A DNA stretch of 58,830 nucleotides. It comes from a virus. Lineage: Duplodnaviria; Caudoviricetes. The notes under the pieces are model-generated. The model worked only from the letters and a program-made list of their open reading frames with translations, did no database searches and was not told where the DNA came from. Positions 1-58,830 of the stretch are shown here, piece by piece (within the stretch, counting starts at the first letter, position 1; every line of letters starts with the position of its first letter). The position numbers and the translations under genes were made by a program. Location of the stretch: positions 1 to 58,830 of IMG/VR virus record IMGVR_UViG_3300021344_000002; one strand, given 5' to 3'.

Positions 1-126
1 TCGCTGAAGTTCCACGAGGAAGTCGAGGAGCGCAATAAGATTCTCGCTATGGCTATTGTGCTCATTGAAAGTTTAGATGATGGCAGGGACAGCCGTTAGA
101 AGCGGAGAGAGATTCTATGTTTTTCC
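1..126. repeat. Terminal direct repeat, left copy (circularity/assembly overlap)
   Basis: 1-126 is identical to 58697-58822. Confidence 0.95.
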
Positions 127-836
127 AAGAAGCAATCGTAGCCACACCGGCCTCGCACGCCAGGGAGGTGATCAAGGATAGGTTTGACCAGCAGCGCAAT
201 GGTCGTCGCTGCTGGTCAAACCGCGACACAAGAATACTATTTCACGTGTTTTTTCTTATGGATGGGCAAAAGGATCATCTGCGACTTTGCGAGATGCTCC
301 ATGTATCAGAAGATGATGTGCGGCATGCCATTGTTTTCTTAAAAGATGAGCGCCTCGTGACTATTGAGGTGCATGGTAAGGAAAAGGAGCAGGCAGTGGG
401 AGAACTCAATACCGCGTTGCTCAGTCAGAGTTTCGATGAGATGAAAGATGACGGCGAGGTGATTACCAAGAAGTTCTACGAGATCTTCTTTCGAAAAGGT
501 CGAGAAACCTTTTCCACCAATGAGATAGGGGATCTCTTTGCTGGTGTAGACGCGCAGCAGCAATATGTCGCTTTCTGGGGCGCTCTGGCATTCGTCATGG
601 CAGGGGTACTTGCCGGGAAAAATGTTGTCGGGGATCTGCAAAGTTTAGGAGCGCGTCATACCGGCTACCGCGTAAAGCCGGGCTACTATGGCATTGCTGG
701 CGCGGCGTTGATCGATACGTTTCAGTGGTATTACACTGACTATCGAGGTTTACCCTGGAGGCAAGAATTGCGGGATGCCTGGGTGGGGGCTTATACGCTT
801 GTCGCTGGCGTCATGGTAGGAGCTGCAGGAGAGTGA
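117..836 (+). CDS. N-terminal winged-HTH-like domain fused to a globin domain
   Basis: C-terminal ~140 aa has globin hallmarks: FY (B10), LF (CD1), QQ (E7), LGARH (proximal His F8), YRVKPGYY, AALIDT, AWVGAY. N-terminus LCEMLHVSEDDVRHAIVFLKDERLV is HTH-like. Confidence 0.8.
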   Translation: MFFQEAIVATPASHAREVIKDRFDQQRNGRRCWSNRDTRILFHVFFLMDGQKDHLRLCEMLHVSEDDVRHAIVFLKDERLVTIEVHGKEKEQAVGELNTALLSQSFDEMKDDGEVITKKFYEIFFRKGRETFSTNEIGDLFAGVDAQQQYVAFWGALAFVMAGVLAGKNVVGDLQSLGARHTGYRVKPGYYGIAGAALIDTFQWYYTDYRGLPWRQELRDAWVGAYTLVAGVMVGAAGE

Positions 837-1132
837 GCGTGAAGAAGGCAACATCCGACAAATTGGCAGAGGCACTGATTCACGCAAAGGCTCCGCAAAT
901 TATGATAGAGCGTGCTCGCAGCGGAATGTACGATGATTTCAAGTCTGACTTACCGTTGCCGCTGCATGCCCTGGTCGACGATGCCAAACAATACCACCTC
1001 AACAATATCGCACTCAGAGCCATGAACGGTGAATTTGATGCTGAGCAGTGGGAAGCAGATGCATGGGCGATCAGTGCAGAGGGACAAGAAGCATTTCAAC
1101 AGATTCTACATGAAGGCCACGAGAAATCATGA
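833..1132 (+). CDS. Hypothetical protein
   Basis: Overlapping start/stop (GTGA) with the upstream gene; operon-like packing. Confidence 0.7.
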   Translation: MSVKKATSDKLAEALIHAKAPQIMIERARSGMYDDFKSDLPLPLHALVDDAKQYHLNNIALRAMNGEFDAEQWEADAWAISAEGQEAFQQILHEGHEKS

Positions 1133-1341
1133 GCTATGAACACGTCACTGTCAAGGGTGTCACACTTCGCCAGCTAGACCGGCATGAAACATCTAGTGGC
1201 ATCAAGGCTGCTGTCTATGTCGTCATTGCCGACGGCAGTGGTCTCATTATCTATAATGGTGAATCAGTGACGTTTGACAGTCCGACCTCGGCTCTTGCTG
1301 AATGGCTGCGTTGGATCGAGGCCCAGATGCTCTTTAGTTGA
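1129..1341 (+). CDS. Hypothetical protein
   Basis: ATGA overlap with the previous gene. Confidence 0.65.
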   Translation: MSYEHVTVKGVTLRQLDRHETSSGIKAAVYVVIADGSGLIIYNGESVTFDSPTSALAEWLRWIEAQMLFS

Positions 1342-1357
1342 TTCTAGTTCTCAAAGA

Positions 1358-1372
1358 AAGGGGTACCAGCCA
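1358..1372 (+). promoter_or_regulatory. Start-associated motif AAGGGGTACCAGCCA (copy 1 of 7)
   Basis: Exact 15-mer, 3 nt before ATG at 1376. Confidence 0.8.
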
Positions 1373-1375
1373 ACT

Positions 1376-1867
1376 ATGAATAATCCTACAGTACTTGATG
1401 ATACCGTAAAGCGTGCAGTTGTACCGCTGGCAGCAAGCCGCGCCGTGAATGCTCCGATTGATGCGCCGCTACTGGAGTTTCCGCAGTTGTACATCATTGC
1501 ACCGGCACCAGAAGGGTACCTACCCACGGAACAAGAGATCAGCGAACTGCGACGCGAAGTAGAATCTCTTGATGATGACGAGTACATGCCGGCCACCGTG
1601 CCGCTCTCACAGAGCAGTGTCGCCATGTATCACTTAGAAACAGCATCGGCGTATGTGTTTGATGCGTGGGTCGCTGCCATCTGCTCAGGTGGCATTGTGT
1701 TTGATTTTGCGATGGTGGCGCGTCTGGTCTGCATTGACCGATCCCGCTGGTCGCTGAAAGAGAAATGGTGGATGATCAACGCCCTGGCATTAAGTGGCCT
1801 TAAACTCCCGTTGTATAGTCGCGCAGAGGCGCTGGTGGCATTGATTGACATGGAGGTGGCGCAATGA
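1376..1867 (+). CDS. Hypothetical protein (start revised to 1376)
   Basis: ATG after the SD-like motif; in frame with ORF 1274..1867. Confidence 0.65.
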   Translation: MNNPTVLDDTVKRAVVPLAASRAVNAPIDAPLLEFPQLYIIAPAPEGYLPTEQEISELRREVESLDDDEYMPATVPLSQSSVAMYHLETASAYVFDAWVAAICSGGIVFDFAMVARLVCIDRSRWSLKEKWWMINALALSGLKLPLYSRAEALVALIDMEVAQ

Positions 1868-2334
1868 GCAGTGAGTTTGAGGAGATCTGCAATAAGTTTC
1901 AAGAGTTCATTGGCTGGCCCTGGCAGTACTACATTCTCGATGAGCAGGGCCAACCGGTGCCGACCAATGACCTTTATGCTATCGGGCGGTTGCTTGGTAA
2001 TATCAAAGCGCGCAAAGTTGCTGAGACACATTTTGTGTTTCGCGGCTTGCCTGTTGGGATAAGCACCAGGAACACGGTGCTCAACCATGCGCATGGGCCA
2101 TGTGCAGAGCCGGTGCTATGGGAAACGATGGTCTTTACACGAAGCCCGCACCTCGACGGCCTCTGCCAGCGCTACACCAGCAAATGTGCGGCAATATATG
2201 GGCACAACTGGCTCGTTGCCCATTGCTATCGCTATCTACGCACACACCGCCCTATCAGCAATCGCCGCGCCCTTGTTGCGGAACGTCGTGCGCAGCGTGG
2301 TCAGAGTGTGGCAAGGAAGGGCGTGGCGCGATGA
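1864..2334 (+). CDS. Phage hypothetical protein
   Basis: SD GGAGG; P.LWETMVF...RY.S...A..GH pattern recalled from small phage proteins. Confidence 0.7.
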   Translation: MSSEFEEICNKFQEFIGWPWQYYILDEQGQPVPTNDLYAIGRLLGNIKARKVAETHFVFRGLPVGISTRNTVLNHAHGPCAEPVLWETMVFTRSPHLDGLCQRYTSKCAAIYGHNWLVAHCYRYLRTHRPISNRRALVAERRAQRGQSVARKGVAR

Positions 2335-2702
2335 TCGATACATTGATTGCCTGGGTCGTGGTGCTCTGCCGCATTAGCACGGTGCTTCCTATTGCTGTAT
2401 TGGTGTATGCAGTGCGGCAGCGTGTGCGACATGGCGTGAAAATAGCTACCTGGTTCCTCTTTTGGGCAGCATTGAACACTGTGCTCAACGTTCCGCTTCA
2501 ATGGTTCCAAGGCCCGGTGTGGCTCCACATGCTCATCTTTGCTTTCTGGACTGTATCGCTGATGATCTGTGTCTTCGTCGGTCTCAAAGAATTCGAGGAA
2601 TTGGCCGTGCAGGTCGCAGTCATCCGGATCTTGAAGCAGGTCGTCAGAGCTTCGAGTGCCAATATAGAGATAGTGGAGAAGGAGGAGAGCATCAGTGAGT
2701 AG
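2331..2702 (+). CDS. Membrane protein (3 predicted TM segments)
   Basis: Hydrophobic stretches; ATGA overlap. Confidence 0.6.
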   Translation: MIDTLIAWVVVLCRISTVLPIAVLVYAVRQRVRHGVKIATWFLFWAALNTVLNVPLQWFQGPVWLHMLIFAFWTVSLMICVFVGLKEFEELAVQVAVIRILKQVVRASSANIEIVEKEESISE

Positions 2703-3704
2703 TGCTAAATGCGACGACGTGACGACAAATAATATTGCTGAGATGTCCAATGAAGACATCAATATCCTTGTTGAGCAACATCTTTTTCGATCTAAGAAAT
2801 GGTGTGATGGTCGCCTCTGCGATTTTACCCATAATTTGCTCTTTTCCTGAAGCATATTGTGCCGATCCATCTGGCTTTTTTCCTGGCTTTATATTGCAGA
2901 GGTAAAGCCAGGAGTGAAGCCAGATATTGGCAGTGATTCTGATTTGTGAGCCATATCATGGCAGTAAATCATTTCATGGCCTTTTTGAGGTTTGCAGTGC
3001 TCCTGCCTCTGCTTTTTGCAGCCAATATATGCAGCACATGTCATCAGATGGCTCATAGATTTGAGCCTGTTTGATGCCAAGCGCAGTTCGCAGGCGCTTC
3101 CAAAGGGCGCTGTACACATCGACTCAAATTGCTTCGTGAGGGATATTGTGGCAGCAGATCTCTCTACCAAAGACGCGAACAGGCACATCAGGACGCGCCT
3201 ACTGATCTTGACAACAGTTTTATCTCATGCGCGGCAGAGACCAGGCCAGGACCGCTTTTGTACAACAGTCACGACGCAAATTGGTCTGTGAACCATAAAG
3301 TGCCGATACGCTTGTGAAGCATGAGTTGGCCCAAATTGCCAATATATGGATAAGTTTTCAGCCTCGAATATCACTATGCCTGCGCTAGTACCCACGCAGG
3401 ACATGGTACCGGTACGGCTTACTGGCAATGTGATGAGTGCGGAGCCATCATTCGCCATACGGTCACCAGGCATCATAGTCGCACGGTGCCTGACTACTCC
3501 TGTAACATGTCCCTGGCCTGGCGCATCGTCGAGCGACTCAGGACACTCGATGATCTCACTCAGATGCATTTTGAGCTGTGCATGATGCCGCAGTATCACT
3601 GTAGTGTCATCCGTATCGCTCCGCGTATGGTCGCAATAGCTGCTCTACAGGCTCTCAATATCATCGATCTGGCGGGCTATGTTGTCGTCGAGGGGACACA
3701 ATGA
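2695..3704 (+). pseudogene. Phage ABA-sandwich-like gene interrupted by a 543-bp insertion
   Basis: 5' part (..EDINILVEQHLF..WCDGRL) and 3' part (EYHY..CDECG..PDYSCNMSLAWRIVERL..APRMVAIAALQAL) join in frame when 2818-3365 is removed. Confidence 0.65.
2818..3360. mobile_element. Non-autonomous TG...CA element (MITE-like) with 5-bp target duplication GCCTC
   Basis: GCCTC at 2813-2817 and 3361-3365; ends TG/CA; imperfect TIR (14/21 ungapped); no convincing ORF. Confidence 0.65.
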
Positions 3705-3820
3705 AGACAGTGAAGCGCTATGCCGTCATAGCAGCCTTTGTAGTGGCGTTTCTGGCCTGGGTGGCCTTTGTGTTCGTTGTGCTCTGCGTCGTGTGGTGGT
3801 GGCTCAATCTGACGCCTTGA
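3701..3820 (+). CDS. Small single-TM peptide (39 aa)
   Basis: MKTVKRYAVIAAFVVAFLAWVAFVFVVLCVVWWWLNLTP; SD GAGGGG; ATGA overlap. Confidence 0.5.
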   Translation: MKTVKRYAVIAAFVVAFLAWVAFVFVVLCVVWWWLNLTP

Positions 3821-3883
3821 CGTGGACTCGCAATGCTCCATAATGAGCGCATTGAATTGTGGAACGTTGCTCAAATTTTCACA

Positions 3884-3920
3884 ACAGAGGCCGCTACGAT
3901 CAACTCGTAGCGGCCTCTGT
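3884..3920. terminator. Hairpin terminator between convergent operons
   Basis: 16-bp perfect stem ACAGAGGCCGCTACGA/TCGTAGCGGCCTCTGT. Confidence 0.7.
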
Positions 3921-3942
3921 GCATTCTGTGCATTCTGTGAAG

Positions 3943-4215
3943 CTACCGCATGCAGCACCCCTGGGCTTTCCACCCAGGGCAGTCGTCGCAACTGATCCTC
4001 GCTCTTCCTCTCAGTGCACCCCGCGATAACGGCGCACTCCATCGCGCTCCAGGCTCTCCATCGCATACATGGACGATCTCACCATATTCGGGTTTGAGCG
4101 CTGCCTCTTTGAAAGCGCTGGCCCATTCCTCGCCCTCATAGATGATCAGGTCGTCGGCGACCACCAGGTGAACAGGCTGTGATTGTTCGGTGTTACTCTG
4201 TTGCTGCTGGCTCAT
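3943..4215 (-). CDS. Hypothetical protein, Cys-rich C-terminus
   Basis: SD GGAGG before MSQQQQ. Confidence 0.5.
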   Translation of the reverse strand: MSQQQQSNTEQSQPVHLVVADDLIIYEGEEWASAFKEAALKPEYGEIVHVCDGEPGARWSAPLSRGALRGRARISCDDCPGWKAQGCCMR

Positions 4216-4513
4216 CAGTGCCCTCCTCCGTGGTGATATGGAGGGCGAGGGCGCTGGTGCCACGGCCCGGGTCGTAGATTTGCCTGAATGCGGCACCGTC
4301 AGGGAGCGTAACGCACCATCGCTCACTGGCAACTTTGGCGATTCGTTCCCTCGTGGTTCCCGCTGGCAGTGTAACGGTTGTGCGGAATCCTTCGCCTTCA
4401 ATACGAGCTTCAACGATACATCCATGATGTACCAGGAATACCTCGGCCTCTGGAATGATCGCTGCTGCAATGAAGATCTTCATCGGTGGTGGTTGTACTG
4501 GCTCTTCCATCAT
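4193..4513 (-). CDS. Hypothetical protein
   Basis: SD GAGGGG; protein-like composition. Confidence 0.55.
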   Translation of the reverse strand: MMEEPVQPPPMKIFIAAAIIPEAEVFLVHHGCIVEARIEGEGFRTTVTLPAGTTRERIAKVASERWCVTLPDGAAFRQIYDPGRGTSALALHITTEEGTDEPAATE

Positions 4514-4685
4514 GGCTTCCCCCTCGCACTTCCATCAGTGTGATAGTAATACTTCCCACGTGTGTTACTATTCCGGCAAATTTTGCAGTAAAAGCCTCGT
4601 TGATCGCCGGTTACTTGATTGTTGGGCTTTGACTCTCTGCCGCAGCATTCACAATAGTGCACAGTTGCACTTTCACGTTTCATCC

Positions 4686-4922
4686 TTACCTCACAATGCT
4701 CTCATAAATATTCACGGTCACCTCTTTTGCTTGCTGTTCACCGATGAGGTTACTAAGTTGACCGGTACAGTGGTCAATATGCTTATAGCGCCGCTCAATA
4801 CTGGCATGGCTTGCGACGGTTGCCGAGCCGTTCATTGCTCTTTCCAGTGCCTCACATTCAAGAGCAATGCTGACCCGGAGCGCTGCAACCTCGCTGACAT
4901 TGGTAATGGTCTCTGTAATCAT
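4686..4922 (-). CDS. Small helical protein (SEVAALR..IALE..H..I type, recalled from Ktedonobacteria)
   Basis: Preceded by start-associated motif variant AAGGGGTACCGGCCA (4926-4940). Confidence 0.65.
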   Translation of the reverse strand: MITETITNVSEVAALRVSIALECEALERAMNGSATVASHASIERRYKHIDHCTGQLSNLIGEQQAKEVTVNIYESIVR

Positions 4923-5218
4923 GATTGGCCGGTACCCCTTCAGTATCTGGGAAATAAACGATGATTTCTAAAGGTGCGCAGCCGAGGCAGACAAACGGCA
5001 TAGAGTCAGCACTGTGCTCGGCTGCGCGAGGTTCGGGACGGTGTACGTCGTGATGGAGGGTCGAAGCTCTATCAACATCTACACCCTTGTTGCAGTGTTT
5101 GCAAAACAACAAGATCTACTTGAAGTGTAGAGCGTAAAAGTGATATCATCAAGGAACAAAGTGTTCCTAAAAGAGGAACAGAGTGTTAATAAGCAACCAG
5201 TGAAATAAGAAGGTAGAT

Positions 5219-6385
5219 ATGGTAGAACTGGATAACAATGCATTCGGAAAACTGATAAAGTCTTTCCGAGAGCAACGAGGCTTGTCGCAAGGGAAGCTTG
5301 CAGAGAAATGGGGTCATACACGAGAATATGTGTCCCAGATAGAGCGAGGAAAGCGGAAACTGGATAAACAAGAGCAGATCAATCGCCTTGCCGATATCTT
5401 AGGAATCCCACCTGAGAGGCTAGATGCTATCGGTAAAGGGATGCCACAACGGCAAGCCTTTGCTGAGCACCCTTCTGATGCTGATGATATTCTTCTCCAG
5501 ACCTTATTAGAGCCGTCGCTCGCAACTGTTAAACTGTCCTGGCTGCTCTGGCTGGCTGATGGGAAAAACGTTGCTATTGTCGAGAATCTAGCAGACTTAA
5601 CTGCCAGGCTGGAGGACGCGCTTACAAGACATCATGGTCAGTTCATGAGACCTGCACAAAAAGTCCTTGCATATGCTCATGAGATGCTAGGAAAGATCGC
5701 TTTTGACCAACTTCGCTATACCGACGCAATGGGGCATTTTCAGGAGATGCTCGATTTAGGTGAAGAGGTACGAGATCCGAATATCATCTCGTTGGCACAC
5801 ATTCATCGGGCTGATATCTTGCGGAAGCGAGGACGCTACGAGACAGCTATCAAGGTGCTTGATGCCATCCGGCCCATTGTCGATACTGCGAGCGAACACG
5901 TTCAGGGGATCCGTTGGCAGATTCTTGCAAGGGCACACTCCGTCTATGGGCGGGAGGATCTATTTTTAAAAGCAATAGACAATGCTGAAGCTATCGCCAC
6001 CGACACCAAAGAAACGATAGACACACAATACAATCAGTTCAATCTGGTAGAAGTGCTTCAAGAGCGAGCACAGGGCTATACTATGCTCTGGCAACCAGAG
6101 AAAGCCCTGGAGATCTATCCTCAGACAGACAAACTCAAGCCATTTCGCCCCATGCGTGAAATGGGTTCGTACATGATCATTAAGGCGCAGGCTCATACTT
6201 ACAGCGGGGATCTCGCAAAAGGAATAGCATTGGCTGTCCAGGGTGTTGAATTGGCGCAAGGCTACGGTTCTCAGCGACATATTAGCCGGGTGCAGGCAAT
6301 GCACGATAGACTCAGGGTGACGAAACTGGGAAGAAATGGTCACATGAAGGATCTCAAAGACGCGTTGATGAGTGTACAGAAGTGA
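5219..6385 (+). CDS. XRE-family HTH regulator with TPR-like C-terminal helical region
   Basis: FGKLIKSFREQRGLSQGKLAEKWGHTREYVSQIERGKR; repeated helical A/L/G patterns. Confidence 0.85.
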   Translation: MVELDNNAFGKLIKSFREQRGLSQGKLAEKWGHTREYVSQIERGKRKLDKQEQINRLADILGIPPERLDAIGKGMPQRQAFAEHPSDADDILLQTLLEPSLATVKLSWLLWLADGKNVAIVENLADLTARLEDALTRHHGQFMRPAQKVLAYAHEMLGKIAFDQLRYTDAMGHFQEMLDLGEEVRDPNIISLAHIHRADILRKRGRYETAIKVLDAIRPIVDTASEHVQGIRWQILARAHSVYGREDLFLKAIDNAEAIATDTKETIDTQYNQFNLVEVLQERAQGYTMLWQPEKALEIYPQTDKLKPFRPMREMGSYMIIKAQAHTYSGDLAKGIALAVQGVELAQGYGSQRHISRVQAMHDRLRVTKLGRNGHMKDLKDALMSVQK

Positions 6386-6903
6386 AACGAGTTGTCTATG
6401 TCATAAGCTGCGGCACACCAAATGCACAGCAACTCTATGAGCTTGTACCTCTGCTCCAATCCGCCAAATGGGATGTATGCGTCATCCTAACACCCTATGC
6501 CACCAGGTTTGTAGACCAGGAGCGCCTTGTGCAATTGACAGGCCATCCGGTACGTAGCGAGTATAAGCGTCCGGAAGATCCTGATGTACTCCCTCCCGCT
6601 GATGCCCTGCTGGTCTATCCCGCCACTTTTAACACAATCAATAAATGGGCGATGGGCATCAGTGATACACTTGCACTTGGCTTGCTTTGTGAATTCACCG
6701 GGTTGCAGTTGCCTATCCTCGCTATTCCCGTGGTGCGCGGGGGTAAACTGGCTGCACATCCAGCATTCCCGCGAAGTCTGCGTCTGCTGAGACGATATGG
6801 TGTGCATGTGCTCTATGATACTGAGAAATATCCTCCCAGGAATGAGCTGCCTAGCGAGGTCATCCTTGAAGAATTGCAAAGGATGATGGACATCCTTCAC
6901 TAA
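6382..6903 (+). CDS. HFCD-superfamily flavoprotein (CoaC/EpiD-like fold)
   Basis: VILTPYATRF, PATFNTINKWAMGISDT, HPAF motifs. Confidence 0.85.
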   Translation: MKRVVYVISCGTPNAQQLYELVPLLQSAKWDVCVILTPYATRFVDQERLVQLTGHPVRSEYKRPEDPDVLPPADALLVYPATFNTINKWAMGISDTLALGLLCEFTGLQLPILAIPVVRGGKLAAHPAFPRSLRLLRRYGVHVLYDTEKYPPRNELPSEVILEELQRMMDILH

Positions 6904-6942
6904 GCTGTAAGATCTCTACTCACTATGACGAGTGGGCAACGC

Positions 6943-7212
6943 CACAATAAAAAAGACCTTGATCTCTCCATATCCACATGGTATGATCTCAGTGAGATGG
7001 AGATATCACGGGAACGACATGGGCAAACTCTAGGATTCCGAACAGGCGCTGCTACTGATCGCACTAGCAGCGCCTGTTTGCGTGTGTTGGCCGACGATAT
7101 GTTATACTGATCATGACCTTTCTACGATGCATGCTGTGTGTTTTTCTGTACGAGCCTTGCCGCGCACAGCATGCCCTCAACGTCTCTGCACAATAAAAAA
7201 GACCTTGATCTC
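6943..7212 (+). repeat. 24-bp direct repeat CACAATAAAAAAGACCTTGATCTC, 2 copies
   Basis: 6943-6966 and 7189-7212. Confidence 0.9.
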
Positions 7213-7476
7213 CCTAATAACTCTGACCTCACTGGATTGCGCTGTACCTGCAGGGTGTGTTATACTTTTGTGGTAGGATCGCAAGGTCTACCTGAAGACA
7301 TAAGAGCAGCAGCCCCTGGATACATTGGTGATGATATGCACCCGGAATGTCCAGGGGTTGTTGTTTGTGCTATGATGATCGTGACTTGCCTGTGGTTGTG
7401 TACAATAATTGCGTGAGTTTTCATACTGCAAGTCGCTATAGCCCTGCAGGACCCCCTGGACAGGGCTACGTTTTTG
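6959..7476 (+). ncRNA. Cluster of 3-4 putative promoter-to-hairpin small RNA units
   Basis: TTGATC-17-TATGAT (6959-6987) then hairpin 7041-7078; TGnTATACT 7100-7108 then hairpin 7129-7174; TTGCGC-18-TATACT (7237-7266) then hairpins 7272-7292 and 7306-7364; TATGAT/TACAAT then hairpin 7439-7468. Confidence 0.45.
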
Positions 7477-7480
7477 CTCA

Positions 7481-7963
7481 TCAATGCCAGTACAGCGTGC
7501 GGCCCTCACCTCCATCGTCTGGACACGCTCCCCCATTGCCAACATTGACGCCTCCTAGATGGCTGTAGAGGCCGTCATTGCATTGCACGACAAAGCCCCT
7601 GGTGTCATCCCAGAAACCAGCGACGCACTTGAAGTACTGCTCATTGCAGAAGCTAGGATCTGGGTCATAGATCAGATTGCCGGTGTTGTCGAAGTCATAG
7701 CCCCAGGGATTCCCGTTGGTCCCCTTAATCGGTGTGGCAGTGCTCTCGTAGAACCTGGCCTGTGTTGAGGAACCAGCACCAGTAGCGGTATTGCTGTAGG
7801 TAGGGTTCGTCGTTGTGGCGATGTCTACAGTGCTGCTCTCCGGGTTCTTGGTGTTGAACATTGGTAAGATCAAGGCTAACACGACAACGCCAATGATAAT
7901 GCTGATGACAATGAGGCCATCGCGCCTCTTTTGCTGCGGTGTCTTCTGTGGTGGTTGATACAT
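7481..7963 (-). CDS. Membrane-anchored exported Cys-rich protein (GNPWGYDF motif)
   Basis: N-terminal TM, S/T-rich linker, CNDG..S..GG..GAC..GG tail. Confidence 0.7.
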   Translation of the reverse strand: MYQPPQKTPQQKRRDGLIVISIIIGVVVLALILPMFNTKNPESSTVDIATTTNPTYSNTATGAGSSTQARFYESTATPIKGTNGNPWGYDFDNTGNLIYDPDPSFCNEQYFKCVAGFWDDTRGFVVQCNDGLYSHLGGVNVGNGGACPDDGGEGRTLYWH

Positions 7964-8130
7964 CGATGAATCCTCTCTGATAATGATAATCATTCTTTGT
8001 GTAGTACAATGCTAGAGATATAATCCAATCAAGAAGTATAGAAGAGATGAGGGAGAATTGGAAGAAGGAACAAGAGTTCATCGAAAGCAGAACTATGCTA
8101 GAATGATACAAACTATTTGAAAGGACTTCT

Positions 8131-8487
8131 ATGTCATCTCATGATTTAAAGCAGCGTTGTTATGACGCATTGAACAAACTTACTAAATGGAGAGCGGTAT
8201 TTGCCGGGTGGCAGCTCGGAACGCGATCAGACAGCGATCCTGAATGTAAGGCTGTGAAAGATCACCGGGAAGTGACAATCTTACTGCGAGTGGAGAATAC
8301 CGCGCTGCTCAGGTTGCTTGTTGAGAAGGGAATCTTCACAACTGAGGAATTTCAGCAAGCCACCATTGACGAGGCTGAACTACTCAACAAAGACTATGAG
8401 GCGCGTTTTCCTGGCATCAAAGCAACAGATATTGGCATGCAGTACGATAAGCGTGCAGGGGAAACGATGCGGCACTGGAAACCATAA
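8131..8487 (+). CDS. Hypothetical protein
   Basis: SD AAAGGA; upstream TGnTAGAAT. Confidence 0.7.
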   Translation: MSSHDLKQRCYDALNKLTKWRAVFAGWQLGTRSDSDPECKAVKDHREVTILLRVENTALLRLLVEKGIFTTEEFQQATIDEAELLNKDYEARFPGIKATDIGMQYDKRAGETMRHWKP

Positions 8488-8517
8488 GTCTTCGCTCGGT
8501 GTTCCCTCGATATCTAC

Positions 8518-8784
8518 GTGCTCTATGCATTCGGGGGAGTCGCCGTCGCCATAGCGATCCTGGCAATGATAATTGGATATTGCAGAGGCTATAGGAATCA
8601 CTCAGGGGTCTTTTCGTGCTTAGAAACGTCGCTGTTCATCGTGGTTGTTATGCCTTGCATTATAGCATGTGTGGCGATGTTTTGTGGCGATATGCTGGAT
8701 GCTGCGAGCTGCTTTGTGGCGGTGATCATTGTGGGTATGCTGTGGTTTGGGGTAACGATGGTGTACTTGGTGTTTGTGGTGTAA
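8518..8784 (+). CDS. Small multi-TM protein
   Basis: Three hydrophobic segments; weak RBS. Confidence 0.4.
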   Translation: MLYAFGGVAVAIAILAMIIGYCRGYRNHSGVFSCLETSLFIVVVMPCIIACVAMFCGDMLDAASCFVAVIIVGMLWFGVTMVYLVFVV

Positions 8785-8812
8785 ACAATGTTATTGCAAT
8801 GTTAACAATGTG

Positions 8813-9043
8813 TTACCCAGGGCGTTCTGGCTTCGTCCACTCAGGATGTCCGATGGCATCCATATAGTGTTTATGGATGGTCTGCAGCACGTGGTAGGCT
8901 CGTTGCCCACCAAGCTCTTCTCGTGGCGACGGAGATGCTTGGAGTTGACGCATGACCCAGGTCATCGCGAACTCGACCTCCATTGCATCGAAGTACTTCG
9001 GGACGGGGATAGTGAGGATTATCGTCGTGTCTGTGTCGCTCAT
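8813..9043 (-). CDS. Hypothetical protein
   Basis: SD GAGGAG; coupled operon. Confidence 0.6.
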   Translation of the reverse strand: MSDTDTTIILTIPVPKYFDAMEVEFAMTWVMRQLQASPSPREELGGQRAYHVLQTIHKHYMDAIGHPEWTKPERPG

Positions 9044-9330
9044 CGCAGCTCCTCTTTGTGTACGTCGCCAACATAGATCAGCGGTCCTAGCGTGAAAATC
9101 ACCGCTTTCCCTAAGTACGGTACCACCCTGACCTCACAGTCGTTCCTGACGTAGCCTGTAGTGCCTAGCGTGGTGTTCTCTCTGATGAACGCTGGCTTTG
9201 GCTCAACTACGACATAGCCAATGGATTTAACAGGAATATTTCGTTGCTGTAATTCGGCCATGATGCCCGGCCAATGTGGCAAATCAGCGGGCCAGATCGT
9301 TGCTGCCATTGCTTCTCTCAACTCACTCAC
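9040..9330 (-). CDS. Hypothetical protein
   Basis: Coupled operon downstream of the recombinase. Confidence 0.6.
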   Translation of the reverse strand: MSELREAMAATIWPADLPHWPGIMAELQQRNIPVKSIGYVVVEPKPAFIRENTTLGTTGYVRNDCEVRVVPYLGKAVIFTLGPLIYVGDVHKEELR

Positions 9331-9589
9331 AAAAGATGGCCTTGTCTGTCAAGCATTCAGGGCATATTCGAGATCCTCGCGGCTTGTTCATGACATAGGT
9401 AAATGTCCTTACATCCTTAAATTCACGGCACAGTCCACATTTCCATTGATTTCGCTCATACTCTATCTTGTCCATCAACGTTTGGTAATCTACCTCGGCG
9501 AGGAGAGCCAGGATGACTTTTACGTCATCTTCATTTTGGCATCTGTCTGCAATGGACCATGCAATATCGCCTATTTCTATTTCTCTCAT
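9323..9589 (-). CDS. Small zinc-finger protein (CxxC...CxxC)
   Basis: CGLC and CPEC. Confidence 0.6.
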   Translation of the reverse strand: MREIEIGDIAWSIADRCQNEDDVKVILALLAEVDYQTLMDKIEYERNQWKCGLCREFKDVRTFTYVMNKPRGSRICPECLTDKAIFCE

Positions 9590-9619
9590 CGTATCTTGTC
9601 CCTTGAGTATTAACCGAAA

Positions 9620-10531
9620 TTACAGATCTAAGGCAAAGCTGCTGGATTCAGATGGCATTACATGTTGGTAACGCATCATCACCATTGGGCTCTTCCACCC
9701 CATCGTTTCTTGAATGACTCGCTGTGAAGCTTTGCCCATTGTATGAGTTGCGTGGGCATGTCGAAAGAAGTGAGGCGAGGCTTTTATTCCAGCTACGCGG
9801 GCGATGCGAGAAACGATCTGCCAAACGCGGGCTTCAGTCATGCGATAGGATGATACGCCGTTGTGATAAGAGAGCTGTCTGGTTGCAAAGATGTACGCCT
9901 CTGGATTGTCTTGGTCGGGCTTGATGGTCTGCAATGCTTTCCAGGCTTTCTGGTGCAAGAGCACAGCGCGGGTTTCACGTTCTTTCCCGAAGACGGTAAT
10001 TTGTCCTGTGTCTCCTTGCTCACGTGCGTCTTTCCATTGGAGGTTGCATAATTCCTCACAACGAATGCCGCTGGCATAGAGTAGTAGGATTAAGACATAG
10101 TTACGCTGGCTACCACTCTTCTTTGCTTCATAGATGATGTGTTGAATCTGGGCAGGCGTAAGAATGCGCTCTGCCAACGTGTCTTTTGCCTTCGGCGGTG
10201 TGAGGCCAGATCCCACATTGAAAGGGATATAGCCTTGCTTCTGAGCAAAAGTTAGCAACGATTTGATGACATAGAGCATACGTCGTTGCGTGTCCACACT
10301 GCTATATGCGCAACGTATCCACTCATCATAATCTTGTAAGTCTGGGAGCGTGACCTCACCTATAGACTTACCGACCTGCTGATAGAAAACGGTGATATCC
10401 TGAACATAAGCTTTTTTTGTGTGAGGGCTGTTCTTGGATCGAAGCCAAGAACGAACCGCCGTCATGTCGGACCCCGGCGTATTGACTGGGAGAAGGGTCA
10501 GAGAGGGCGACGGAATGATGTCATTGCGCAT
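9620..10531 (-). CDS. XerD/ResD-like tyrosine recombinase (resolvase type)
   Basis: SPHTKKAY SAM domain; SGIR, FGK, HFFRH, GW, RY catalytic residues; 303 aa, no arm-binding domain. Confidence 0.9.
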   Translation of the reverse strand: MRNDIIPSPSLTLLPVNTPGSDMTAVRSWLRSKNSPHTKKAYVQDITVFYQQVGKSIGEVTLPDLQDYDEWIRCAYSSVDTQRRMLYVIKSLLTFAQKQGYIPFNVGSGLTPPKAKDTLAERILTPAQIQHIIYEAKKSGSQRNYVLILLLYASGIRCEELCNLQWKDAREQGDTGQITVFGKERETRAVLLHQKAWKALQTIKPDQDNPEAYIFATRQLSYHNGVSSYRMTEARVWQIVSRIARVAGIKASPHFFRHAHATHTMGKASQRVIQETMGWKSPMVMMRYQHVMPSESSSFALDL

Positions 10532-10558
10532 GCAATCTCCTAAAGATGAGCTTTTTTT

Positions 10559-10590
10559 GAGTTATGGATAACGCTACTTATCCATAACTC
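10559..10590. other. Putative recombination site, perfect 13-6-13 inverted repeat
   Basis: GAGTTATGGATAA-CGCTAC-TTATCCATAACTC immediately upstream of the recombinase. Confidence 0.75.
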
Positions 10591-10608
10591 ACTGCCTCAT
10601 TTTAGCTT

Positions 10609-10646
10609 CGCCGAACCACGTTGTCAAGGTTCCGCCGAACCACGTT
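10609..10646 (+). repeat. 14-bp direct repeat CGCCGAACCACGTT, 2 copies (accessory/operator sites)
   Basis: 10609-10622 and 10633-10646. Confidence 0.8.
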
Positions 10647-10729
10647 TTGAGGTTCCACTGAGCTAGCTTGCTGCAACCACTGCCATCCGCTATACTGTCA
10701 GGAAGCTATGCACAGGAGACAACGGACAA

Positions 10730-10948
10730 ATGAAGAAGGCGGAGAACATCAAAGACTATTGCACTGCCCACGAGGCAGCTCAGATATTAACGGTGAACCG
10801 TGGAAAAAAAGTACATGTCGGCTATGTATCAAAAATGGTGAAAATGAAGAAATACCACATCAAGACGGCGAGATTTCGAGATCGATTGATGTATCATCGA
10901 GGCGATATCGAGGAGTGTGTTATTGGTGTTGCGCCGGTATCGGTGTAG
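10730..10948 (+). CDS. Excisionase/MerR-like HTH protein
   Basis: YCTAHEAAQIL...YHRGDIE; divergent from the recombinase. Confidence 0.65.
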   Translation: MKKAENIKDYCTAHEAAQILTVNRGKKVHVGYVSKMVKMKKYHIKTARFRDRLMYHRGDIEECVIGVAPVSV

Positions 10949-10962
10949 AAAGAAAGAGAGCA

Positions 10963-11244
10963 ATGATGAACAAAGGAGTGATTCAGATAGATAGGAAATT
11001 GTGGGAGAAAATAGGAAGTCCGAGCCTACGTGACGTATCCCACGCTCTCCTTCTCCCTGATGACTATCATGTTGTGGGAGTCGTAGAAGACAGGGTCAGT
11101 CCTATAGAAACTGTGGTGAAGGTCTACGTTGTCAGTGGGCTGATCATTGATTCACTGGGAATAGTAGAACTTAAACCAGTGTATAGACGCGAGGATGGAG
11201 AGACCTTCTTCGATCATATGGAGACAATGGGAAAGGGAGAATAG
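10963..11244 (+). CDS. Hypothetical protein
   Basis: Purine-rich RBS. Confidence 0.55.
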   Translation: MMNKGVIQIDRKLWEKIGSPSLRDVSHALLLPDDYHVVGVVEDRVSPIETVVKVYVVSGLIIDSLGIVELKPVYRREDGETFFDHMETMGKGE

Positions 11245-11246
11245 CT

Positions 11247-11444
11247 ATGATAGATCACGATTTGGGCGGCTATACCGTCTACCAGGTGCACTATCGCCTG
11301 AAGAATGCCAAGAGGATACGATGTGCCTATAGCGGCGACGACAAAGAGGTCTACGAACAGACGATAGCGGACCTGGAGCAGAGAGAGGATCTACGCTATC
11401 TCTCAAAGTCGGCCACGGTGACTGAGGTGACCTTATTTGATTAA
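11247..11444 (+). CDS. Hypothetical protein
   Basis: SD AGGGAG. Confidence 0.55.
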   Translation: MIDHDLGGYTVYQVHYRLKNAKRIRCAYSGDDKEVYEQTIADLEQREDLRYLSKSATVTEVTLFD

Positions 11445-11493
11445 GTGAACGGTGCATTTCCAGGGCATTCTGTGGGCAACAAGGAGGCATTGT

Positions 11494-11751
11494 ATGAGCG
11501 AGAGAGTTTTCGATTATAGCAATTTTCCAGATGCATCTGCACCTCGCAGATTTGAAGTGCTCAATGCAGAGAATACTGTCTGTGGGTACGGGGTTGAGAT
11601 GTCTAGCGGATTTTGCCTCGCTGAGCAACCAGACTCACCTGATCAATCAGAATGGAGAGTTGGGTTTGCCTCTATCGCAGATGTACAGAGACAACTGACC
11701 ATTCGCTGGATCGATCCTCCATTCAAACGAGACGAGGAAGGGCATTTATGA
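11494..11751 (+). CDS. Hypothetical protein
   Basis: SD AAGGAGG. Confidence 0.6.
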   Translation: MSERVFDYSNFPDASAPRRFEVLNAENTVCGYGVEMSSGFCLAEQPDSPDQSEWRVGFASIADVQRQLTIRWIDPPFKRDEEGHL

Positions 11752-12050
11752 AACAGCAAATCACTCAGGAACAGTTTGAGCAACTTACTCCTGCTCAGCG
11801 TGTGGCATACATCGAATGGACATTGAAGCAAGGTGATCCTGCGCATAGTTATCGTACCATCGGCGATCTCATCCATTTTATCGATGAACATTTTCACGTT
11901 GGCTGGTGGCACGTTGAGCGTTCAGAGCTACGCGACGCCTGGCGAGTCCACGCCAAGTACAATGAGGGGCCAGAGCAACCAGAGCTAATCGATGCGCTCT
12001 GGGAAGCAGTCAAGGCGTTATTAGAGAGCAGGGAACACGACAATGAGTGA
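11748..12050 (+). CDS. Phage hypothetical protein (..ELIDALWEAVK..)
   Basis: ATGA overlap; C-terminal motif recalled from phage small proteins. Confidence 0.65.
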   Translation: MKQQITQEQFEQLTPAQRVAYIEWTLKQGDPAHSYRTIGDLIHFIDEHFHVGWWHVERSELRDAWRVHAKYNEGPEQPELIDALWEAVKALLESREHDNE

Positions 12051-12072
12051 AGTCATCCAATAGCCACCATGT

Positions 12073-12129
12073 GTACACAGGTTGCACCGGGCAACAATGC
12101 TAGCGACGGGTTCAACTCCCGCTGTGTAC
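12073..12129 (+). ncRNA. Miniature tRNA-like structure (57 nt)
   Basis: 8-bp acceptor-like stem GTACACAG/CTGTGTAC; GTTGC/GCAAC hairpin; T-arm CGGG-TTCAACT-CCCG. Confidence 0.5.
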
Positions 12130-12315
12130 TTCTTCGAGACCCAGATTAAACACTGTCCAAATTGCCTCTATCACTGCCTCATTGTTAGCCAGGACCACCG
12201 CTCTTGTATAACTAGCTAACAGATGTTATCATAACTGTAGGTTATCAACGTTATTTCATTGATAACGATGCTCCCCACCAGGGTAGCGCGCATTCGAGTA
12301 CATCAGGACGAGTCA

Positions 12316-12885
12316 ATGAGCGATGAGCAGAATTCCGGCATTCCGACACGTACAACGCGCATAAGTGGGCCTCTGACACCTGAGCAGCGGGAACGGAAAC
12401 AGGCGCGTTTTCTCAAGGAGTATCGGGAATCGGGGAATATCAAGTATTCCTGTAAGGTCGCTGGTATTCATCGCTCAACATTCTATGAGTGGCGTGATCA
12501 TGACGAAGTATTCAAAGCTCAGTTGCCAGATGCTGCGGAGGATGCCCGCGACACGTTAGAGTTTGCAGCGTATGATCGAGCAGTCAAAGGCGTTGAATCC
12601 TTCGTAGTGAGTATGGGGCGCATGGTGTATGAAGAGATCCCGATGCTGGATGATGAGGGGAAACCGAAGCTCGACAAGCATGATGAGCCAATGATGAAAC
12701 ACGGCAAGCCGCTTGTTGAGCGCAAATACAGCGATTCACTGCTTATCACGCTGCTCAAAGCCAATATGCCGAAGAAGTATAAAGACAAAGTGGAACTGAC
12801 AGGGAAAGATGACGGCCCTATAGAAGTTGAGTATGTAACCGAATGGGGCGGCGGCTCCCTGGATGAGGAAGAAGGCGAGGCATAA
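12316..12885 (+). CDS. terS: Terminase small subunit
   Basis: HTH (SCKVAGIHRSTFYEWR), KYSDSLLITLLKA..P.KY, ELTGKDDGPIE; directly upstream of terL. Confidence 0.85.
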   Translation: MSDEQNSGIPTRTTRISGPLTPEQRERKQARFLKEYRESGNIKYSCKVAGIHRSTFYEWRDHDEVFKAQLPDAAEDARDTLEFAAYDRAVKGVESFVVSMGRMVYEEIPMLDDEGKPKLDKHDEPMMKHGKPLVERKYSDSLLITLLKANMPKKYKDKVELTGKDDGPIEVEYVTEWGGGSLDEEEGEA

Positions 12886-12890
12886 GTGCC

Positions 12891-14222
12891 TTGCCAGACA
12901 GTGCACCTTCAAAACCGAAAATAACGCTCTATAGTCCGCATCGAGGACAGCGGCGCATCCATAAGAGCAAGATCCGCTTTCGCGTGGTGGCGTGCGGCAG
13001 ACGGTTCGGCAAGACCTTGATGGCCTGTAATGAGATCGTCAAGTTTGCCCTCGATCACAAGCATGCCAATTGCGCATGGGTGGCTCCCTGGTTTAAGCAA
13101 GGCAAGATTGCCTACCGCTTCATTCGTCGGGCGTTTGCCAAGTCTGGCAAGAAGATCATTGTTCGCAAGTCTGACAGCGATCTGCGCCTTGAGTTCGCGA
13201 ATGGCTCGGTCATTCAGTTCTTCAGCGCGGAGAACTACGACTCAATACGCGGCGAAGGCTATCATTTCTTGGTGATCGATGAGGCTGGGGATGCACTCAG
13301 AGATCCGGCAATCTGGACCGATGCAATCCGGGCCGCGCTCTCAGATACCAATGGCTATGCACTGATCATTGGGACCCCAAAGGGTCGCAATCTCTTCTTT
13401 CAACTCTTTGCTCGCGGCGATGACCCGGAATATCCCGATTGGGCTAGCTTCCATGCCAGGACATCGGACAACCCGTATATTCCGAAGGCAGAGATCGAAG
13501 CGGCAAAGAAGGAGCTGCCAGATGACGCGTTTGATCAGGAATATGATGCACGATTCCTGGAAGAGGGCGCGGGCGTTTTTAAGGGGATCGATGCCTGTAT
13601 CAAGGGGAAACTTGATCCGAACTACGAGCGGGTAGCAGGCCATGCGTATGTTCTAGGCTTTGATCCAGCGAAGTACCAGGACTACAGTGTCGTGACGGTG
13701 ATCGACTGCCATACCAGGCAGGTGGTGTACTGGCAACGTATTAATCAGATCGACTATACCGTACAGCTTGAAATGGTTGCATCGGTCGCCGATAAGTTTC
13801 ACGCATTTGTCTTGATTGACATGACCGGCGTGGGCGATCCGCTCCTGGAGCAACTGAAGAAACTGAAGCGCGGGCGACATTTTTCGGTAGAGGGGTATCT
13901 CTTTACCAATGCCAGTAAAAAGGCATTGGTAGAACAATTGCAACTTGGTATTCAGCATCGTGACATCGGGTTTCCAGATATTCCGGTGATGCTCAATGAG
14001 TTACGGCAATTTGAATATCAGTTGACGCCAAGCAGAATGTTGACCTACTCAGCACCAAAGGGTGCACATGATGATGCGGTCATCTCACTGGCTTTAGCGT
14101 ATTTCGCGGCATCAACACCAAGACAAGGCGGCGGTGGTGTCCTGCTCGCAGTCGAAGAGAACAAAGAGGCGATACCTCTCACGAGCTGGGAGGAGTTAGC
14201 TGGACAGATAGACTACTACTAA
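12891..14222 (+). CDS. terL: Terminase large subunit
   Basis: Walker A GRRFGKT, Walker B LVIDEA, GTPKG, RNase H-like GFDPA..D..HDD. Confidence 0.95.
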   Translation: MPDSAPSKPKITLYSPHRGQRRIHKSKIRFRVVACGRRFGKTLMACNEIVKFALDHKHANCAWVAPWFKQGKIAYRFIRRAFAKSGKKIIVRKSDSDLRLEFANGSVIQFFSAENYDSIRGEGYHFLVIDEAGDALRDPAIWTDAIRAALSDTNGYALIIGTPKGRNLFFQLFARGDDPEYPDWASFHARTSDNPYIPKAEIEAAKKELPDDAFDQEYDARFLEEGAGVFKGIDACIKGKLDPNYERVAGHAYVLGFDPAKYQDYSVVTVIDCHTRQVVYWQRINQIDYTVQLEMVASVADKFHAFVLIDMTGVGDPLLEQLKKLKRGRHFSVEGYLFTNASKKALVEQLQLGIQHRDIGFPDIPVMLNELRQFEYQLTPSRMLTYSAPKGAHDDAVISLALAYFAASTPRQGGGGVLLAVEENKEAIPLTSWEELAGQIDYY

Positions 14223-14236
14223 GGAAGGGTGTTAAT

Positions 14237-14476
14237 TTGCAGCCAACAGCAGAAGAAATGAGGCAGATGCTTCTTGAGCGGATTGAGCAAAACTTTACCT
14301 ATCACGCGCCCAAGGGAAATCAACCACAGCGCTATGAGCAACTACGGAACAAGGCGAAAGAGCTAGCCTTGCTCATCATAGATCTGACACCACTATCACG
14401 AGAGCAATCATTAGCGCTGACAAACCTGGAAGAGGCTGTAATGTTTGCCAATGCAGCCATTGCGAGAAACGAATAA
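14237..14476 (+). CDS. Acb2/Tad1-like hairpin-domain protein (candidate signalling-nucleotide sponge)
   Basis: NFTYHAP..Q..RYE.LR..AKELA..I....P.SRE.SLALT.LEEAVM.ANAAIAR. Confidence 0.6.
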   Translation: MQPTAEEMRQMLLERIEQNFTYHAPKGNQPQRYEQLRNKAKELALLIIDLTPLSREQSLALTNLEEAVMFANAAIARNE

Positions 14477-14480
14477 TCAT

Positions 14481-14593
14481 GTGAGCGTGGCGGAAGAGTA
14501 GACGCTAGGATAGGCTATCACGGGATATGCCCTTTGGGTAGATAGACATCCGAGACCATCCATCATGCGTGGTGCAAATCCACGCCGCTCACC
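14481..14593 (+). ncRNA. tRNA-like RNA with expanded anticodon region
   Basis: Acceptor GTGAGCG/CGCTCAC; D-arm GCG-GAAGAGTAGA-CGC; T-arm GCGTGG-TGCAAAT-CCACGC; ~60-nt internal domain, no canonical anticodon loop. Confidence 0.6.
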
Positions 14594-14631
14594 TATTTTA
14601 TTGATGACGTAAAGAAAGGAGGCACATAACA

Positions 14632-17532
14632 ATGCGTATGCCGAGATGGCTTGATTGGCTGCTCTATGGTGGCTCTACGCAGCTTGTCGCTGTGCCTCCT
14701 GTGCAGGAGATTGCAGTACTCAAACAGGCAGAGGAGGCGCGAGGACGCTCATCGTTGATCTTCGATAGCCACATCATGACAGAGGCTGCGTCATCGAAGA
14801 ATCCGCAAGCAGTGTCGTTGGCCTGGGATGAAGGCCGCGCATTCGGCTACAACGTCGCACCGCAAAACTGGATGGGGATGACGCCACGGGAGCGCAAAGA
14901 AACGCTGCTCTCCATCTTCCTCGCCAATCCGTGGGCATCGAATTGTATAGACACCATCGCCCTCTACATTACCTCTGGGGGATACACCATTGAGCCTCGC
15001 GTAGACAAACCCGATGAACGCCAACGCGATGATATCGAGGCATTCCTGCGTCGGATCAATGAGGATTGGGATTTTGATCAGTATGTCTATGACCAGCTCA
15101 CCGACGAAGACATCTTCGGTGAGTGCTTCACAGAATTTACGATGAAGCAGGGGAAGCCCTACCAACTCTTTCCTATCGATTGCTTAACGATGGACACGGA
15201 GCATGACAAATATGGCCGTGTCACGCGGTACAAGCAGCAATTGACTTCAACCAGCGTGGTCAATGTGCTGGACCCGAAAACCATTGTCAGATGGTGGAAT
15301 CCCCATAAACGCGCTAAGGTTGATCCATTCTCGCCGTTAGAGGGTATCCAGGACGCGATCCTCCTCGACAAAAAAATGGTCAATTGGACGACAACCTTCT
15401 TCCAAAAAGGGGCAAAGTTTCCCTTTAGCGTTGAGGGGATCAGCGATCAAGACGAAGCTGATCGCTTTCTGACCTGGTTCAAAGCCAACTATACCGGTGA
15501 AAAGAATGCACAGACGCCGTTTGTGGCGTGGGGAGGCGCGACGCTCAAACCGATGGGTAAAGGCAGTATTGATATCGACTTTGACAAAGGGCTAGATCGA
15601 CAACAATCTATCGTCCTCGCTAACTTCCACGTGCCTCCATCTATCGCCTGTATTTCCGAGACGGGCAATAGACTTACCGATATGAGCGATAGCCAGCGCA
15701 AGATCTTGCAGTACATCGCATGTGATCCGCGCCGCCGCCGCTTTTTCGAGAAGTTTAATTATCGGCTGATTCACCCCTTCTTTGGTGAAGACTACTATGT
15801 TTCGACACGCTACGCAGACCTCCGCTCAGAAACAGATCTTGCAAAGGTTGCTGATATGCAGGTGCGCAATGGGACACGGCTTATTGATGAAGTGCGCCAG
15901 GAAGAAGGCAAAGACGCCTATCCTGATGGTATTGGTCAGGTGCCGGTGATTGTCGTGACCCGCGAAGTAATTCCGGTGCCTAGATTGAAGGATCTCGAAA
16001 ATGAGCAGAAGCAAACGGCGCAAGTAACCCTCGACCAGGCCAAAGCCAATGCTGACCTGGCACAGACCAAAGCGAAGCAGGCCAAAGAGAACCCGGAAGC
16101 CGCGTTGTCGCAAAAAGGACAACAAAGCGATACATCAAATGCGACGCCAGCAAAGAAGGCAAAGCAAGATGACGGTGAAGGAGAGGGGTCACAAGAGAGC
16201 GCATCAGATCGTCCTGCCGTCGTGCAACAACATACTGGCATGATGGTCGCCTTCACCCTTGATCCAAAGACATCACAGCAGCTCACTATCCCTGGCGGTG
16301 AACCACCAGAAGACATGCATATCACCCTGGCCTATCTGGGAGATACGACCGATTTCATGGGGAATATTGACCATTTAGTGGGAACTATTGACCTCTTTGC
16401 GAGAACAATGCAGCCATTGAGTGGCCGTGTCTCTGGCATCGGGCGCTTCATCACTGACGGGCAGGATGTGACGCCTGTGTATGCGAGCGTGGATATGGAA
16501 GGGCTTCAATCGTTTCACGACGAGCTACTCGATGTGCTCACGTCAATGGGCTATGAACCTGCTTCAACGTTTACCTATAATCCACATATCACACTAGCCT
16601 ACATCGATAGCGATGCGCCCATGCCAGTTGAGGATATCTCGAATGTTCCCTTGCATTTCGATACCCTTTGTCTCGCTGTCGGGGATACGCGGCATTTCTT
16701 CAAATTAGGCGGTGACTCATTGCCACCGACAAAGGAGAATCATGAAGAACAAGAGACGCACCAGGGTCAGGGCAACGAACCGCTATATCCGACACAAGAA
16801 TCTCTCGGCCGAGACAGCGTTACCGGTGAAAGTACAGCCGATCAAGGCAAAGCAGAGCTAACATCCTGGATAACATCGCTGTTCTCGACGATGAAAGAGC
16901 GTGGTGCATCGCTATCGCCTACGACGGCTACGGCTGCCAGTGCCTACACCTTCAGTGACCAGGAGCAGGCAGAGCTAGCACAAAAGCTGGCAGAGGTCAA
17001 CGTAGCAGCACAGCATTTCGCCTACGAGCGCGATATGGTCGCTGTTGGGTTGGCCCAGAGTCCTACTGAGGAAGGGTTGTTCTCGAAAGTTGGCGATGTC
17101 CTCTCATGGGGCCGTGAGCAGGTAGCGTCGATCACTTCAACGATGCAAGAAATGCTCTCGAATTTCCTGAGTGGGTTGACCGCTGATGCGAAGGTGGCTG
17201 AGCAGGTCGGCGGCTGGATTGATCGCTACAGCGCCTACAAATCGCCGCAGATCGCCAATGTGGCATGGGGAACTGGTGCCAACGATGGTAGTATGACAGC
17301 GATAGAGGATATCATAGATGCAGCGACAGATCCGAATAAGCCTGCGACAATCTCAACTGATCAGGTCAGAATCAAGGTTGTGCCGAGCTATAGTAGCTCT
17401 GATGCCTGTGCAGACTATGCGGGTCATGACTACGGTATTAATGAATATTTGCAGTTGGGCGTGTCGTGGCCTGCACATCCTTCATGTAGGCACAGTATCG
17501 AAGTGGTCAGGAAAGATGATGGTGAGTCATGA
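14632..17532 (+). CDS. Portal protein fused to a 2H phosphoesterase and a MuF-like C-terminal domain
   Basis: HK97-like portal (FGECF.E, FSPLE, FFQKGA, FHVPPS, IDEVR..EG); two HITLAY motifs (~16318, ~16585); C-terminal C..(x)..PAHPSCRH. Confidence 0.85.
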   Translation: MRMPRWLDWLLYGGSTQLVAVPPVQEIAVLKQAEEARGRSSLIFDSHIMTEAASSKNPQAVSLAWDEGRAFGYNVAPQNWMGMTPRERKETLLSIFLANPWASNCIDTIALYITSGGYTIEPRVDKPDERQRDDIEAFLRRINEDWDFDQYVYDQLTDEDIFGECFTEFTMKQGKPYQLFPIDCLTMDTEHDKYGRVTRYKQQLTSTSVVNVLDPKTIVRWWNPHKRAKVDPFSPLEGIQDAILLDKKMVNWTTTFFQKGAKFPFSVEGISDQDEADRFLTWFKANYTGEKNAQTPFVAWGGATLKPMGKGSIDIDFDKGLDRQQSIVLANFHVPPSIACISETGNRLTDMSDSQRKILQYIACDPRRRRFFEKFNYRLIHPFFGEDYYVSTRYADLRSETDLAKVADMQVRNGTRLIDEVRQEEGKDAYPDGIGQVPVIVVTREVIPVPRLKDLENEQKQTAQVTLDQAKANADLAQTKAKQAKENPEAALSQKGQQSDTSNATPAKKAKQDDGEGEGSQESASDRPAVVQQHTGMMVAFTLDPKTSQQLTIPGGEPPEDMHITLAYLGDTTDFMGNIDHLVGTIDLFARTMQPLSGRVSGIGRFITDGQDVTPVYASVDMEGLQSFHDELLDVLTSMGYEPASTFTYNPHITLAYIDSDAPMPVEDISNVPLHFDTLCLAVGDTRHFFKLGGDSLPPTKENHEEQETHQGQGNEPLYPTQESLGRDSVTGESTADQGKAELTSWITSLFSTMKERGASLSPTTATAASAYTFSDQEQAELAQKLAEVNVAAQHFAYERDMVAVGLAQSPTEEGLFSKVGDVLSWGREQVASITSTMQEMLSNFLSGLTADAKVAEQVGGWIDRYSAYKSPQIANVAWGTGANDGSMTAIEDIIDAATDPNKPATISTDQVRIKVVPSYSSSDACADYAGHDYGINEYLQLGVSWPAHPSCRHSIEVVRKDDGES

Positions 17533-17939
17533 GCAATAACATTACGTGCCCGATCTGTAGTGGTATAACTGGGCCATACGCACGCAAGGTTGCACAGACA
17601 CTCAATAATCTGGGCCAATCAAGATACTATGTCTGTCCTGGTCATGCAACTGAGACGGTGTACAACCGTTGTGTGCGTATTCAAAGCCACCCCGAGAAAG
17701 ACAAAGCAGTTGTTGGTGTAGGTGTTTCTATCGTGGACGCTGAAACTGGCGAGTCTATCCCGAACGTCTTCAGAATCGTGATCACGCTTGATGCTGAAGC
17801 TATCAATACGGCAAAGATCACCTATCATGAGTCTGATGCATCCGGGCATCTTCTTGTGAAGGATAACGATGTGGTGGTGCGTACAGTGGAGAGCGTTGAT
17901 CCTGAAGTTGATATCACGGCTGTTGAGGTGGAGCAATGA
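17529..17939 (+). CDS. Hypothetical protein, N-terminal Zn-binding motif
   Basis: CPIC..CPGH; ATGA overlap. Confidence 0.6.
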   Translation: MSNNITCPICSGITGPYARKVAQTLNNLGQSRYYVCPGHATETVYNRCVRIQSHPEKDKAVVGVGVSIVDAETGESIPNVFRIVITLDAEAINTAKITYHESDASGHLLVKDNDVVVRTVESVDPEVDITAVEVEQ

Positions 17940-18448
17940 GTGAACAATCTGGCGAGGTGGCTCGCATGGGCAATAATTTAGCGGTATTGGTGAGCTTTAT
18001 GGCGCAACTCGGAGTGTCCAGCATGGACTCATCAACCATTGCTGCTCGCGGGTACGATTATGCGTTAATGATGTGCCGAGCCGATGAAGAGCCGCGATAT
18101 CAACGTGGTGAAGAACTACCTGCGCTGCTTCAACTTCAGATGATGGATCGTGCCGCTGATTTACTAAAGTTTGCAATGGAAAAGTTGCACGAGCCGAAGG
18201 CAAAGCATGATGGCAATCTGGATGATCGCGACTCTCATCATAGCTATCACGCTGGTGTCGAATTGCAGGAAGATTATGGTGCGTGCGATGGCAGCAAAGT
18301 TGTCTATATTCACGGTGGACATGGAGACTGTGAATCAAGCTCAATGTATCTCGACCTGAAGCAAGCCCTTTCTCTGCTCTCCTGGTTGCAACAAGAGAAG
18401 TCGATGTTAGCACGACTGATACAGGAGGTGCCACGTGAGCGAGAATAA
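17936..18448 (+). CDS. Hypothetical protein
   Basis: SD GAGGTGG; coupled. Confidence 0.6.
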   Translation: MSEQSGEVARMGNNLAVLVSFMAQLGVSSMDSSTIAARGYDYALMMCRADEEPRYQRGEELPALLQLQMMDRAADLLKFAMEKLHEPKAKHDGNLDDRDSHHSYHAGVELQEDYGACDGSKVVYIHGGHGDCESSSMYLDLKQALSLLSWLQQEKSMLARLIQEVPRERE

Positions 18449-18794
18449 GTATGCAACAGGTGGCATCATCGACAAAGATGGTCAATGGCATCCCGTGATA
18501 ACGCATGAATACTATCCAGATAGAGAGCTGGTGGTTATCCCGGCAGGTTCATCAATCTTCCCGTCTAATATAGAGGTGCTATGGGAGATTGCGCGGCAAG
18601 TAGCAGAACGGGATTCAGTATTCTTTGATGAGGATGCGTCCTATGATAATTTTCTCTGCCCGTTTTGCAATGGCGGTCAGACCTTTCATGATCATGTGCG
18701 AAAAGAGCCGTTTCCACACTCACCCACTTGCATCGTCACCAAAGCACGGGAGCTTGGGTTGGGCTGGTTGGATACCGACACCAGGGGCTACTGA
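18435..18794 (+). CDS. Hypothetical protein (CPFC..H...C)
   Basis: SD AGGAGG. Confidence 0.6.
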   Translation: MSENKYATGGIIDKDGQWHPVITHEYYPDRELVVIPAGSSIFPSNIEVLWEIARQVAERDSVFFDEDASYDNFLCPFCNGGQTFHDHVRKEPFPHSPTCIVTKARELGLGWLDTDTRGY

Positions 18795-18998
18795 TGAAGA
18801 CAGGGAACTCTATATATCTCTTAGCGACCAGCATACCCATATCATGAGCATTCAAGAGGCTCTAGCACTCTCAGATAGCGAATTGCAACGTCGGATTGAG
18901 GCTGCGATTGGTATGTCATATGCGGAATCTTGCAAATTGCACGGCGTCGATCCTGATACTTTGCCTGTCCAGTATCCTTATGCAGGAGGTGACAAAGA

Positions 18999-20687
18999 GT
19001 GACTACAGCAGCGACACAAGAACAAGTGCTCTATGAGGTAAAGTGGACTCAGGCAACCCGCGATGCTTACCACAAAGAACATCCTGAGAACTTTGCCGGG
19101 CCTGACGGTTCATATCCCATAAAAGATGCCTCTGACGTTGGGGACGCCTGGGGCCTCGCTGGTCATGCTGATAATCCTGATGCTGTGCGCTCTAAGATCA
19201 AGGCGATTGCTAAGCGTCTAGGGCTGACCGGTGGATTGCCCGATACAGCCAAAGATGGTGGCGAGAAGCAAGAGGCTGCAGCTACTATTGCCAGCACGAT
19301 ACGGCGTCCACTCAAGAAGATCGCCACATTGCGCGTCTGCTGGCTAGAGCACAACGCTCGCTCACTCAATGGTCGCATCTATCCCAAAGCCACCTGTGAC
19401 CGGATCTATGAGAGCGCGGTCAAGAAGTTGGCTGCAGATGACTTGCCAATCACTTGCTTTGTGAGCCACGAAGCAGCGAACGGCAACGCAAACACCGAAC
19501 TTGTTGGGCGGGCTGCCCGGATCTGGCAAGAGAATAGCAAGTTCTGGGCTGATCTGGATCTCGCTGATACCAGAACTGCCTGGGATATGTTGGCGCTTGC
19601 TGAAGGTGGCTATCTCCGCTCGGAGAGCATGCGTGTTCTGGGTGTGGAATTGGCGCATGATCGCAGCTACGATCTGCCGCTGGTCATCGTGCAAGAGGGC
19701 GTAGAACCGGAGCTGCTAGGGATCGATTTGACGACCAGGCCGGGACTTATGGATACAGCGCGCATTCAGCAGGTGCTCTATGAATCTGGGAGCCAGGAGC
19801 CGTATACAGAAGCATTTCCCCTGGTGGATTCCGTGCTTGTCCAGGCACTCCACACGACGCGACACGAGAAAGAGGAGACTCGCATGGACGAGATACCGAT
19901 GTATCTCAGAGTGCTTGCTGAGGGCCTTACTGAAGGCATGACTCCTGACAGACAGGCGCATCAGAAGGTGCATGACCATCTGGCCGGTGTGCTCGACGAG
20001 TGCCTGAAACCCATGCATGGCTCTGAGTCTGCGAGGCTCCGTGCACTTGTTGAATCAGAATTGTCTGAGGCTGGCCGGGCACTAGCAATGAAGCACGCCA
20101 GGCGTGTTGCCGCTGCTCATGATGCCAGTGCGCAAACATGCGGCATGGACTGTGCAGGATGCTACAACGAGTCGTTTGGTATTCCACTGGACCCGGACCA
20201 GGACGGTGATACTGATATGGTGATGGTAATCCCTGATGATGATAGCGGCGAGTCAGCTCGTCAGAAAGGACAAGAAGAAATGACTGAAGCAGAGATGTTG
20301 GAGGCATTGAAGGCCAAAGGATACAATGTGGTGCTACCAAAGACGATGCAGGAAGAGGTGGATGAGTTGCGTGCGAAGATTGCTGCGCTGGAGACGCAGC
20401 AATCAGAGGCGTCACAGCGCCAGACACAGGCCCCCAGCGCTATGACAGAGACTTCGACACTCACTCCTGAATCGTTGTACGAAGAAGGTGAGTACTTGGC
20501 CGGGACACTGAAGCCTACCAACTGGAAAGCACTGTCGAATCGTCGCGTGCCCTGGCCGCAAGGCGTCGATCCATCCGTTGCCTTGCACGAACTTGCGCCA
20601 TTTCTGGCCTATCGGTTGCTTGAGACAGAGGCGAACGCAATGGGCCGGGATGTCGGCTCGTTTGTCGCTGCACACGAGCAGGTATAG
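18999..20687 (+). CDS. Prohead protease/scaffold with N-terminal DUF6582-like domain
   Basis: FAGPDGSYPI...IKAIAKRLG; SLNGRIYP, H, SES.R, GIDLTTRPG protease motifs; coiled-coil C-terminus. Confidence 0.75.
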   Translation: MTTAATQEQVLYEVKWTQATRDAYHKEHPENFAGPDGSYPIKDASDVGDAWGLAGHADNPDAVRSKIKAIAKRLGLTGGLPDTAKDGGEKQEAAATIASTIRRPLKKIATLRVCWLEHNARSLNGRIYPKATCDRIYESAVKKLAADDLPITCFVSHEAANGNANTELVGRAARIWQENSKFWADLDLADTRTAWDMLALAEGGYLRSESMRVLGVELAHDRSYDLPLVIVQEGVEPELLGIDLTTRPGLMDTARIQQVLYESGSQEPYTEAFPLVDSVLVQALHTTRHEKEETRMDEIPMYLRVLAEGLTEGMTPDRQAHQKVHDHLAGVLDECLKPMHGSESARLRALVESELSEAGRALAMKHARRVAAAHDASAQTCGMDCAGCYNESFGIPLDPDQDGDTDMVMVIPDDDSGESARQKGQEEMTEAEMLEALKAKGYNVVLPKTMQEEVDELRAKIAALETQQSEASQRQTQAPSAMTETSTLTPESLYEEGEYLAGTLKPTNWKALSNRRVPWPQGVDPSVALHELAPFLAYRLLETEANAMGRDVGSFVAAHEQV

Positions 20688-20690
20688 AGC

Positions 20691-20888
20691 ATGAGCAACA
20701 CGCCGGGATATCGAATGGAATGCCCTGTATGGTATCGCCACACCTTTACTATTGTTCCTGGGGGAATAGAAGTGAAGTGTAAGTCATGTCGCGGCGGTGC
20801 TGCTCATTTCTACTCGCGAGAAGAGTTAGAGCAAAAGTGGGAAGCGCTAGAAAAACAAAGGCAGGAGACACCTACTAAAGTATCGTAG
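20691..20888 (+). CDS. Mu Com-like zinc-ribbon regulator
   Basis: ECP..(x)..GIEVKCKSCR. Confidence 0.5.
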   Translation: MSNTPGYRMECPVWYRHTFTIVPGGIEVKCKSCRGGAAHFYSREELEQKWEALEKQRQETPTKVS

Positions 20889-20944
20889 ATAGGCTATAAT
20901 ACTTATAATGAAATGATCGTAGGCTACTAGGCTGTACAGCCACT

Positions 20945-20989
20945 AGGCCAATTCGTTCGATGAGTTTTCGACGGATTGGCCTTTTTGTT
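20945..20989 (+). terminator. Intrinsic terminator directly before the capsid gene, overlapped by a TAGGC repeat
   Basis: AGGCCAATTCGT/ACGGATTGGCCT stem followed by TTTTGTT. Confidence 0.65.
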
Positions 20990-21006
20990 GCCAATCCTCG
21001 CCAGAG

Positions 21007-22470
21007 GTGACAACAGTGGCTACACTACGACAGATACAAGAGACGCTCTCACAAACGAGCGGTGCTCAGTACTTATACCAGCCGGTGATTGATCGGGCCC
21101 TATTCGAGGCAACGCGCAAATTCACCGCGACCCGAACACTGTTTCCACGGCGTACATGGAATACGCCGACCTACATATTCAATAAAAGAACCAACTACCC
21201 TGCGACGCGCATGGTCGTTGAAGCACCGCCCACGTCAGGCACTGGCTCGTCTGCTGCCACCTCGTCCAACTATACGCAGATCAGTTACGCAATCAAGCAC
21301 TGGCAATCCAACATGGACCTGGCAAAGTTCAGCATCCAGATTGCGCGTGTCAACGGTGACCTGATGCAATTGGAACTACAGGCGGCCAGTGAGTCTGCTA
21401 TGTGGTTCGAGGAAGCCTTAAACTTCTATGGCTCCTTGGGTGCGACAGCGAACACCTACCGCCCGGCCTGGGATGGTACCGATCTCTTGATGGCAGTCGG
21501 CAACAAGACCATTGCCAACGCAGCGCCGTCCTTTGCGCTCTTTGACGCCCTGATCGATGCAAACAAACGGAGTTTAGGCTCGGCGCTTGGCTCTAACTAC
21601 GCCTTCGTGCTCTCTCCTGAAATGCTCTCGATTTGTGGCAGATTGTTCGTCCAGGACATGAGGTGGATGGGGAAGATGACCCTGTACCCCCGCGACGACC
21701 GGGGGCAGCTCAACGGTCAGATCACCGACAACAAGAACTATATCGATGGTGGCCTGGAGGTCTCAACGTATCGCGGTGTACCGTTCCTGGAAAGTTCGTT
21801 CTTGACATCGCTGGGAACGATGGGCACTGTGACCGCTGCCTCGCCGACAGGTAGCGACGGGGTTATTGCTACTGGCACGTACTACTATGCAGTGGAGTGT
21901 CTGACCGACTACGGCTTGACATTGGCTGCGGAAACTACACAGGTTTCAATCACTCTAGGCCAGCACGTCGTCCTTACCTGGAGCGCACCAACTATCCTTG
22001 ATGCCAACGGGAACACACGGCAGAATCTGCTCTATCGCATCCACCGTACCACTGCCAATGGCGCAGCGGGTACCGAGACACTGTATGCAGTGGTATCGGC
22101 GACCACCTACGCTGCCGATGATCCTACGGCCAGTGTGACCTTCACCGATACCGGTGCAGTGCTTACTGCGGCCTCAACGTATAACACGGCCTCCGTCTTC
22201 AATGCCATCACGGTGAACGCCGCCTCCAGTGTGGCGATCCCTGACGCAGCGACCACTCCGCGCATCAGCTCCTCGCACAACCTGCAAGACATCTTTTTGC
22301 TACCACGTGACCCGGACATTTTGTGTGTTCCGGTGGTGAATGAAATGCAGACCGTGCCATTGGCGCTCATCAATGCCAGGACGCAACAGGTCGCACTCAC
22401 TGGGGACCAGGTGCTGGCCGTTCGTGGTCCTGGCTTCATGTCCAAAGCATCCAGCGTCTACAGCGCCTAG
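21007..22470 (+). CDS. Major capsid protein with inserted beta-sandwich domain (start possibly GTG 21016)
   Basis: Position; EEALNFYG..DG, VSTYRGVPFLES; insert GTYYYAV..LTWSAP..YRIHRT..FTDTG. Confidence 0.8.
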   Translation: MTTVATLRQIQETLSQTSGAQYLYQPVIDRALFEATRKFTATRTLFPRRTWNTPTYIFNKRTNYPATRMVVEAPPTSGTGSSAATSSNYTQISYAIKHWQSNMDLAKFSIQIARVNGDLMQLELQAASESAMWFEEALNFYGSLGATANTYRPAWDGTDLLMAVGNKTIANAAPSFALFDALIDANKRSLGSALGSNYAFVLSPEMLSICGRLFVQDMRWMGKMTLYPRDDRGQLNGQITDNKNYIDGGLEVSTYRGVPFLESSFLTSLGTMGTVTAASPTGSDGVIATGTYYYAVECLTDYGLTLAAETTQVSITLGQHVVLTWSAPTILDANGNTRQNLLYRIHRTTANGAAGTETLYAVVSATTYAADDPTASVTFTDTGAVLTAASTYNTASVFNAITVNAASSVAIPDAATTPRISSSHNLQDIFLLPRDPDILCVPVVNEMQTVPLALINARTQQVALTGDQVLAVRGPGFMSKASSVYSA

Positions 22471-22496
22471 TAGCAGGAGAAGGAAGGGAGACGATC

Positions 22497-23630
22497 ATGG
22501 CATTACCAGCATCTCAGCCAATTGATGGCAACGGGCGCACGATTGAGTTTGACGGATGGGACGCAACGAATAACCAGTATGTTGTATCCGAGAATGTTGC
22601 AGGCACTGCGGCGGTAGGCCAGCCATTCGCCTATGCCGCAAGAAAAGTTGCAATCTCGTCGGTCAATTCAGGGCTAGCAGTCAATACGCCTGCTATTGTG
22701 CAGAAGGCAGGCAGCGCCAGTACTGGGAGTGTGGCAACGCTCGCGCAAGCCTTCACGAATGCGCCAAACGTTGCCGGGAACTCCATTATTGTCGTGGCCG
22801 CTTGTGGCAACGGTACGGCGATGACTGTTGCCGACGCCCTCGGCAACACGTACACACAAGCCATCACGGCTCCAAACAGTACGACATTTGAGACCGCCAT
22901 CTTCTATGCGGTCAACATCCTGGGTGGTGTGAACACGGTCACAGTGACCAATGCAGGCACAGCGGCCTCTATGGGCGTGGAGATCTACGAGGTCAGTGGA
23001 CTGATCGCACAGGCAAAGGCGCAACCCGATCAATCGTCACTAGGAACCGGGACCGGGACAACGGCCTCCACGTCTGCCCTCGCTGCTTCCACCTCCAACG
23101 CACTCGCATTCATGGGCGTGGCGGTTGGCACGACAGCCGAGGCGATTACGGCAGTGACCGGCACGCCCTGGACAGTGGATGCCTCACTGAACACGACCAC
23201 ACCATCCGGGCTGTTCTCTTTCGGGTCATTGTCACTGTATCTGGGGAATACAACTGCTGTGATCCCGCAGGCAACCATCGCTGCATCAAAAGCGTGGGCA
23301 GCAGCAGCGGCAATCTTCAAGCCGGTTGTGTTGGGCGTGCAAGGCACTGTGACCATCGGTGGCTACAACTATACTCGCGTGACCACTGCTGCCACGACGT
23401 TGGTAAAAACCGGTGCAGGGGTATTACATGCGGTCGCCGTGAATACGCCAACTTCAACGAGCACCATTGAACTGGATGACGCACTCACCAATACCACGCC
23501 GATTATCGGGAAGATGCTTTTTGCTGCGGCAATACCGCCGTTCACCGTGGTCTATGACGTGGCATTCTCAACCGGACTCAGTGTTACCGTAGGTGTGGCG
23601 ACGGTGGACGCTACGATCATCTGGAAGTAG
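22497..23630 (+). CDS. Virion structural/decoration protein (A/T/G-rich, beta-rich)
   Basis: Follows the capsid gene; C-terminal domain resembles that of 32974..33708. Confidence 0.65.
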   Translation: MALPASQPIDGNGRTIEFDGWDATNNQYVVSENVAGTAAVGQPFAYAARKVAISSVNSGLAVNTPAIVQKAGSASTGSVATLAQAFTNAPNVAGNSIIVVAACGNGTAMTVADALGNTYTQAITAPNSTTFETAIFYAVNILGGVNTVTVTNAGTAASMGVEIYEVSGLIAQAKAQPDQSSLGTGTGTTASTSALAASTSNALAFMGVAVGTTAEAITAVTGTPWTVDASLNTTTPSGLFSFGSLSLYLGNTTAVIPQATIAASKAWAAAAAIFKPVVLGVQGTVTIGGYNYTRVTTAATTLVKTGAGVLHAVAVNTPTSTSTIELDDALTNTTPIIGKMLFAAAIPPFTVVYDVAFSTGLSVTVGVATVDATIIWK

Positions 23631-23636
23631 GAACGT

Positions 23637-23885
23637 ATGTCGATCTTGCTCATCTGTCGGAATGCTAGCGCCATCATCACGCTTGAAGCTGAACATGGTG
23701 TATCGGTGTCCAGGCGTCACTATCCTGTCAGGGATCACATAGCAGTCCTTGATGGTTATCCTGACGCGGTGCTGAAGCACGATGCTGATGCCTTATTGGC
23801 GCAAGAAGCCTATCGCTTACCGACACCCGATGAGCAAGAACGTTTCACGCAGGCACAGCGAGCAAGATCGATGATCCAGGAGTAG
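23637..23885 (+). CDS. Hypothetical virion-region protein
   Basis: SD AGGAA; operon. Confidence 0.6.
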   Translation: MSILLICRNASAIITLEAEHGVSVSRRHYPVRDHIAVLDGYPDAVLKHDADALLAQEAYRLPTPDEQERFTQAQRARSMIQE

Positions 23886-23887
23886 CG

Positions 23888-24826
23888 ATGCCACGGATAT
23901 ACGTCTCACCAGGACAATTTAGTCTGTACCCGCAGGCGTTCACGTTCGCCTCGCAAATCACGCAGATGTCGGCGCTTGTGGGCACGATGGATATGCTCAT
24001 GGCAAGAGCTAGTAGGAGAGTCGATAATTATGCGCGAAAAAGAATAGTCCAGGCCGGTAGCACTACGGTCGGTGTCGGTGGCATTGCTGCCGGTGGAACA
24101 TCTTTGCCGGTCACCAGCACACTCGGCTTCGATAATGGGCAAGAGCAGGCCGTGATCATCGGTTCTGGCGGCACACAGGAAATCATTGCTCTCACGCCAG
24201 GCGGCGTCCAGGTCGCGAACTGGTCAGGTGTCTATCCTGGTACGCTTACGCTCGCACAGGGGACACTCTATAGCCATAGTGCAGGCGAGGCCGTCCAGGG
24301 CTGCTATCAAGAAGTGAGTACCGTAGGTAGCAGTGGTAGCAGTGATGTATATAGTGAGTCATTGCTTGCGCTCAATCAGGCCGCGCAGCTCGCACAGGCC
24401 CACGCGCCACACTTCGATACGAGTGGACTGGTGAGGGTCATTTTCTTGAAGTGCTATCCCATCGTGCCGCCAATTCTGAAGATGGAACACATGCTACCCA
24501 TCGATAGCCAATATTCAACGCTGGGTGCGTCACAGGTCGGTATCCAGACAGCATCGGGCTATCTACGCTTGCCCATCGGTAGTTTTGTCTTGCCTGAAGG
24601 TTTGTTTCGCACGACCTACAGGGCAGGATTTGCTTATCCACCGGATGATATCCAGCAAGCAACCGCGCTCTATGCGGCTGACGAACTTCAAAGCGTGAGT
24701 AGTCAAGGGGCATATGAGGTTCAGATGGGGAAAAGGCGAGTCAAATACGCACAGGTGACGAAGTCAAGATTTCAAATGCAAGCTGAAGACTTAATCGACT
24801 CAGGCAACTACAGGAGGAGGACGTAA
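23888..24826 (+). CDS. Head-tail adaptor with inserted domain
   Basis: ASRRVDNY, TYRAGF..PPDDIQQAT, YRRR terminus. Confidence 0.7.
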   Translation: MPRIYVSPGQFSLYPQAFTFASQITQMSALVGTMDMLMARASRRVDNYARKRIVQAGSTTVGVGGIAAGGTSLPVTSTLGFDNGQEQAVIIGSGGTQEIIALTPGGVQVANWSGVYPGTLTLAQGTLYSHSAGEAVQGCYQEVSTVGSSGSSDVYSESLLALNQAAQLAQAHAPHFDTSGLVRVIFLKCYPIVPPILKMEHMLPIDSQYSTLGASQVGIQTASGYLRLPIGSFVLPEGLFRTTYRAGFAYPPDDIQQATALYAADELQSVSSQGAYEVQMGKRRVKYAQVTKSRFQMQAEDLIDSGNYRRRT

Positions 24827-25215
24827 TGGGCCTTGGGCAGGTTCCCCTTGACAATAATGGTAGGTCTGCCTCTGCTGGCTACGATCCATCAGGACATCAG
24901 ATCGCTACCTTACAAGTAGTGAGCGTCCAGACAGATAGCGCAACAGGCGTGCTGTATGGGGTCCTTGCGTCGTCAGTATTGCCTCAGTTGGTGTGCGTCG
25001 CCTCGAAGATCACTGGCAAAGTATGGCAGAGTGGAACCGCAGAACCCTCTGGATGGAATATGAGCGTGACGGATACCGCCGTAGCATCTGGTGGATTCGC
25101 CATTTTAGGGCAGACCAATGGAGGATCAACCGGTATCCAATTCGACAATTTCTCAGCCGTACCATTCGCGTCGATCGTTCGTGCACCTTCTCGCATACAG
25201 AGGAGGTTCGCATGA
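24826..25215 (+). CDS. Small structural protein: N-terminal anchor plus C-terminal part of a lectin-like domain
   Basis: PLDNNGR resembles PIDGNGR of 22497; GKVWQSGTAEPSGW..D..SGGF..FDNF. Confidence 0.55.
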   Translation: MGLGQVPLDNNGRSASAGYDPSGHQIATLQVVSVQTDSATGVLYGVLASSVLPQLVCVASKITGKVWQSGTAEPSGWNMSVTDTAVASGGFAILGQTNGGSTGIQFDNFSAVPFASIVRAPSRIQRRFA

Positions 25216-25514
25216 GCAGTGATATTGTCGTTAAAGTGCTACGAGCGGGTACCGTGATCTATCCCAATGTATCCATGCAAAAAGACAATATGAGCCAACA
25301 AGAAGCAGCATACTACGGCGGTGCCGCGCCTTATCAGCGTTATGCAATGTATCCGCTGGCAAATCTGACCATTCTGCAACAGGATCTCCTGGTGGATCTA
25401 CATAACGCCGACCCGAAAACTGACACATTTGCACAATATCGTGTGATCAATGACCCTGAGCCATTTCCCGACAATCACATGGAACTGGTGGTAGACAAGG
25501 TCAGGGGGACGTAA
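25212..25514 (+). CDS. Head-closure-like protein
   Basis: Position; ILQQDLLVD..YRVI..PE.F..HMEL. Confidence 0.55.
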   Translation: MSSDIVVKVLRAGTVIYPNVSMQKDNMSQQEAAYYGGAAPYQRYAMYPLANLTILQQDLLVDLHNADPKTDTFAQYRVINDPEPFPDNHMELVVDKVRGT

Positions 25515-25515
25515 C

Positions 25516-25995
25516 ATGCCGCTAGCCAGTTCACCAAATACCCTCGCCGTAGCTCAAGCCATACAAACCTACATGACAGCGCTTACCATCGGCGGGAATC
25601 CGGCCTACAGTCTCGTTGCACTCGGCGAGATCAAAGATGTGACGGACAGAGTAGCAAATGGCTCGGTATGTCTGGAGATCTACGGTGGTGATGACGACTC
25701 ACAGCACTATGCGTTTGGCGGCGAGATCACAGATGACCAGTCCTGGTACCTATTGTCGATGACCAGCCTCGACAATTCGCAGGCGGCAGAGCAATTGCTC
25801 TACGCGGTGCGTGATGCGCTGGTGAAACCCATCCAGGAACATATCACGCTGGGAAGTGCCGGGAATATCTATTTCTCGCAGATCAAACCCAAGAGCGGCA
25901 AATTTTTTGACCTGGACCGCAATGGGATATGGGTACGGGCACATGTACTGGAGGTGTTCACCTCCAGCTTATGGCAAGTCACATTGACGCAATAA
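25516..25995 (+). CDS. Tail terminator-like protein
   Basis: Neck-module position and size. Confidence 0.5.
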   Translation: MPLASSPNTLAVAQAIQTYMTALTIGGNPAYSLVALGEIKDVTDRVANGSVCLEIYGGDDDSQHYAFGGEITDDQSWYLLSMTSLDNSQAAEQLLYAVRDALVKPIQEHITLGSAGNIYFSQIKPKSGKFFDLDRNGIWVRAHVLEVFTSSLWQVTLTQ

Positions 25996-26007
25996 GGAGG
26001 CGTAGCG

Positions 26008-26379
26008 ATGGCTGACAGTGTATCGGTCGAATGGGAAGGTCTTGCCGAATGGGAGGCTAAGATAGCAAGCTTGCGGCAACGTGTGCCTGAACAGGCCAAA
26101 GAGATCATGGCAGGCATCGGGGCAGATGCAAAAGATGTGATGCGCGAGAGCACGCCGGTGTGGCGGGGGAAGGTTGATAGGTGGCATCAACCCGGCAAAC
26201 TGAAGGAAGGCGATACGCTCACGCAGACCGAGGATGGCTTTGAGTTATCAAATGCAGTGAAATACGCGCCATTTGTCGAGAAGGGTACACGCAAGATGGC
26301 GGCGGAACCGTTCTTGAAGCCAGCCGCTGACTTTGCAAAACAGGAGATGCAAAGTCGTCTCCCGAAAGCACTTGAGTAA
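26008..26379 (+). CDS. HK97 gp10-family neck protein
   Basis: TPV..G.L, YAPFVEKGTRKMAAEPFLKPA. Confidence 0.85.
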   Translation: MADSVSVEWEGLAEWEAKIASLRQRVPEQAKEIMAGIGADAKDVMRESTPVWRGKVDRWHQPGKLKEGDTLTQTEDGFELSNAVKYAPFVEKGTRKMAAEPFLKPAADFAKQEMQSRLPKALE

Positions 26380-26394
26380 GAGGAGTATGCAGCT

Positions 26395-26784
26395 ATGCCC
26401 ACATATCCAACACCGGGAATTGGCGGCCAGGTGAAGAAAGCCAGTACTGTCATCGGCAACATTACGCAATGGGACGGTGGGCCTCAAGCGGAGCTTGCCA
26501 ACACGACATCATTTGGCGCATCAGGGAGCTACGAGACCCATGTGACCTGCATCCTGAAATGGAGCTTTAAATTCAATGGATCGACCGATATCAGTGATGC
26601 ATCGCAGGCGGCGATGCACAATGGCATCGGAGCTACAGATACCTATAACTTTTGGATTGATGCCACTCATTATTGGAGTGGCACAGCTATCTTGAACAAG
26701 ATTATGGACAAAGCCAATGCGCAAAAAGGCGTCGTTGGCTCTGAGTATGACCTGACAGGCACTGGCCCGCTGGTCTGGAACTAG
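26395..26784 (+). CDS. Tail tube protein
   Basis: TTSFG, WS...G, YWSGTA, LTGTGPL. Confidence 0.75.
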   Translation: MPTYPTPGIGGQVKKASTVIGNITQWDGGPQAELANTTSFGASGSYETHVTCILKWSFKFNGSTDISDASQAAMHNGIGATDTYNFWIDATHYWSGTAILNKIMDKANAQKGVVGSEYDLTGTGPLVWN

Positions 26785-26797
26785 TGAGGTGTAGGCG

Positions 26798-27439
26798 ATG
26801 ACATATCCTATTGCCGCGGTCGTCGGCGGCGATGTCTGGACGACGGGCACGCCAAGCATCGCACTTTCGTCGCCTGAGTCGTGCACCGATAGCGGTGATC
26901 ATACAAATTATCAAGCGTCGGTGCATATCGCGTGGGACTGGACACAAACGCTCACGATTCAGAACTCACCGAATGGCAGCTCGTCCTGGGTGACAGTGAC
27001 GGATTACGTGTTCCAGTGGGCAACCGGGAAGGTCGTGTTTAACACACCGCGCGTTCCTGGCACCAACGCCTTTACTAGGATCTCCGCTGGCAACTACTAT
27101 ACCGCGACGCAGCTTGATGCTACCTATGAGTATCAGGTGACTGTTGAGGCAAAACTCAAGGATACGACGACCTTCCAGGCCCCTAGCGGCTACCAACAGA
27201 ACACCGGTACGACCCTGGATGCTAAAGGCAAAATAATGACGTACCGCAATGACAACCGCATTTTTAGCGTGCTAGGGAAGCTTGTACTCGTCCAGCTTTT
27301 TCTGAACAAGGCAAATAATGTGCGCTGGCAGTGTTTCTGCATTATAGAAAGTCCGAAAGATGACGTGAAAGTCGAGGGCATCGAAACACAGGCAATCACG
27401 TTTACCAGCGTGCGTGATGTCTATTTCTTAACGTCGTAG
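26798..27439 (+). CDS. Second tail-tube-like protein with N-terminal extra domain
   Basis: C-terminal DTTTF..GY...G...K...V.GIETQAITF. Confidence 0.5.
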   Translation: MTYPIAAVVGGDVWTTGTPSIALSSPESCTDSGDHTNYQASVHIAWDWTQTLTIQNSPNGSSSWVTVTDYVFQWATGKVVFNTPRVPGTNAFTRISAGNYYTATQLDATYEYQVTVEAKLKDTTTFQAPSGYQQNTGTTLDAKGKIMTYRNDNRIFSVLGKLVLVQLFLNKANNVRWQCFCIIESPKDDVKVEGIETQAITFTSVRDVYFLTS

Positions 27440-27448
27440 AGGGAATGC

Positions 27449-27946
27449 ATGGAAGATACTACAAAATCTGAAATAACCGATGAAACAAACGAAATAATCG
27501 AATTTACTAGTGAAGTCGAGGCACGTGCTCACCTCTTTCAGCGCAAGAATAAGCGCAAAGAGATCGTTGTACCTGTTCCTGAGTGGAACATGAAAGTACT
27601 GCTTTGCGCGTTTTCCGGTACGTGCCGCAGTGAGTACTACGCGTTTAACGCGGATGTTACAGAACATCACAAGGGAACAGGTGAATTTGCCAAGCGGCTG
27701 TGGTTTGAGCAGGTAAGACTCGGCTGCTTTCACTCAGGGACACACAAACCAATTTTTCAAGCGGCAGATCGAGATATGTTCATGGATGACGAGGATGGAG
27801 CCGTGATCGAGCGGTTGGCTGCGATGGTACGTGAGATTAGCGATCTTAACAGTGACGTGACCGCTGAAGCCAAAAAAAAATTACAAGCCATCCAGAACTC
27901 TACCGCTATTATCAGCTCGCAGAACGGTTTGACTGCGAACGTATAG
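27449..27946 (+). CDS. Tail assembly chaperone (gpG-like)
   Basis: VPEW..KV, PIF...D, EAKKK before the slippery run. Confidence 0.8.
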   Translation: MEDTTKSEITDETNEIIEFTSEVEARAHLFQRKNKRKEIVVPVPEWNMKVLLCAFSGTCRSEYYAFNADVTEHHKGTGEFAKRLWFEQVRLGCFHSGTHKPIFQAADRDMFMDDEDGAVIERLAAMVREISDLNSDVTAEAKKKLQAIQNSTAIISSQNGLTANV

Positions 27947-28086
27947 ACGAACTGCTAGAGCGACTATCAATCGATGACCTCATTGGATGGATGGCTTACT
28001 TAGAGCTGAGTGAGCTGAGAGATCAGATGCGCCTGGTCGATGCGCTGTCTGTAGTATTATCGCAATTGCCACGAAGAGAAGAATAA
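27449..28086 (+). CDS. Tail assembly chaperone gpGT-like, via programmed -1 frameshift at the A9 run 27872-27880
   Basis: -1 frame is open: ITSHPELYRYYQLAERF..IDELLERLSIDDLIGWMAYLEL..REE stop 28086, just before the tape measure. Confidence 0.8.
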
Positions 28087-28091
28087 AGAGC

Positions 28092-29480
28092 ATGGCTGAT
28101 TCTGACCAGACAATAACCGCGAAGTTTATCGCTGATACCAGCGGCTTTACCAAAGGTGCCGATGAAGTCGTTGCCAGTAGCAAGGCTATCGAGGCTTCCA
28201 CTGCTACTATCTCGTCCAGTACCGGCGCTGCAGCGGGTGGCCTCACTGCAATGGGCAGCGCTTCATCGAAAAGCGCTCAGGATGCTGATATGGCAGTTGC
28301 CTCCTTTCTTGGCCTGTCTAAGTCTTCGGAAAGCACCGGGGAAAGTCTGAAGTCATCTGCAAAGTCAAGTGAAGATGCGGGCGGGGGATTCAATCTGCTG
28401 AGTGTGAATGGCATGATGGCGGTAATGATGTTCGCGCAGATGGTTCAGATGGTCGGCCAAGCGCTCGGAGCGCTCGCGAAGGCAACCGATGCTGCCAATG
28501 CAACCGCTATGGCCTTCACCTACCTCACTGGTAGCGCGACAAAGGCGCAACAGGAACTGCAAGCACTACAAAATACCGCTGCAGCCAAAGACTTTGGTGC
28601 ACAGGCTGTTGATAATGTCGCACAGCGTATGTTGATGCTCGGTAAGGATGCTGATACCACCAATAAGGAAATCGGGCGCGTCGCCGACGCTATAGCGGCA
28701 ATGGGTGGCAGTGCAAGTCAGATCGAGCCAGTCATTGAGAGCCTGCATAAGGTTCAGAGTGAATCCGTCGTCACGAAGGACGATATCGACAATATCGCCA
28801 AGGAAGGTGTCCCCGCCTGGCAGATGATTGCTGATGCAATGACCACTGCCGAAGGAAAAACTGTTTCAGTAGCAGAGGCGCAAAAGCGGGTGGTAGCAGG
28901 CGCATTATCGGGCAAGCAGGCGTACCAGGACATGATGGAGGGCATGATTCAGTATACCGGGGCAGCAGAAACGCAATCACAGTCGCTAGGGTCGGAATGG
29001 CAACGTCTCGGCGAGCACGCAGCCAATGCCTTCAAGCCTATCGCTGATTGGTTGGCGAAGGATTTAGAGGCCATCAATGAGTTGATAGAGGGCACTAGTA
29101 AACTAAGCGATGCGCTGAAGGCTGTCGCGGCTGCTATGAGTGGCATGGGTGGCATCACGATGAGCGGATTCGCATCGGGCGTCATTGACAATCCGGTGGG
29201 CCAGCTCGCGACGGTTGGTGAGAATGGCCCGGAAACGATGTTCATTCCACAGCATGCTAGCATTTTCCCCAACGGTATGAATGCCATGAGTGCCCTGTCA
29301 GGAGGTGGGTCAACTATGCCATCTCTGACCTCTGTAATGGGCAGCAGTGGCGGCGGTAGCGGTGGAGATCAACCTATCACCATCATTGCGCAGCTCCATG
29401 TCGATGGCCGTCAGATGGCTGCAGTGACCATTCCATTTATCGCTCCAATGACACGTGGTCTAACAGGGGGTCGCAGATAG
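28092..29480 (+). CDS. Tape measure protein (short, 462 aa)
   Basis: ADTSGF, AFTYLTGSA..A, GVPAWQMIA, FASG..VGENGPE, VDGRQMA. Confidence 0.9.
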   Translation: MADSDQTITAKFIADTSGFTKGADEVVASSKAIEASTATISSSTGAAAGGLTAMGSASSKSAQDADMAVASFLGLSKSSESTGESLKSSAKSSEDAGGGFNLLSVNGMMAVMMFAQMVQMVGQALGALAKATDAANATAMAFTYLTGSATKAQQELQALQNTAAAKDFGAQAVDNVAQRMLMLGKDADTTNKEIGRVADAIAAMGGSASQIEPVIESLHKVQSESVVTKDDIDNIAKEGVPAWQMIADAMTTAEGKTVSVAEAQKRVVAGALSGKQAYQDMMEGMIQYTGAAETQSQSLGSEWQRLGEHAANAFKPIADWLAKDLEAINELIEGTSKLSDALKAVAAAMSGMGGITMSGFASGVIDNPVGQLATVGENGPETMFIPQHASIFPNGMNAMSALSGGGSTMPSLTSVMGSSGGGSGGDQPITIIAQLHVDGRQMAAVTIPFIAPMTRGLTGGRR

Positions 29481-29483
29481 CCT

Positions 29484-32447
29484 ATGGGGATGTTATCCTG
29501 CACCATCAACAATGTCACCTACAATGTCAAAAACGACACCTCCATCGGTGCTGCAGAGACGTTGGAAGTACGCGGTATCTTGACGATCACCATCGTCGAT
29601 CTCACCGGCACCGCTGTATTTCAACGCGGTGATCTGATTGTGGTGAGTGACTCAGTGACCGGGACATTCTACGCGGGCTACATCCAATCAGATCAGCAAA
29701 CCAAGTATGGCCCGGCATCGGCAGCCGTTGATCACGTCCTGACCTGCTACGATAAACAGTATCTCCTCGACAAAGGTGCGAACACCACCAACTACCTCGG
29801 CTGGTACGCTGGTGACATTGCAACCGACCTGGTGCTCAACGGACAGCCAGGACTTGAGGGCGTCACTGTTGCCGCTGGATTGCATCGGGATAGCTTGCCA
29901 TCAGAGTGGAGCACAGGGCTGCTCAGTGGTGTTGTAGGTGCATCGAATGTTGGCGATGGGGATTTAGAGTTGTCACCGGCAGGCAGCGATGTGAGCTATA
30001 GCGAGACAACTACCTCTGACTTTGCTACAGGGACGCTGACCAACTGCGTCGCAGCCAACAATACGCTGACGCCAACAAGTACCAGCGCTATCAAGATGGT
30101 CGCTGTGCAAAGCTTGGCCGGGAACATCTCAAATACCCAGATCGTAGTGCAGATCTGGTCAGGACCTTTTGCGATCAGCTCAACGGCGCGTTGGCTAGAA
30201 TACGATATGTTCATCGATCCTGCCTCGCCGCAAGCAAAGATGGCGATTGATCTCTACTTCTCAGATGGCTCGACGTTCAGCGCAACCTCTACCGTATTGC
30301 AAGGCAATGTAGACGCGCAAAATATTACCCCTGACCCAGCCAATGACTTGACTGGTCTTGCAACGGTTGGATGGTATCACCGCTTACTTGACTTGGGTAA
30401 TTCCCACATAGGGAAAACCGTTACTTCAGCAGTAGTCGTCTGTGCGGGCACTAGTCCTGGCGTGTACACAGGGTATTTCAAAAATATTATCATCACCGAT
30501 CAGACCACGACCTATGTCACGATTTTTGCTAGTTCGCTCGTGACCAATCCGCCACAGCAATTGCAGAGCTACGGATATAGCTCTGCCAACGTGTCGGTTG
30601 TGCCCACCTATGATCTTTACAGCTTGACTGCCGTCGATACGTATGGTGCAAGCGCCTACAAGACAACTTCCGCTATTTCTATTGACCCGGTGAAGCTCTA
30701 CCGTACCTCGTTTCTTTCGTGGGCGGCTATCATTCCGACAAATTGTGTGCTGGTCGTGAAGTGGAGTCTAGACAGATCATCGTTTATCCCTTGCGTCAAT
30801 GGTGCGGCACTTCCTGATTTTCCTGCCGGGTTGGTCGTGAGTGGGATGTCGCTCTACCTCAAATATGAGTTCTATTACCTTCCCGGCGCATTGCCTGACA
30901 GTCTGATCGCGCTTGAAGAGGTTGCCCTGACCCTCTACACCAGCTACGCCGCCACAAAGAGCGACGTGTCTTATAGTGCGCTTACGCAAGCAAATTGGAA
31001 CGCTGGGACGCTGACCAACCTGGTCGCCAATAGCAGCAATGAACTCACCTTGAATGGCATCATCCGTTATTGGGATGATGGATCGGTCGTTAATCAAACA
31101 CTCTATTCGGCATTTGGCGGTATACAACAGGGTGTCACCAATCGTACCTTTGATTTTGAGGGGTTCAGTACCGCGAACACGGAAGCACGCTCGCGCTTTG
31201 ACTTTGTAGGGCAATGGCAAAACTTCACTGCCGAGGTGGATATACAGTTGACGCCTGCCGATCCGGTACAGCGCGGACTTGTCTACCGAACCACCGGCTG
31301 GCAAAATAATGCCGGTTCTGCCGCATACTATGTTTGGGTGACGACGATATTTGTTGGATTTGGGAAGGGTACAAACTCTTCTAGTGGCGGTGCGACCACT
31401 CAGACCTTACTTGCGGCTGCACACCCTACCTATACAAGTGGCTCGTGGCATCGCTTAAAAGTGGTTGTCTCTGGGAATACCCATAATATCTATGTGGACA
31501 ATATCCTGCTGATCAGTACAACTGACAGCACGTATAGTGCGACGGGTTACATGGGGGTATTTGCTACCGATGGAGGCTCTAGTGTGTCTGGGGGGTATGC
31601 TCCGCTCTTTGATAACTTTGGCGTGGCAGCAACACTCTCCGGTACATGGGTATCACCAGGAACAAGCCTTGCCAGCGCCGTCAACTATGGCAACAGCGTC
31701 ATCAAGTGGAGAGACAAGTCACCTTCATACAACGGACTCACCAATACGAGCATCCTTGTTGAAGCCTCATATGACAACGGCTCAACCTACCACACCTGCA
31801 CGAACGGTGCGGCATTGCCATCACTGACACTGGGACAGTCACTCAGTAGCGCTACGCTCAAGATCCGTGTCACATTGACCACCTCTAGCGCAAGCAGCTT
31901 GCCAGCCATCGATAACCTCGTTGTCCGTGTGCTCGGACAGTACAGCGCATCAGGGACGCGTAGCACCGCGCCGATGGGCATCGATACGATGATCCGCGCC
32001 AACCAATCGGGATTCGGCACCGCATTCGATGGGCAGACTTACACCAAGACCGGCACCGGCACTGATGCAATAGCCAGTAATGAGGCAACGATCACCAACA
32101 CCACCGGTGATGTCCATGAGCGCCTGGGTAGCAGAACAGGGACAGACCTGGATGGCACGGTACGCCTCGTACTCTCAGCATCAACGATCAGCGGTGGCAT
32201 AGAGTTGCGCTACTTTGATAGCAATAATTACTATCGTCTGTCAGCTTCCACGACATCTCTCAGCATCATCAAGAAGCAAGCGGGTGCCGCGTCTACTCTT
32301 GCCACCGCAGCGGTCGCGCTCTCCACTGGTGTATTGTATCGTCTGCGATTTCGGGTGACTGGCACCGGTATGAACAGTCTCTATGGACGCATTTGGGCTG
32401 ATGGTAGCCTGGAGCCGTCAACATGGACTATTGCAACAACTGACTGA
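29484..32447 (+). CDS. Tail tip/hub protein, N-terminal part, with carbohydrate-binding-like beta-sandwich domains
   Basis: Follows the tape measure; LTCYD..YAGDIATDLV; WHRLKVVVSGN..YVDN..G..G..FDNF lectin-like domain. Confidence 0.75.
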   Translation: MGMLSCTINNVTYNVKNDTSIGAAETLEVRGILTITIVDLTGTAVFQRGDLIVVSDSVTGTFYAGYIQSDQQTKYGPASAAVDHVLTCYDKQYLLDKGANTTNYLGWYAGDIATDLVLNGQPGLEGVTVAAGLHRDSLPSEWSTGLLSGVVGASNVGDGDLELSPAGSDVSYSETTTSDFATGTLTNCVAANNTLTPTSTSAIKMVAVQSLAGNISNTQIVVQIWSGPFAISSTARWLEYDMFIDPASPQAKMAIDLYFSDGSTFSATSTVLQGNVDAQNITPDPANDLTGLATVGWYHRLLDLGNSHIGKTVTSAVVVCAGTSPGVYTGYFKNIIITDQTTTYVTIFASSLVTNPPQQLQSYGYSSANVSVVPTYDLYSLTAVDTYGASAYKTTSAISIDPVKLYRTSFLSWAAIIPTNCVLVVKWSLDRSSFIPCVNGAALPDFPAGLVVSGMSLYLKYEFYYLPGALPDSLIALEEVALTLYTSYAATKSDVSYSALTQANWNAGTLTNLVANSSNELTLNGIIRYWDDGSVVNQTLYSAFGGIQQGVTNRTFDFEGFSTANTEARSRFDFVGQWQNFTAEVDIQLTPADPVQRGLVYRTTGWQNNAGSAAYYVWVTTIFVGFGKGTNSSSGGATTQTLLAAAHPTYTSGSWHRLKVVVSGNTHNIYVDNILLISTTDSTYSATGYMGVFATDGGSSVSGGYAPLFDNFGVAATLSGTWVSPGTSLASAVNYGNSVIKWRDKSPSYNGLTNTSILVEASYDNGSTYHTCTNGAALPSLTLGQSLSSATLKIRVTLTTSSASSLPAIDNLVVRVLGQYSASGTRSTAPMGIDTMIRANQSGFGTAFDGQTYTKTGTGTDAIASNEATITNTTGDVHERLGSRTGTDLDGTVRLVLSASTISGGIELRYFDSNNYYRLSASTTSLSIIKKQAGAASTLATAAVALSTGVLYRLRFRVTGTGMNSLYGRIWADGSLEPSTWTIATTD

Positions 32448-32464
32448 TTTGAAAGGAGAGAGAA

Positions 32465-32965
32465 ATGCCGTTTGGTAATTCGGTTGTGGACGCGGGCAAT
32501 ATCCCGATAGCTCAGGGATATGTACCAGGAGCGGGCTTTAAGGCCGGTCAATCCTCGCTGATTGTCACTACCGATGGCTCGAACGCATCAGCACCGTATG
32601 TCTTCCATCACGCTTCTGGTACGGTGCTATTCCTTGCTTCAACGGCCTATACCGCCGGGGCGACTAATGGACCATATGTGGTCGGTCCTTATACAGAGCT
32701 TGCCGTTGATGTCAATATCACGGCGAAGACAGGCACTACACCAACCATTCAGTTTTTCATCGACAGGGTTGGAGCAGATGGCATCGCGTACAACATCTGG
32801 TCTTCGTCTGTTGTCAGCAATACTGCGCCAACCCAGGTATCGGCGTCAATTGGTTCGGGGTTTAGTACAAATCAGAGTTTTGGGGCAAACATCCAGTTTC
32901 GCTGGGTGATAGGTGGAAGCGCGACTCCTGGGTACACGCTCAGTTGCTCAATAATCGGAAAGTAG
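32465..32965 (+). CDS. Virion beta-sandwich protein
   Basis: SD AAAGGAG; VNITA..GTTPT..FRWVIGG..P pattern. Confidence 0.65.
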   Translation: MPFGNSVVDAGNIPIAQGYVPGAGFKAGQSSLIVTTDGSNASAPYVFHHASGTVLFLASTAYTAGATNGPYVVGPYTELAVDVNITAKTGTTPTIQFFIDRVGADGIAYNIWSSSVVSNTAPTQVSASIGSGFSTNQSFGANIQFRWVIGGSATPGYTLSCSIIGK

Positions 32966-32973
32966 GTCAAAAG

Positions 32974-33708
32974 ATGCCTGTTGGATCTAACATTGACTTG
33001 GGTGATGTCCTTCTTACTCCAGGGCTATCGGCAGGATCGCTGAATGCCGATCTCGTATCGTGGACGGATGTATCAAATTGGAAGTGGGTCAACCTTTTTA
33101 TCGACTCCAGTTCCTATACGGGAACCCTGACGTTTCAGGGTTCCTTTGATGGTGTGAATCCGATTGATATCACCTTCTACAGACTCGGCAACCTCGATGG
33201 CGCGCATTGTGTGTCGTCGATTGACAACGAGACGAGTACGCTCTTTGGCGGTCCTGTGCGGTTCCCTTGGTTCCGGTGCCGTATGACTGGGTACACGAGC
33301 GGGACAGCGACGGGTGTTCTTCAATTGAAGAACGAAGGCCCATCTGGCTTAGAACTGATTGGGATGAACAGGGCCGCTGGAGTGCTTTCTGGGCAGTTCG
33401 TCATTGGTACGATCACCAATGACGGCACGCACAATGCCGTCATTGCCGCTGGCGTTGCCTCTGATACGGTTATATACGCTGGCAAATCGATGCTCTCCAG
33501 TGTGCTCGTGACGACCACAGGCACGAATCAGATGCTCTTTTACGATAATGCCAGTGTAGGGAGCGGCACCATAATAGGTCTCATCCCGGCGAATCCGACG
33601 GTCAATGGCGTGCCATTTGTGTTTAAAGCCTTTTGCACCAATGGGATTGTGGCGAAAGGGAATGCGAATAATCCAGCAATAACCGTCTTTTACACGGATA
33701 TCTTTTAG
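32974..33708 (+). CDS. Two-domain virion protein
   Basis: TLTFQGS.DG..FR.R.T.YTSG; C-terminal domain similar to that of 22497..23630. Confidence 0.65.
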   Translation: MPVGSNIDLGDVLLTPGLSAGSLNADLVSWTDVSNWKWVNLFIDSSSYTGTLTFQGSFDGVNPIDITFYRLGNLDGAHCVSSIDNETSTLFGGPVRFPWFRCRMTGYTSGTATGVLQLKNEGPSGLELIGMNRAAGVLSGQFVIGTITNDGTHNAVIAAGVASDTVIYAGKSMLSSVLVTTTGTNQMLFYDNASVGSGTIIGLIPANPTVNGVPFVFKAFCTNGIVAKGNANNPAITVFYTDIF

Positions 33709-33720
33709 GAGTAGACGCCG

Positions 33721-35634
33721 ATGCCATATGCTGTACGGCCCTTTGGCCCTGTTGCTATCATGAGTAGTGGTGGCTTTGCGCTCTTTGCGAATGGCACTGG
33801 CACGGCAAGCTTTGATCACTTTTGCGTGAAGCAATTTCCAGACCCTGCCCTGAGCCTCGCGCCTGTCCTTCCCAGGCTTGGCAGTTCCTCTGTCTCCTAC
33901 AATGCCGTGATACCAGCGAAGACCACAGCCGTGGTCAAGACTGGTACTGACGGCGTGAATTGGACAACTGCGACCAGCGGGCAACCTCTACCAGGATTCA
34001 ATAGCCAACCAGCACCGACCATCGACGTGTTTACCGCGAATACATCAGCCAACTACACTAACACCAACAAGAGCGGCGGCAGTGCAGCCACAGCGACCTA
34101 TGACACCGCCAATAAGCGCATCACGCTCGCAGGTGGCTCTGGTGGCCTCTATCTCTACACGGCCATTTCAGCGACAGGCATTGATGTGATTTGCGACATG
34201 GATAGGAGCGATGCAGGCGGGTTGGTGTGGCGCATGGTGGATTCATCGAATTATTATGAGCTTGGTTGCTACGATGATAGCGCTAGTGGCGGGTTCACGA
34301 ATCAACTGCGACTCTATAAAGTGCTGGCCGGGACTCGCTCGCTGCTAGGTTCTGCATCGATCATCGCCTGGCCTCGTTCAACCGTTGGCGCATCGCCCTA
34401 CAAGAGAATCCGCGTGACGATGTTAGGGAGCGTGATCACAGTGTACTTTGATGGCGCGGTCATGCAGACCTATACTGATGGGTCTCCGCTGGCCGCTGGA
34501 AAATGTGGGTTCAGAAATGATGGTGGGACATCAAGGTATTATCAACTGCGCATTCAGCAGCAAGGTGATTATGTTTCTGGTACCCCTGCCGGGGATGTGG
34601 TGACAGCGGATTTCGTGTACACACAGGTCACCCTCACGACCACTGATCCCAGTGTCACGCCGCAACTTCTCGACTTGACCACGAGCGCAAGAAGCCCACA
34701 GATCGCTACCGGGGCACTGATTCCACAACTCCATGATCCAACGAAGCCATTTGCGCTTGGCTATGACAAGGAGATGACGAGCCTTGCTACGCTCAGCGGT
34801 GACACGTGGTATCACGTTGGATATGACAACGCATTGACGTTTGCTGAGCGCTTTGCTGCGCCAGCGCCGTTCTGCCTCTACTCATCGGATTTCCTCTACA
34901 GGCCAGCGACACAAGGTGCAGCGACTGGCGGTGTACAGCCAACGAGCAGCGCTGATACCTATAGGAATCAAGAGATCGTTACGAACACCGTCGGTATCAC
35001 TGGCACAATACCAGAGGAGAAAGTTGCCGACGGGATTGCGACCTCATGGAGCATGCAGTATCCGCTCTATTCAGCGCCAAAGATCATGGTTGCAGGAGTT
35101 GCAAAGACGGTCGGACTTCAGGGTATCGACGTTGGCAAAGATTTTTACTGGCAGGTGAACTCTGTTTCCATCGGACAAGATAGCGGCGCTGCAAAGATTC
35201 CATCAGGTTACATCATTTCTTTCTCGTATGTCGGACAGTTCCCGGACCAGGTGATCCGCAACAACCTCGCAGAGCAGGCTGCACGCGCCGCCATCGAGGG
35301 TGGCACTGGTATTGTCGTGTCCATTGATGACGGGCAAGGAATGCTGTCTAGTAATGCCATTGTCTATGCTGATGGATTGTTGGCGAGGAACAGCAACAAC
35401 GATACGGTGGAGCTGGTGGCAACAACGTCGCGCCCGGATGCCTACAAGCTTACCGTCGGTATGGTGGTGCCTGTTTTTGTGCCAGAACTGAATCTGAATA
35501 ATAGGCAGTTGCTCATTATGAAATTGACCAGGAGCGGGTATCAGAGGGCAGATGGGACTGTGCAGTATGAATACACGATTGATGCGACGGATGGCAGCAA
35601 TCTCCAGAATTGGGCTGCTGCCATCGGTTTATAG
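33721..35634 (+). CDS. Tail tip/hub protein, C-terminal part
   Basis: Starts with SSGGF..FDHF, completing the domain cut at 32447; LATLSG..WYHVGYDNALTF, YRNQ, L.VG..V.V..PEL hub-like motifs. Confidence 0.7.
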   Translation: MPYAVRPFGPVAIMSSGGFALFANGTGTASFDHFCVKQFPDPALSLAPVLPRLGSSSVSYNAVIPAKTTAVVKTGTDGVNWTTATSGQPLPGFNSQPAPTIDVFTANTSANYTNTNKSGGSAATATYDTANKRITLAGGSGGLYLYTAISATGIDVICDMDRSDAGGLVWRMVDSSNYYELGCYDDSASGGFTNQLRLYKVLAGTRSLLGSASIIAWPRSTVGASPYKRIRVTMLGSVITVYFDGAVMQTYTDGSPLAAGKCGFRNDGGTSRYYQLRIQQQGDYVSGTPAGDVVTADFVYTQVTLTTTDPSVTPQLLDLTTSARSPQIATGALIPQLHDPTKPFALGYDKEMTSLATLSGDTWYHVGYDNALTFAERFAAPAPFCLYSSDFLYRPATQGAATGGVQPTSSADTYRNQEIVTNTVGITGTIPEEKVADGIATSWSMQYPLYSAPKIMVAGVAKTVGLQGIDVGKDFYWQVNSVSIGQDSGAAKIPSGYIISFSYVGQFPDQVIRNNLAEQAARAAIEGGTGIVVSIDDGQGMLSSNAIVYADGLLARNSNNDTVELVATTSRPDAYKLTVGMVVPVFVPELNLNNRQLLIMKLTRSGYQRADGTVQYEYTIDATDGSNLQNWAAAIGL

Positions 35635-35647
35635 GAGGTGCAGTCAA

Positions 35648-36679
35648 ATGAGCGATACACTCACAACGCGTGATGGATTGATCGGCAATAGTCCGCGCTA
35701 CCTTGATGCCATCAGCCCGCCGTATCAGCGATATCTGAAGGATGATGCAGGGGCTGCTCTCAACTTGACCGGGGTGCCAGCGGAGAATCTGACCATTGTT
35801 TTCATCAATAAATCAGATCCGACAGAGGTCTTTATCGGATCTGGCACCTTTAGTATTCCTAGCGGGACGGCAAGCCAGGGCTTGATTAGCTATCAATACG
35901 GTAATACTGATCTTGCGAGTGGTGGTAACTGGTACATTTTCCTCAAGTGCCAACTCCTGAGCGAGCCAGCTCCTCGCGTCTTTGATCCTGAATTGTTATC
36001 CATCGATGGCACATCGTTCACGCCGTCAGGAGGTATGCCAGTCGTGACCATACAGAACATCAATCTCTCTGAACTCAATGGGGCTGTGCCCTCATCCTCA
36101 AATCCTCTCCCAGTGAGCATCGCAGACGGCGCAAACGTGGCGCAGGGCACAACAACTGATGCCAGTTCCGCCAATACGCAGATTGGTTTGCTCAAGGCTA
36201 TTAAAGCGTTTCTGGCGGGGACATTGACCGTCAACCAGAGCAACATACAGGCTGATTATGACAGCGGGGCTGGCACGCAAACGATGACGATGTACGGGCT
36301 GGCATTGCCTGCGAGCGGTGGCGCTGTTGCGGGCGGCACAGCGACCAATCCAATGCGCACAGATCCGACCGGAACCACACCGCAGCCTACCACACTGCCA
36401 ACATCAGCAACCGCAATCGTCACGAGCGTGTCAAGTGCTGCTGCTGACACATCGCTGATTGCTTCAAACATGAGCAGGAAGGGTATTCTCCTCTATAATG
36501 ACTCCACCGCTATTCTCTATCTGCTCTTTGGAACAGGCGTTGCAAGCGCAAGCAACTACACGGTACAGATCCCTGCACAGGGGTTCTTCGAGATGCCTGT
36601 AGCACCTGTCTACACTGGAGGCTTTCATGGTATATGGGCGGCGGCAAATGGCAGTGTGAAGATTACAGAATTGACGTAG
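35648..36679 (+). CDS. Baseplate-upper (BppU-like) N-terminal domain plus fibre/adaptor domains
   Basis: LKDDAGAALNLTG, GLISYQY...DL; C-terminal RKGILLYNDSTAILY. Confidence 0.6.
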   Translation: MSDTLTTRDGLIGNSPRYLDAISPPYQRYLKDDAGAALNLTGVPAENLTIVFINKSDPTEVFIGSGTFSIPSGTASQGLISYQYGNTDLASGGNWYIFLKCQLLSEPAPRVFDPELLSIDGTSFTPSGGMPVVTIQNINLSELNGAVPSSSNPLPVSIADGANVAQGTTTDASSANTQIGLLKAIKAFLAGTLTVNQSNIQADYDSGAGTQTMTMYGLALPASGGAVAGGTATNPMRTDPTGTTPQPTTLPTSATAIVTSVSSAAADTSLIASNMSRKGILLYNDSTAILYLLFGTGVASASNYTVQIPAQGFFEMPVAPVYTGGFHGIWAAANGSVKITELT

Positions 36680-36690
36680 GAGGTGGGTTC

Positions 36691-37989
36691 ATGCCGTTAT
36701 TCATACCAGATGCACAAACATTAGTCCTTAACGCCAACGACTACGGTGCGGGCGCTACAGGCATCCAGAACGCAATTAACAAGCTACCAGCTACTGGTGG
36801 AACCGTCTTCATGCCCTCTGGCACGTATACACTAAGCGCCCCGTTGACGGTTCCAGCCACCGTCACTAGTGGCTTCCGGCTTATTGGAGCAGGATGGGGA
36901 GCGATCCTCGCGCTTGCCAATAGTGTAAACGATTATCCGATTAAGTTCCTGGCTGGCACATCTGGCATGCTAGGGGCAGAGCTAGCAAGTTTCAAGATTG
37001 ATTGCAACGGCACACACCAAAATGCTGGAGGCGGGATCGACGCCAATGGCGCAACAAATTGCTCCTTTCATCATTTGTGGATTCACGCCCCGTATGGTGA
37101 AGGCATCCACATTCATAACGGCACGTTGATAGGCGGGTTTGGAGTTCAAAGTTTCGTAGAAACCTGCTTATTTGATGCCGGGAACACTGTATCAGGGAAT
37201 GGAAGAGGATTGTCTCTAGACTCCACTGACCAGATCATGATTTCAGACTGCGTTTTTCGTGAGATGGGAGGGACATCAGGATCAGACGCTGATTGTATTC
37301 GAGATAATAACGGTCTGTGCTCTGTCATGGGGTGCATCTTCACGAATAATAATAGCGCCAATCAAGGTGGGGGCGGGATTAAGACGTACTCTAACTTTTC
37401 CCGCATCGTCGGGAATCAGTTTGAGAGCTTGGCTGGTGGAAGTATTATTCTGCTCGGGAACAAGCATATCGTCTCTTGCAATCAATTCCTGAATATCGGG
37501 AAAGCGGCCGGGACAGTCAATAGCGCAGCCGGTATCTATACCAATAGTAACTTTAGTACCATCTCTGATAATTACTTCAATTCAGATGGTTCTGGCACGA
37601 ACGGAACACAGGCATTTGTGTTCCTCGATGACAACACCACTGGGAATATTGTGGATGGGAATCAATTCGATACCTCAAACGGTGGATCTGGGTATGTAAA
37701 CGTCAGACTGGGAGCTAACACCTCTAACAACATCAGACGCAACAATGGTTGGACTACCGAAAAGAGCGGCACTGCATCGATCACCAGCGGCAATACCAGC
37801 GTGGTCGTGACGCATGGACTGTCTGCGACTCCGACGCTGCAGCAGATTAGCGTCACGCCTCAGACAAGTTTTGGTAGTGCTGCAAAGTTTTGGGTATCAA
37901 CGCCGACATCAACACAATTCACGGTTAACGTCGATGTAAATCCTGCACAAACGGTGACGTTTGGCTGGCGTGCGGATATCGGCTATTAA
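36691..37989 (+). CDS. Right-handed beta-helix tailspike / depolymerase-like protein
   Basis: DYGA..IQNAIN..GGTVFMPSGTY; Asn-ladder repeats; C-terminal VTHGL..TP. Confidence 0.8.
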   Translation: MPLFIPDAQTLVLNANDYGAGATGIQNAINKLPATGGTVFMPSGTYTLSAPLTVPATVTSGFRLIGAGWGAILALANSVNDYPIKFLAGTSGMLGAELASFKIDCNGTHQNAGGGIDANGATNCSFHHLWIHAPYGEGIHIHNGTLIGGFGVQSFVETCLFDAGNTVSGNGRGLSLDSTDQIMISDCVFREMGGTSGSDADCIRDNNGLCSVMGCIFTNNNSANQGGGGIKTYSNFSRIVGNQFESLAGGSIILLGNKHIVSCNQFLNIGKAAGTVNSAAGIYTNSNFSTISDNYFNSDGSGTNGTQAFVFLDDNTTGNIVDGNQFDTSNGGSGYVNVRLGANTSNNIRRNNGWTTEKSGTASITSGNTSVVVTHGLSATPTLQQISVTPQTSFGSAAKFWVSTPTSTQFTVNVDVNPAQTVTFGWRADIGY

Positions 37990-38003
37990 TAGAAAGGGAC
38001 ACT

Positions 38004-38741
38004 ATGACACGTTATGGAAGAATCCCGGATCCGTATGATCCAGATGATCACCACTACACCTTGCCGAAGTTCGTGAAACCATTGCCGGCCAGCATCGATC
38101 TACGCGGCCAATGCGAGCCAGATCGTGACCAGGGCAACGTGGGGGCCTGCACGGCTTTTGCGACAACGGGGATGTTGTGGTACGACCGGCATAGACAGGG
38201 CGAGCCAGACTTTGCGTACAGTGAATTGTTCCTGTACTACAATTCACGGGCCGATAAGAAAGCCGATACTGGCACGACGATCAGGAATTCCATCAAGGCA
38301 GCGCTCAGGGTCGGCGTATGCAACGAGGAGCTATGGCCCTACAACGAGGATCATGAGTTTCTACATCCGGCTCCAGGCTGCTACCAGGATGCACTGCTGC
38401 ATAGGGGTGTTGAGTATCAGCGAGTGCCACAGGATCTGCTACACATGCAGTCAGTGCTGGCCGGTGGAAATGTGCTCGTTGTGGGATTTACCGTATTCTC
38501 ATCGTTTGAGAGCAGCACCGTCGCCACAACTGGGATAGTCCCGATGCCCGCACGTGGTGAGCAGGAGCTAGGCGGCCATGCCGTACTTCTCGTTGGCTAC
38601 GATGACGCGCGGCAGGTCTTCACGTGCCAAAATAGCTGGGGCGCTACCTGGGGCGACAAAGGATTCTTCTACATACCATATCAGTATCTATTAAATAGTA
38701 AGTTGAGCAGCGATTTCTGGGTAATCCAGAAAGTTCAGTGA
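38004..38741 (+). CDS. Papain-like cysteine peptidase (C1A)
   Basis: LPASIDLR, DQGNVGAC, GGHAVLLVGY, QNSWG..WGDKG. Confidence 0.9.
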   Translation: MTRYGRIPDPYDPDDHHYTLPKFVKPLPASIDLRGQCEPDRDQGNVGACTAFATTGMLWYDRHRQGEPDFAYSELFLYYNSRADKKADTGTTIRNSIKAALRVGVCNEELWPYNEDHEFLHPAPGCYQDALLHRGVEYQRVPQDLLHMQSVLAGGNVLVVGFTVFSSFESSTVATTGIVPMPARGEQELGGHAVLLVGYDDARQVFTCQNSWGATWGDKGFFYIPYQYLLNSKLSSDFWVIQKVQ

Positions 38742-38756
38742 TAGAGGAGGTGTGTC

Positions 38757-38981
38757 ATGGTTTTCCTGAGTATCCTTATAGCAGCACTAAGCTTTCCCCC
38801 GCGTGGATTTGGCAGTGCGTTACCAGATTTTGCGTTCTTCGTCATCTTCGCCTTTGCCGCTGATACCAACTTCATGCCAAAAACACCCTACACCTACCGA
38901 TGGTCGTTCTTCGTGCTGTGCGTGATCCTTGCTGTCCTGTTCTTTATCGCGTGGATCGTTGATCTTGGCGCGAGGGTGTAA
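38757..38981 (+). CDS. Small membrane protein
   Basis: SD GGAGG; hydrophobic. Confidence 0.55.
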   Translation: MVFLSILIAALSFPPRGFGSALPDFAFFVIFAFAADTNFMPKTPYTYRWSFFVLCVILAVLFFIAWIVDLGARV

Positions 38982-39012
38982 TCGTAAGTTTCAACCAAGC
39001 GAAGGGAATGCA

Positions 39013-39360
39013 ATGTCATCACCAGAATTGCCACCGGAGATCCCGACACTGCTCTATCGTATGACGGCACTTGAACAGCAAATCAAGCAACTGCAAGAGC
39101 AGCTCAAATCCTATGTTCCTGCTCGTGAGAATGATCTGCAGCTCCTCAATATTCAGACGACGGTGAGTCGTATTGAGCGGGATGTGGTGGATATGAAGTC
39201 GAAGCAAGAGGGGATGGAGCGAGAGACGAGAATCAAGGATGAACAGCAACGAGAGACACAATCAGCGCTCCAGATCAGATTCCTGGTAAGCATTGTTTCT
39301 TTTGTGGTGTTGATCGTCGGCGGGATCATCACGGGCTATATCACCCATTTCTTCCGTTGA
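39013..39360 (+). CDS. Coiled-coil protein with C-terminal TM (holin-region, XhlA-like architecture)
   Basis: Heptad pattern plus terminal TM. Confidence 0.6.
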   Translation: MSSPELPPEIPTLLYRMTALEQQIKQLQEQLKSYVPARENDLQLLNIQTTVSRIERDVVDMKSKQEGMERETRIKDEQQRETQSALQIRFLVSIVSFVVLIVGGIITGYITHFFR

Positions 39361-39372
39361 GAGAGGTCATCT

Positions 39373-40023
39373 ATGAAAGCAAAAGCGTTGCGGGTCGCCA
39401 TGCTGAGCACGCTTGGACTGAGTATTTTCTTGCTCATTGCACTGGCTATGTGCGAGGCCATCCCTGTGACCAATGGGAACAATGATCTGGTGGTATTGAG
39501 CCAGGCGAATTTGCAATTAGCGCGTACTGAATTTATCGTGAAAAATGTGTATGCGCTGGCCTATCGTCCTGCCACCGGGCGCGCACTGGCTGTTGGCGAA
39601 CTACAAATACAACTGCCTGCCTTTCAGAAGGTGCAGGCGGGATTGATGAATGGAGACGACTCTCTTGGTTTGCCATCCAACCCATCTAACGGGGTAAAAA
39701 TCGCGCTCCTCAGCGCTCAATCAGATTATTTGGCACTTGCCACAGCGGTAAAAATCATCCTGTCCCATCCTGATAGCGTACCGGACCTGGCACAAGTCAA
39801 CATTGTTGCAGGGCGTGAACGCCCCTACATCTCAGAAATGTACCCCGTCGTAGTGCTGCTCCAGCAAGAAGCGCAGACACGCATCATTCAATTGCTGGTG
39901 CTCAAAATGACATTGATTGCCCTGGTCGTGATCCTGGTGTTGCTCAAGTATTTGCTGTTCACGAAGCCAGTGATCAAGAAGATGATCGATGAAGAGAGCG
40001 CCGTAAAACCTCATCCTCCCTGA
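39373..40023 (+). CDS. Two-TM protein with a NarX/PilJ-like extracytoplasmic four-helix sensor domain and no output domain
   Basis: TM-..LSQANLQLARTE.I.K...L...F......L.NGD..LGLP..-TM. Confidence 0.5.
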   Translation: MKAKALRVAMLSTLGLSIFLLIALAMCEAIPVTNGNNDLVVLSQANLQLARTEFIVKNVYALAYRPATGRALAVGELQIQLPAFQKVQAGLMNGDDSLGLPSNPSNGVKIALLSAQSDYLALATAVKIILSHPDSVPDLAQVNIVAGRERPYISEMYPVVVLLQQEAQTRIIQLLVLKMTLIALVVILVLLKYLLFTKPVIKKMIDEESAVKPHPP

Positions 40024-40048
40024 TTCTCTCTGTACCCGCGATGGACAC

Positions 40049-40085
40049 AGAAGGCCCTGGTCTATCAATGAGACCAGGGCCTTCT
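40049..40085. terminator. Hairpin terminator between convergent genes
   Basis: 15-bp perfect stem AGAAGGCCCTGGTCT/AGACCAGGGCCTTCT. Confidence 0.7.
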
Positions 40086-40099
40086 TTATGGGATCGCTG

Positions 40100-40327
40100 T
40101 TATTCTTCTTCTTCACGCTTCGCCGCCGCTTCCAACTGCTTGGCAATACTCATCAACGCCTCAGCAAGCGTCAGATCATCTGCAAGCCCTGATTGCACTG
40201 TGAGCCAGCGAATAGCCATTGATCGCTGCTCTTCAGGTAGTAAGACAGTTGCCAGTTCGCCGGAACCAATGGCAACCAATAATTCATTGGGGGTGTAGTT
40301 GTGATATCTCGCCACATCCTCTAGCAT
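40100..40327 (-). CDS. Hypothetical protein
   Basis: SD AAGGAGG before MLEDVAR. Confidence 0.6.
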   Translation of the reverse strand: MLEDVARYHNYTPNELLVAIGSGELATVLLPEEQRSMAIRWLTVQSGLADDLTLAEALMSIAKQLEAAAKREEEE

Positions 40328-40337
40328 AGTATCCTCC

Positions 40338-40583
40338 TTAGTTCTTAACCTGTTTCCAGTACTCCAATAAATGCCCTTCAAGTGCGTTGTCTTCCTGCCA
40401 CCTTGCATTGAGGCGGCGCATCTTCCCATAGGCGCTTTGACGGTTGAGATAGGTTTTGCGTGGTCGCAGTTCTTCCCAGGTGTTGCTGTAATTATCGATC
40501 ATTTCAACGACTTCATAGACGTTCCCATCGGAACCAATATTTTTCACGCGAAAAGGACCAAAGATTTTTTGCGTTGCTGGCAC
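40338..40583 (-). CDS. Hypothetical protein
   Basis: SD AAGGGG; own promoter TTGACA-17-TATCAT at ~40635-40663. Confidence 0.6.
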   Translation of the reverse strand: MPATQKIFGPFRVKNIGSDGNVYEVVEMIDNYSNTWEELRPRKTYLNRQSAYGKMRRLNARWQEDNALEGHLLEYWKQVKN

Positions 40584-40898
40584 TGCCTTACTTCCCCCTT
40601 TGTGTTGACATTATAACGATGTCTTCATAGTGCTATGATACCATGACTTCACTATGATGTCAATGGATTTCTCTGCTCTTCTCAAAACTCACAATACAGG
40701 GCTAAATACATCCTGATTCCACTTCCATAATCATCGATTGTGCTCTATCATAGTGATAGATCATCACAGCAGCACAGGAGACAGCAAAACCAAAGAGGCA
40801 AAAGAGAAAATCAAGATTGACATTGCCAATCTTGATAATGGTTCTCATAAATCAAAGAGATACTCGTACCAGGGGCATCTCGCAGAAAGATAGTAGCT

Positions 40899-41720
40899 AT
40901 GGCTGAATATTCTAATGCAGTGAATTATTTCGTTGACTCATCGCGCGTCTTTATCAATCAAAACACCCACAGCGCCATAGTGTTACATGGTACAGGTGGC
41001 AGTGCAACGCAAACAGCGTTGCAACTCGGCGACTACTTTCGCAGTACTGTATTGATGACCTCTGTCCATTATGGGATAGACCGGACTGGCGTCGTTTGCC
41101 AGTACGTCTCTGAGGCGGACGGAGCTGGTGGTAATTGCTGTCTCGAAGTAGGCCATGATCCATTCTGGGATCAGTTCAACGGCGACAATCTCAATATCCA
41201 TACGTTGAGCATCGAGCACGTCAACGACCTCACCAATAGCCTGGCGCTCACTAATTCACAGAAAGCTGCGTCATTCAAGCTCATTGCCCATCTGAGCCAG
41301 AAGTACACTATCCCCTTTTCGCACATCAAAAGTCATGCATCGCTTATGCCGCAATCAAGAGCGCTCTGTCCAGGCCCGGCGTTTCCCTGGACTGACCTGG
41401 CTAATTTTATACAGAATGGAGGAAACGTTGTGACACCGCCGAACAAATGGCAGATCGCCGATGCTGAGGCAGAGTGGAAATGCACGGCGAATCTCTTTCC
41501 CGGCGACGTAGCACCAGTATACACAACGGGGATCGCGAAAGCATGGACGTTGCGTATCTACCAGGGCCAGCGCATCGGGCCACCGATCACCGGTGAGTAC
41601 AGCAGTACCGACTGGGGCGGCAATGCGCTCAAAGTCCAACAATTCACGAATGCTCGCTGCGAGTGGCGTGTCGATGGCAGCTCCTGCCGCTTCTTCGGAC
41701 CGGACGGCGAGATAGTGTAA
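40899..41720 (+). CDS. N-acetylmuramoyl-L-alanine amidase endolysin (Amidase_2-like)
   Basis: IVLHGT, SVHYGIDR.G...QYV, N..TLSIEH, H...CPG. Confidence 0.85.
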   Translation: MAEYSNAVNYFVDSSRVFINQNTHSAIVLHGTGGSATQTALQLGDYFRSTVLMTSVHYGIDRTGVVCQYVSEADGAGGNCCLEVGHDPFWDQFNGDNLNIHTLSIEHVNDLTNSLALTNSQKAASFKLIAHLSQKYTIPFSHIKSHASLMPQSRALCPGPAFPWTDLANFIQNGGNVVTPPNKWQIADAEAEWKCTANLFPGDVAPVYTTGIAKAWTLRIYQGQRIGPPITGEYSSTDWGGNALKVQQFTNARCEWRVDGSSCRFFGPDGEIV

Positions 41721-41762
41721 CCTCTGCTATTATTCACGAATTATTCACAAAGGATATCGCCT

Positions 41763-42329
41763 ATGTTGACACTGCCGCATTACTCCATTATTGCAGTGCC
41801 TATCCTGGTCGCAATCATCACAGGGCTGTTCTGCGACGATGACATTGCACCGGGGGCAAACTCCGTGATCTCATTGATCATCCTGGTCGGTTTTGCTTAT
41901 TTCTATTCATCATTGATTTACAGAATCGTCGCTACGGGGGATGTGGTGACCAACAGCGTGCTTATCGCGGCAATCAGTGCTGCATTAGTGGGTACATCGC
42001 TATCGCCCTTGTATCACCTGCGATTGTGGCTTATGGAGCACACGACCTCGCCGTTAACTATGTTGCCTGAGATCACGATATCAGTACGCCAACCAGCAGT
42101 ACAATCAGTGCCACCACCGGCAGATCCGCGCAACTCACTACTAGGTGCCCGTGGCCGGCAATGGGTAGCGAAACCTCCTGTGACACCATTGCCACAAGAT
42201 GACGCAGAATCACTTCATCGTGTGGATACTTTGTCTATACCTGCTGTGACATTGCCAGGGTCGCAGCCACAAATCAGGTTGTCATCGGCACCGTCGTATC
42301 CACCATATCCGCAGTCACCGATGCCATGA
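41763..42329 (+). CDS. Holin-like membrane protein with Pro-rich tail
   Basis: 3 TM; follows the amidase. Confidence 0.55.
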   Translation: MLTLPHYSIIAVPILVAIITGLFCDDDIAPGANSVISLIILVGFAYFYSSLIYRIVATGDVVTNSVLIAAISAALVGTSLSPLYHLRLWLMEHTTSPLTMLPEITISVRQPAVQSVPPPADPRNSLLGARGRQWVAKPPVTPLPQDDAESLHRVDTLSIPAVTLPGSQPQIRLSSAPSYPPYPQSPMP

Positions 42330-42352
42330 TCTCGGCCAGAAAGGACACCGCT

Positions 42353-42808
42353 ATGACCGTGCAGCCGCTTCCTTTGGCTATCTCGACGCTTGCCGTAGGG
42401 CTGGCCGCAACCCTACGGGATATCCAGCTTCCACGCTGGCTTAACTACGCCATTATGTTCTTTTTCTTTGCTATTTCTGTCCTGGCGAGCATCCTGACCG
42501 ATGGAGGATTCACAGGCGATCCGGGGCAGGACCTGGCGATCATCATTACTGAATGCGCTGCTGTCTTTGCGCTGCTGGAATCGGCCATGAACTCGATGAG
42601 TAGCATCATTCCCTCGCCACTGGGAGCGCTTGCTGCAAAGCATCAGCGGCGCCTTGCTCATCAACAAGAGACCGAGGCTGCATGGGCCGCAGCGAGGGCG
42701 GCGGTACCACCCAGGGCCAGCGCTGTGTTGCCAACTCCGACAACCGCCGACATGCCAACGAGGGCCATGCCAGCGATACCGCCACAGCCTCCAGTGGACA
42801 AGCAGTGA
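42353..42808 (+). CDS. Holin-like membrane protein, paralog-like to the upstream gene
   Basis: 3 TM, L.D..LP..N, SPL, Pro-rich tail. Confidence 0.55.
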   Translation: MTVQPLPLAISTLAVGLAATLRDIQLPRWLNYAIMFFFFAISVLASILTDGGFTGDPGQDLAIIITECAAVFALLESAMNSMSSIIPSPLGALAAKHQRRLAHQQETEAAWAAARAAVPPRASAVLPTPTTADMPTRAMPAIPPQPPVDKQ

Positions 42809-42980
42809 GCCACTACGATGGTCTCGTACCGTGCTGCTTGTCATGGGGAGCAAGGCTATGTTATGATGGCCTCGTGGAATATATACGAGGGACACCTCGC
42901 CGTGTGATGCTGGGCGTCCAATGTCATGTGGCAGAGTGTCGTACGAGGATAGTCAGCGTTTGAACCATTAGGTCTATCTG

Positions 42981-43031
42981 ATGTACAAAGAGGCCACCGG
43001 AAGTTGTGAATCCGGTGGCCTCTTTGTACAT
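42981..43031. terminator. Bidirectional hairpin terminator ending the late operon
   Basis: 21-bp perfect stem. Confidence 0.75.
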
Positions 43032-43040
43032 GATCATTCA

Positions 43041-43235
43041 TTAAGGAACGATTGTGACCTCCCCGACAGGTACGACGTAAGTAATATCGATCTCCGTCGC
43101 TCCGCCTTCTGCGGGTTCAGTTGCTTTGATGAGGAGGCGGTTATCTTCCGGTGTTGCCTCTTCTTCTACCGTTCCCACTACCGTCTCACCTTCAAAGGTA
43201 AAACTGACATGGCTTCCGCTTCTGATAGTATCCAT
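43041..43235 (-). CDS. Small acidic SH3/KOW-like hypothetical protein
   Basis: SD AAAGGA. Confidence 0.55.
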   Translation of the reverse strand: MDTIRSGSHVSFTFEGETVVGTVEEEATPEDNRLLIKATEPAEGGATEIDITYVVPVGEVTIVP

Positions 43236-43249
43236 TGTTTGTGTCCTTT

Positions 43250-43615
43250 CTAATTGAGGTGGTGTCGGTTAAGTGCTGCGATATCAGCGGGATCGTTATC
43301 AAAGCTAATATCTCGCATTCGCTGGTCGTCCCAGATTGCGCGATGTAGGTCAGTCAAAGGCCCGTAGCAAACGGGAGCGACAAATGCGTAGATTTCCTCT
43401 TCTGGCTTATCTTGCCAATCAATGCCACTCTCGATAATTGCCTTGTTTGCTGCATGCTCTCTGACTGAAGGGCCACCATAGCCACCACTCATACGATACG
43501 CTGCATAGGCAACACTATTGGCGAATGCTGCGTGTTTCTGTCGGCATGCGTTGGGGTAGTGCTCTTTGCCCCAACGCATGGCTGATTCTAAAGTTTCGTG
43601 GAATGTGCTGCTCAT
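43250..43615 (-). CDS. Hypothetical protein
   Basis: Operon packing. Confidence 0.6.
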   Translation of the reverse strand: MSSTFHETLESAMRWGKEHYPNACRQKHAAFANSVAYAAYRMSGGYGGPSVREHAANKAIIESGIDWQDKPEEEIYAFVAPVCYGPLTDLHRAIWDDQRMRDISFDNDPADIAALNRHHLN

Positions 43616-43815
43616 TTGATAATGCCCTGTGAGCGCTGGAACGCTTCACGGGCTTGCTCATGTTGCTCGCGGTCCCATTCCTGTTGCGCATAGAGGTTTT
43701 CCAGTGCAGCGGCAGCACTCTCGTCCTCAGTCTGGCACTGCTCAATGAATGCCTGCTCATTCTCAGGAGTCACTTCAAATGGTTGGTTGTGTGGATTGGG
43801 TTTGCGGTTCGTCAT
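43612..43815 (-). CDS. Hypothetical protein
   Basis: SD AAAGGA before MTNRKP. Confidence 0.5.
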   Translation of the reverse strand: MTNRKPNPHNQPFEVTPENEQAFIEQCQTEDESAAAALENLYAQQEWDREQHEQAREAFQRSQGIIK

Positions 43816-43867
43816 GATTCTCGTTGTTCCTTTCTCGATGATCGCGCCACTCTGGCGGATCGCTATA

Positions 43868-44155
43868 CTAATGATTCTCTTCAGGAGATAATACCCTAAG
43901 TGCTTCTTCATCCTCATGGTAAAACGGCCACGGAACAACCGTTCCCGTCTTTTCCTCAACATGCTTTCTCAGTATGTTGAGCGCATATTCAAGCACATCT
44001 CGCTTATTTGGTTCACCGGGGAAATCCTCTGACTCCAAACATGCATAGAGACCATCAACGAAACCAACCGGCAACCGCATCACCAATGATTCATGCGTAC
44101 CGCGTTTGGCTCGCGTGTTGCCAAACATTTGCTCGGACTTTGACTTCTTTTTCAT
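43868..44155 (-). CDS. Possible ribbon-helix-helix DNA-binding protein
   Basis: LVMRLP...D.L...NKRDVLEYAL. Confidence 0.45.
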   Translation of the reverse strand: MKKKSKSEQMFGNTRAKRGTHESLVMRLPVGFVDGLYACLESEDFPGEPNKRDVLEYALNILRKHVEEKTGTVVPWPFYHEDEEALRVLSPEENH

Positions 44156-44156
44156 C

Positions 44157-44456
44157 CTATCTCCCTTTTGCTGCTCGCAACTGGGCGATCTTCAGCAAGA
44201 GTCCCTCATTTTGCCGCTTTGCCTGCTCAACAAAAATTGTCATCTGCTTTTCGCTGGCGACTCCCTGAGAAGCAGGCTCTTTCCCCATTGTCAGCAGTGC
44301 AATATTGATGGTATCCGTGGCCCACGAACCTTGTAGGCGCTCATACTCTCCCATCAAGAATTTATTTGAGACCAGCCCGCCGCGCTCTTTGATGTTCCAC
44401 AAAATACTGGTAACATTGCTCAAGACGATATCTGAATAAAGATGGATAGTTGACAT
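44157..44456 (-). CDS. Hypothetical protein
   Basis: SD AAAGGAG; promoter upstream. Confidence 0.6.
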   Translation of the reverse strand: MSTIHLYSDIVLSNVTSILWNIKERGGLVSNKFLMGEYERLQGSWATDTINIALLTMGKEPASQGVASEKQMTIFVEQAKRQNEGLLLKIAQLRAAKGR

Positions 44457-44492
44457 CGCTTCTTGCTCCTTTACGTTCTCTCATCTATATGT

Positions 44493-44521
44493 ATAGTAAC
44501 GTAACATAACAACAATGTCAA
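44493..44521 (-). promoter_or_regulatory. sigma70-type promoter TTGACA-17-TACTAT
   Basis: Direct motif match. Confidence 0.7.
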
Positions 44522-44748
44522 CCCCATTTGCCACCAATTTTGTAGCATTTTAGACACAAAAACGCCCTGGACACGAGGGATATCCAGGGCAGTCGATGAG
44601 AGAGCGATGGCTTAGCGAGGGATCGCAATGACTGTCCAGTAGACGATGGTAAGTGCTCGGATCTCCTCAGCGGAAAGCTCAGCGCCCGGTGCTAGACGCT
44701 GTGCAATCTGTGCCACGACCAGGCCATCAACGCCCGGACCGGGGAACG

Positions 44749-45024
44749 TCAGTCCACCTGGAACACTGCAATGCCCACTACGATGCTCTCACGACGTGCA
44801 ATGATGCTGATGAGTTCGCAGTCTTGCACGGCGAGGACATCGCTCTCTTTGTCTCCAGCGATGGTCGTTACCTGTATGCCGGCAAGGAGGCTATCATAGA
44901 TGATGGTGAGCGTTGTAGTAGGTTCGTTGGAACCTTTGATGGATAGGGTAGCGTGGTAGTCATTGTCTGCGTAGTAGAAGATGCTGAGTAGCACCGGGTT
45001 GACGAGACTTGCTGTATTCAACAT
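44749..45024 (-). CDS. Hypothetical protein (possibly frameshifted, continuing to ~44592)
   Basis: Start-associated motif 45027-45041 before MLNTAS. Confidence 0.55.
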   Translation of the reverse strand: MLNTASLVNPVLLSIFYYADNDYHATLSIKGSNEPTTTLTIIYDSLLAGIQVTTIAGDKESDVLAVQDCELISIIARRESIVVGIAVFQVD

Positions 45025-45041
45025 AATGGCTGGTACCCCTT

Positions 45042-45827
45042 CTATGTCCAACAGAATCCGCTGTTGCATTTATCTTGCTCAAACATCGATAATGTTGTAT
45101 CTTTCTTGCGCGGGACAAGCACAACTTGACTGAGAGGTTGGCAACTCTTATGGAGACGGACACCGTGGGACTGGTAAATCTGCTCATCCAGCGCGACAGA
45201 CTCGGCCCATTCCCCCGGTTCTTGCTGTACTTCTAGCCACTCATCGTCCGATTGATGAGGGCACATCTTACAGCGTGATTTGATGGAGGGCGGCATTCCA
45301 TACCGCTCTACGAGTTCGGCGCATTCCGCACGCTTCATTTTTACGTCGTAGCAGAGCGGCCAGTAGTTGACGCACCATTCCTCGCCAGAATGCTTCAATC
45401 GCCCCAGCTCGTCCAGGCTCATTCCGATCCACATCACAACCCCATCTTTATTGGCCTTTGCCCCTCCAATGTAGCGACGGATGACCCGCGTCTTCCATTC
45501 GGTACTGCAAAACGTCGGGAGCTTCGCATGTTCACCCTTGCTATTGACTTTTGTCGCGTCATAGGCAGGGATCAATAGCTCACCTTTATGACTGAGCAGA
45601 TCAACAGTTGAGAGGCTGTGCGGCGCTACCTCGATGGTCAGTGAAACCTCTGCGAGCAGAGGTTTCACGTACTGCTCTGTGTACTCCCAGGTCTTCTTAA
45701 ACTCATAGCCAGTGTCGGCTATCACAATGCGATCTGGTCTGGGTAAGCGCCCCTGTCGGACAAGTATTGCCATCGCTATGGATTGTGTGCCGCCTCCGTA
45801 GCTCCATACAATCGCGTTATTATTCAT
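45042..45827 (-). CDS. PAPS-reductase-like adenine-nucleotide alpha-hydrolase protein
   Basis: WSYGGGTQS, ADTG.E, CSTEWK, IGMS.DE, KSRCKMCP, C.SGFC; motif 45827-45841 at start. Confidence 0.8.
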   Translation of the reverse strand: MNNNAIVWSYGGGTQSIAMAILVRQGRLPRPDRIVIADTGYEFKKTWEYTEQYVKPLLAEVSLTIEVAPHSLSTVDLLSHKGELLIPAYDATKVNSKGEHAKLPTFCSTEWKTRVIRRYIGGAKANKDGVVMWIGMSLDELGRLKHSGEEWCVNYWPLCYDVKMKRAECAELVERYGMPPSIKSRCKMCPHQSDDEWLEVQQEPGEWAESVALDEQIYQSHGVRLHKSCQPLSQVVLVPRKKDTTLSMFEQDKCNSGFCWT

Positions 45828-45906
45828 GGCTGGTACCCCTTCTTGATAGTCATTGATGAACAGCGACCAACCCCGGATCGTGTGGAGCTGGCCGCGTGGG
45901 ACGATG

Positions 45907-46443
45907 TTAAGCACTCTTTACCTGTTGCTCATAGCCGGTGATGAATGTACTGACCTTTGCCAGATCAGCGGCATTCGCAATCTGCTCAGCACCTGCTGCT
46001 TTGAGGAGCGCTACCCATTCGTCGGCGTCATGGGCAAGGCCAACAGCGAGGGCGCGTTTCTTGAGCTTCTTGACCTCGACATCCAGGATTGGATCACGCC
46101 TCTGCTCATCGTGAGCGTGAGTGATATCATCGGCGCTGGCAATGCTCTCAGTCGCACCGTAGCCCGCGAATCCGAGCGCCCGACCAAGTGCACTGGTCTG
46201 AGCACACTCCATCGGGTTGGTGCCATCCGGCGTATTGGCATGGGCATCAAATTTGATCTCAGCATCTCCCGCGTAGCGTTTGCCCTTGACTTCAATGGTG
46301 ATTGAGAAGAACCAGCGACCAGCGACCTCATAGCGCTCCTGGGTGGTCATGGAATAGCCCTCATCGGCATGGCAGAGGCGGATGCGTTCAGCGACATCAA
46401 CGTATTCCTTGCCGCGAATGTTGACGGTGCGTACCTGTGTCAT
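45907..46443 (-). CDS. Rad52/Sak-like single-strand annealing protein
   Basis: IRGKEYVDVAERI, ECAQTSALGRALGFAGYG..SIASAD. Confidence 0.65.
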   Translation of the reverse strand: MTQVRTVNIRGKEYVDVAERIRLCHADEGYSMTTQERYEVAGRWFFSITIEVKGKRYAGDAEIKFDAHANTPDGTNPMECAQTSALGRALGFAGYGATESIASADDITHAHDEQRRDPILDVEVKKLKKRALAVGLAHDADEWVALLKAAGAEQIANAADLAKVSTFITGYEQQVKSA

Positions 46444-46577
46444 AATGTGATCTCCCCTACAAAAGTATAAACGATAGGGCGTCTTGAGAACACGACGCCC
46501 GTTCAACAAACTACAACTCTCGATACACAATCATCACACTGAAGACCATGCCGACGACAACTCATAGTCCTCTGTGA

Positions 46578-46784
46578 TCATTGGTGTGTCCCTCGTTTCG
46601 CTGCTTTCAATCGCCAATACTGAGCCATCATCACTTGCCGGTGGCTCTCACAAATACCATGGCTACCTTCGCCTGCTGCAATGCCCTGCTCAGCAAGACA
46701 CCATGCGCAGAGCAGAGCCTCGACGATGACGCGGCAGGTCACCGATGGAACTGTGACCTGCGGAGTGTGTTTCTCGTAGATCAT
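46578..46784 (-). CDS. Small Zn-finger protein (CAWC..SHGIC..H)
   Basis: Motif; start-associated 15-mer at 46785-46799. Confidence 0.65.
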   Translation of the reverse strand: MIYEKHTPQVTVPSVTCRVIVEALLCAWCLAEQGIAAGEGSHGICESHRQVMMAQYWRLKAAKRGTHQ

Positions 46785-46806
46785 TGGCTGGTACCCCTTC
46801 GCTGAT

Positions 46807-46992
46807 TCAGATCAGCTCTACTTCACTGAGACTCTTCCAAAGTGTTCGACCCGTATCAAACTGTATTTTCAGTTTGGTGGTGATCTTCGTACGCAGTCCA
46901 GTTTGCGAGATCTCCCTGATCTCCAGAATGGTTCCAAAGCCCATGCTGGTAAAGTGACATCGCTGCTGTACTTGTGCTGTTCTTGTTGCCAT
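46807..46992 (-). CDS. Small beta-barrel-like hypothetical protein
   Basis: 15-mer at 46993-47007 before MATRTA. Confidence 0.6.
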   Translation of the reverse strand: MATRTAQVQQRCHFTSMGFGTILEIREISQTGLRTKITTKLKIQFDTGRTLWKSLSEVELI

Positions 46993-47053
46993 TGGCTGGT
47001 ACCCCTTCACCGGGATTGATTCCTGGCTCCCGGCTGGCCCTCGATAACTACAA

Positions 47054-47608
47054 CTACGCGCTACGTTGTCCTAGCAACCACTCACTGCTCACCTTGACCG
47101 TCTTCTTCAGTGCTGCTGCAGGCACGGGCAACGCGAACCGATTGCCGACCAGCGACGAAGCCTTGATCTCCTCTGCTACCCAGTCACGATGCTTAGCCTC
47201 ATCGTCCAGCTCGTCTAACCACGCCTTGCCGTCAACTGCGGGTCCACACTGGATGACCACTTTACCGGCCTTGCTGTTGATCATAGCGATCAATGCATCG
47301 ATGCTCAGCACTGGCGCTGCAACGGCAACCGACGACTCGTTGGCGATGGTAACGCGGATCTCTTCAACTTCCAGGAAGAACGTGATATGACAGCAATTCT
47401 TTTTCCAGCGGCTGTACCCCATGCAAGTGCAAGTGTGGTGCTGTTCCCCGGAGATCCACAGTGTCACGCTGTAATTACTGATGCGCTCCACCTCGCCGTT
47501 GACCGAGACCTCGGAAGTGAAGTCGATCTCGATGCGACTGCCATCGTGCCAGGACCTCCGGGTCTTCACGTACATCTCGCGGGTCTCGTTGTTTTTCTTT
47601 GCTGCCAT
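47054..47608 (-). CDS. SWIM zinc-finger protein
   Basis: Y.VT..CTC..(x)..CCHI. Confidence 0.7.
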   Translation of the reverse strand: MAAKKNNETREMYVKTRRSWHDGSRIEIDFTSEVSVNGEVERISNYSVTLWISGEQHHTCTCMGYSRWKKNCCHITFFLEVEEIRVTIANESSVAVAAPVLSIDALIAMINSKAGKVVIQCGPAVDGKAWLDELDDEAKHRDWVAEEIKASSLVGNRFALPVPAAALKKTVKVSSEWLLGQRSA

Positions 47609-47658
47609 TGCCGTCGTCTCCTGTGCTGTTGTTGTTACTCTCCGTAACTTCTATATGT

Positions 47659-47687
47659 ATTATAGTTGTTACGCTGAGTAATGTCAA
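47659..47687 (-). promoter_or_regulatory. Consensus promoter TTGACA-17-TATAAT with operator CAGCGTAACAACT in the spacer
   Basis: Exact consensus hexamers; the same 13-mer recurs in the divergent promoter array. Confidence 0.85.
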
Positions 47688-47768
47688 GGGGTTTATGGAG
47701 GAATTTAGCGTGTTCATCGATATTAATATAATCTTTATAGAGCTTCGTTTTGACCCATTAATTCTGAT

Positions 47769-47880
47769 CGACAGCGTAACAACTTGCAATTCCAGAATTG
47801 CCATGCTAAGATGAAGCGACAGCGTAACAACTTGCAATTCCAGAATTGCCATGCTAAGATGAAGCGACAGCGTAACAACT
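47769..47880 (+). repeat. 48-bp tandem repeat (2.33 copies): duplicated promoter TTGCAA-17-TAAGAT flanked by three CGACAGCGTAACAACT operators
   Basis: 16-mers at 47769, 47817 and 47865. Confidence 0.9.
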
Positions 47881-47895
47881 AGAAAGGAACAATGT

Positions 47896-48198
47896 ATGGG
47901 ACACGAGGAAAAGCCTGAAAGCCCTGACGATCTTCTGACGGCGGGGGAAGCGGCAAAATACCTTGCAAAGCGATGGGGGCGCAAGGATTATACTACGGTT
48001 GCATTTAGACAATTGCGTCATAGGTGGAACCTAAAACCAGCAATGCTGTTCCAGGAGAACTTGTCACTTTGGCGACGCGGTGACCTGGACGGCATTCCTG
48101 AACCTAGTCGCAGTAATCCGCGGCCAAGTCGAAGAAAAAAGGTAGAAAAGCCTCAAAAAGATGTTGACAACGAAGAATGCCCTATGGTATTCTGTTAG
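47896..48198 (+). CDS. HTH (MerR/excisionase-like) regulator
   Basis: LLTAGEAAKYLA..LWRRGDLD; SD AAAGGA. Confidence 0.7.
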   Translation: MGHEEKPESPDDLLTAGEAAKYLAKRWGRKDYTTVAFRQLRHRWNLKPAMLFQENLSLWRRGDLDGIPEPSRSNPRPSRRKKVEKPQKDVDNEECPMVFC

Positions 48199-48531
48199 TA
48201 TCCTGTTACGCTGAGTAACTACAACGATGGCGTAACAACTAAGAGCGACAGCACCACGCGATCTACTCTCGAAGCAAGCCCAGCAATACAAAGGAGCGCA
48301 ATGTACACAAAGAAGAGCAGCAACTTATCATCGACTTATAAGTCTTATCAAGTTGAGAACAACAGATTCTCAGGAGATGTTGCTGCTTGCCAAATGGTGC
48401 ATTGTGGATGTAAAATGACAGAGTTGTTTTACAGAACTTCGATGTTTGGGGAACATGTGGGGAACGCGATGCAACTTGGTATGTTACACAGGAAAACGGG
48501 GAGTATTGTCTGTGATGCTCACAGTGCTCTG

Positions 48532-49896
48532 TCATCGTCGCCTATTGATGTGCGAACGGTGGACATCTCTAGTATACAACATCGGCTTCGGCGGGTCAGT
48601 ACCGGGCGTTGCTTTTGCAACGAGGTCCGCGTCTGCTCGAAGAAACATATAGATCATAGTGGATATTTGACCAATAATACGGGACAAAGGGCGCATGCGA
48701 CCCTTGCGGCGTTTGAGCTTGGCATCGAAGGGACATTGACGGATCACGAGACGCTGGTAGATCCCACGCCACTCAGTATTGTCCTTGACGGCGCGCATGC
48801 CAACGAGAAACATGGTTTGTCGCAGCATTCTGTTGCCTCCTTTGTTGAGGGCTATGCCGTTCTGGGATTTGCCGCTCTGGTCCTCGATGGGGTTCCAGCC
48901 GGTGTAGGCTTTGAGCTTGCCAGCGCTGGCGAAGTTCTCGATGCAGCCGATGCTGGCAATGATCTCGCCGGCAGCAAGAGTGCCAACAAAGCTGCCGAGA
49001 GAGAGCAGAATCTGTCCTTCGCGTGTCGCAGAGACAACAGCCGCAATCTTTGCTTTGATGACCTCCTCGTTGTCCTGCAGGACACGGAGTTGCTTGATCA
49101 GCAATCTTTGCTGCAGCACCAGTGCATCGACGCGGCCAGGGTCAGTAATGCCGATGCTTCCCTTTGCCAGCTCCTGCAGATGTTCCAATGCTGCATTGCC
49201 CGGCCTGGTGGATTTGGGAAGACGACAGTCCTTGAGGTCATCAAGGGACACGGCGACAACATCAACGGGCGTTGGATAGCGTTCACGAACAATGCGCGCC
49301 GTGAGACCGTTGGGGTCTTTGAAAATCAATGCAAACTCAGGAAACAACAGATCACTGATGGCGGTGAGTTGATTACAGGTTCGCACGATCTGCTTTGTCA
49401 GGTCATAGCGGTATTGTGTCAGCCCTCGGAGGCTCTGAGCTACCTCCGAGATCGGCATGACCTTGCGTACTTCTTGCTCAGTGTCATCAGGGAGGGCACC
49501 CAGTTCAATCTGGCGGTACACCATGTTGGCGAGGCCCTGGGCGTCTCGTCGATCATTCTTTTGTTTGCGCGGCCTCTTCTGGACGTGCACGGTGTAACAC
49601 TGGATGCCTTGCTCCTGCAGATATTGCAGGAGCGGAAGGTGATAGTGTCCGGTGCGCTCCATGAGCACGCGCCACTGGGAGAGCGGGGCATAGCGCTGCA
49701 GCTCGCCCGCCAGGCGCTCAAAGTCAAGGCGCGAATTTGTAAAGGGAAGCGTTGGGCAAGCGCTGTAATGCCCAACGCTGCGCTGCAGGTAGGTGGAATA
49801 GAATGCGGCGACGTGGGCATCTTTGCCAATGTCAATGCCTGCGTAGTAGTACTCTGGGTGCAGTGGAATCGGGGATTGTTGGGGTACTGTGACCAT
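48532..49896 (-). CDS. IS110-family recombinase/transposase
   Basis: RuvC-like DEDD: GIDIGK, MERTGHY, KNDRRDA; Tnp domain F....KLKAYTG..P...QSG, GGNRMLR. Confidence 0.95.
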   Translation of the reverse strand: MVTVPQQSPIPLHPEYYYAGIDIGKDAHVAAFYSTYLQRSVGHYSACPTLPFTNSRLDFERLAGELQRYAPLSQWRVLMERTGHYHLPLLQYLQEQGIQCYTVHVQKRPRKQKNDRRDAQGLANMVYRQIELGALPDDTEQEVRKVMPISEVAQSLRGLTQYRYDLTKQIVRTCNQLTAISDLLFPEFALIFKDPNGLTARIVRERYPTPVDVVAVSLDDLKDCRLPKSTRPGNAALEHLQELAKGSIGITDPGRVDALVLQQRLLIKQLRVLQDNEEVIKAKIAAVVSATREGQILLSLGSFVGTLAAGEIIASIGCIENFASAGKLKAYTGWNPIEDQSGKSQNGIALNKGGNRMLRQTMFLVGMRAVKDNTEWRGIYQRLVIRQCPFDAKLKRRKGRMRPLSRIIGQISTMIYMFLRADADLVAKATPGTDPPKPMLYTRDVHRSHINRRR

Positions 49897-49934
49897 CGCA
49901 TTCCTTGCTTCTTCTACATCATCATTAATCAAAT

Positions 49935-50115
49935 AGGAAGAGCAAGGGAAGTCATGGCGATCCATGCCCAAACACAGACCAGGGCTTGCACCCAGATGCT
50001 CACAAGGGCTTTACAGGTCGCCGTCCCAATCACTATTAAGGCATTGCTGCCAATAACATATCAGGGATCAATGATGACCCTGGCATGGATAGCTGGTCCA
50101 TACCGCGCTCTTCCC
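49935..50115 (-). ncRNA. Putative IS110 bridge RNA
   Basis: Nested stems GGAAGAGC/GCTCTTCC, ATCCATGCC/GGCATGGAT, CAGGG/CCCTG with large internal loops, upstream of the recombinase. Confidence 0.55.
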
Positions 50116-50223
50116 ATTCAAGGATACTCAGCAACGGTCTTATTATCAAGCTATTGTTGATTCGTGAACACATTGTAATTATCTGCTTGTTATGCAAGCA
50201 AACAGCGATAGAAGGTACTAACT

Positions 50224-50613
50224 ATGATCAATAACGGGGCGCTACGTCTCATGCCAGATATTGTCTCCCTCTCAGCATGCTCGACGTTGGATGAAGTTCA
50301 ACAGGCATCGCTGATCGCGCTACGTGTGAAGGCGCTCAGCGATCCGAGCCGACTGCGGATACTGCGCGTTCTGGCGGCAGCGGCGGAGCAGACGGTAAGC
50401 GTTGGACGGCTCACTGAATTGTTGAATACAGTGGAGCAGAGCATGATATCTCGCCATATCCGACTGCTCGTCCATGCAGGATTCTTGGAGCTTACCGTCT
50501 CTCGAATAAAGGGCAAGGTGGAGCACTTCTACCACGTCAAGCTCTTCGCAATCCGGGCGGCCCTGGGTGAGCTACTCAGCTACATCGGGATCGTGCAGGC
50601 GGAAATTGGCTGA
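50224..50613 (+). CDS. ArsR/SmtB-family transcriptional regulator
   Basis: KALSDPSRLRIL, VGRL, QS.ISRH...L..AG. Confidence 0.85.
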   Translation: MINNGALRLMPDIVSLSACSTLDEVQQASLIALRVKALSDPSRLRILRVLAAAAEQTVSVGRLTELLNTVEQSMISRHIRLLVHAGFLELTVSRIKGKVEHFYHVKLFAIRAALGELLSYIGIVQAEIG

Positions 50614-50919
50614 AGACGCACAAAAGCGACCCACCGCATGCTCCTTAATCTACCAAAGTCTGGAGCTGCGATGAGCCGTTTTGCTGATACAGTGTGCTGC
50701 ACAGTATAGTACATCACACTGTGAATTATTTCCAGTATTTCATAGTATCAGGGAGGAAAGTACTGTGAGGCAAAAAGAGGGCGTCACCACGCTGGCAGCA
50801 GCACAGGAGACTAATCTGGCAAATACCAGTGACGACGCCGAGAACACCGATAGCACACAGGCAACACTGACGCCCGAAGGGGTACCAGCCATGATACTAG
50901 CCCAACACGCGATCTAGTT

Positions 50920-51150
50920 ACGAGTGATCCTACAAGCCACAGGGGATCCGGGGGATCCTGAATCCTACACTGGACGCGCAGGACCATTATGCCATGTTCG
51001 CATATGAGCATAGCACAACACCCCCGTGTATGTCCAGTGAAAACGATGAGAAATTGATGAGTGCTGGTACGCTCATCAAGCAGCCTGTGAGGCTGCAACA
51101 ACTCTGCCACGTTGCTACGCTTTGTGGAGCTTCGTGGGGCTACGAAATTA
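50920..51150 (+). ncRNA. Structured non-coding leader upstream of the replication genes
   Basis: Stems CACTGGAC/GTCCAGTG, TTGATGAGTG/CGCTCATCAA (51054-51079), GCAGCCT/AGGCTGC, TTCGTG/TACGAA. Confidence 0.45.
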
Positions 51151-51196
51151 TTCTTGGACTTATTTAGATTATTTTGATCTATCAGGGGGATAGGCC

Positions 51197-51574
51197 ATGA
51201 GCAAAAAGAAACGTTCAGCCATCAGGTTTCACATATCAACCAGCAAACCTGCGAAATTTTCTACTGAAAGCGCACTACGTCATGTAGCACAACAGTTTAT
51301 GGGTGTTGAGAAGAGTTTGACCCCTCTCATTATTGCTCAGCACATGCCTCCAGGGGCGGCCATTATTTTGATTGCCTGCTACACCCATGCAACGGTAGCG
51401 GGTGCGCAGAAGACTCACAATATGAGTGAAGATGACATCACTGGCTCAGCAAATTCACTGCTCACACTCTGGAAACATGGACTGTTTACCCCGAGCAAAC
51501 AATTTCCTTACACACTAAAGCAAGTCTTCACTGCTATAAATGACGATGAAGATGGAAGCGAGGACGAGCAATGA
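51197..51574 (+). CDS. Hypothetical protein
   Basis: SD AGGGGG; coupled to rep. Confidence 0.6.
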   Translation: MSKKKRSAIRFHISTSKPAKFSTESALRHVAQQFMGVEKSLTPLIIAQHMPPGAAIILIACYTHATVAGAQKTHNMSEDDITGSANSLLTLWKHGLFTPSKQFPYTLKQVFTAINDDEDGSEDEQ

Positions 51575-52863
51575 GTCAATCGACTGAGATGGTCGTGATT
51601 ATCCGACCGAGCTTTAAAAAGTTTTGCGACGCTGATGCGTGTCGGGCAGCTCTCTTCAATCAATTGCTCTATCGGATTGCTGGAAAAGCAAAGGGCCAGG
51701 ACCAGGACAAAGTAAAACGAGGTGAAATCTATTGGTATGGGTCAGCAGAGCGAATCTGTGATAAAGAACTGGACAACTCATGGTCAATCAACAAAGTCAT
51801 AAAAGAGACCAAGGCAATCATTGCCGCTGGCATCGTTGGGCAGAGACACAACCCGGTGAAGAAGTGGGACAGGACAATGCATTATTTCATTGGAGATGAA
51901 CAGGGTAAAATCATCAGAGAGCAGTGTGAAAAGCACCACATTTACCCTGCTCATCTGGGCCTTCCTCCGGCTGTTCTCGATCTACTGCATTTGGTAAATG
52001 CATTTACCAAATGTGGTGATTCCAATTGCCAGATATGTGAAATGCATTTACCAAATGCAGTAGATCGATTTACCAAATGTGGTGATGCAATACCCAAGGA
52101 ATCTTACAAGGAAACTACAAAGGAAACATACCAAGAAAGAAAGAGCAGCGATCCGTTGCCAGCAAAAGAGATCTCCCTCCCTCCTTCAATTTCCACAAAT
52201 ATTCTTTCTCTTGAAGAACAGGAAAAACTAGACTGGTTTCGTGAACTAGAGAACTCACCAGTAGATATAGCACGGGCGAAGGAACGCTGTGCTGAACTTG
52301 ATGAGATCAAAACCCGCGAGCAGTTTCGAGATCTCCATGTTATTGCTAAGCAGATGGTGCAAGGGAAAAAGAATCCAAGACCCAACCTGGGTAATATGGT
52401 CGGTGCTCTGCCTATCTGGAGAGATGAGCAGAAGCTAGCAGAGGATCAATGGTGGAATCAGTCCAAACAGGGTGAGCAGGCAGAGCCATCGCCGATTCCA
52501 GAACCGGAGCTGCCGGTGGTCGTCAACGAGGACACAGAGCACGACGAGGTGCGAACTGCTGAACCGGCGACGGACGAGATACCAGCGGTGCCAGCTCCAC
52601 AGAGACGGCGCAGCAAGGGGATGAATACTGGAGCTGCTGAATCACTGGCCGGGCAGGTTGCCGAAGAGTACCCCGGTCTCATCGCTGAATTTGATGAGAT
52701 CAGCCCTGGTTGCTACATGCTTACTATCTGGTATGGAGACGGCGAGGATCAATGGTTTGATCTTGATCTTGTCGCATGGTGGCATCGGACACCGGAGATC
52801 GAGCGCCTTCTTGAGCAGGCGGTGTGCTACGCAGATGCAGTGCAGGTATCAATTGCAATGTAA
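51571..52863 (+). CDS. Replication initiator-like protein (N-terminal wHTH, internal iterons)
   Basis: AALFNQLLY..YWY.S, NP...WDRT.HY; low-complexity KE.YKET.KET after the iterons, a lambda O-like layout. Confidence 0.7.
   Translation: MSQSTEMVVIIRPSFKKFCDADACRAALFNQLLYRIAGKAKGQDQDKVKRGEIYWYGSAERICDKELDNSWSINKVIKETKAIIAAGIVGQRHNPVKKWDRTMHYFIGDEQGKIIREQCEKHHIYPAHLGLPPAVLDLLHLVNAFTKCGDSNCQICEMHLPNAVDRFTKCGDAIPKESYKETTKETYQERKSSDPLPAKEISLPPSISTNILSLEEQEKLDWFRELENSPVDIARAKERCAELDEIKTREQFRDLHVIAKQMVQGKKNPRPNLGNMVGALPIWRDEQKLAEDQWWNQSKQGEQAEPSPIPEPELPVVVNEDTEHDEVRTAEPATDEIPAVPAPQRRRSKGMNTGAAESLAGQVAEEYPGLIAEFDEISPGCYMLTIWYGDGEDQWFDLDLVAWWHRTPEIERLLEQAVCYADAVQVSIAM
51977..52086. repeat. Iteron/origin-like repeats ATTTACCAAATG, 4 copies, including a 29-bp perfect inverted repeat
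   Basis: 51977-52005 vs 52040-52068 inverted; 26-bp palindrome 51988-52013. Confidence 0.8.
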
Positions 52864-53253
52864 GGGGGTGATGTGAGAGTGGATGAAGTCATCTATATCA
52901 TCGAAGCGCTGATCATCATTGGCATTGTTGTCTATGAGCTTATCATGGGGCACTTCGCCGGCGAGGAGCCGCTCGATACCGATGTAGTAGTCGCTGACTT
53001 GCAAGAGATGGCAGAGGAGCCGCAAATAAACCGTGAAGGGGGGTGATGCGATGATCTTTGCCATTATCGCTATGGTTCTTGGTACCATTGCCTATTTTGT
53101 GATGGGCCACATCGCAGACAAGGCCAGCGACGAGTAAACAATGTAATGCGCCTGGCGAGTCTCAGTAGCCAGGCGACACGCGGGAAAGTTTGGAGAAACC
53201 CGCGTGCGAATCTATTGTAACAGTATTTGTAAAGTTAAGTTTGGAGAAAAACA

Positions 53254-53592
53254 ATGGCAGATATCGTCCCCTATGGTAATCAGGGGTTTGCCCTGGAGCA
53301 ATGGCCGCAAAGTGACCTGGCGATCAGTCAGAAACCTGGATGGAATGGTGTTCACTTTTGCTTTGATCCCGATGATCTGTCCTTCCTCAAGGGCAAGGTC
53401 GATGCATGGTTTGCTGGCTGCGGTGAAATCATTTATGTTGCTGACGGCGACTGCGAAAAGCAAGACCTCTCGTTCATGATCCTGGAATGGGAAGATTGTG
53501 AGATTAACCCGCTGTTCCTGGCAATCCTACGAGATGAGGAGAAGATTGATAGTTTCAGCGTCTACTTCAGAGCTGCGGAGGACTATCAATAA
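53254..53592 (+). CDS. Acidic hypothetical protein, first gene of the transfer-like operon
   Basis: SD GGAG; upstream AAGTTTGGAGAAA twice. Confidence 0.65.
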   Translation: MADIVPYGNQGFALEQWPQSDLAISQKPGWNGVHFCFDPDDLSFLKGKVDAWFAGCGEIIYVADGDCEKQDLSFMILEWEDCEINPLFLAILRDEEKIDSFSVYFRAAEDYQ

Positions 53593-53594
53593 TA

Positions 53595-54269
53595 ATGGCA
53601 CGATATGGAAACACCAGGCAGACGGGTCAGAGACAACAAGGCCCAACAGTTGACGCCTCCAGCCATGTCAATGGTGGTATTGCGCTTACCCCGCTGATGC
53701 TCCTCTCCGGCATCATCGTCTTTGGAACCGCGTTCTTCATTATTAGCCAGGTACAAATCACTTCGACAGAGCAAACCGTTTTTGATCTGATGGCAAGCGG
53801 GGTCAGAGCTACAACCGATACAGGTGCACAAATTGGACAGTTTATCAGTCAGAAAGACTTAGACCACGATCACCTGATCGCTAATACGATTGGTTGGAGT
53901 GTACAGGTTGCGCTGTTCCTGCTTTCCATCCCGGTTGCACAGGCGCTTATGCTCGTCCACCGGATACATAATTCTGAGAGTTCTGCGAGTCTTTCCGCAA
54001 CTGCACAAAAATACGCCGATGGGCAAACCTTTTGTGTGCGTGCCCTGGTTGGCGGTGATGTCCTCACTGACTTCTACTTCGTGGTACGGGGTCATGTTAT
54101 TGTGACATGGCCTTCGCTTTGGCCCTCTGTGACCGGTTTTGACTTTGGTGTGATCCTGGTAGGGATCATCTACCCTGTAGCAATTTGTTTCATTACCGTG
54201 TTTTGCGGTCGCCTGTTCCTAGTATGCGTGGAAGTGTTTGTCATTAAACATGTTCTCCACAGGGCCTAG
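53595..54269 (+). CDS. Multi-TM membrane protein (transfer accessory-like)
   Basis: 3-4 TM; directly upstream of the FtsK-like ATPase. Confidence 0.7.
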   Translation: MARYGNTRQTGQRQQGPTVDASSHVNGGIALTPLMLLSGIIVFGTAFFIISQVQITSTEQTVFDLMASGVRATTDTGAQIGQFISQKDLDHDHLIANTIGWSVQVALFLLSIPVAQALMLVHRIHNSESSASLSATAQKYADGQTFCVRALVGGDVLTDFYFVVRGHVIVTWPSLWPSVTGFDFGVILVGIIYPVAICFITVFCGRLFLVCVEVFVIKHVLHRA

Positions 54270-54278
54270 AGGTGAGTC

Positions 54279-55928
54279 ATGGAAGAACGTTTAGAAGGAT
54301 CTCAACAGATACAGCAGCGCGGGGAATCATCCCCCGCTGTCTCGACTCCCCCGATGACCCTTAAGGAGAAGGCGAAATATGCCGCCATTACTGGTGTTCC
54401 TAGCCTGCTCATCTTGGAATTGTTGAATGCGCGAGGGCCCGGTTTTGCTATTGCCGGTTTCATTGGCTATGGGGCGTGGCATTTCTCTGACCGGATTCGT
54501 GATATGCGTCCAGAGCGAGCAGGCCACAAACAGAAAACGCCGCAATCCTTCTCAAAGCGTGCACAGTCGGCAATCTATTGGCTGGGAACCGGTCACGCGA
54601 TGCCAGAGCAGGGCGAACAGAACGAGGAAGAGGGAACCGTCGAAACGACGCTGGGCGATATGGCAGCCCCTGCGACTGAAGAAGATGCGCTGTTCATCGT
54701 CAAGCGTGCCGATGATACCGGCGGCATTGCACGGCTCACCATCGATCAAATTGTGAGTCACTGTGAACCCAACAGTTACAAAATATTCATTGGCCGCTCG
54801 CTGACTAATGAAACTGAAGGTCATCCGGCGGTGCAGATCAGCATTTACAAACAGCATTTTCGTTTCATGGGTGCCTCGCAGCGAGGAAAGTCTTCGATGG
54901 TTGCGGCATTCCTCGATATTGTGACCCGGACCCACGATCCGAAACATGTGCGCCTGGTCATCCTCGACAAAGAGGACCAGACCGGGAATCTCTTCGCGCA
55001 CCTGCCCCATGTCGCCACGGCCAGAGGTGAGGATGGCAAACCTTTTAAGTTACACGCCCGAACTAATGAGCAGGTGCTTGAATACTTGATCTACACCGCA
55101 GCGATTATGGAGTATCGCTACACCCAACTGAGTAAGAAGCAGCTTCTTGAGCAGCCGATTGTCCTGGTCTATCTTGAAGAGTTTTTAGACCTCAAAAACT
55201 ACTTTAAGCATCGTATTGATAAGGCAAAAGGTGAGAAGGAAAAAGAGCAAGCCAAACGCGACTACGCCACCTTTGTGTATTGCATTGAGGTTTTGTCACA
55301 GCGCGGTCTCAAAGCCCGTGTGCAGCTCCTGCTGTGTGCACAGGTTGAATACGCCGACGATGACTTCAAAGAGGCTCTGGTGAACATCCAATGTGGCTTC
55401 TCGTTCTGTGTGAGACCAACAGCGGCTGCGGCAGCAGGATTTAGAAATACCGCGCTGGTTAAGCGTAATGCACAGGAAAATAAAATCGGTCAGGCGGTCG
55501 TGGAAACTCCTGATTGTAACGATCTGGTCCTGGCTCCTGACTACGATCTGGAGCAGCGCATCATTGCATTTGAAAAAGCGCATCCAGAGATTCACCCAGA
55601 TTCTCAGATGGCAGAAGGTGACGATGCTAAGCACGAAAATGGGGGAATGACAGGGGTGAACGTGAATCCGGTGAATGACGTGGAAGCGCACCAGAAGCCG
55701 GTGAACGCAACGGTGAATCCCGGTGAACGTTCCACTGAGACAAAAGAGATTCCACCGGCATTCACCCAGTCCCAGGAGGTGCAGGTCTTGCTGGCGTACC
55801 ACGAATTATCGTCTTCTGGCGAGAAGTTGACCAGGACGGCACTCAGGGATTATCTCAAGTGGAACAGCAAACAATATCAATTCATTCTCAAACCGATCTG
55901 CGATAAGCATAGCATTCTTATGGATTAG
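54279..55928 (+). CDS. FtsK/SpoIIIE-family DNA translocase (TraB-like): N-terminal TM, ATPase, C-terminal wHTH
   Basis: Walker A GASQRGKS, ILDK, Walker B VYLEE, GLKARVQLLLCAQ; C-terminal LTRTALRDYLKW. Confidence 0.8.
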   Translation: MEERLEGSQQIQQRGESSPAVSTPPMTLKEKAKYAAITGVPSLLILELLNARGPGFAIAGFIGYGAWHFSDRIRDMRPERAGHKQKTPQSFSKRAQSAIYWLGTGHAMPEQGEQNEEEGTVETTLGDMAAPATEEDALFIVKRADDTGGIARLTIDQIVSHCEPNSYKIFIGRSLTNETEGHPAVQISIYKQHFRFMGASQRGKSSMVAAFLDIVTRTHDPKHVRLVILDKEDQTGNLFAHLPHVATARGEDGKPFKLHARTNEQVLEYLIYTAAIMEYRYTQLSKKQLLEQPIVLVYLEEFLDLKNYFKHRIDKAKGEKEKEQAKRDYATFVYCIEVLSQRGLKARVQLLLCAQVEYADDDFKEALVNIQCGFSFCVRPTAAAAAGFRNTALVKRNAQENKIGQAVVETPDCNDLVLAPDYDLEQRIIAFEKAHPEIHPDSQMAEGDDAKHENGGMTGVNVNPVNDVEAHQKPVNATVNPGERSTETKEIPPAFTQSQEVQVLLAYHELSSSGEKLTRTALRDYLKWNSKQYQFILKPICDKHSILMD

Positions 55929-55941
55929 GAAGGAACCTTGT

Positions 55942-57243
55942 ATGTCAACAACTACACAGCAACCATCACCAACAGAACAGATACAGGTAGTCGAGGAGAA
56001 CAGCGGTACGCCGCGCTGGGTCAAGACGGTGATGGCCGTCATTTTCTATGGAGGTCTCACGATCTTTCTGCTCGGCTCTATCGACCATGTAGCGTGGTTC
56101 TTCCATCTCTATGAGCCGCGCAGTCATCCGGGTGACGTGTGGGCTATGGTGCCCTCCTACGGCAAGGCTGGGTCACTGGACCTGGCGATCTTCTTCCTGG
56201 CCTACGTGGCCGCCACCGGGCAAGCCGCCGATAAAGTGCTGACCTGGACATTCACTATTATTCTGTCGTGTATCTCGCTCTATGCGAACTACATTTACGC
56301 CATGTTCTTCAGTCCAGAGCACCAGATGCACATCTGGGATATCCAGATCCTGTGGGGGCTTACTACCACGGGTTGGTTATCGCCGCTCATTGCATCATCC
56401 TATCCAATCTTTGCCATCGTCTTTATGTATCTGATCGAGCGAGTCATCTCTCGAAAAGCTGAGACGCCTGCACAAATGCAAGCGAGATTAAATGCGCTTC
56501 GCATCAAAAAAGCATTGGAAAAAGAGATCAAAGAAGTTGAGGGTCCGGGTCTCATTGAGCGTGCAAAACAGACCGCGATGGAGGCGAAAAACGCGGCTGC
56601 TGAAGTGCTCAAAAAAGAGCAAAAACAGCAGCAAGTTTTGCCGCAAAATGCACCGGGTTTGTTTCCAGTTCCGATGACAGATAAGCTACAAGATACCCTC
56701 GATTTCTTGCAGGAAAATCCACAGGGAACCGATGAAGAACTGGCGGAAATTTTGCAACTAAAACGACCATCTTCTGCACGATTTTGGCGACTAAAAGCTG
56801 ACGAAATTATCCGCAATAATGGATCAATGTTTCAGTCACCAATACCCGCAAAAATCACGGCAGAACTTGATCAAAATCAGCCTATAACTGACCCAGAAAT
56901 AGAGGCTGTGGGGATGAAAGAACTGCCAGAAGATGATGAGGAACAAAGCGCCTCTGATGGCAGTGCGCAAGCTGGACAAGAGGGCACCCTGGAAATGAAA
57001 AACAGCGCTATCAGTCAGCCACAAGATAGCCCAAAACGCGAGCTAAAAGGGATGCTGTATAGGCAAGCTGCAAAGTTTCCAATGTGCCAGAAAAAAGAGA
57101 TCACGGCTGCTGATATCCGGGCCGCTGTTCGGGGCAAAAGTTTACCAGCATATTCAGATGGCTCTGTGTCAAAAAATGCCGTCGAAAAATGGGCAAAAAC
57201 ATTTCAAAAAGTTGAGGAAAAAGTGAGTGAGGAAATTCATTGA
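55942..57243 (+). CDS. DUF2637/Spd-like 4-TM protein with coiled coil and HTH
   Basis: SIDH, SLD, SLYANY, P.FA; TDEELAEILQL..AR.W HTH. Confidence 0.6.
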   Translation: MSTTTQQPSPTEQIQVVEENSGTPRWVKTVMAVIFYGGLTIFLLGSIDHVAWFFHLYEPRSHPGDVWAMVPSYGKAGSLDLAIFFLAYVAATGQAADKVLTWTFTIILSCISLYANYIYAMFFSPEHQMHIWDIQILWGLTTTGWLSPLIASSYPIFAIVFMYLIERVISRKAETPAQMQARLNALRIKKALEKEIKEVEGPGLIERAKQTAMEAKNAAAEVLKKEQKQQQVLPQNAPGLFPVPMTDKLQDTLDFLQENPQGTDEELAEILQLKRPSSARFWRLKADEIIRNNGSMFQSPIPAKITAELDQNQPITDPEIEAVGMKELPEDDEEQSASDGSAQAGQEGTLEMKNSAISQPQDSPKRELKGMLYRQAAKFPMCQKKEITAADIRAAVRGKSLPAYSDGSVSKNAVEKWAKTFQKVEEKVSEEIH

Positions 57244-57366
57244 GTAGCGACAGTATTGTTTATGCTCTATCGGGCGTCATCCTCATTATTCTCAGTGTCA
57301 TCTTTATCGTCATTGCAGTGATCCGCGCTGTGAAAAAGCGCGGCCTGCAGTAGGGAGGAATCATTT

Positions 57367-57679
57367 ATGTCGAGGATGCCAAAGATTTATCAGGAATTTG
57401 GCGGCCCATTGCGCTGGCAAGACGACGTAACCGGCGTGCTACCAGCGGCAGTGCGCGCATACATCAATGAGGGGCCAGGACGGACAGCGTGCATGCCGTG
57501 GCAGGTGGAGCTGCTCCGGGACTTATATGGAGTACTACATCAATGCCCCATGTTGGCTCACAGAGGGCATGGAGCAAGAATTCGATGATCTGAGAACGCG
57601 CATCAAAACACTCAAGACTGCCGAAGAGATTGCGATATGGCTCAAGGATGCTTTTGAGGTTGGTCTTGATCCGCTGTGA
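57367..57679 (+). pseudogene. Hypothetical gene split by a 1-nt frameshift at ~57518-57520
   Basis: ..VELLR in one frame continues as TYMEYYINAPCW..GLDPL in another; removing one G of CGGG fuses them. Confidence 0.55.
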
Positions 57680-57853
57680 GTGAGGGAATGAGTATGGATG
57701 ATCCTACAGTATTGGCCCTAGTGATCACTGCCCTATTCTGGGTGCTGATCATTGTCGCGCGGGTGATCTGGGCGCTCGTTGCCTGGGTGGGATACGCGAC
57801 AAGCCGCCCGGCTGTCGTTGAAATTGAAGTTGCAGAGTAGCGAGGAGATCACT

Positions 57854-58102
57854 ATGGACAAAGAAACCATTGAGCGCATCATCAGGAGTTGCGGCTACAG
57901 ACCTCAATCTCAATACAAAAAGCTGTATAGCCATCGTGCAGTGGTGGGTACGACCCACCACTTTATCTACATTGTGCGCGGGACTACTGCGCGTAGTCTC
58001 GGCCAGATCGAGACGATATCAGCGATGAGTGAGGAGCAGTTGCGTGATCACATTGCGCACGCAGCGTCAACGTTTGCGCAACTACCTGCGCAGAAGAAAT
58101 GA
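57854..58102 (+). CDS. Hypothetical protein
   Basis: SD GAGGAG. Confidence 0.55.
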   Translation: MDKETIERIIRSCGYRPQSQYKKLYSHRAVVGTTHHFIYIVRGTTARSLGQIETISAMSEEQLRDHIAHAASTFAQLPAQKK

Positions 58103-58110
58103 GGAGTGAC

Positions 58111-58554
58111 ATGGCGGACAACATCTTTTTCAAATCAGCAGACCACAAACGACGCTTTATTACAATGATGGGCCAGATAGGGAAGATCTATGACGGGAAT
58201 CTTGATCCTGAGTACTCGGCGGCTTTGTATATCTTGACCGCCGACACGGGAACATGGAAGAAAGTAAGCGGCTACGTTGATCGTGATGGCATCGAAATCG
58301 ATACTATCCTTGAGGAGGTGGATCTCAGTAGCGGACACGCTGTTCTTGTCAGGTTGGCGGGTAATCTCTTCAATAACCAGCAGCATCTTGATCCACTGGA
58401 GTTCCTGCGATTAGATGAGGACAATTTTCAGGTAGCGCTGGCTGCACTCAAATTGAGGCGCTATAGCATGCAGATGGGCAACTTCAGTAAATCTTATGTT
58501 GATGAGAAAGCAGCACGAGAGCAATTTGAAGCGGAGAATCGGGAACATGACTAA
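58111..58554 (+). CDS. DUF6075-like protein
   Basis: FKSADHKRRF, EY.AALYIL, LSSG..LVRLAGNLFN, LD..NF..AL.ALKLR. Confidence 0.6.
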   Translation: MADNIFFKSADHKRRFITMMGQIGKIYDGNLDPEYSAALYILTADTGTWKKVSGYVDRDGIEIDTILEEVDLSSGHAVLVRLAGNLFNNQQHLDPLEFLRLDEDNFQVALAALKLRRYSMQMGNFSKSYVDEKAAREQFEAENREHD

Positions 58555-58795
58555 CCCGGACAATCTCAACATCATCGCCCTGGCCGCGGAGGCTCAACGG
58601 CTCGGCTATGACACACCTGGCAAAGTCATCGCCGGTCTGGAGTACAACATTCGGCGTAATATTGACTATCTCAACAAGCCGAATCGCCGTGGGAAATCGC
58701 TGAAGTTCCACGAGGAAGTCGAGGAGCGCAATAAGATTCTCGCTATGGCTATTGTGCTCATTGAAAGTTTAGATGATGGCAGGGACAGCCGTTAG
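58547..58795 (+). CDS. Hypothetical protein; 3' end lies in the terminal repeat and precedes the globin gene on the circle
   Basis: Stop lies in the repeat; operon continues to 117. Confidence 0.6.
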   Translation: MTNPDNLNIIALAAEAQRLGYDTPGKVIAGLEYNIRRNIDYLNKPNRRGKSLKFHEEVEERNKILAMAIVLIESLDDGRDSR

Positions 58796-58822
58796 AAGCG
58801 GAGAGAGATTCTATGTTTTTCC
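58697..58822. repeat. Terminal direct repeat, right copy
   Basis: Identical to 1-126; the last 8 nt (TATAAGCG) diverge. Confidence 0.95.
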
Positions 58823-58830
58823 TATAAGCG

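Follow-up and report, generated by a model that had tools for sequence, protein, structure and literature searches.

A winged-helix-like/globin fusion gene in a temperate siphovirus-like phage: a possible haem-based sensor-regulator

PAS, cNMP-type, H-NOX and sensor-globin modules all occur in known haem-based gas sensors. CooA, RcoM and DNR/HcpR are one-component transcription factors that sense through haem in a domain other than a globin, and the outputs known for globin-coupled sensors are kinases, cyclases, chemotaxis and STAS. FG214 is described in a preprint (PMC13060918) as a one-component protein with an N-terminal HTH and a haem-PAS domain, whose HTH is reported to be set free, and its binding to DNA strengthened, by the redox and ligand state of the haem. 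In MabR, a GGDEF-like domain is reported between the globin and the HTH (PMC11617747). A haem globin fused to an HTH was not found in the main texts of the non-subscription full-text literature; neither a phage haem globin nor a description of a direct DNA-binding output of a haem globin was found in non-subscription full texts.

The gene described here lies at 117..836 on the plus strand of a 58,830-nt IMG/VR virus record (IMGVR_UViG_3300021344_000002), the whole of which is the window analysed. It starts with ATG and, stop codon included, encodes a protein of 239 aa (P0001), in which an N-terminal domain (residues 1-96, 117..404, plus strand) precedes a C-terminal globin domain (residues 97-239, 405..833, plus strand). 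The original prediction, made from this DNA alone, had claimed these coordinates and a two-domain architecture, and both are borne out by the ORF list and translation, an AlphaFold2 model and full-length homologues.

Profiles, the AlphaFold2 model and structural matches show a complete 3-on-3 globin of the flavohaemoglobin-like (M) lineage at residues ~97-239. By itself the phage protein is marginal in Pfam (PF00042, 23.2 bits where the cut-off is 22, E 1e-4); its globin was missed when the record was searched in six frames against Pfam, and a PHROGs search with the protein gave no match. Decisive for the globin is the evidence from the family, i.e. the profile and the AlphaFold2 model made with an alignment (A2) of 16 proteins of the same architecture. 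PF00042 scores at least 22 bits in 13 of the 14 family members scanned (P0025 and P0057 were left out of the scan), with P0011 at 19.6. In searches of the PDB the 16-protein profile matches Hell's Gate globin I (HGbI, 3s1i) at 1.8e-30, HGbRL (3wfw) at 1.5e-27, Vitreoscilla haemoglobin (1vhb) at 8.4e-20, flavohaemoglobins at 1e-17 to 5e-17 and Campylobacter Cgb (2wy4) at 3.6e-16. The AlphaFold2 model built on the same 16 sequences has a pLDDT of 88.0 and a pTM of 0.61, compared with a pLDDT of 68.6 when the alignment held three sequences.

One check named in the original prediction was a structure search with an AlphaFold model, and it returned a globin fold with Z up to 18.4, along with an N-terminal domain modelled as winged-helix-like. 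For residues 91-239 the best of the solved structures is neuroglobin (2vry_A, Z 18.4, rmsd 1.9 Å over 133 residues), and further matches are PA3967 (1tu9, Z 17.7), thermoglobin (Z 16.7) and flavohaemoglobins (Z 15.4-16.1). M-family and related 3/3 globins thus lie at 15-18, whereas the globin domains of the sensor lineage (GCS) reach 12.3-13.3 and truncated 2/2 globins about 10. Z is at least 8 for 72 chains among the 48,161 compared with the model; this list is filled by globins, and so covers the globin domain and not the N-terminal one. Two identities for the protein were ruled out. It is not a flavohaemoglobin (Hmp), given that it has no C-terminal FAD/NAD(P)H reductase module, the chain stopping at residue 239; the model NF009805, whose cut-off is 432 bits, scores 33 here, over model positions 17-136 only, i.e. 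the globin part. Nor is it a globin-coupled sensor of the S family, since its globin is C-terminal and the M family is by far the better sequence match.

An intact haem pocket had also been claimed (Tyr B10, Phe CD1, Gln E7 and His F8), and these residues are all present as Y121, F141, Q149 and H181, together with Y191 at G5; the names of the helix positions are our assignments from reference globins. The four residues of the claim align with identical letters in HGbI and Vitreoscilla haemoglobin. Across the 16-sequence alignment, F8 is His and CD1 is Phe in every protein, B10 is Tyr in 15 and G5 is Tyr in 15, and E7 is Gln in 14, with Leu in the other two. The globin would be expected to bind haem b. 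Haem-responsive HTH regulators exist, and the protein could in principle sense haem itself, its apo and holo forms differing in DNA binding, so that the supply of haem or iron would be read and not a gas. The present data do not separate cofactor from signal; however, the pocket is of the type found in stable, tightly haem-bound globins, and the O2-stabilising distal Tyr and Gln are kept in 14-15 of the 16 proteins though needless for sensing haem alone. This conservation counts against haem as the signal, which we consider very unlikely.

In the model, the N-terminal domain consists of a strand (residues 4-11), a helix (15-27), three further helices (36-47, 54-61 and 65-77) and a wing strand (81-88), with a pLDDT of 84-96 over residues 31-80. 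The last three helices and the wing strand are modelled as a winged-helix core, and the N-terminal strand is predicted to complete the wing sheet of this arrangement. A linker of residues ~89-98 (381..410, plus strand) joins the two domains, with a pLDDT below 50 for residues 89-94. No sequence match of the domain reaches the threshold of a curated wHTH family, among them MarR, ArsR/HTH_5, GntR, HxlR, TrmB and CggR_N. All Pfam matches of the domain fall below their cut-offs, the best being CggR_N (E 0.006-0.018, 16.7 bits against 30), followed by HTH_47 (E 0.07, 13.1 bits against 27.1) and GntR (E 0.07, 13.2 against 27); in NCBIfam the Csa3 wHTH model gives E 0.0045 and 16.4 bits against 60.2. 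The N-terminal domains of 11 other family members that were scanned have no match at E ≤ 0.01.

A profile of 16 N-terminal domains (A3) has 15 matches in the PDB at E ≤ 10, all of the HTH type, with MarR, GntR/FadR, ArsR/CzrA, TFE and the RbkR wHTH matching in HTH-wing register; individually these matches are non-significant, save for a designed repeat protein that owes its score to repeated weak stretches. Aligned by hhalign with the phage's own ArsR-type protein, the domain gives a probability of 16.6%. The closest ESM Atlas neighbour of residues 1-96 is a globin-family cluster of 227 aa, i.e. the same fusion; an HxlR cluster (TM 0.68/0.74), MarR (0.55/0.58) and TrmB/HTH_5 (0.70) are neighbours that serve as leads only. 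A winged-helix fold of residues 1-96 is likely on the model. Of the HTH-like domain first proposed, therefore, the winged-helix model and the weak, exclusively HTH matches stand, while assignment to a curated HTH family does not. Because no such family reaches its threshold, we only infer that the domain would bind DNA.

The surface chemistry of the domain bears on what it might bind. The phage version is slightly acidic (net charge -2, pI 6.3), and its third helix, the putative recognition helix, begins Glu-Asp-Asp. Inverted repeats are present in several intergenic regions of the phage genome, none of them assignable to the fusion protein as an operator, and promoter and terminator scans gave no signal above shuffled sequences. 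Winged helices commonly mediate protein contacts, and the sister globins of the family signal through protein-protein modules such as CheW. These points would suit a haem-based gas or redox sensor whose winged helix binds a protein (RNA polymerase, a sigma or anti-sigma factor, or a host regulator) and not DNA. Yet 10 of the 16 N-terminal domains carry a net positive charge, up to +11, and every weak profile match is to a DNA-binding regulator. R27, R39 and R69 are kept in 14 of the 16 proteins, R69, at the fifth position of the third helix, as Arg, Lys or Gln, and basic residues are conserved in the wing as well. We regard a protein partner in place of DNA as quite improbable. A homodimer prediction with two copies of the protein and two haems (score 0.00, mark 0.42) speaks neither for nor against.

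The fusion protein belongs to a rare, undescribed family that is present beyond the phage. Two full-length homologues are 49% and 46% identical to it at 97-99% coverage. Searched with a profile, 1.84 billion representatives yielded 4471 matches at E ≤ 1e-3, and among the best 150 representatives 13 single-stretch matches cover both domains, besides two fragments. The family is thus small, comprising 13 other clusters at 50% identity among these best 150 matches and one 64-member Atlas cluster. A chimera of an IS4/5 transposase N-terminus (DUF4096) and a globin (P0152) was rejected as a member and left out of A2. A local HMM of the N-terminal domain recovered 24 full-length proteins with both domains, and two fragments, among 162 proteins. 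When the N-terminal profile was run against 5.8 billion proteins, all eight matches among the longer ones were globin fusions, only the 8000 candidates sharing most words being scored; among the shorter proteins there was a single match, a partial protein of 69 aa named as from a Chloroflexi MAG. By these sequence searches the fusion appears old and obligate, the N-terminal domain never being seen without the globin among the complete proteins found.

In a quick maximum likelihood tree of 91 globin domains, a sample biased towards the family because its rows come from a hit list ranked by the full-length profile, the wHTH label is explained by one change (SH-aLRT 90): wHTH-linked globins are on one side of the branch and the CheW, MCP and PAS-HAMP globins on the other. 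The phage protein is closest on this tree to P0002 and P0006, with 56% identity. The nearest globins without a wHTH, from 34 matches scanned, include six CheW-globin proteins, one MCP-signal-globin, two globin-PAS-HAMP proteins and one TPR-globin. One of the two globin-PAS-HAMP proteins also carries an MCP domain. The occurrence of sister globins in signalling proteins suggests that this M-type branch has repeatedly been used as an input module, often with an N-terminal partner.

The 64-member Atlas cluster is the only large cluster that resembles the whole protein; 93% of it is bacterial, and Chloroflexota is the commonest phylum among the 15 members for which the phylum is known. The only named or taxon-labelled relatives of the fusion family are likewise Chloroflexota bacteria. 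We consider it probable that the phage acquired the gene from the lineage of a bacterial host, with Chloroflexota the likeliest. The family is easy to overlook, since the only annotations its members carry are "hemoglobin-like flavoprotein" and "globin family protein". A pattern scan of genome contigs found five loci, all matching the globin only; metagenome-contig scans with patterns from two alignments (A1 and A5) found no homologue locus, and 10 plasmid records match in the globin only, at coverage of up to 70% and identity of 27-30%. The architecture had been called unusual: it is indeed rare, but it is not unique to the phage, given this small family with Chloroflexota relatives.

The kinship of the globin also lends itself to another explanation, in which the globin does the work, as an NO dioxygenase, as a scavenger or buffer of O2 or as an enzyme of the peroxidase type, and shields phage replication in the infected cell, and the N-terminal domain serves only oligomerisation, localisation or the recruitment of a reductase. 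The closest solved relatives, HGbI, Vitreoscilla haemoglobin, flavohaemoglobins and Cgb, are M-family globins that handle O2 or NO, and Tyr B10, Gln E7 and Tyr G5 make a pocket of the flavohaemoglobin type, in the roles that we assume for them there. The phage N-terminal domain is not basic, and a gene for an FMN-type flavoprotein lies 5.5 kb downstream (6382-6903). That flavoprotein, however, is of the PF02441 type, which is no known globin reductase, and its gene belongs to another gene pair; the fusion protein itself carries no reductase domain, the NF009805 match noted above being confined to the globin part. Further evidence against an enzyme is that the N-terminal domain is conserved with invariant positions of its own and never occurs apart from the globin, and that the sister globins are signalling fusions. 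On balance an enzymatic role is unlikely.

The fusion gene sits within a closed, temperate siphovirus-like genome. The record is classed in IMG/VR as linear and 60% complete; its ends overlap by 126 nt, positions 1..126 being identical to 58697..58822, with the final 8 nt of the record deviating from the left copy. The record therefore closes on itself, giving a unit of ~58,696 bp (~58.7 kb). A tyrosine integrase on the minus strand (9620-10531) at first suggested that positions 1-9600 might be a bacterial host flank, an interpretation that the end overlap rules out. The genome encodes small (12259-12885) and large (TerL, 12891-14222) terminases, a portal (14632-17532), a neck protein, a tail assembly chaperone and a tape measure protein (within 26008-29480) and an amidase endolysin (40899-41720); no tRNA genes were found in it. 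The phage setting assumed at the outset is thus confirmed by the terminases, portal, tail genes, endolysin, integrase and end overlap, and its assignment to soil agrees with one sequencing run that contains the whole stretch and is maybe the source sample. No RNA run is listed for positions 1-2400, which points in neither direction as to expression. The closest cultured match of TerL is from a Tunturiibacter phage (38% identical), followed by Thermus phages (30-35%), which is uninformative for the host.

Immediately upstream of the fusion gene, a Shine-Dalgarno-like GGAGAGAG can be read at 104..111 (plus strand), with GGAG at 104-107 ending 9 nt 5' of the ATG. The gene before it in the same run encodes 99 aa (58496..58795, plus strand); its final 99 nt recur at 1-99, placing its stop (97-99) 17 nt 5' of the fusion-gene ATG. 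It has no Pfam or PHROG match and no informative PDB sequence match, and is preceded by genes for a DUF6075 protein (58099..58554) and an FtsK/SpoIIIE-like protein (54279..55928). On the other side, a 99-aa ORF (833..1132, plus strand) begins with a GTG at 833 that overlaps the TGA of the fusion gene (834-836), and the ATG at 1129 of the next gene (1129..1341, 70 aa, plus strand) overlaps the stop of that ORF as ATGA. Searches of Pfam, PHROG and the PDB matched neither the product of 833..1132 nor that of 1864-2334, and Pfam and PHROG searches found nothing for 1129..1341. Given the start-stop overlaps with the neighbouring ORFs (TGA/GTG and ATGA), the description of the locus as a translationally coupled operon is correct.

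Six IMG/VR contigs carry a TerL at 65-71% identity, of which only G001 (63,230 nt) is a complete genome. The fusion gene was not found in G001 by a search that detects it in the phage window at 4.3e-94, and the neighbouring DUF6075 gene was not found there either. It follows that the fusion gene is accessory cargo and that the early region carrying it is mosaic. Its absence from the closest complete relative, in a region where G001 lacks a neighbour too, might be read as the mark of a passenger, i.e. a host gene acquired not long ago, now drifting and without a role in the phage, and only one of the 14 members scanned has a lower Pfam globin score than the phage protein. Against this, the frame is intact and all pocket and N-terminal core residues are retained, the gene has a good ribosome-binding site and overlaps its neighbours start to stop, and its GC content (51.1%) matches that of the genome (51.4%). 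That the gene is a mere passenger we find highly unlikely.

Among viruses the gene stands alone in the data searched. A tblastn search with the phage protein against 50,697 GenBank phage records gave nothing at E ≤ 0.01. Three pattern-based scans of IMG/VR, a database named for checking in the original prediction, found no further member within the reach that their patterns allow; A2 is too divergent for pattern design, and the patterns came from alignments A1, A5 and A6. In BFVD this globin is matched only by two giant-virus proteins, from Klosneuvirus (1.3e-4) and Fadolivirus (5.6e-3), and by no phage protein. The view that globins are unusual phage cargo thus holds for the GenBank phages, the IMG/VR scans and G001.

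Taking these lines together, we favour the reading that the fusion protein is a haem-based one-component gas or redox sensor-regulator acting on DNA, and we do so tentatively, its chance being a little short of even. In such a regulator, the M-family globin would hold haem b on His181, and binding of a diatomic ligand (O2, NO or CO) or a redox change would take place in the pocket of Tyr121, Gln149 and Phe141. The change in haem state would pass through the linker (residues ~89-98) or the domain interface to the N-terminal winged-helix domain, whose DNA binding, and with it transcription, would be altered. The phage would carry the gene as an accessory regulator in an early or non-structural gene block. 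The logic of FG214 could apply here by way of the 10-residue linker.

The main argument for a sensor is indirect, namely that the sister globins are fused to CheW, MCP and PAS-HAMP. Gas sensing, as originally proposed, is plausible because of these signalling fusions and because the N-terminal domain is found only with the globin. A sensor acting on DNA is supported by the conserved pocket, the winged-helix model, the exclusively HTH character of the weak matches, the obligate fusion and the precedent of FG214. Counted against it are the missed HTH thresholds, the acidic phage N-terminal domain, the lack of an operator and promoter scans at the level of shuffled sequence, and also the marginal Pfam globin score, the six-frame miss and the low hhalign probability. 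M-family globins are moreover best known as O2- or NO-handling proteins and not as sensors. The further step, that a temperate soil phage sets its early expression or its choice between lysis and lysogeny by O2 or NO through a haem-globin sensor wired to a DNA-binding domain, is unlikely as matters stand, and the original suggestion that such sensing informs lytic timing is speculative.

Should a DNA-directed sensor be what the gene encodes, it would have no predecessor, either as a gas-sensing transcription factor of a virus or as a haem globin proven, in any organism, to work as a one-component DNA-binding regulator. A globin of the flavohaemoglobin lineage behind a winged helix would be a direct "gas to DNA" switch made from the most-studied haem fold, and at 239 aa it would be compact enough for a biosensor scaffold. 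Viruses would then sense by their own means what respiratory or nitrosative state the host is in, which would bear on lysis versus lysogeny of temperate phages in soils with steep oxygen gradients.

By sequence profile, HGbI, HGbRL, Vitreoscilla haemoglobin and Cgb share a globin lineage with the phage protein, and in the alignments the M-family globins show the same pocket letters (FY, LF, Q and RH). The phage globin differs from them in having six extra residues inserted between helices B and C, and its family has no conserved acidic residue at what we take to be the site of the flavohaemoglobin proximal Glu. Known M-family globins occur alone or with a C-terminal partner, whereas here a winged-helix-like domain is N-terminal; HGbRL is a globin fused to Roadblock/LC7. 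The nearest relatives without a wHTH, the CheW-globin, MCP-signal-globin and globin-PAS-HAMP(-MCP) proteins from metagenomes (P0102, P0130, P0135, P0136, P0106, P0094, P0132, P0119 and P0142), in several cases also carry the partner N-terminal to the globin, but their output is chemotaxis and not a winged helix. Globin-coupled sensors (HemAT, DosC, AfGcHK, GsGCS and BpeGReg) resemble the phage protein in combining globin and signalling output in one chain and in having Tyr B10. Their order is reversed with respect to the phage protein, whose N-terminal part would be the output, with the globin behind it, and the phage globin lies outside the sensor lineage, GCS globins being absent among the best 60 of 91 PDB matches at E ≤ 1e-5. 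Unlike in these sensors, the output of the phage protein would be direct DNA binding.

FG214, CooA, RcoM and DNR/HcpR sense through a PAS or cNMP-binding domain where the phage protein has a globin, and there is no sequence relation between them. As reported in the preprint, FG214 shares the N-terminal HTH and the proposed logic by which haem state acts on an HTH in the same chain (PMC13060918). A globin-fold sensor and an HTH also occur in one protein in MabR/PucR (PMC11617747) and in the photoglobin-MerR/HTH_17 fusions (PMC8717448); these are reported to begin with a haem-less globin and to end with the HTH, and their globins belong to other lineages. In contrast to MabR and photoglobin, the phage protein has its proximal His and distal pocket intact. 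The fusion thus combines known kinds of protein, haem-based one-component sensors and chimeric globins, in a new form.

The first 126 nt of the window (1-126) are identical to positions 58697-58822, and the difference between the two ends is confined to the final 8 nt. Because of this identity between the ends of the record, the genome is closed, at about 58.7 kb. The closed ends contrast with the description of the record in IMG/VR, where it is classed as linear, and with its CheckV completeness estimate of 60%.

Within the open reading frame at 51571-52863 are four copies of a motif with 22-nt phasing (51989-52098), carrying a near-perfect palindrome, TTTGGTAAATGCATTTACCAAA; these look like the iterons of a replication origin located within an initiator gene. 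A perfect 48-nt tandem duplication together with a partial third copy (47769-47881), plus a 17-nt fourth copy (48225-48241), sits where the minus-strand gene block meets the plus-strand block that runs from 48301, and these repeats are candidate operators of a lysogeny switch. A 19-nt motif, CATTGGCTGGTACCCCTTC, is present five times (4923, 45024, 45824, 46782 and 46990). Read on the opposite strand, it gives GAAGGGG, which resembles a Shine-Dalgarno sequence, and then ATG, so the copies probably correspond to the start sites of minus-strand genes. A hairpin with 23-nt arms (87% complementary) and an 11-nt loop is present at 2869-2925, about 170 nt beyond the point where the series of overlapping genes that includes the wHTH-globin fusion gene comes to its last member, and is a possible end of the transcript.

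Globins also occur in other architectures. Six proteins of 295-475 aa (P0102, P0130, P0135, P0136, P0106 and P0094) carry an N-terminal CheW domain and a C-terminal M-type globin, an arrangement for which no description was found in the literature searched. Tandem multi-globin giants from metagenomes were also observed, namely P0004 (2461 aa, with 14 matched globin stretches), P0005 (2352 aa, 10 stretches) and P0009 (1842 aa, 12 stretches).

Of the remaining phage genes, the plus-strand gene at 14632-17532 encodes a portal protein of 966 aa with an added 2H-phosphoesterase (LigT/2'-5' RNA ligase-like) domain at residues ~530-699. Carried by a protein that resides in the capsid, this nucleotide-cleaving domain could, speculatively, be a counter-defence enzyme that is ejected. 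A papain-family C1 cysteine peptidase is encoded on the plus strand amid the tail and lysis genes (38004-38741), and a PAPS-reductase-like protein on the minus strand, within the minus-strand block (45042-45914).

An XRE-type HTH plus TPR regulator of 388 aa (5219-6385, plus strand) is encoded in start-stop overlap with the gene for an FMN-type flavoprotein (PF02441; 6382-6903, plus strand), and the pair lies 3 kb away from the integrase gene. In phage communication systems based on peptides, the receptor role is filled by HTH-TPR proteins similar in size to this regulator.

Follow-up and report, generated by a model that had tools for sequence, protein, structure and literature searches.

The window analysed here is the whole of one virus record, 58,830 bp assembled from a soil metagenome. 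Sequencing run X1 contains all words sampled from it, and the runs listed for these words include none of RNA. The virus is a temperate tailed phage that encodes an HTH-TPR regulator (5219-6385), a tyrosine integrase on the minus strand (9620-10531), a large terminase (12891-14222), a portal-containing protein of 966 aa (14632-17532), a tape-measure protein (28092-29480) and an amidase (40899-41720). A leftward operon runs from 47608 to 43250 and has a promoter (47687 to 47659) matching the consensus at 12/12 positions. Beyond an IS110-family transposase gene on the minus strand (48532-49971), an ArsR-like gene (50224-50613) opens a rightward block that continues with small ORFs, a rep-like gene and an FtsK-like ATPase. 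From 50224 onwards, all genes of the record lie on the plus strand. Neither of the two queries compared with 50,697 phage records (50600-52900 and 12891-17532) showed DNA similarity to any of them. ARAGORN found no tRNA or tmRNA, and a tRNA-like processing element was also absent.

The small ORFs of the rightward block include a probable 50-codon gene (50765..50917, plus strand), which has a GTG start and GGGAGG 8 nt upstream. Its codon score, 0.336 per codon (0.45-0.71 in windows), is typical of the genes in this phage, on a scale where true genes have a mean of 0.32, the 95th percentile of false frames is 0.12 and the 5th percentile of chunks of true genes is 0.11. The ORF contains two repeated motifs associated with ribosome-binding sites, a copy of GCACAGGAGAC (50801-50811) and a copy of the 16-nt start-site tag described below (50876..50891). 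An earlier, sequence-only reading had placed this tag copy about 180 nt upstream of a hairpin and regarded it as driving only an 8-codon ORF. The distance is right (173 nt), and the ATG does open MILAQHAI followed by a stop. This ATG is, however, in frame with the longer ORF: scored from the GTG at 50765 the frame reaches the value given above, and the eight codons are probably the tail of the 50-codon gene.

Upstream of this gene, a promoter-like TTGCTG-18 nt-TATAGT arrangement (50681-50710, plus strand) was read by eye. It is overlapped by a 14-nt inverted repeat, ACAGTGTGCTGCAC/GTACATCACACTGT (50681..50722), and is not among the sites listed by the promoter scan. The interval 50681..50722 may be the start of a rightward transcript that includes the tag copy and the hairpins.

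A 279-nt spacer (50918..51196) separates the 50-codon ORF from a 125-codon ORF (ORF125; 51197..51574, plus strand), which lies directly 3′ of it and matches no family. The rep-like gene (51571..52863, plus strand) comes after ORF125. The spacer is therefore upstream of rep, as originally described, but its immediate downstream neighbour is ORF125. The rep-like protein matched no database family or structure; the label is based on CATTTGGTAAATG-type repeats inside the gene, with iterons CATTTGGTAAATGCATTTACCAAATG and copies at 51988-52090. The protein has 33 homologues. Repeats were compared in the present phage and in loci L005, L008 and L009, and the relatives have different repeats at the same place. 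This suggests a lambda-O-like replication origin inside the rep-like gene. Because the iterons make that gene the better site, the spacer need not be an ori, and we rejected an origin there. An attP or packaging site in the spacer was ruled out by position, the integrase gene lying at 9620-10531 and the terminase region at 12259-14222.

A repeated word at seven start codons

The start-site tag, GAAGGGGTACCAGCCA, has the core GTACCAGC. The core occurs nine times in the genome against 1.12 expected, a number reached in 0/100 shuffles. Six of the nine occurrences fall within a GAAGGGGTACCAGCCA-type tag, leaving three outside tag copies (1.12 expected). When up to three mismatches were allowed in the tag, nine matches were obtained compared with 0.37 expected, again a number reached in 0/100 shuffles. 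Seven of these are true copies, five exact and two with one mismatch, and each stands by an ATG that begins between the last base of the tag and 3 nt past it. Repetition of the motif at gene starts, as previously proposed, is thus far above chance. The tag is an asymmetric word oriented with its gene. It includes a Shine-Dalgarno-like AAGGGG, and the subsequent UACCAGCCA is conserved to the same degree.

Four exact copies on the minus strand belong to the leftward operon, preceding the ATG of a 91-codon ORF (45027..45042), a PAPS-reductase-like gene of 261 codons (45827..45842), a 68-codon gene (46785..46800) and a 61-codon gene (46993..47008). Two copies with one mismatch each precede genes at 1.4 and 4.9 kb, namely a 163-codon gene (1357..1372, plus strand) and a 78-codon gene (4926..4941, minus strand, mismatch in CCGGCC). 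The seventh is the copy with its ATG at 50891, opening the short frame discussed above. With copies at 1.4, 4.9, 45-47 and 50.9 kb and none in the terminase-to-lysis block (12.3-42.8 kb), the tag is confined to non-structural genes. Five tag-led starts were tested, and for four of them public pipelines have called a gene with the identical product. The start of the 91-codon ORF is not in the protein collection; its tag copy is present, with a 2-nt insertion, in contigs of runs X3 and X4.

The genome has at least three further repeated words besides the tag. In addition, a degenerate reverse copy of the tag lies at 34574..34589 on the minus strand (13/16 letters, 11 of them contiguous). Given the tape-measure gene at 28092-29480, this region presumably belongs to the tail module. 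The plus-strand mRNA of the gene concerned contains CUGGUACCCCU within its coding sequence, an anti-tag longer than that of the hairpin loop described below (−23.3 kcal/mol). Partial reverse copies therefore do occur elsewhere in the genome.

The structured spacer and its hairpin loop

On the plus strand the spacer adopts a multi-branch fold of −97.6 kcal/mol (z −3.06), and 1/200 shuffles folded as well; the minus strand has a z of −4.29. By this excess folding energy the structured character of the spacer is solid. One of the terminal hairpin loops of the fold contains GGGGGA (51184-51189), the Shine-Dalgarno sequence of ORF125. Short direct repeats are found in the same area, GGGGATCC twice at a distance of 9 nt and ATCCTACA twice. 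A check against the Rfam covariance models, as the earlier reading had proposed, returned no family: there were no matches for the whole record at the gathering threshold and none in 50550-51250 at E ≤ 10. The promoter scan gave no plus-strand site within 50918-51196 and no minus-strand site upstream of the first hairpin. The terminator scan accepted no intrinsic terminator at 51054-51100 on the plus strand, where AACAACUCUGCC comes after the hairpins.

Hairpin 1 (51054..51079, plus strand) was predicted by the earlier reading and does exist. It has the form TTGATGAGTG-CTGGTA-CGCTCATCAA, with a 10-bp stem that includes one G.U pair and a 6-nt loop, CUGGUA. Folded alone it has −12.3 kcal/mol and a z of −4.8, and 0/200 shuffles fold as well. 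Because of the G.U pair it is stronger on the plus strand than on the minus strand (−10.5 kcal/mol). Hairpin 2, GCAGCCU-GUG-AGGCUGC (51080..51096, plus strand), abuts it. By eye, the CCUGUG of hairpin 2 matches the complement of 6 nt in the other ribosome-site motif, GCACAGGAGAC. The hairpin pair (51050-51102) folds with −25 kcal/mol and a z of −4.6. The multi-hairpin character of the region is thus real. Its description as non-coding is in doubt, as a 57-codon ORF (ORF57; 50994..51167, plus strand) that overlaps both hairpins has been called by three pipelines, and its exact product is present in the protein collection as a singleton. The codon signal of ORF57 is weak and ambiguous, with 0.044 per codon overall and 0.10-0.29 in windows over 50920-51060. 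Among 1.84 billion representatives the search returned, apart from ORF57 itself, only a repetitive 469-aa protein, which matched in six stretches and was rejected as a homologue.

The loop of hairpin 1 together with its closing pair (51063-51070) reads GCTGGTAC (RNA GCUGGUAC). As the sequence-only reading had noticed, these letters are complementary, without any mismatch, to the tag core GTACCAGC. Six of the eight complementary letters are in the loop and two form the closing pair. The loop alone would contribute −7.0 kcal/mol to a duplex with the tag, and the full 8-mer reaches −13.3 kcal/mol only if the closing pair is open. All seven tag copies could pair with the loop, the copy at 4926..4941 with the help of one G.U. 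The complementarity covers the letters that separate the Shine-Dalgarno sequence from the AUG and reaches neither the Shine-Dalgarno core nor the AUG itself. Even if the site is treated as unstructured, its duplex energy of −19.5 kcal/mol is weaker than that of the 40th-ranked duplex site of the genome (−19.8 kcal/mol), and hairpin 1 is absent from the 40 best tag-duplex sites in this unconstrained energy ranking.

How often such a match arises by chance was estimated on the approximately 10 kb of non-coding DNA left by a crude gene call, for a match that had been searched post hoc. This DNA has one hairpin with the 8-nt anti-tag in its loop plus closing pair. Among dinucleotide shuffles, at least one anti-tag hairpin arose in 11/400 with stems of at least 7 bp and in 1/400 with stems of at least 8 bp. 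With the natural hairpins kept and 8-mers taken as uniform, the expected number was 0.042 for stems of at least 7 bp and 0.008 for stems of at least 10 bp. The match is improbable by chance, at about 0.01-0.04, yet it was found post hoc and is suggestive at this level; the genome, with its further repeated motifs, also offers other routes to a match. On the evidence available, we consider chance a likelier source of the 8-nt match than functional antisense pairing.

Relatives of the locus and a counterpart in Cluster K mycobacteriophages

A search with an alignment of rep-like homologues yielded five metagenome loci and one viral locus, with none in genome contigs; the rep-like protein as a single query found no locus. 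None of the six loci has nucleotide similarity to 50200-51600 or a homologue of ORF125 or of the ArsR-like protein, and GGTACC does not occur in them. Their rep genes directly follow other genes, with no comparable spacer. No relatives of ORF125 and the ArsR-like protein were found in viral contigs, and the IS110-family transposase, searched in genome contigs as a lead to the host, gave no hit. The PAPS-reductase-like protein has counterparts at six viral loci, and the two closest (69% and 64% identity) have ordinary ribosome sites in place of the tag. The exact 16-mer was found in viral contigs as four single matches, none of them before an ATG and none related, and the hairpin 1 pattern gave no match there. 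Judged by these searches, both the tag and the spacer are private to the lineage. Four freshwater DNA runs compared with 45000-54000 yielded patchy, near-identical contig pieces. Those listed leave 51054-51079 uncovered, the nearest starting at 51096, and have no bearing on the hairpin either way.

The closest counterpart of the tag is the start-associated sequence (SAS) of Cluster K mycobacteriophages. Known since 2011, it is described as an asymmetric conserved word of 13-16 nt with a Shine-Dalgarno-like core and additional letters unexplained by rRNA pairing (PMC3203893). It is placed a few nucleotides before the mostly ATG starts of non-structural genes, in the orientation of the gene, and is private to its lineage (Pope et al. 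2011, PMC3203893). In 2024-2025 its role was still called unknown (PMC11373665, PMC12699233). The original description mentions, in passages that offer no explanation, a single reverse-oriented SAS copy in K1-type phages (PMC3203893), and the literature searches gave no paper proposing a role for it. Late transcription of Adephagia reportedly starts in the gap with the reverse SAS copy (PMC11373665), the same gap that contains the anti-SAS hairpin.

In phage Anaya, genes 96 and 97 are separated by 385 nt of non-coding sequence (gap z −5.96) that includes the reverse copy; there, the copy makes up the 10-nt loop, CCUCCUAUCC, of a hairpin rich in G+C. The gap region is present in 133 phage records, from which we sampled nine phages that cover the range of 75-100% identity. 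In these nine phages 95.4% of the consensus structure is paired, compared with 36-45% when the partners were slid, and seven pairs change on both sides. G.U pairs, mismatched if read on the opposite strand, occupy 42/284 cells and point to a plus-strand RNA. The anti-SAS loop is retained in 7/9 sampled phages. Amgine (18 forward copies) and Hammy (16 forward copies) have a degenerate loop alongside an unaltered SAS consensus. Pixie has 16 forward copies and no reverse copy in 25000-61000. Since the loop is degenerate in two of these phages and absent in the third, such a loop is not required for a tag system. The gap holds a conserved plus-strand RNA structure that displays an anti-SAS loop. 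The layout of tag and anti-tag loop in Cluster K is thus real, though not universal, and its regulatory role is putative.

Possible functions of the spacer and comparison with known systems

The reading that we favour, tentatively and as slightly less likely than not, is a cis-acting structured leader of the rightward replication-operon mRNA in which the tag match is coincidental. The segment 50918-51196 and the small gene before it would share one plus-strand transcript, which probably starts at the putative operator-covered promoter (50681-50722) and continues into ORF125 and then into the iteron-bearing rep-like gene. Its hairpins would act in cis, either on stability or processing of the mRNA or by showing the ribosome site of ORF125 in a loop. 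The tag is a real feature separate from the hairpin, in this reading a private, extended translation-initiation signal of seven genes. In support are the run of plus-strand genes, the z of −3.06 of the spacer, the G.U pair of hairpin 1, the lack of small-RNA boundaries and of an Rfam match, the weak pairing, the three 8-mers outside tag copies, the 11-nt anti-tag in a tail-module gene and the iterons inside the rep-like gene. Against it stand the chance estimate of 0.008-0.042, the ability of all seven tag copies to pair with the loop and the tag copy 173 nt away in the same putative transcript, as well as the lineage-private nature of tag and spacer and the conserved, covarying layout in Cluster K.

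An anti-tag riboregulator, the idea of the sequence-only reading, is a plausible but less likely alternative. Here, a plus-strand RNA with hairpin 1, either the operon leader itself or an RNA processed from it, would pair by its loop with the UACCAG(C) that precedes the AUG of tag-led mRNAs and damp their translation, in trans (the leftward early operon with four copies, plus two genes) or in cis (the tag copy 173 nt before the loop). In its favour, the complementarity has no mismatch and is displayed in the loop of the strongest local hairpin, the chance expectation is 0.008-0.042, tag and spacer are both lineage-specific, and the G.U pair favours the plus strand. Cluster K provides an analogue with a conserved, covarying hairpin and an anti-SAS loop, in a gap where Adephagia late transcription reportedly begins (PMC11373665). 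However, the loop match is 6 nt long and worth −7.0 kcal/mol, compared with 10 nt and −14.6 kcal/mol in Anaya, and leaves the Shine-Dalgarno core and the AUG uncovered. The element comes without promoter, terminator, Rfam match or tRNA-like processing signal, ORF57 overlaps the hairpin, and the Cluster K loop itself is degenerate in Amgine and Hammy and absent in Pixie. If ORF57 (50994-51167) were a real small protein gene, structure and 8-mer would be by-products of coding or mRNA features. The exact 57-aa product called by three pipelines and the frame scores of 0.10-0.29 per codon in windows over 50920-51060 agree with this, but the ORF as a whole, at 0.044 per codon, scores lower than all but the lowest 5% of chunks from true genes (0.11), it has a weak ribosome site (AGGA, by eye, some 10 nt before the start), a long hairpin encloses its start codon, and the only other match among the 1.84 billion representatives is the repetitive protein. 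We regard such a gene as unlikely.

Two further proposals concern minus-strand RNAs. The first is an antisense RNA to the rep-operon leader, comparable to the countertranscripts that control plasmid copy number. It would terminate at hairpin 1 and the adjoining UUUCUCAUCGUUUU, and the tag core would appear in sense in its loop, as a decoy; a decoy was also the sequence-only reading's alternative for transcription from the other strand. The location upstream of the rep-like gene, the better folding of the minus strand (z −4.29) and a U-rich run after hairpin 1, seen by eye, would fit, but the scans gave neither a minus-strand promoter-like site upstream of the hairpin nor an accepted terminator there, and a C.A mismatch replaces the G.U pair when hairpin 1 is read on the minus strand. 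We consider this RNA very unlikely. An even slimmer chance is given to a minus-strand RNA across the tag copy in the 50-codon ORF, which would present 50891-50876 as a perfect 16-nt anti-tag. It would start from a promoter-like TGGACA-18-TATGCT (51036 to 51007) with TG ahead of the second hexamer, end at a long hairpin (50780-50839) followed by the U-run CUCUUUUUG, and account for a tag copy ahead of only eight codons. The promoter nevertheless matches at 9/12 positions, and three such sites were found where 2.1 are expected from shuffles; the fold is unexceptional (z −1.36), the anti-tag lies partly within a stem and the plus-strand frame looks coding. Equally hard to credit is a DNA-level element, that is, protein-binding sites or a secondary replication signal and no RNA. 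The repeats GGGGATCC and ATCCTACA, two copies each, and the good folding of both strands, as expected of DNA inverted repeats, speak for it; the iterons lie inside the rep-like gene and not in the spacer, and the rep relatives have no such spacer.

A more general proposal is that private start tags and one mirror-image hairpin loop constitute a recurrent, undescribed phage translational regulon with the present phage as an instance, which we regard as plausible but less likely than not. If it were true, the leader RNA of the replication operon would switch down seven early or accessory genes together, and the reverse SAS copy of Cluster K phages would be explained. If loop and tag truly pair, a whole set of phage genes would be under the control of a single small RNA at the ribosome-binding step, and SAS-type motifs would gain their missing partner. 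The Cluster K phages, which are culturable and have a conserved anti-SAS loop, offer a direct test system. If the match is coincidental, as the cis-acting leader supposes, it shows that an 8-nt loop match is weak evidence without conservation data.

Structured leaders with short leader ORFs are known from plasmid replication genes. In ColIb-P9 (Inc RNA/repZ) and R1 (CopA/CopT-tap), a structured rep leader with a short leader ORF carries a loop complementary to a region near a ribosome-binding site. Likewise, the present structured leader precedes a rep-like gene, has a short leader ORF, and shows a hairpin loop whose complement lies at a distance, close to a ribosome-binding site. Unlike in these plasmids, the scan found no antisense promoter, and the complementary site lies upstream of the hairpin at the end of another frame and not at the rep ribosome site. 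By the features of a countertranscribed RNA in a rep leader, the locus has a U-rich run, seen by eye, and neither a minus-strand promoter-like site upstream of the hairpin nor an accepted terminator.

The antisense RNAs C4 and P4 CI, which the earlier reading had taken as its analogy, are encoded in the same operon as their target and pair through short loops with repeated sites at the ribosome-binding region, two loop sequences taking part. The geometry found here resembles them in that a complementary target would be in the same transcript. The C4-type complementarity is limited to one 8-nt match, 6 nt of it in the loop, to the spacer between Shine-Dalgarno sequence and AUG, with the target 173 nt upstream. 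Unlike C4 and CI, the phage has no evident antirepressor operon, no processing signal was found, and the candidate targets are seven dispersed genes. With no Rfam match at any threshold tried, the element belongs neither to the C4 family, described for phages P1/P7 as an antisense RNA (PMC8198154), nor to another described family.

Like the SAS of Cluster K, the tag is a repeated asymmetric word at ATG starts of non-structural genes and private to its lineage. It is a word of the SAS kind that is unrelated in sequence (GAAGGGGTACCAGCCA compared with GGGATAGGAGCCC), in seven copies here and 11-19 there, and this finding is solid. It also differs from SAS in having no conserved upstream inverted repeat (ESAS): hairpins upstream of the tag copies are no stronger than those of other genes (mean −6.8 versus −8.4 kcal/mol). 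With a different word and no DNA match to phage records, the tag is, on sequence grounds, an analogue of SAS and not a member. As with the reverse copy of K1-type phages, a strong hairpin presents a mirrored tag in its loop, amid extended, putatively non-coding sequence and on the strand from which the neighbouring genes are read. The Anaya loop, however, has ten complementary letters including the anti-Shine-Dalgarno CCUCC (−14.6 kcal/mol), whereas six loop letters match in the present hairpin and the Shine-Dalgarno core is uncovered. With a second, unrelated lineage that has a SAS-kind tag, the device is not peculiar to mycobacteriophages.

Repeats in the rep-like gene and ahead of the leftward operon

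Within the rep-like gene (51571-52863, + strand), CATTTGGTAAATG-type repeats together with inverted repeats occupy positions 51988-52090. Repeats of other sequence lie at the equivalent position of the gene in three relatives (L005, 1572-1615; L008, 4343-4432; L009, 4377-4466). This pattern suggests that the phage may carry its replication origin inside the initiator gene, in a lambda O-like arrangement. The six loci holding relatives of this gene (L005-L010) contain no GGTACC in a total of 36 kb, whereas the window has 17 copies; this absence may reflect restriction-site avoidance in the hosts of those relatives.

A second set of repeats precedes the leftward operon (47608 to 43250, - strand), where AGTTGTTACGC(TG) occurs five times between 47659 and 48250. 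Three of the five copies sit in exact 48-nt tandem units (47784-47880). One of the five shares nucleotides with the -10 box of the leftward-operon promoter (47687->47659), which matches the consensus at 12/12 positions. The copies are probably operator sites for the phage repressor. The leftward operon is separated from the ArsR-like gene (50224-50613) by an IS110-family element (about 48318-50134) with its transposase on the minus strand (48532-49971). Diverged copies of the element were found in contigs from freshwater runs. As these copies depart from the window sequence at about 48318-48345 and at 50134, the element is present in other contexts too.

Ribosome-site words and coding matches

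The copy of the 16-nt start-site tag at 50876-50891 is in frame within a 50-codon ORF (50765-50917, + strand), where positions 50876-50890 read as E-G-V-P-A. The exact 16-mer also occurs in four viral contigs that are unrelated (L001-L004); in none of these does an ATG directly follow it. A second repeated ribosome-site word, GCACAGGAGAC, has four copies (10710, 40772 and 50801 on the + strand, 47626 on the - strand), two of which are followed by an ATG 8-10 nt downstream; one copy falls within the 50-codon ORF, and no canonical start comes after it.

Among other protein matches, the 966-aa product of 14632-17532 matches portal proteins at residues about 77-584 and, at residues about 470-700, families annotated as RNA ligase and head maturation protease. 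A 239-aa protein (117-836) weakly matches the Pfam family Globin (23.2 bits against a cut-off of 22, E 1e-4), and a 173-aa protein (6382-6903) downstream of the HTH-TPR regulator matches Flavoprotein (PF02441).

Comparison with other phages

The 99,877-bp IMG/VR contig L016 carries a gene distantly related to the PAPS-reductase-like one and a 7-copy tandem array near 14780-14965. Words containing GCGATCGC are abundant in it, with up to 10 copies of single 10-mers in 20.7 kb, a pattern reminiscent of the HIP1 palindrome of cyanobacteria.

In Cluster K mycobacteriophages, a covarying two-hairpin structure is conserved on the + strand (Anaya, L017, 31683-32067; L018-L025). It is located in the gap preceding the last genes, and the loop of its second hairpin is a reverse copy of the start-associated sequence of these phages. 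For Adephagia, a published account places the start of late transcription in the same gap (PMC11373665).
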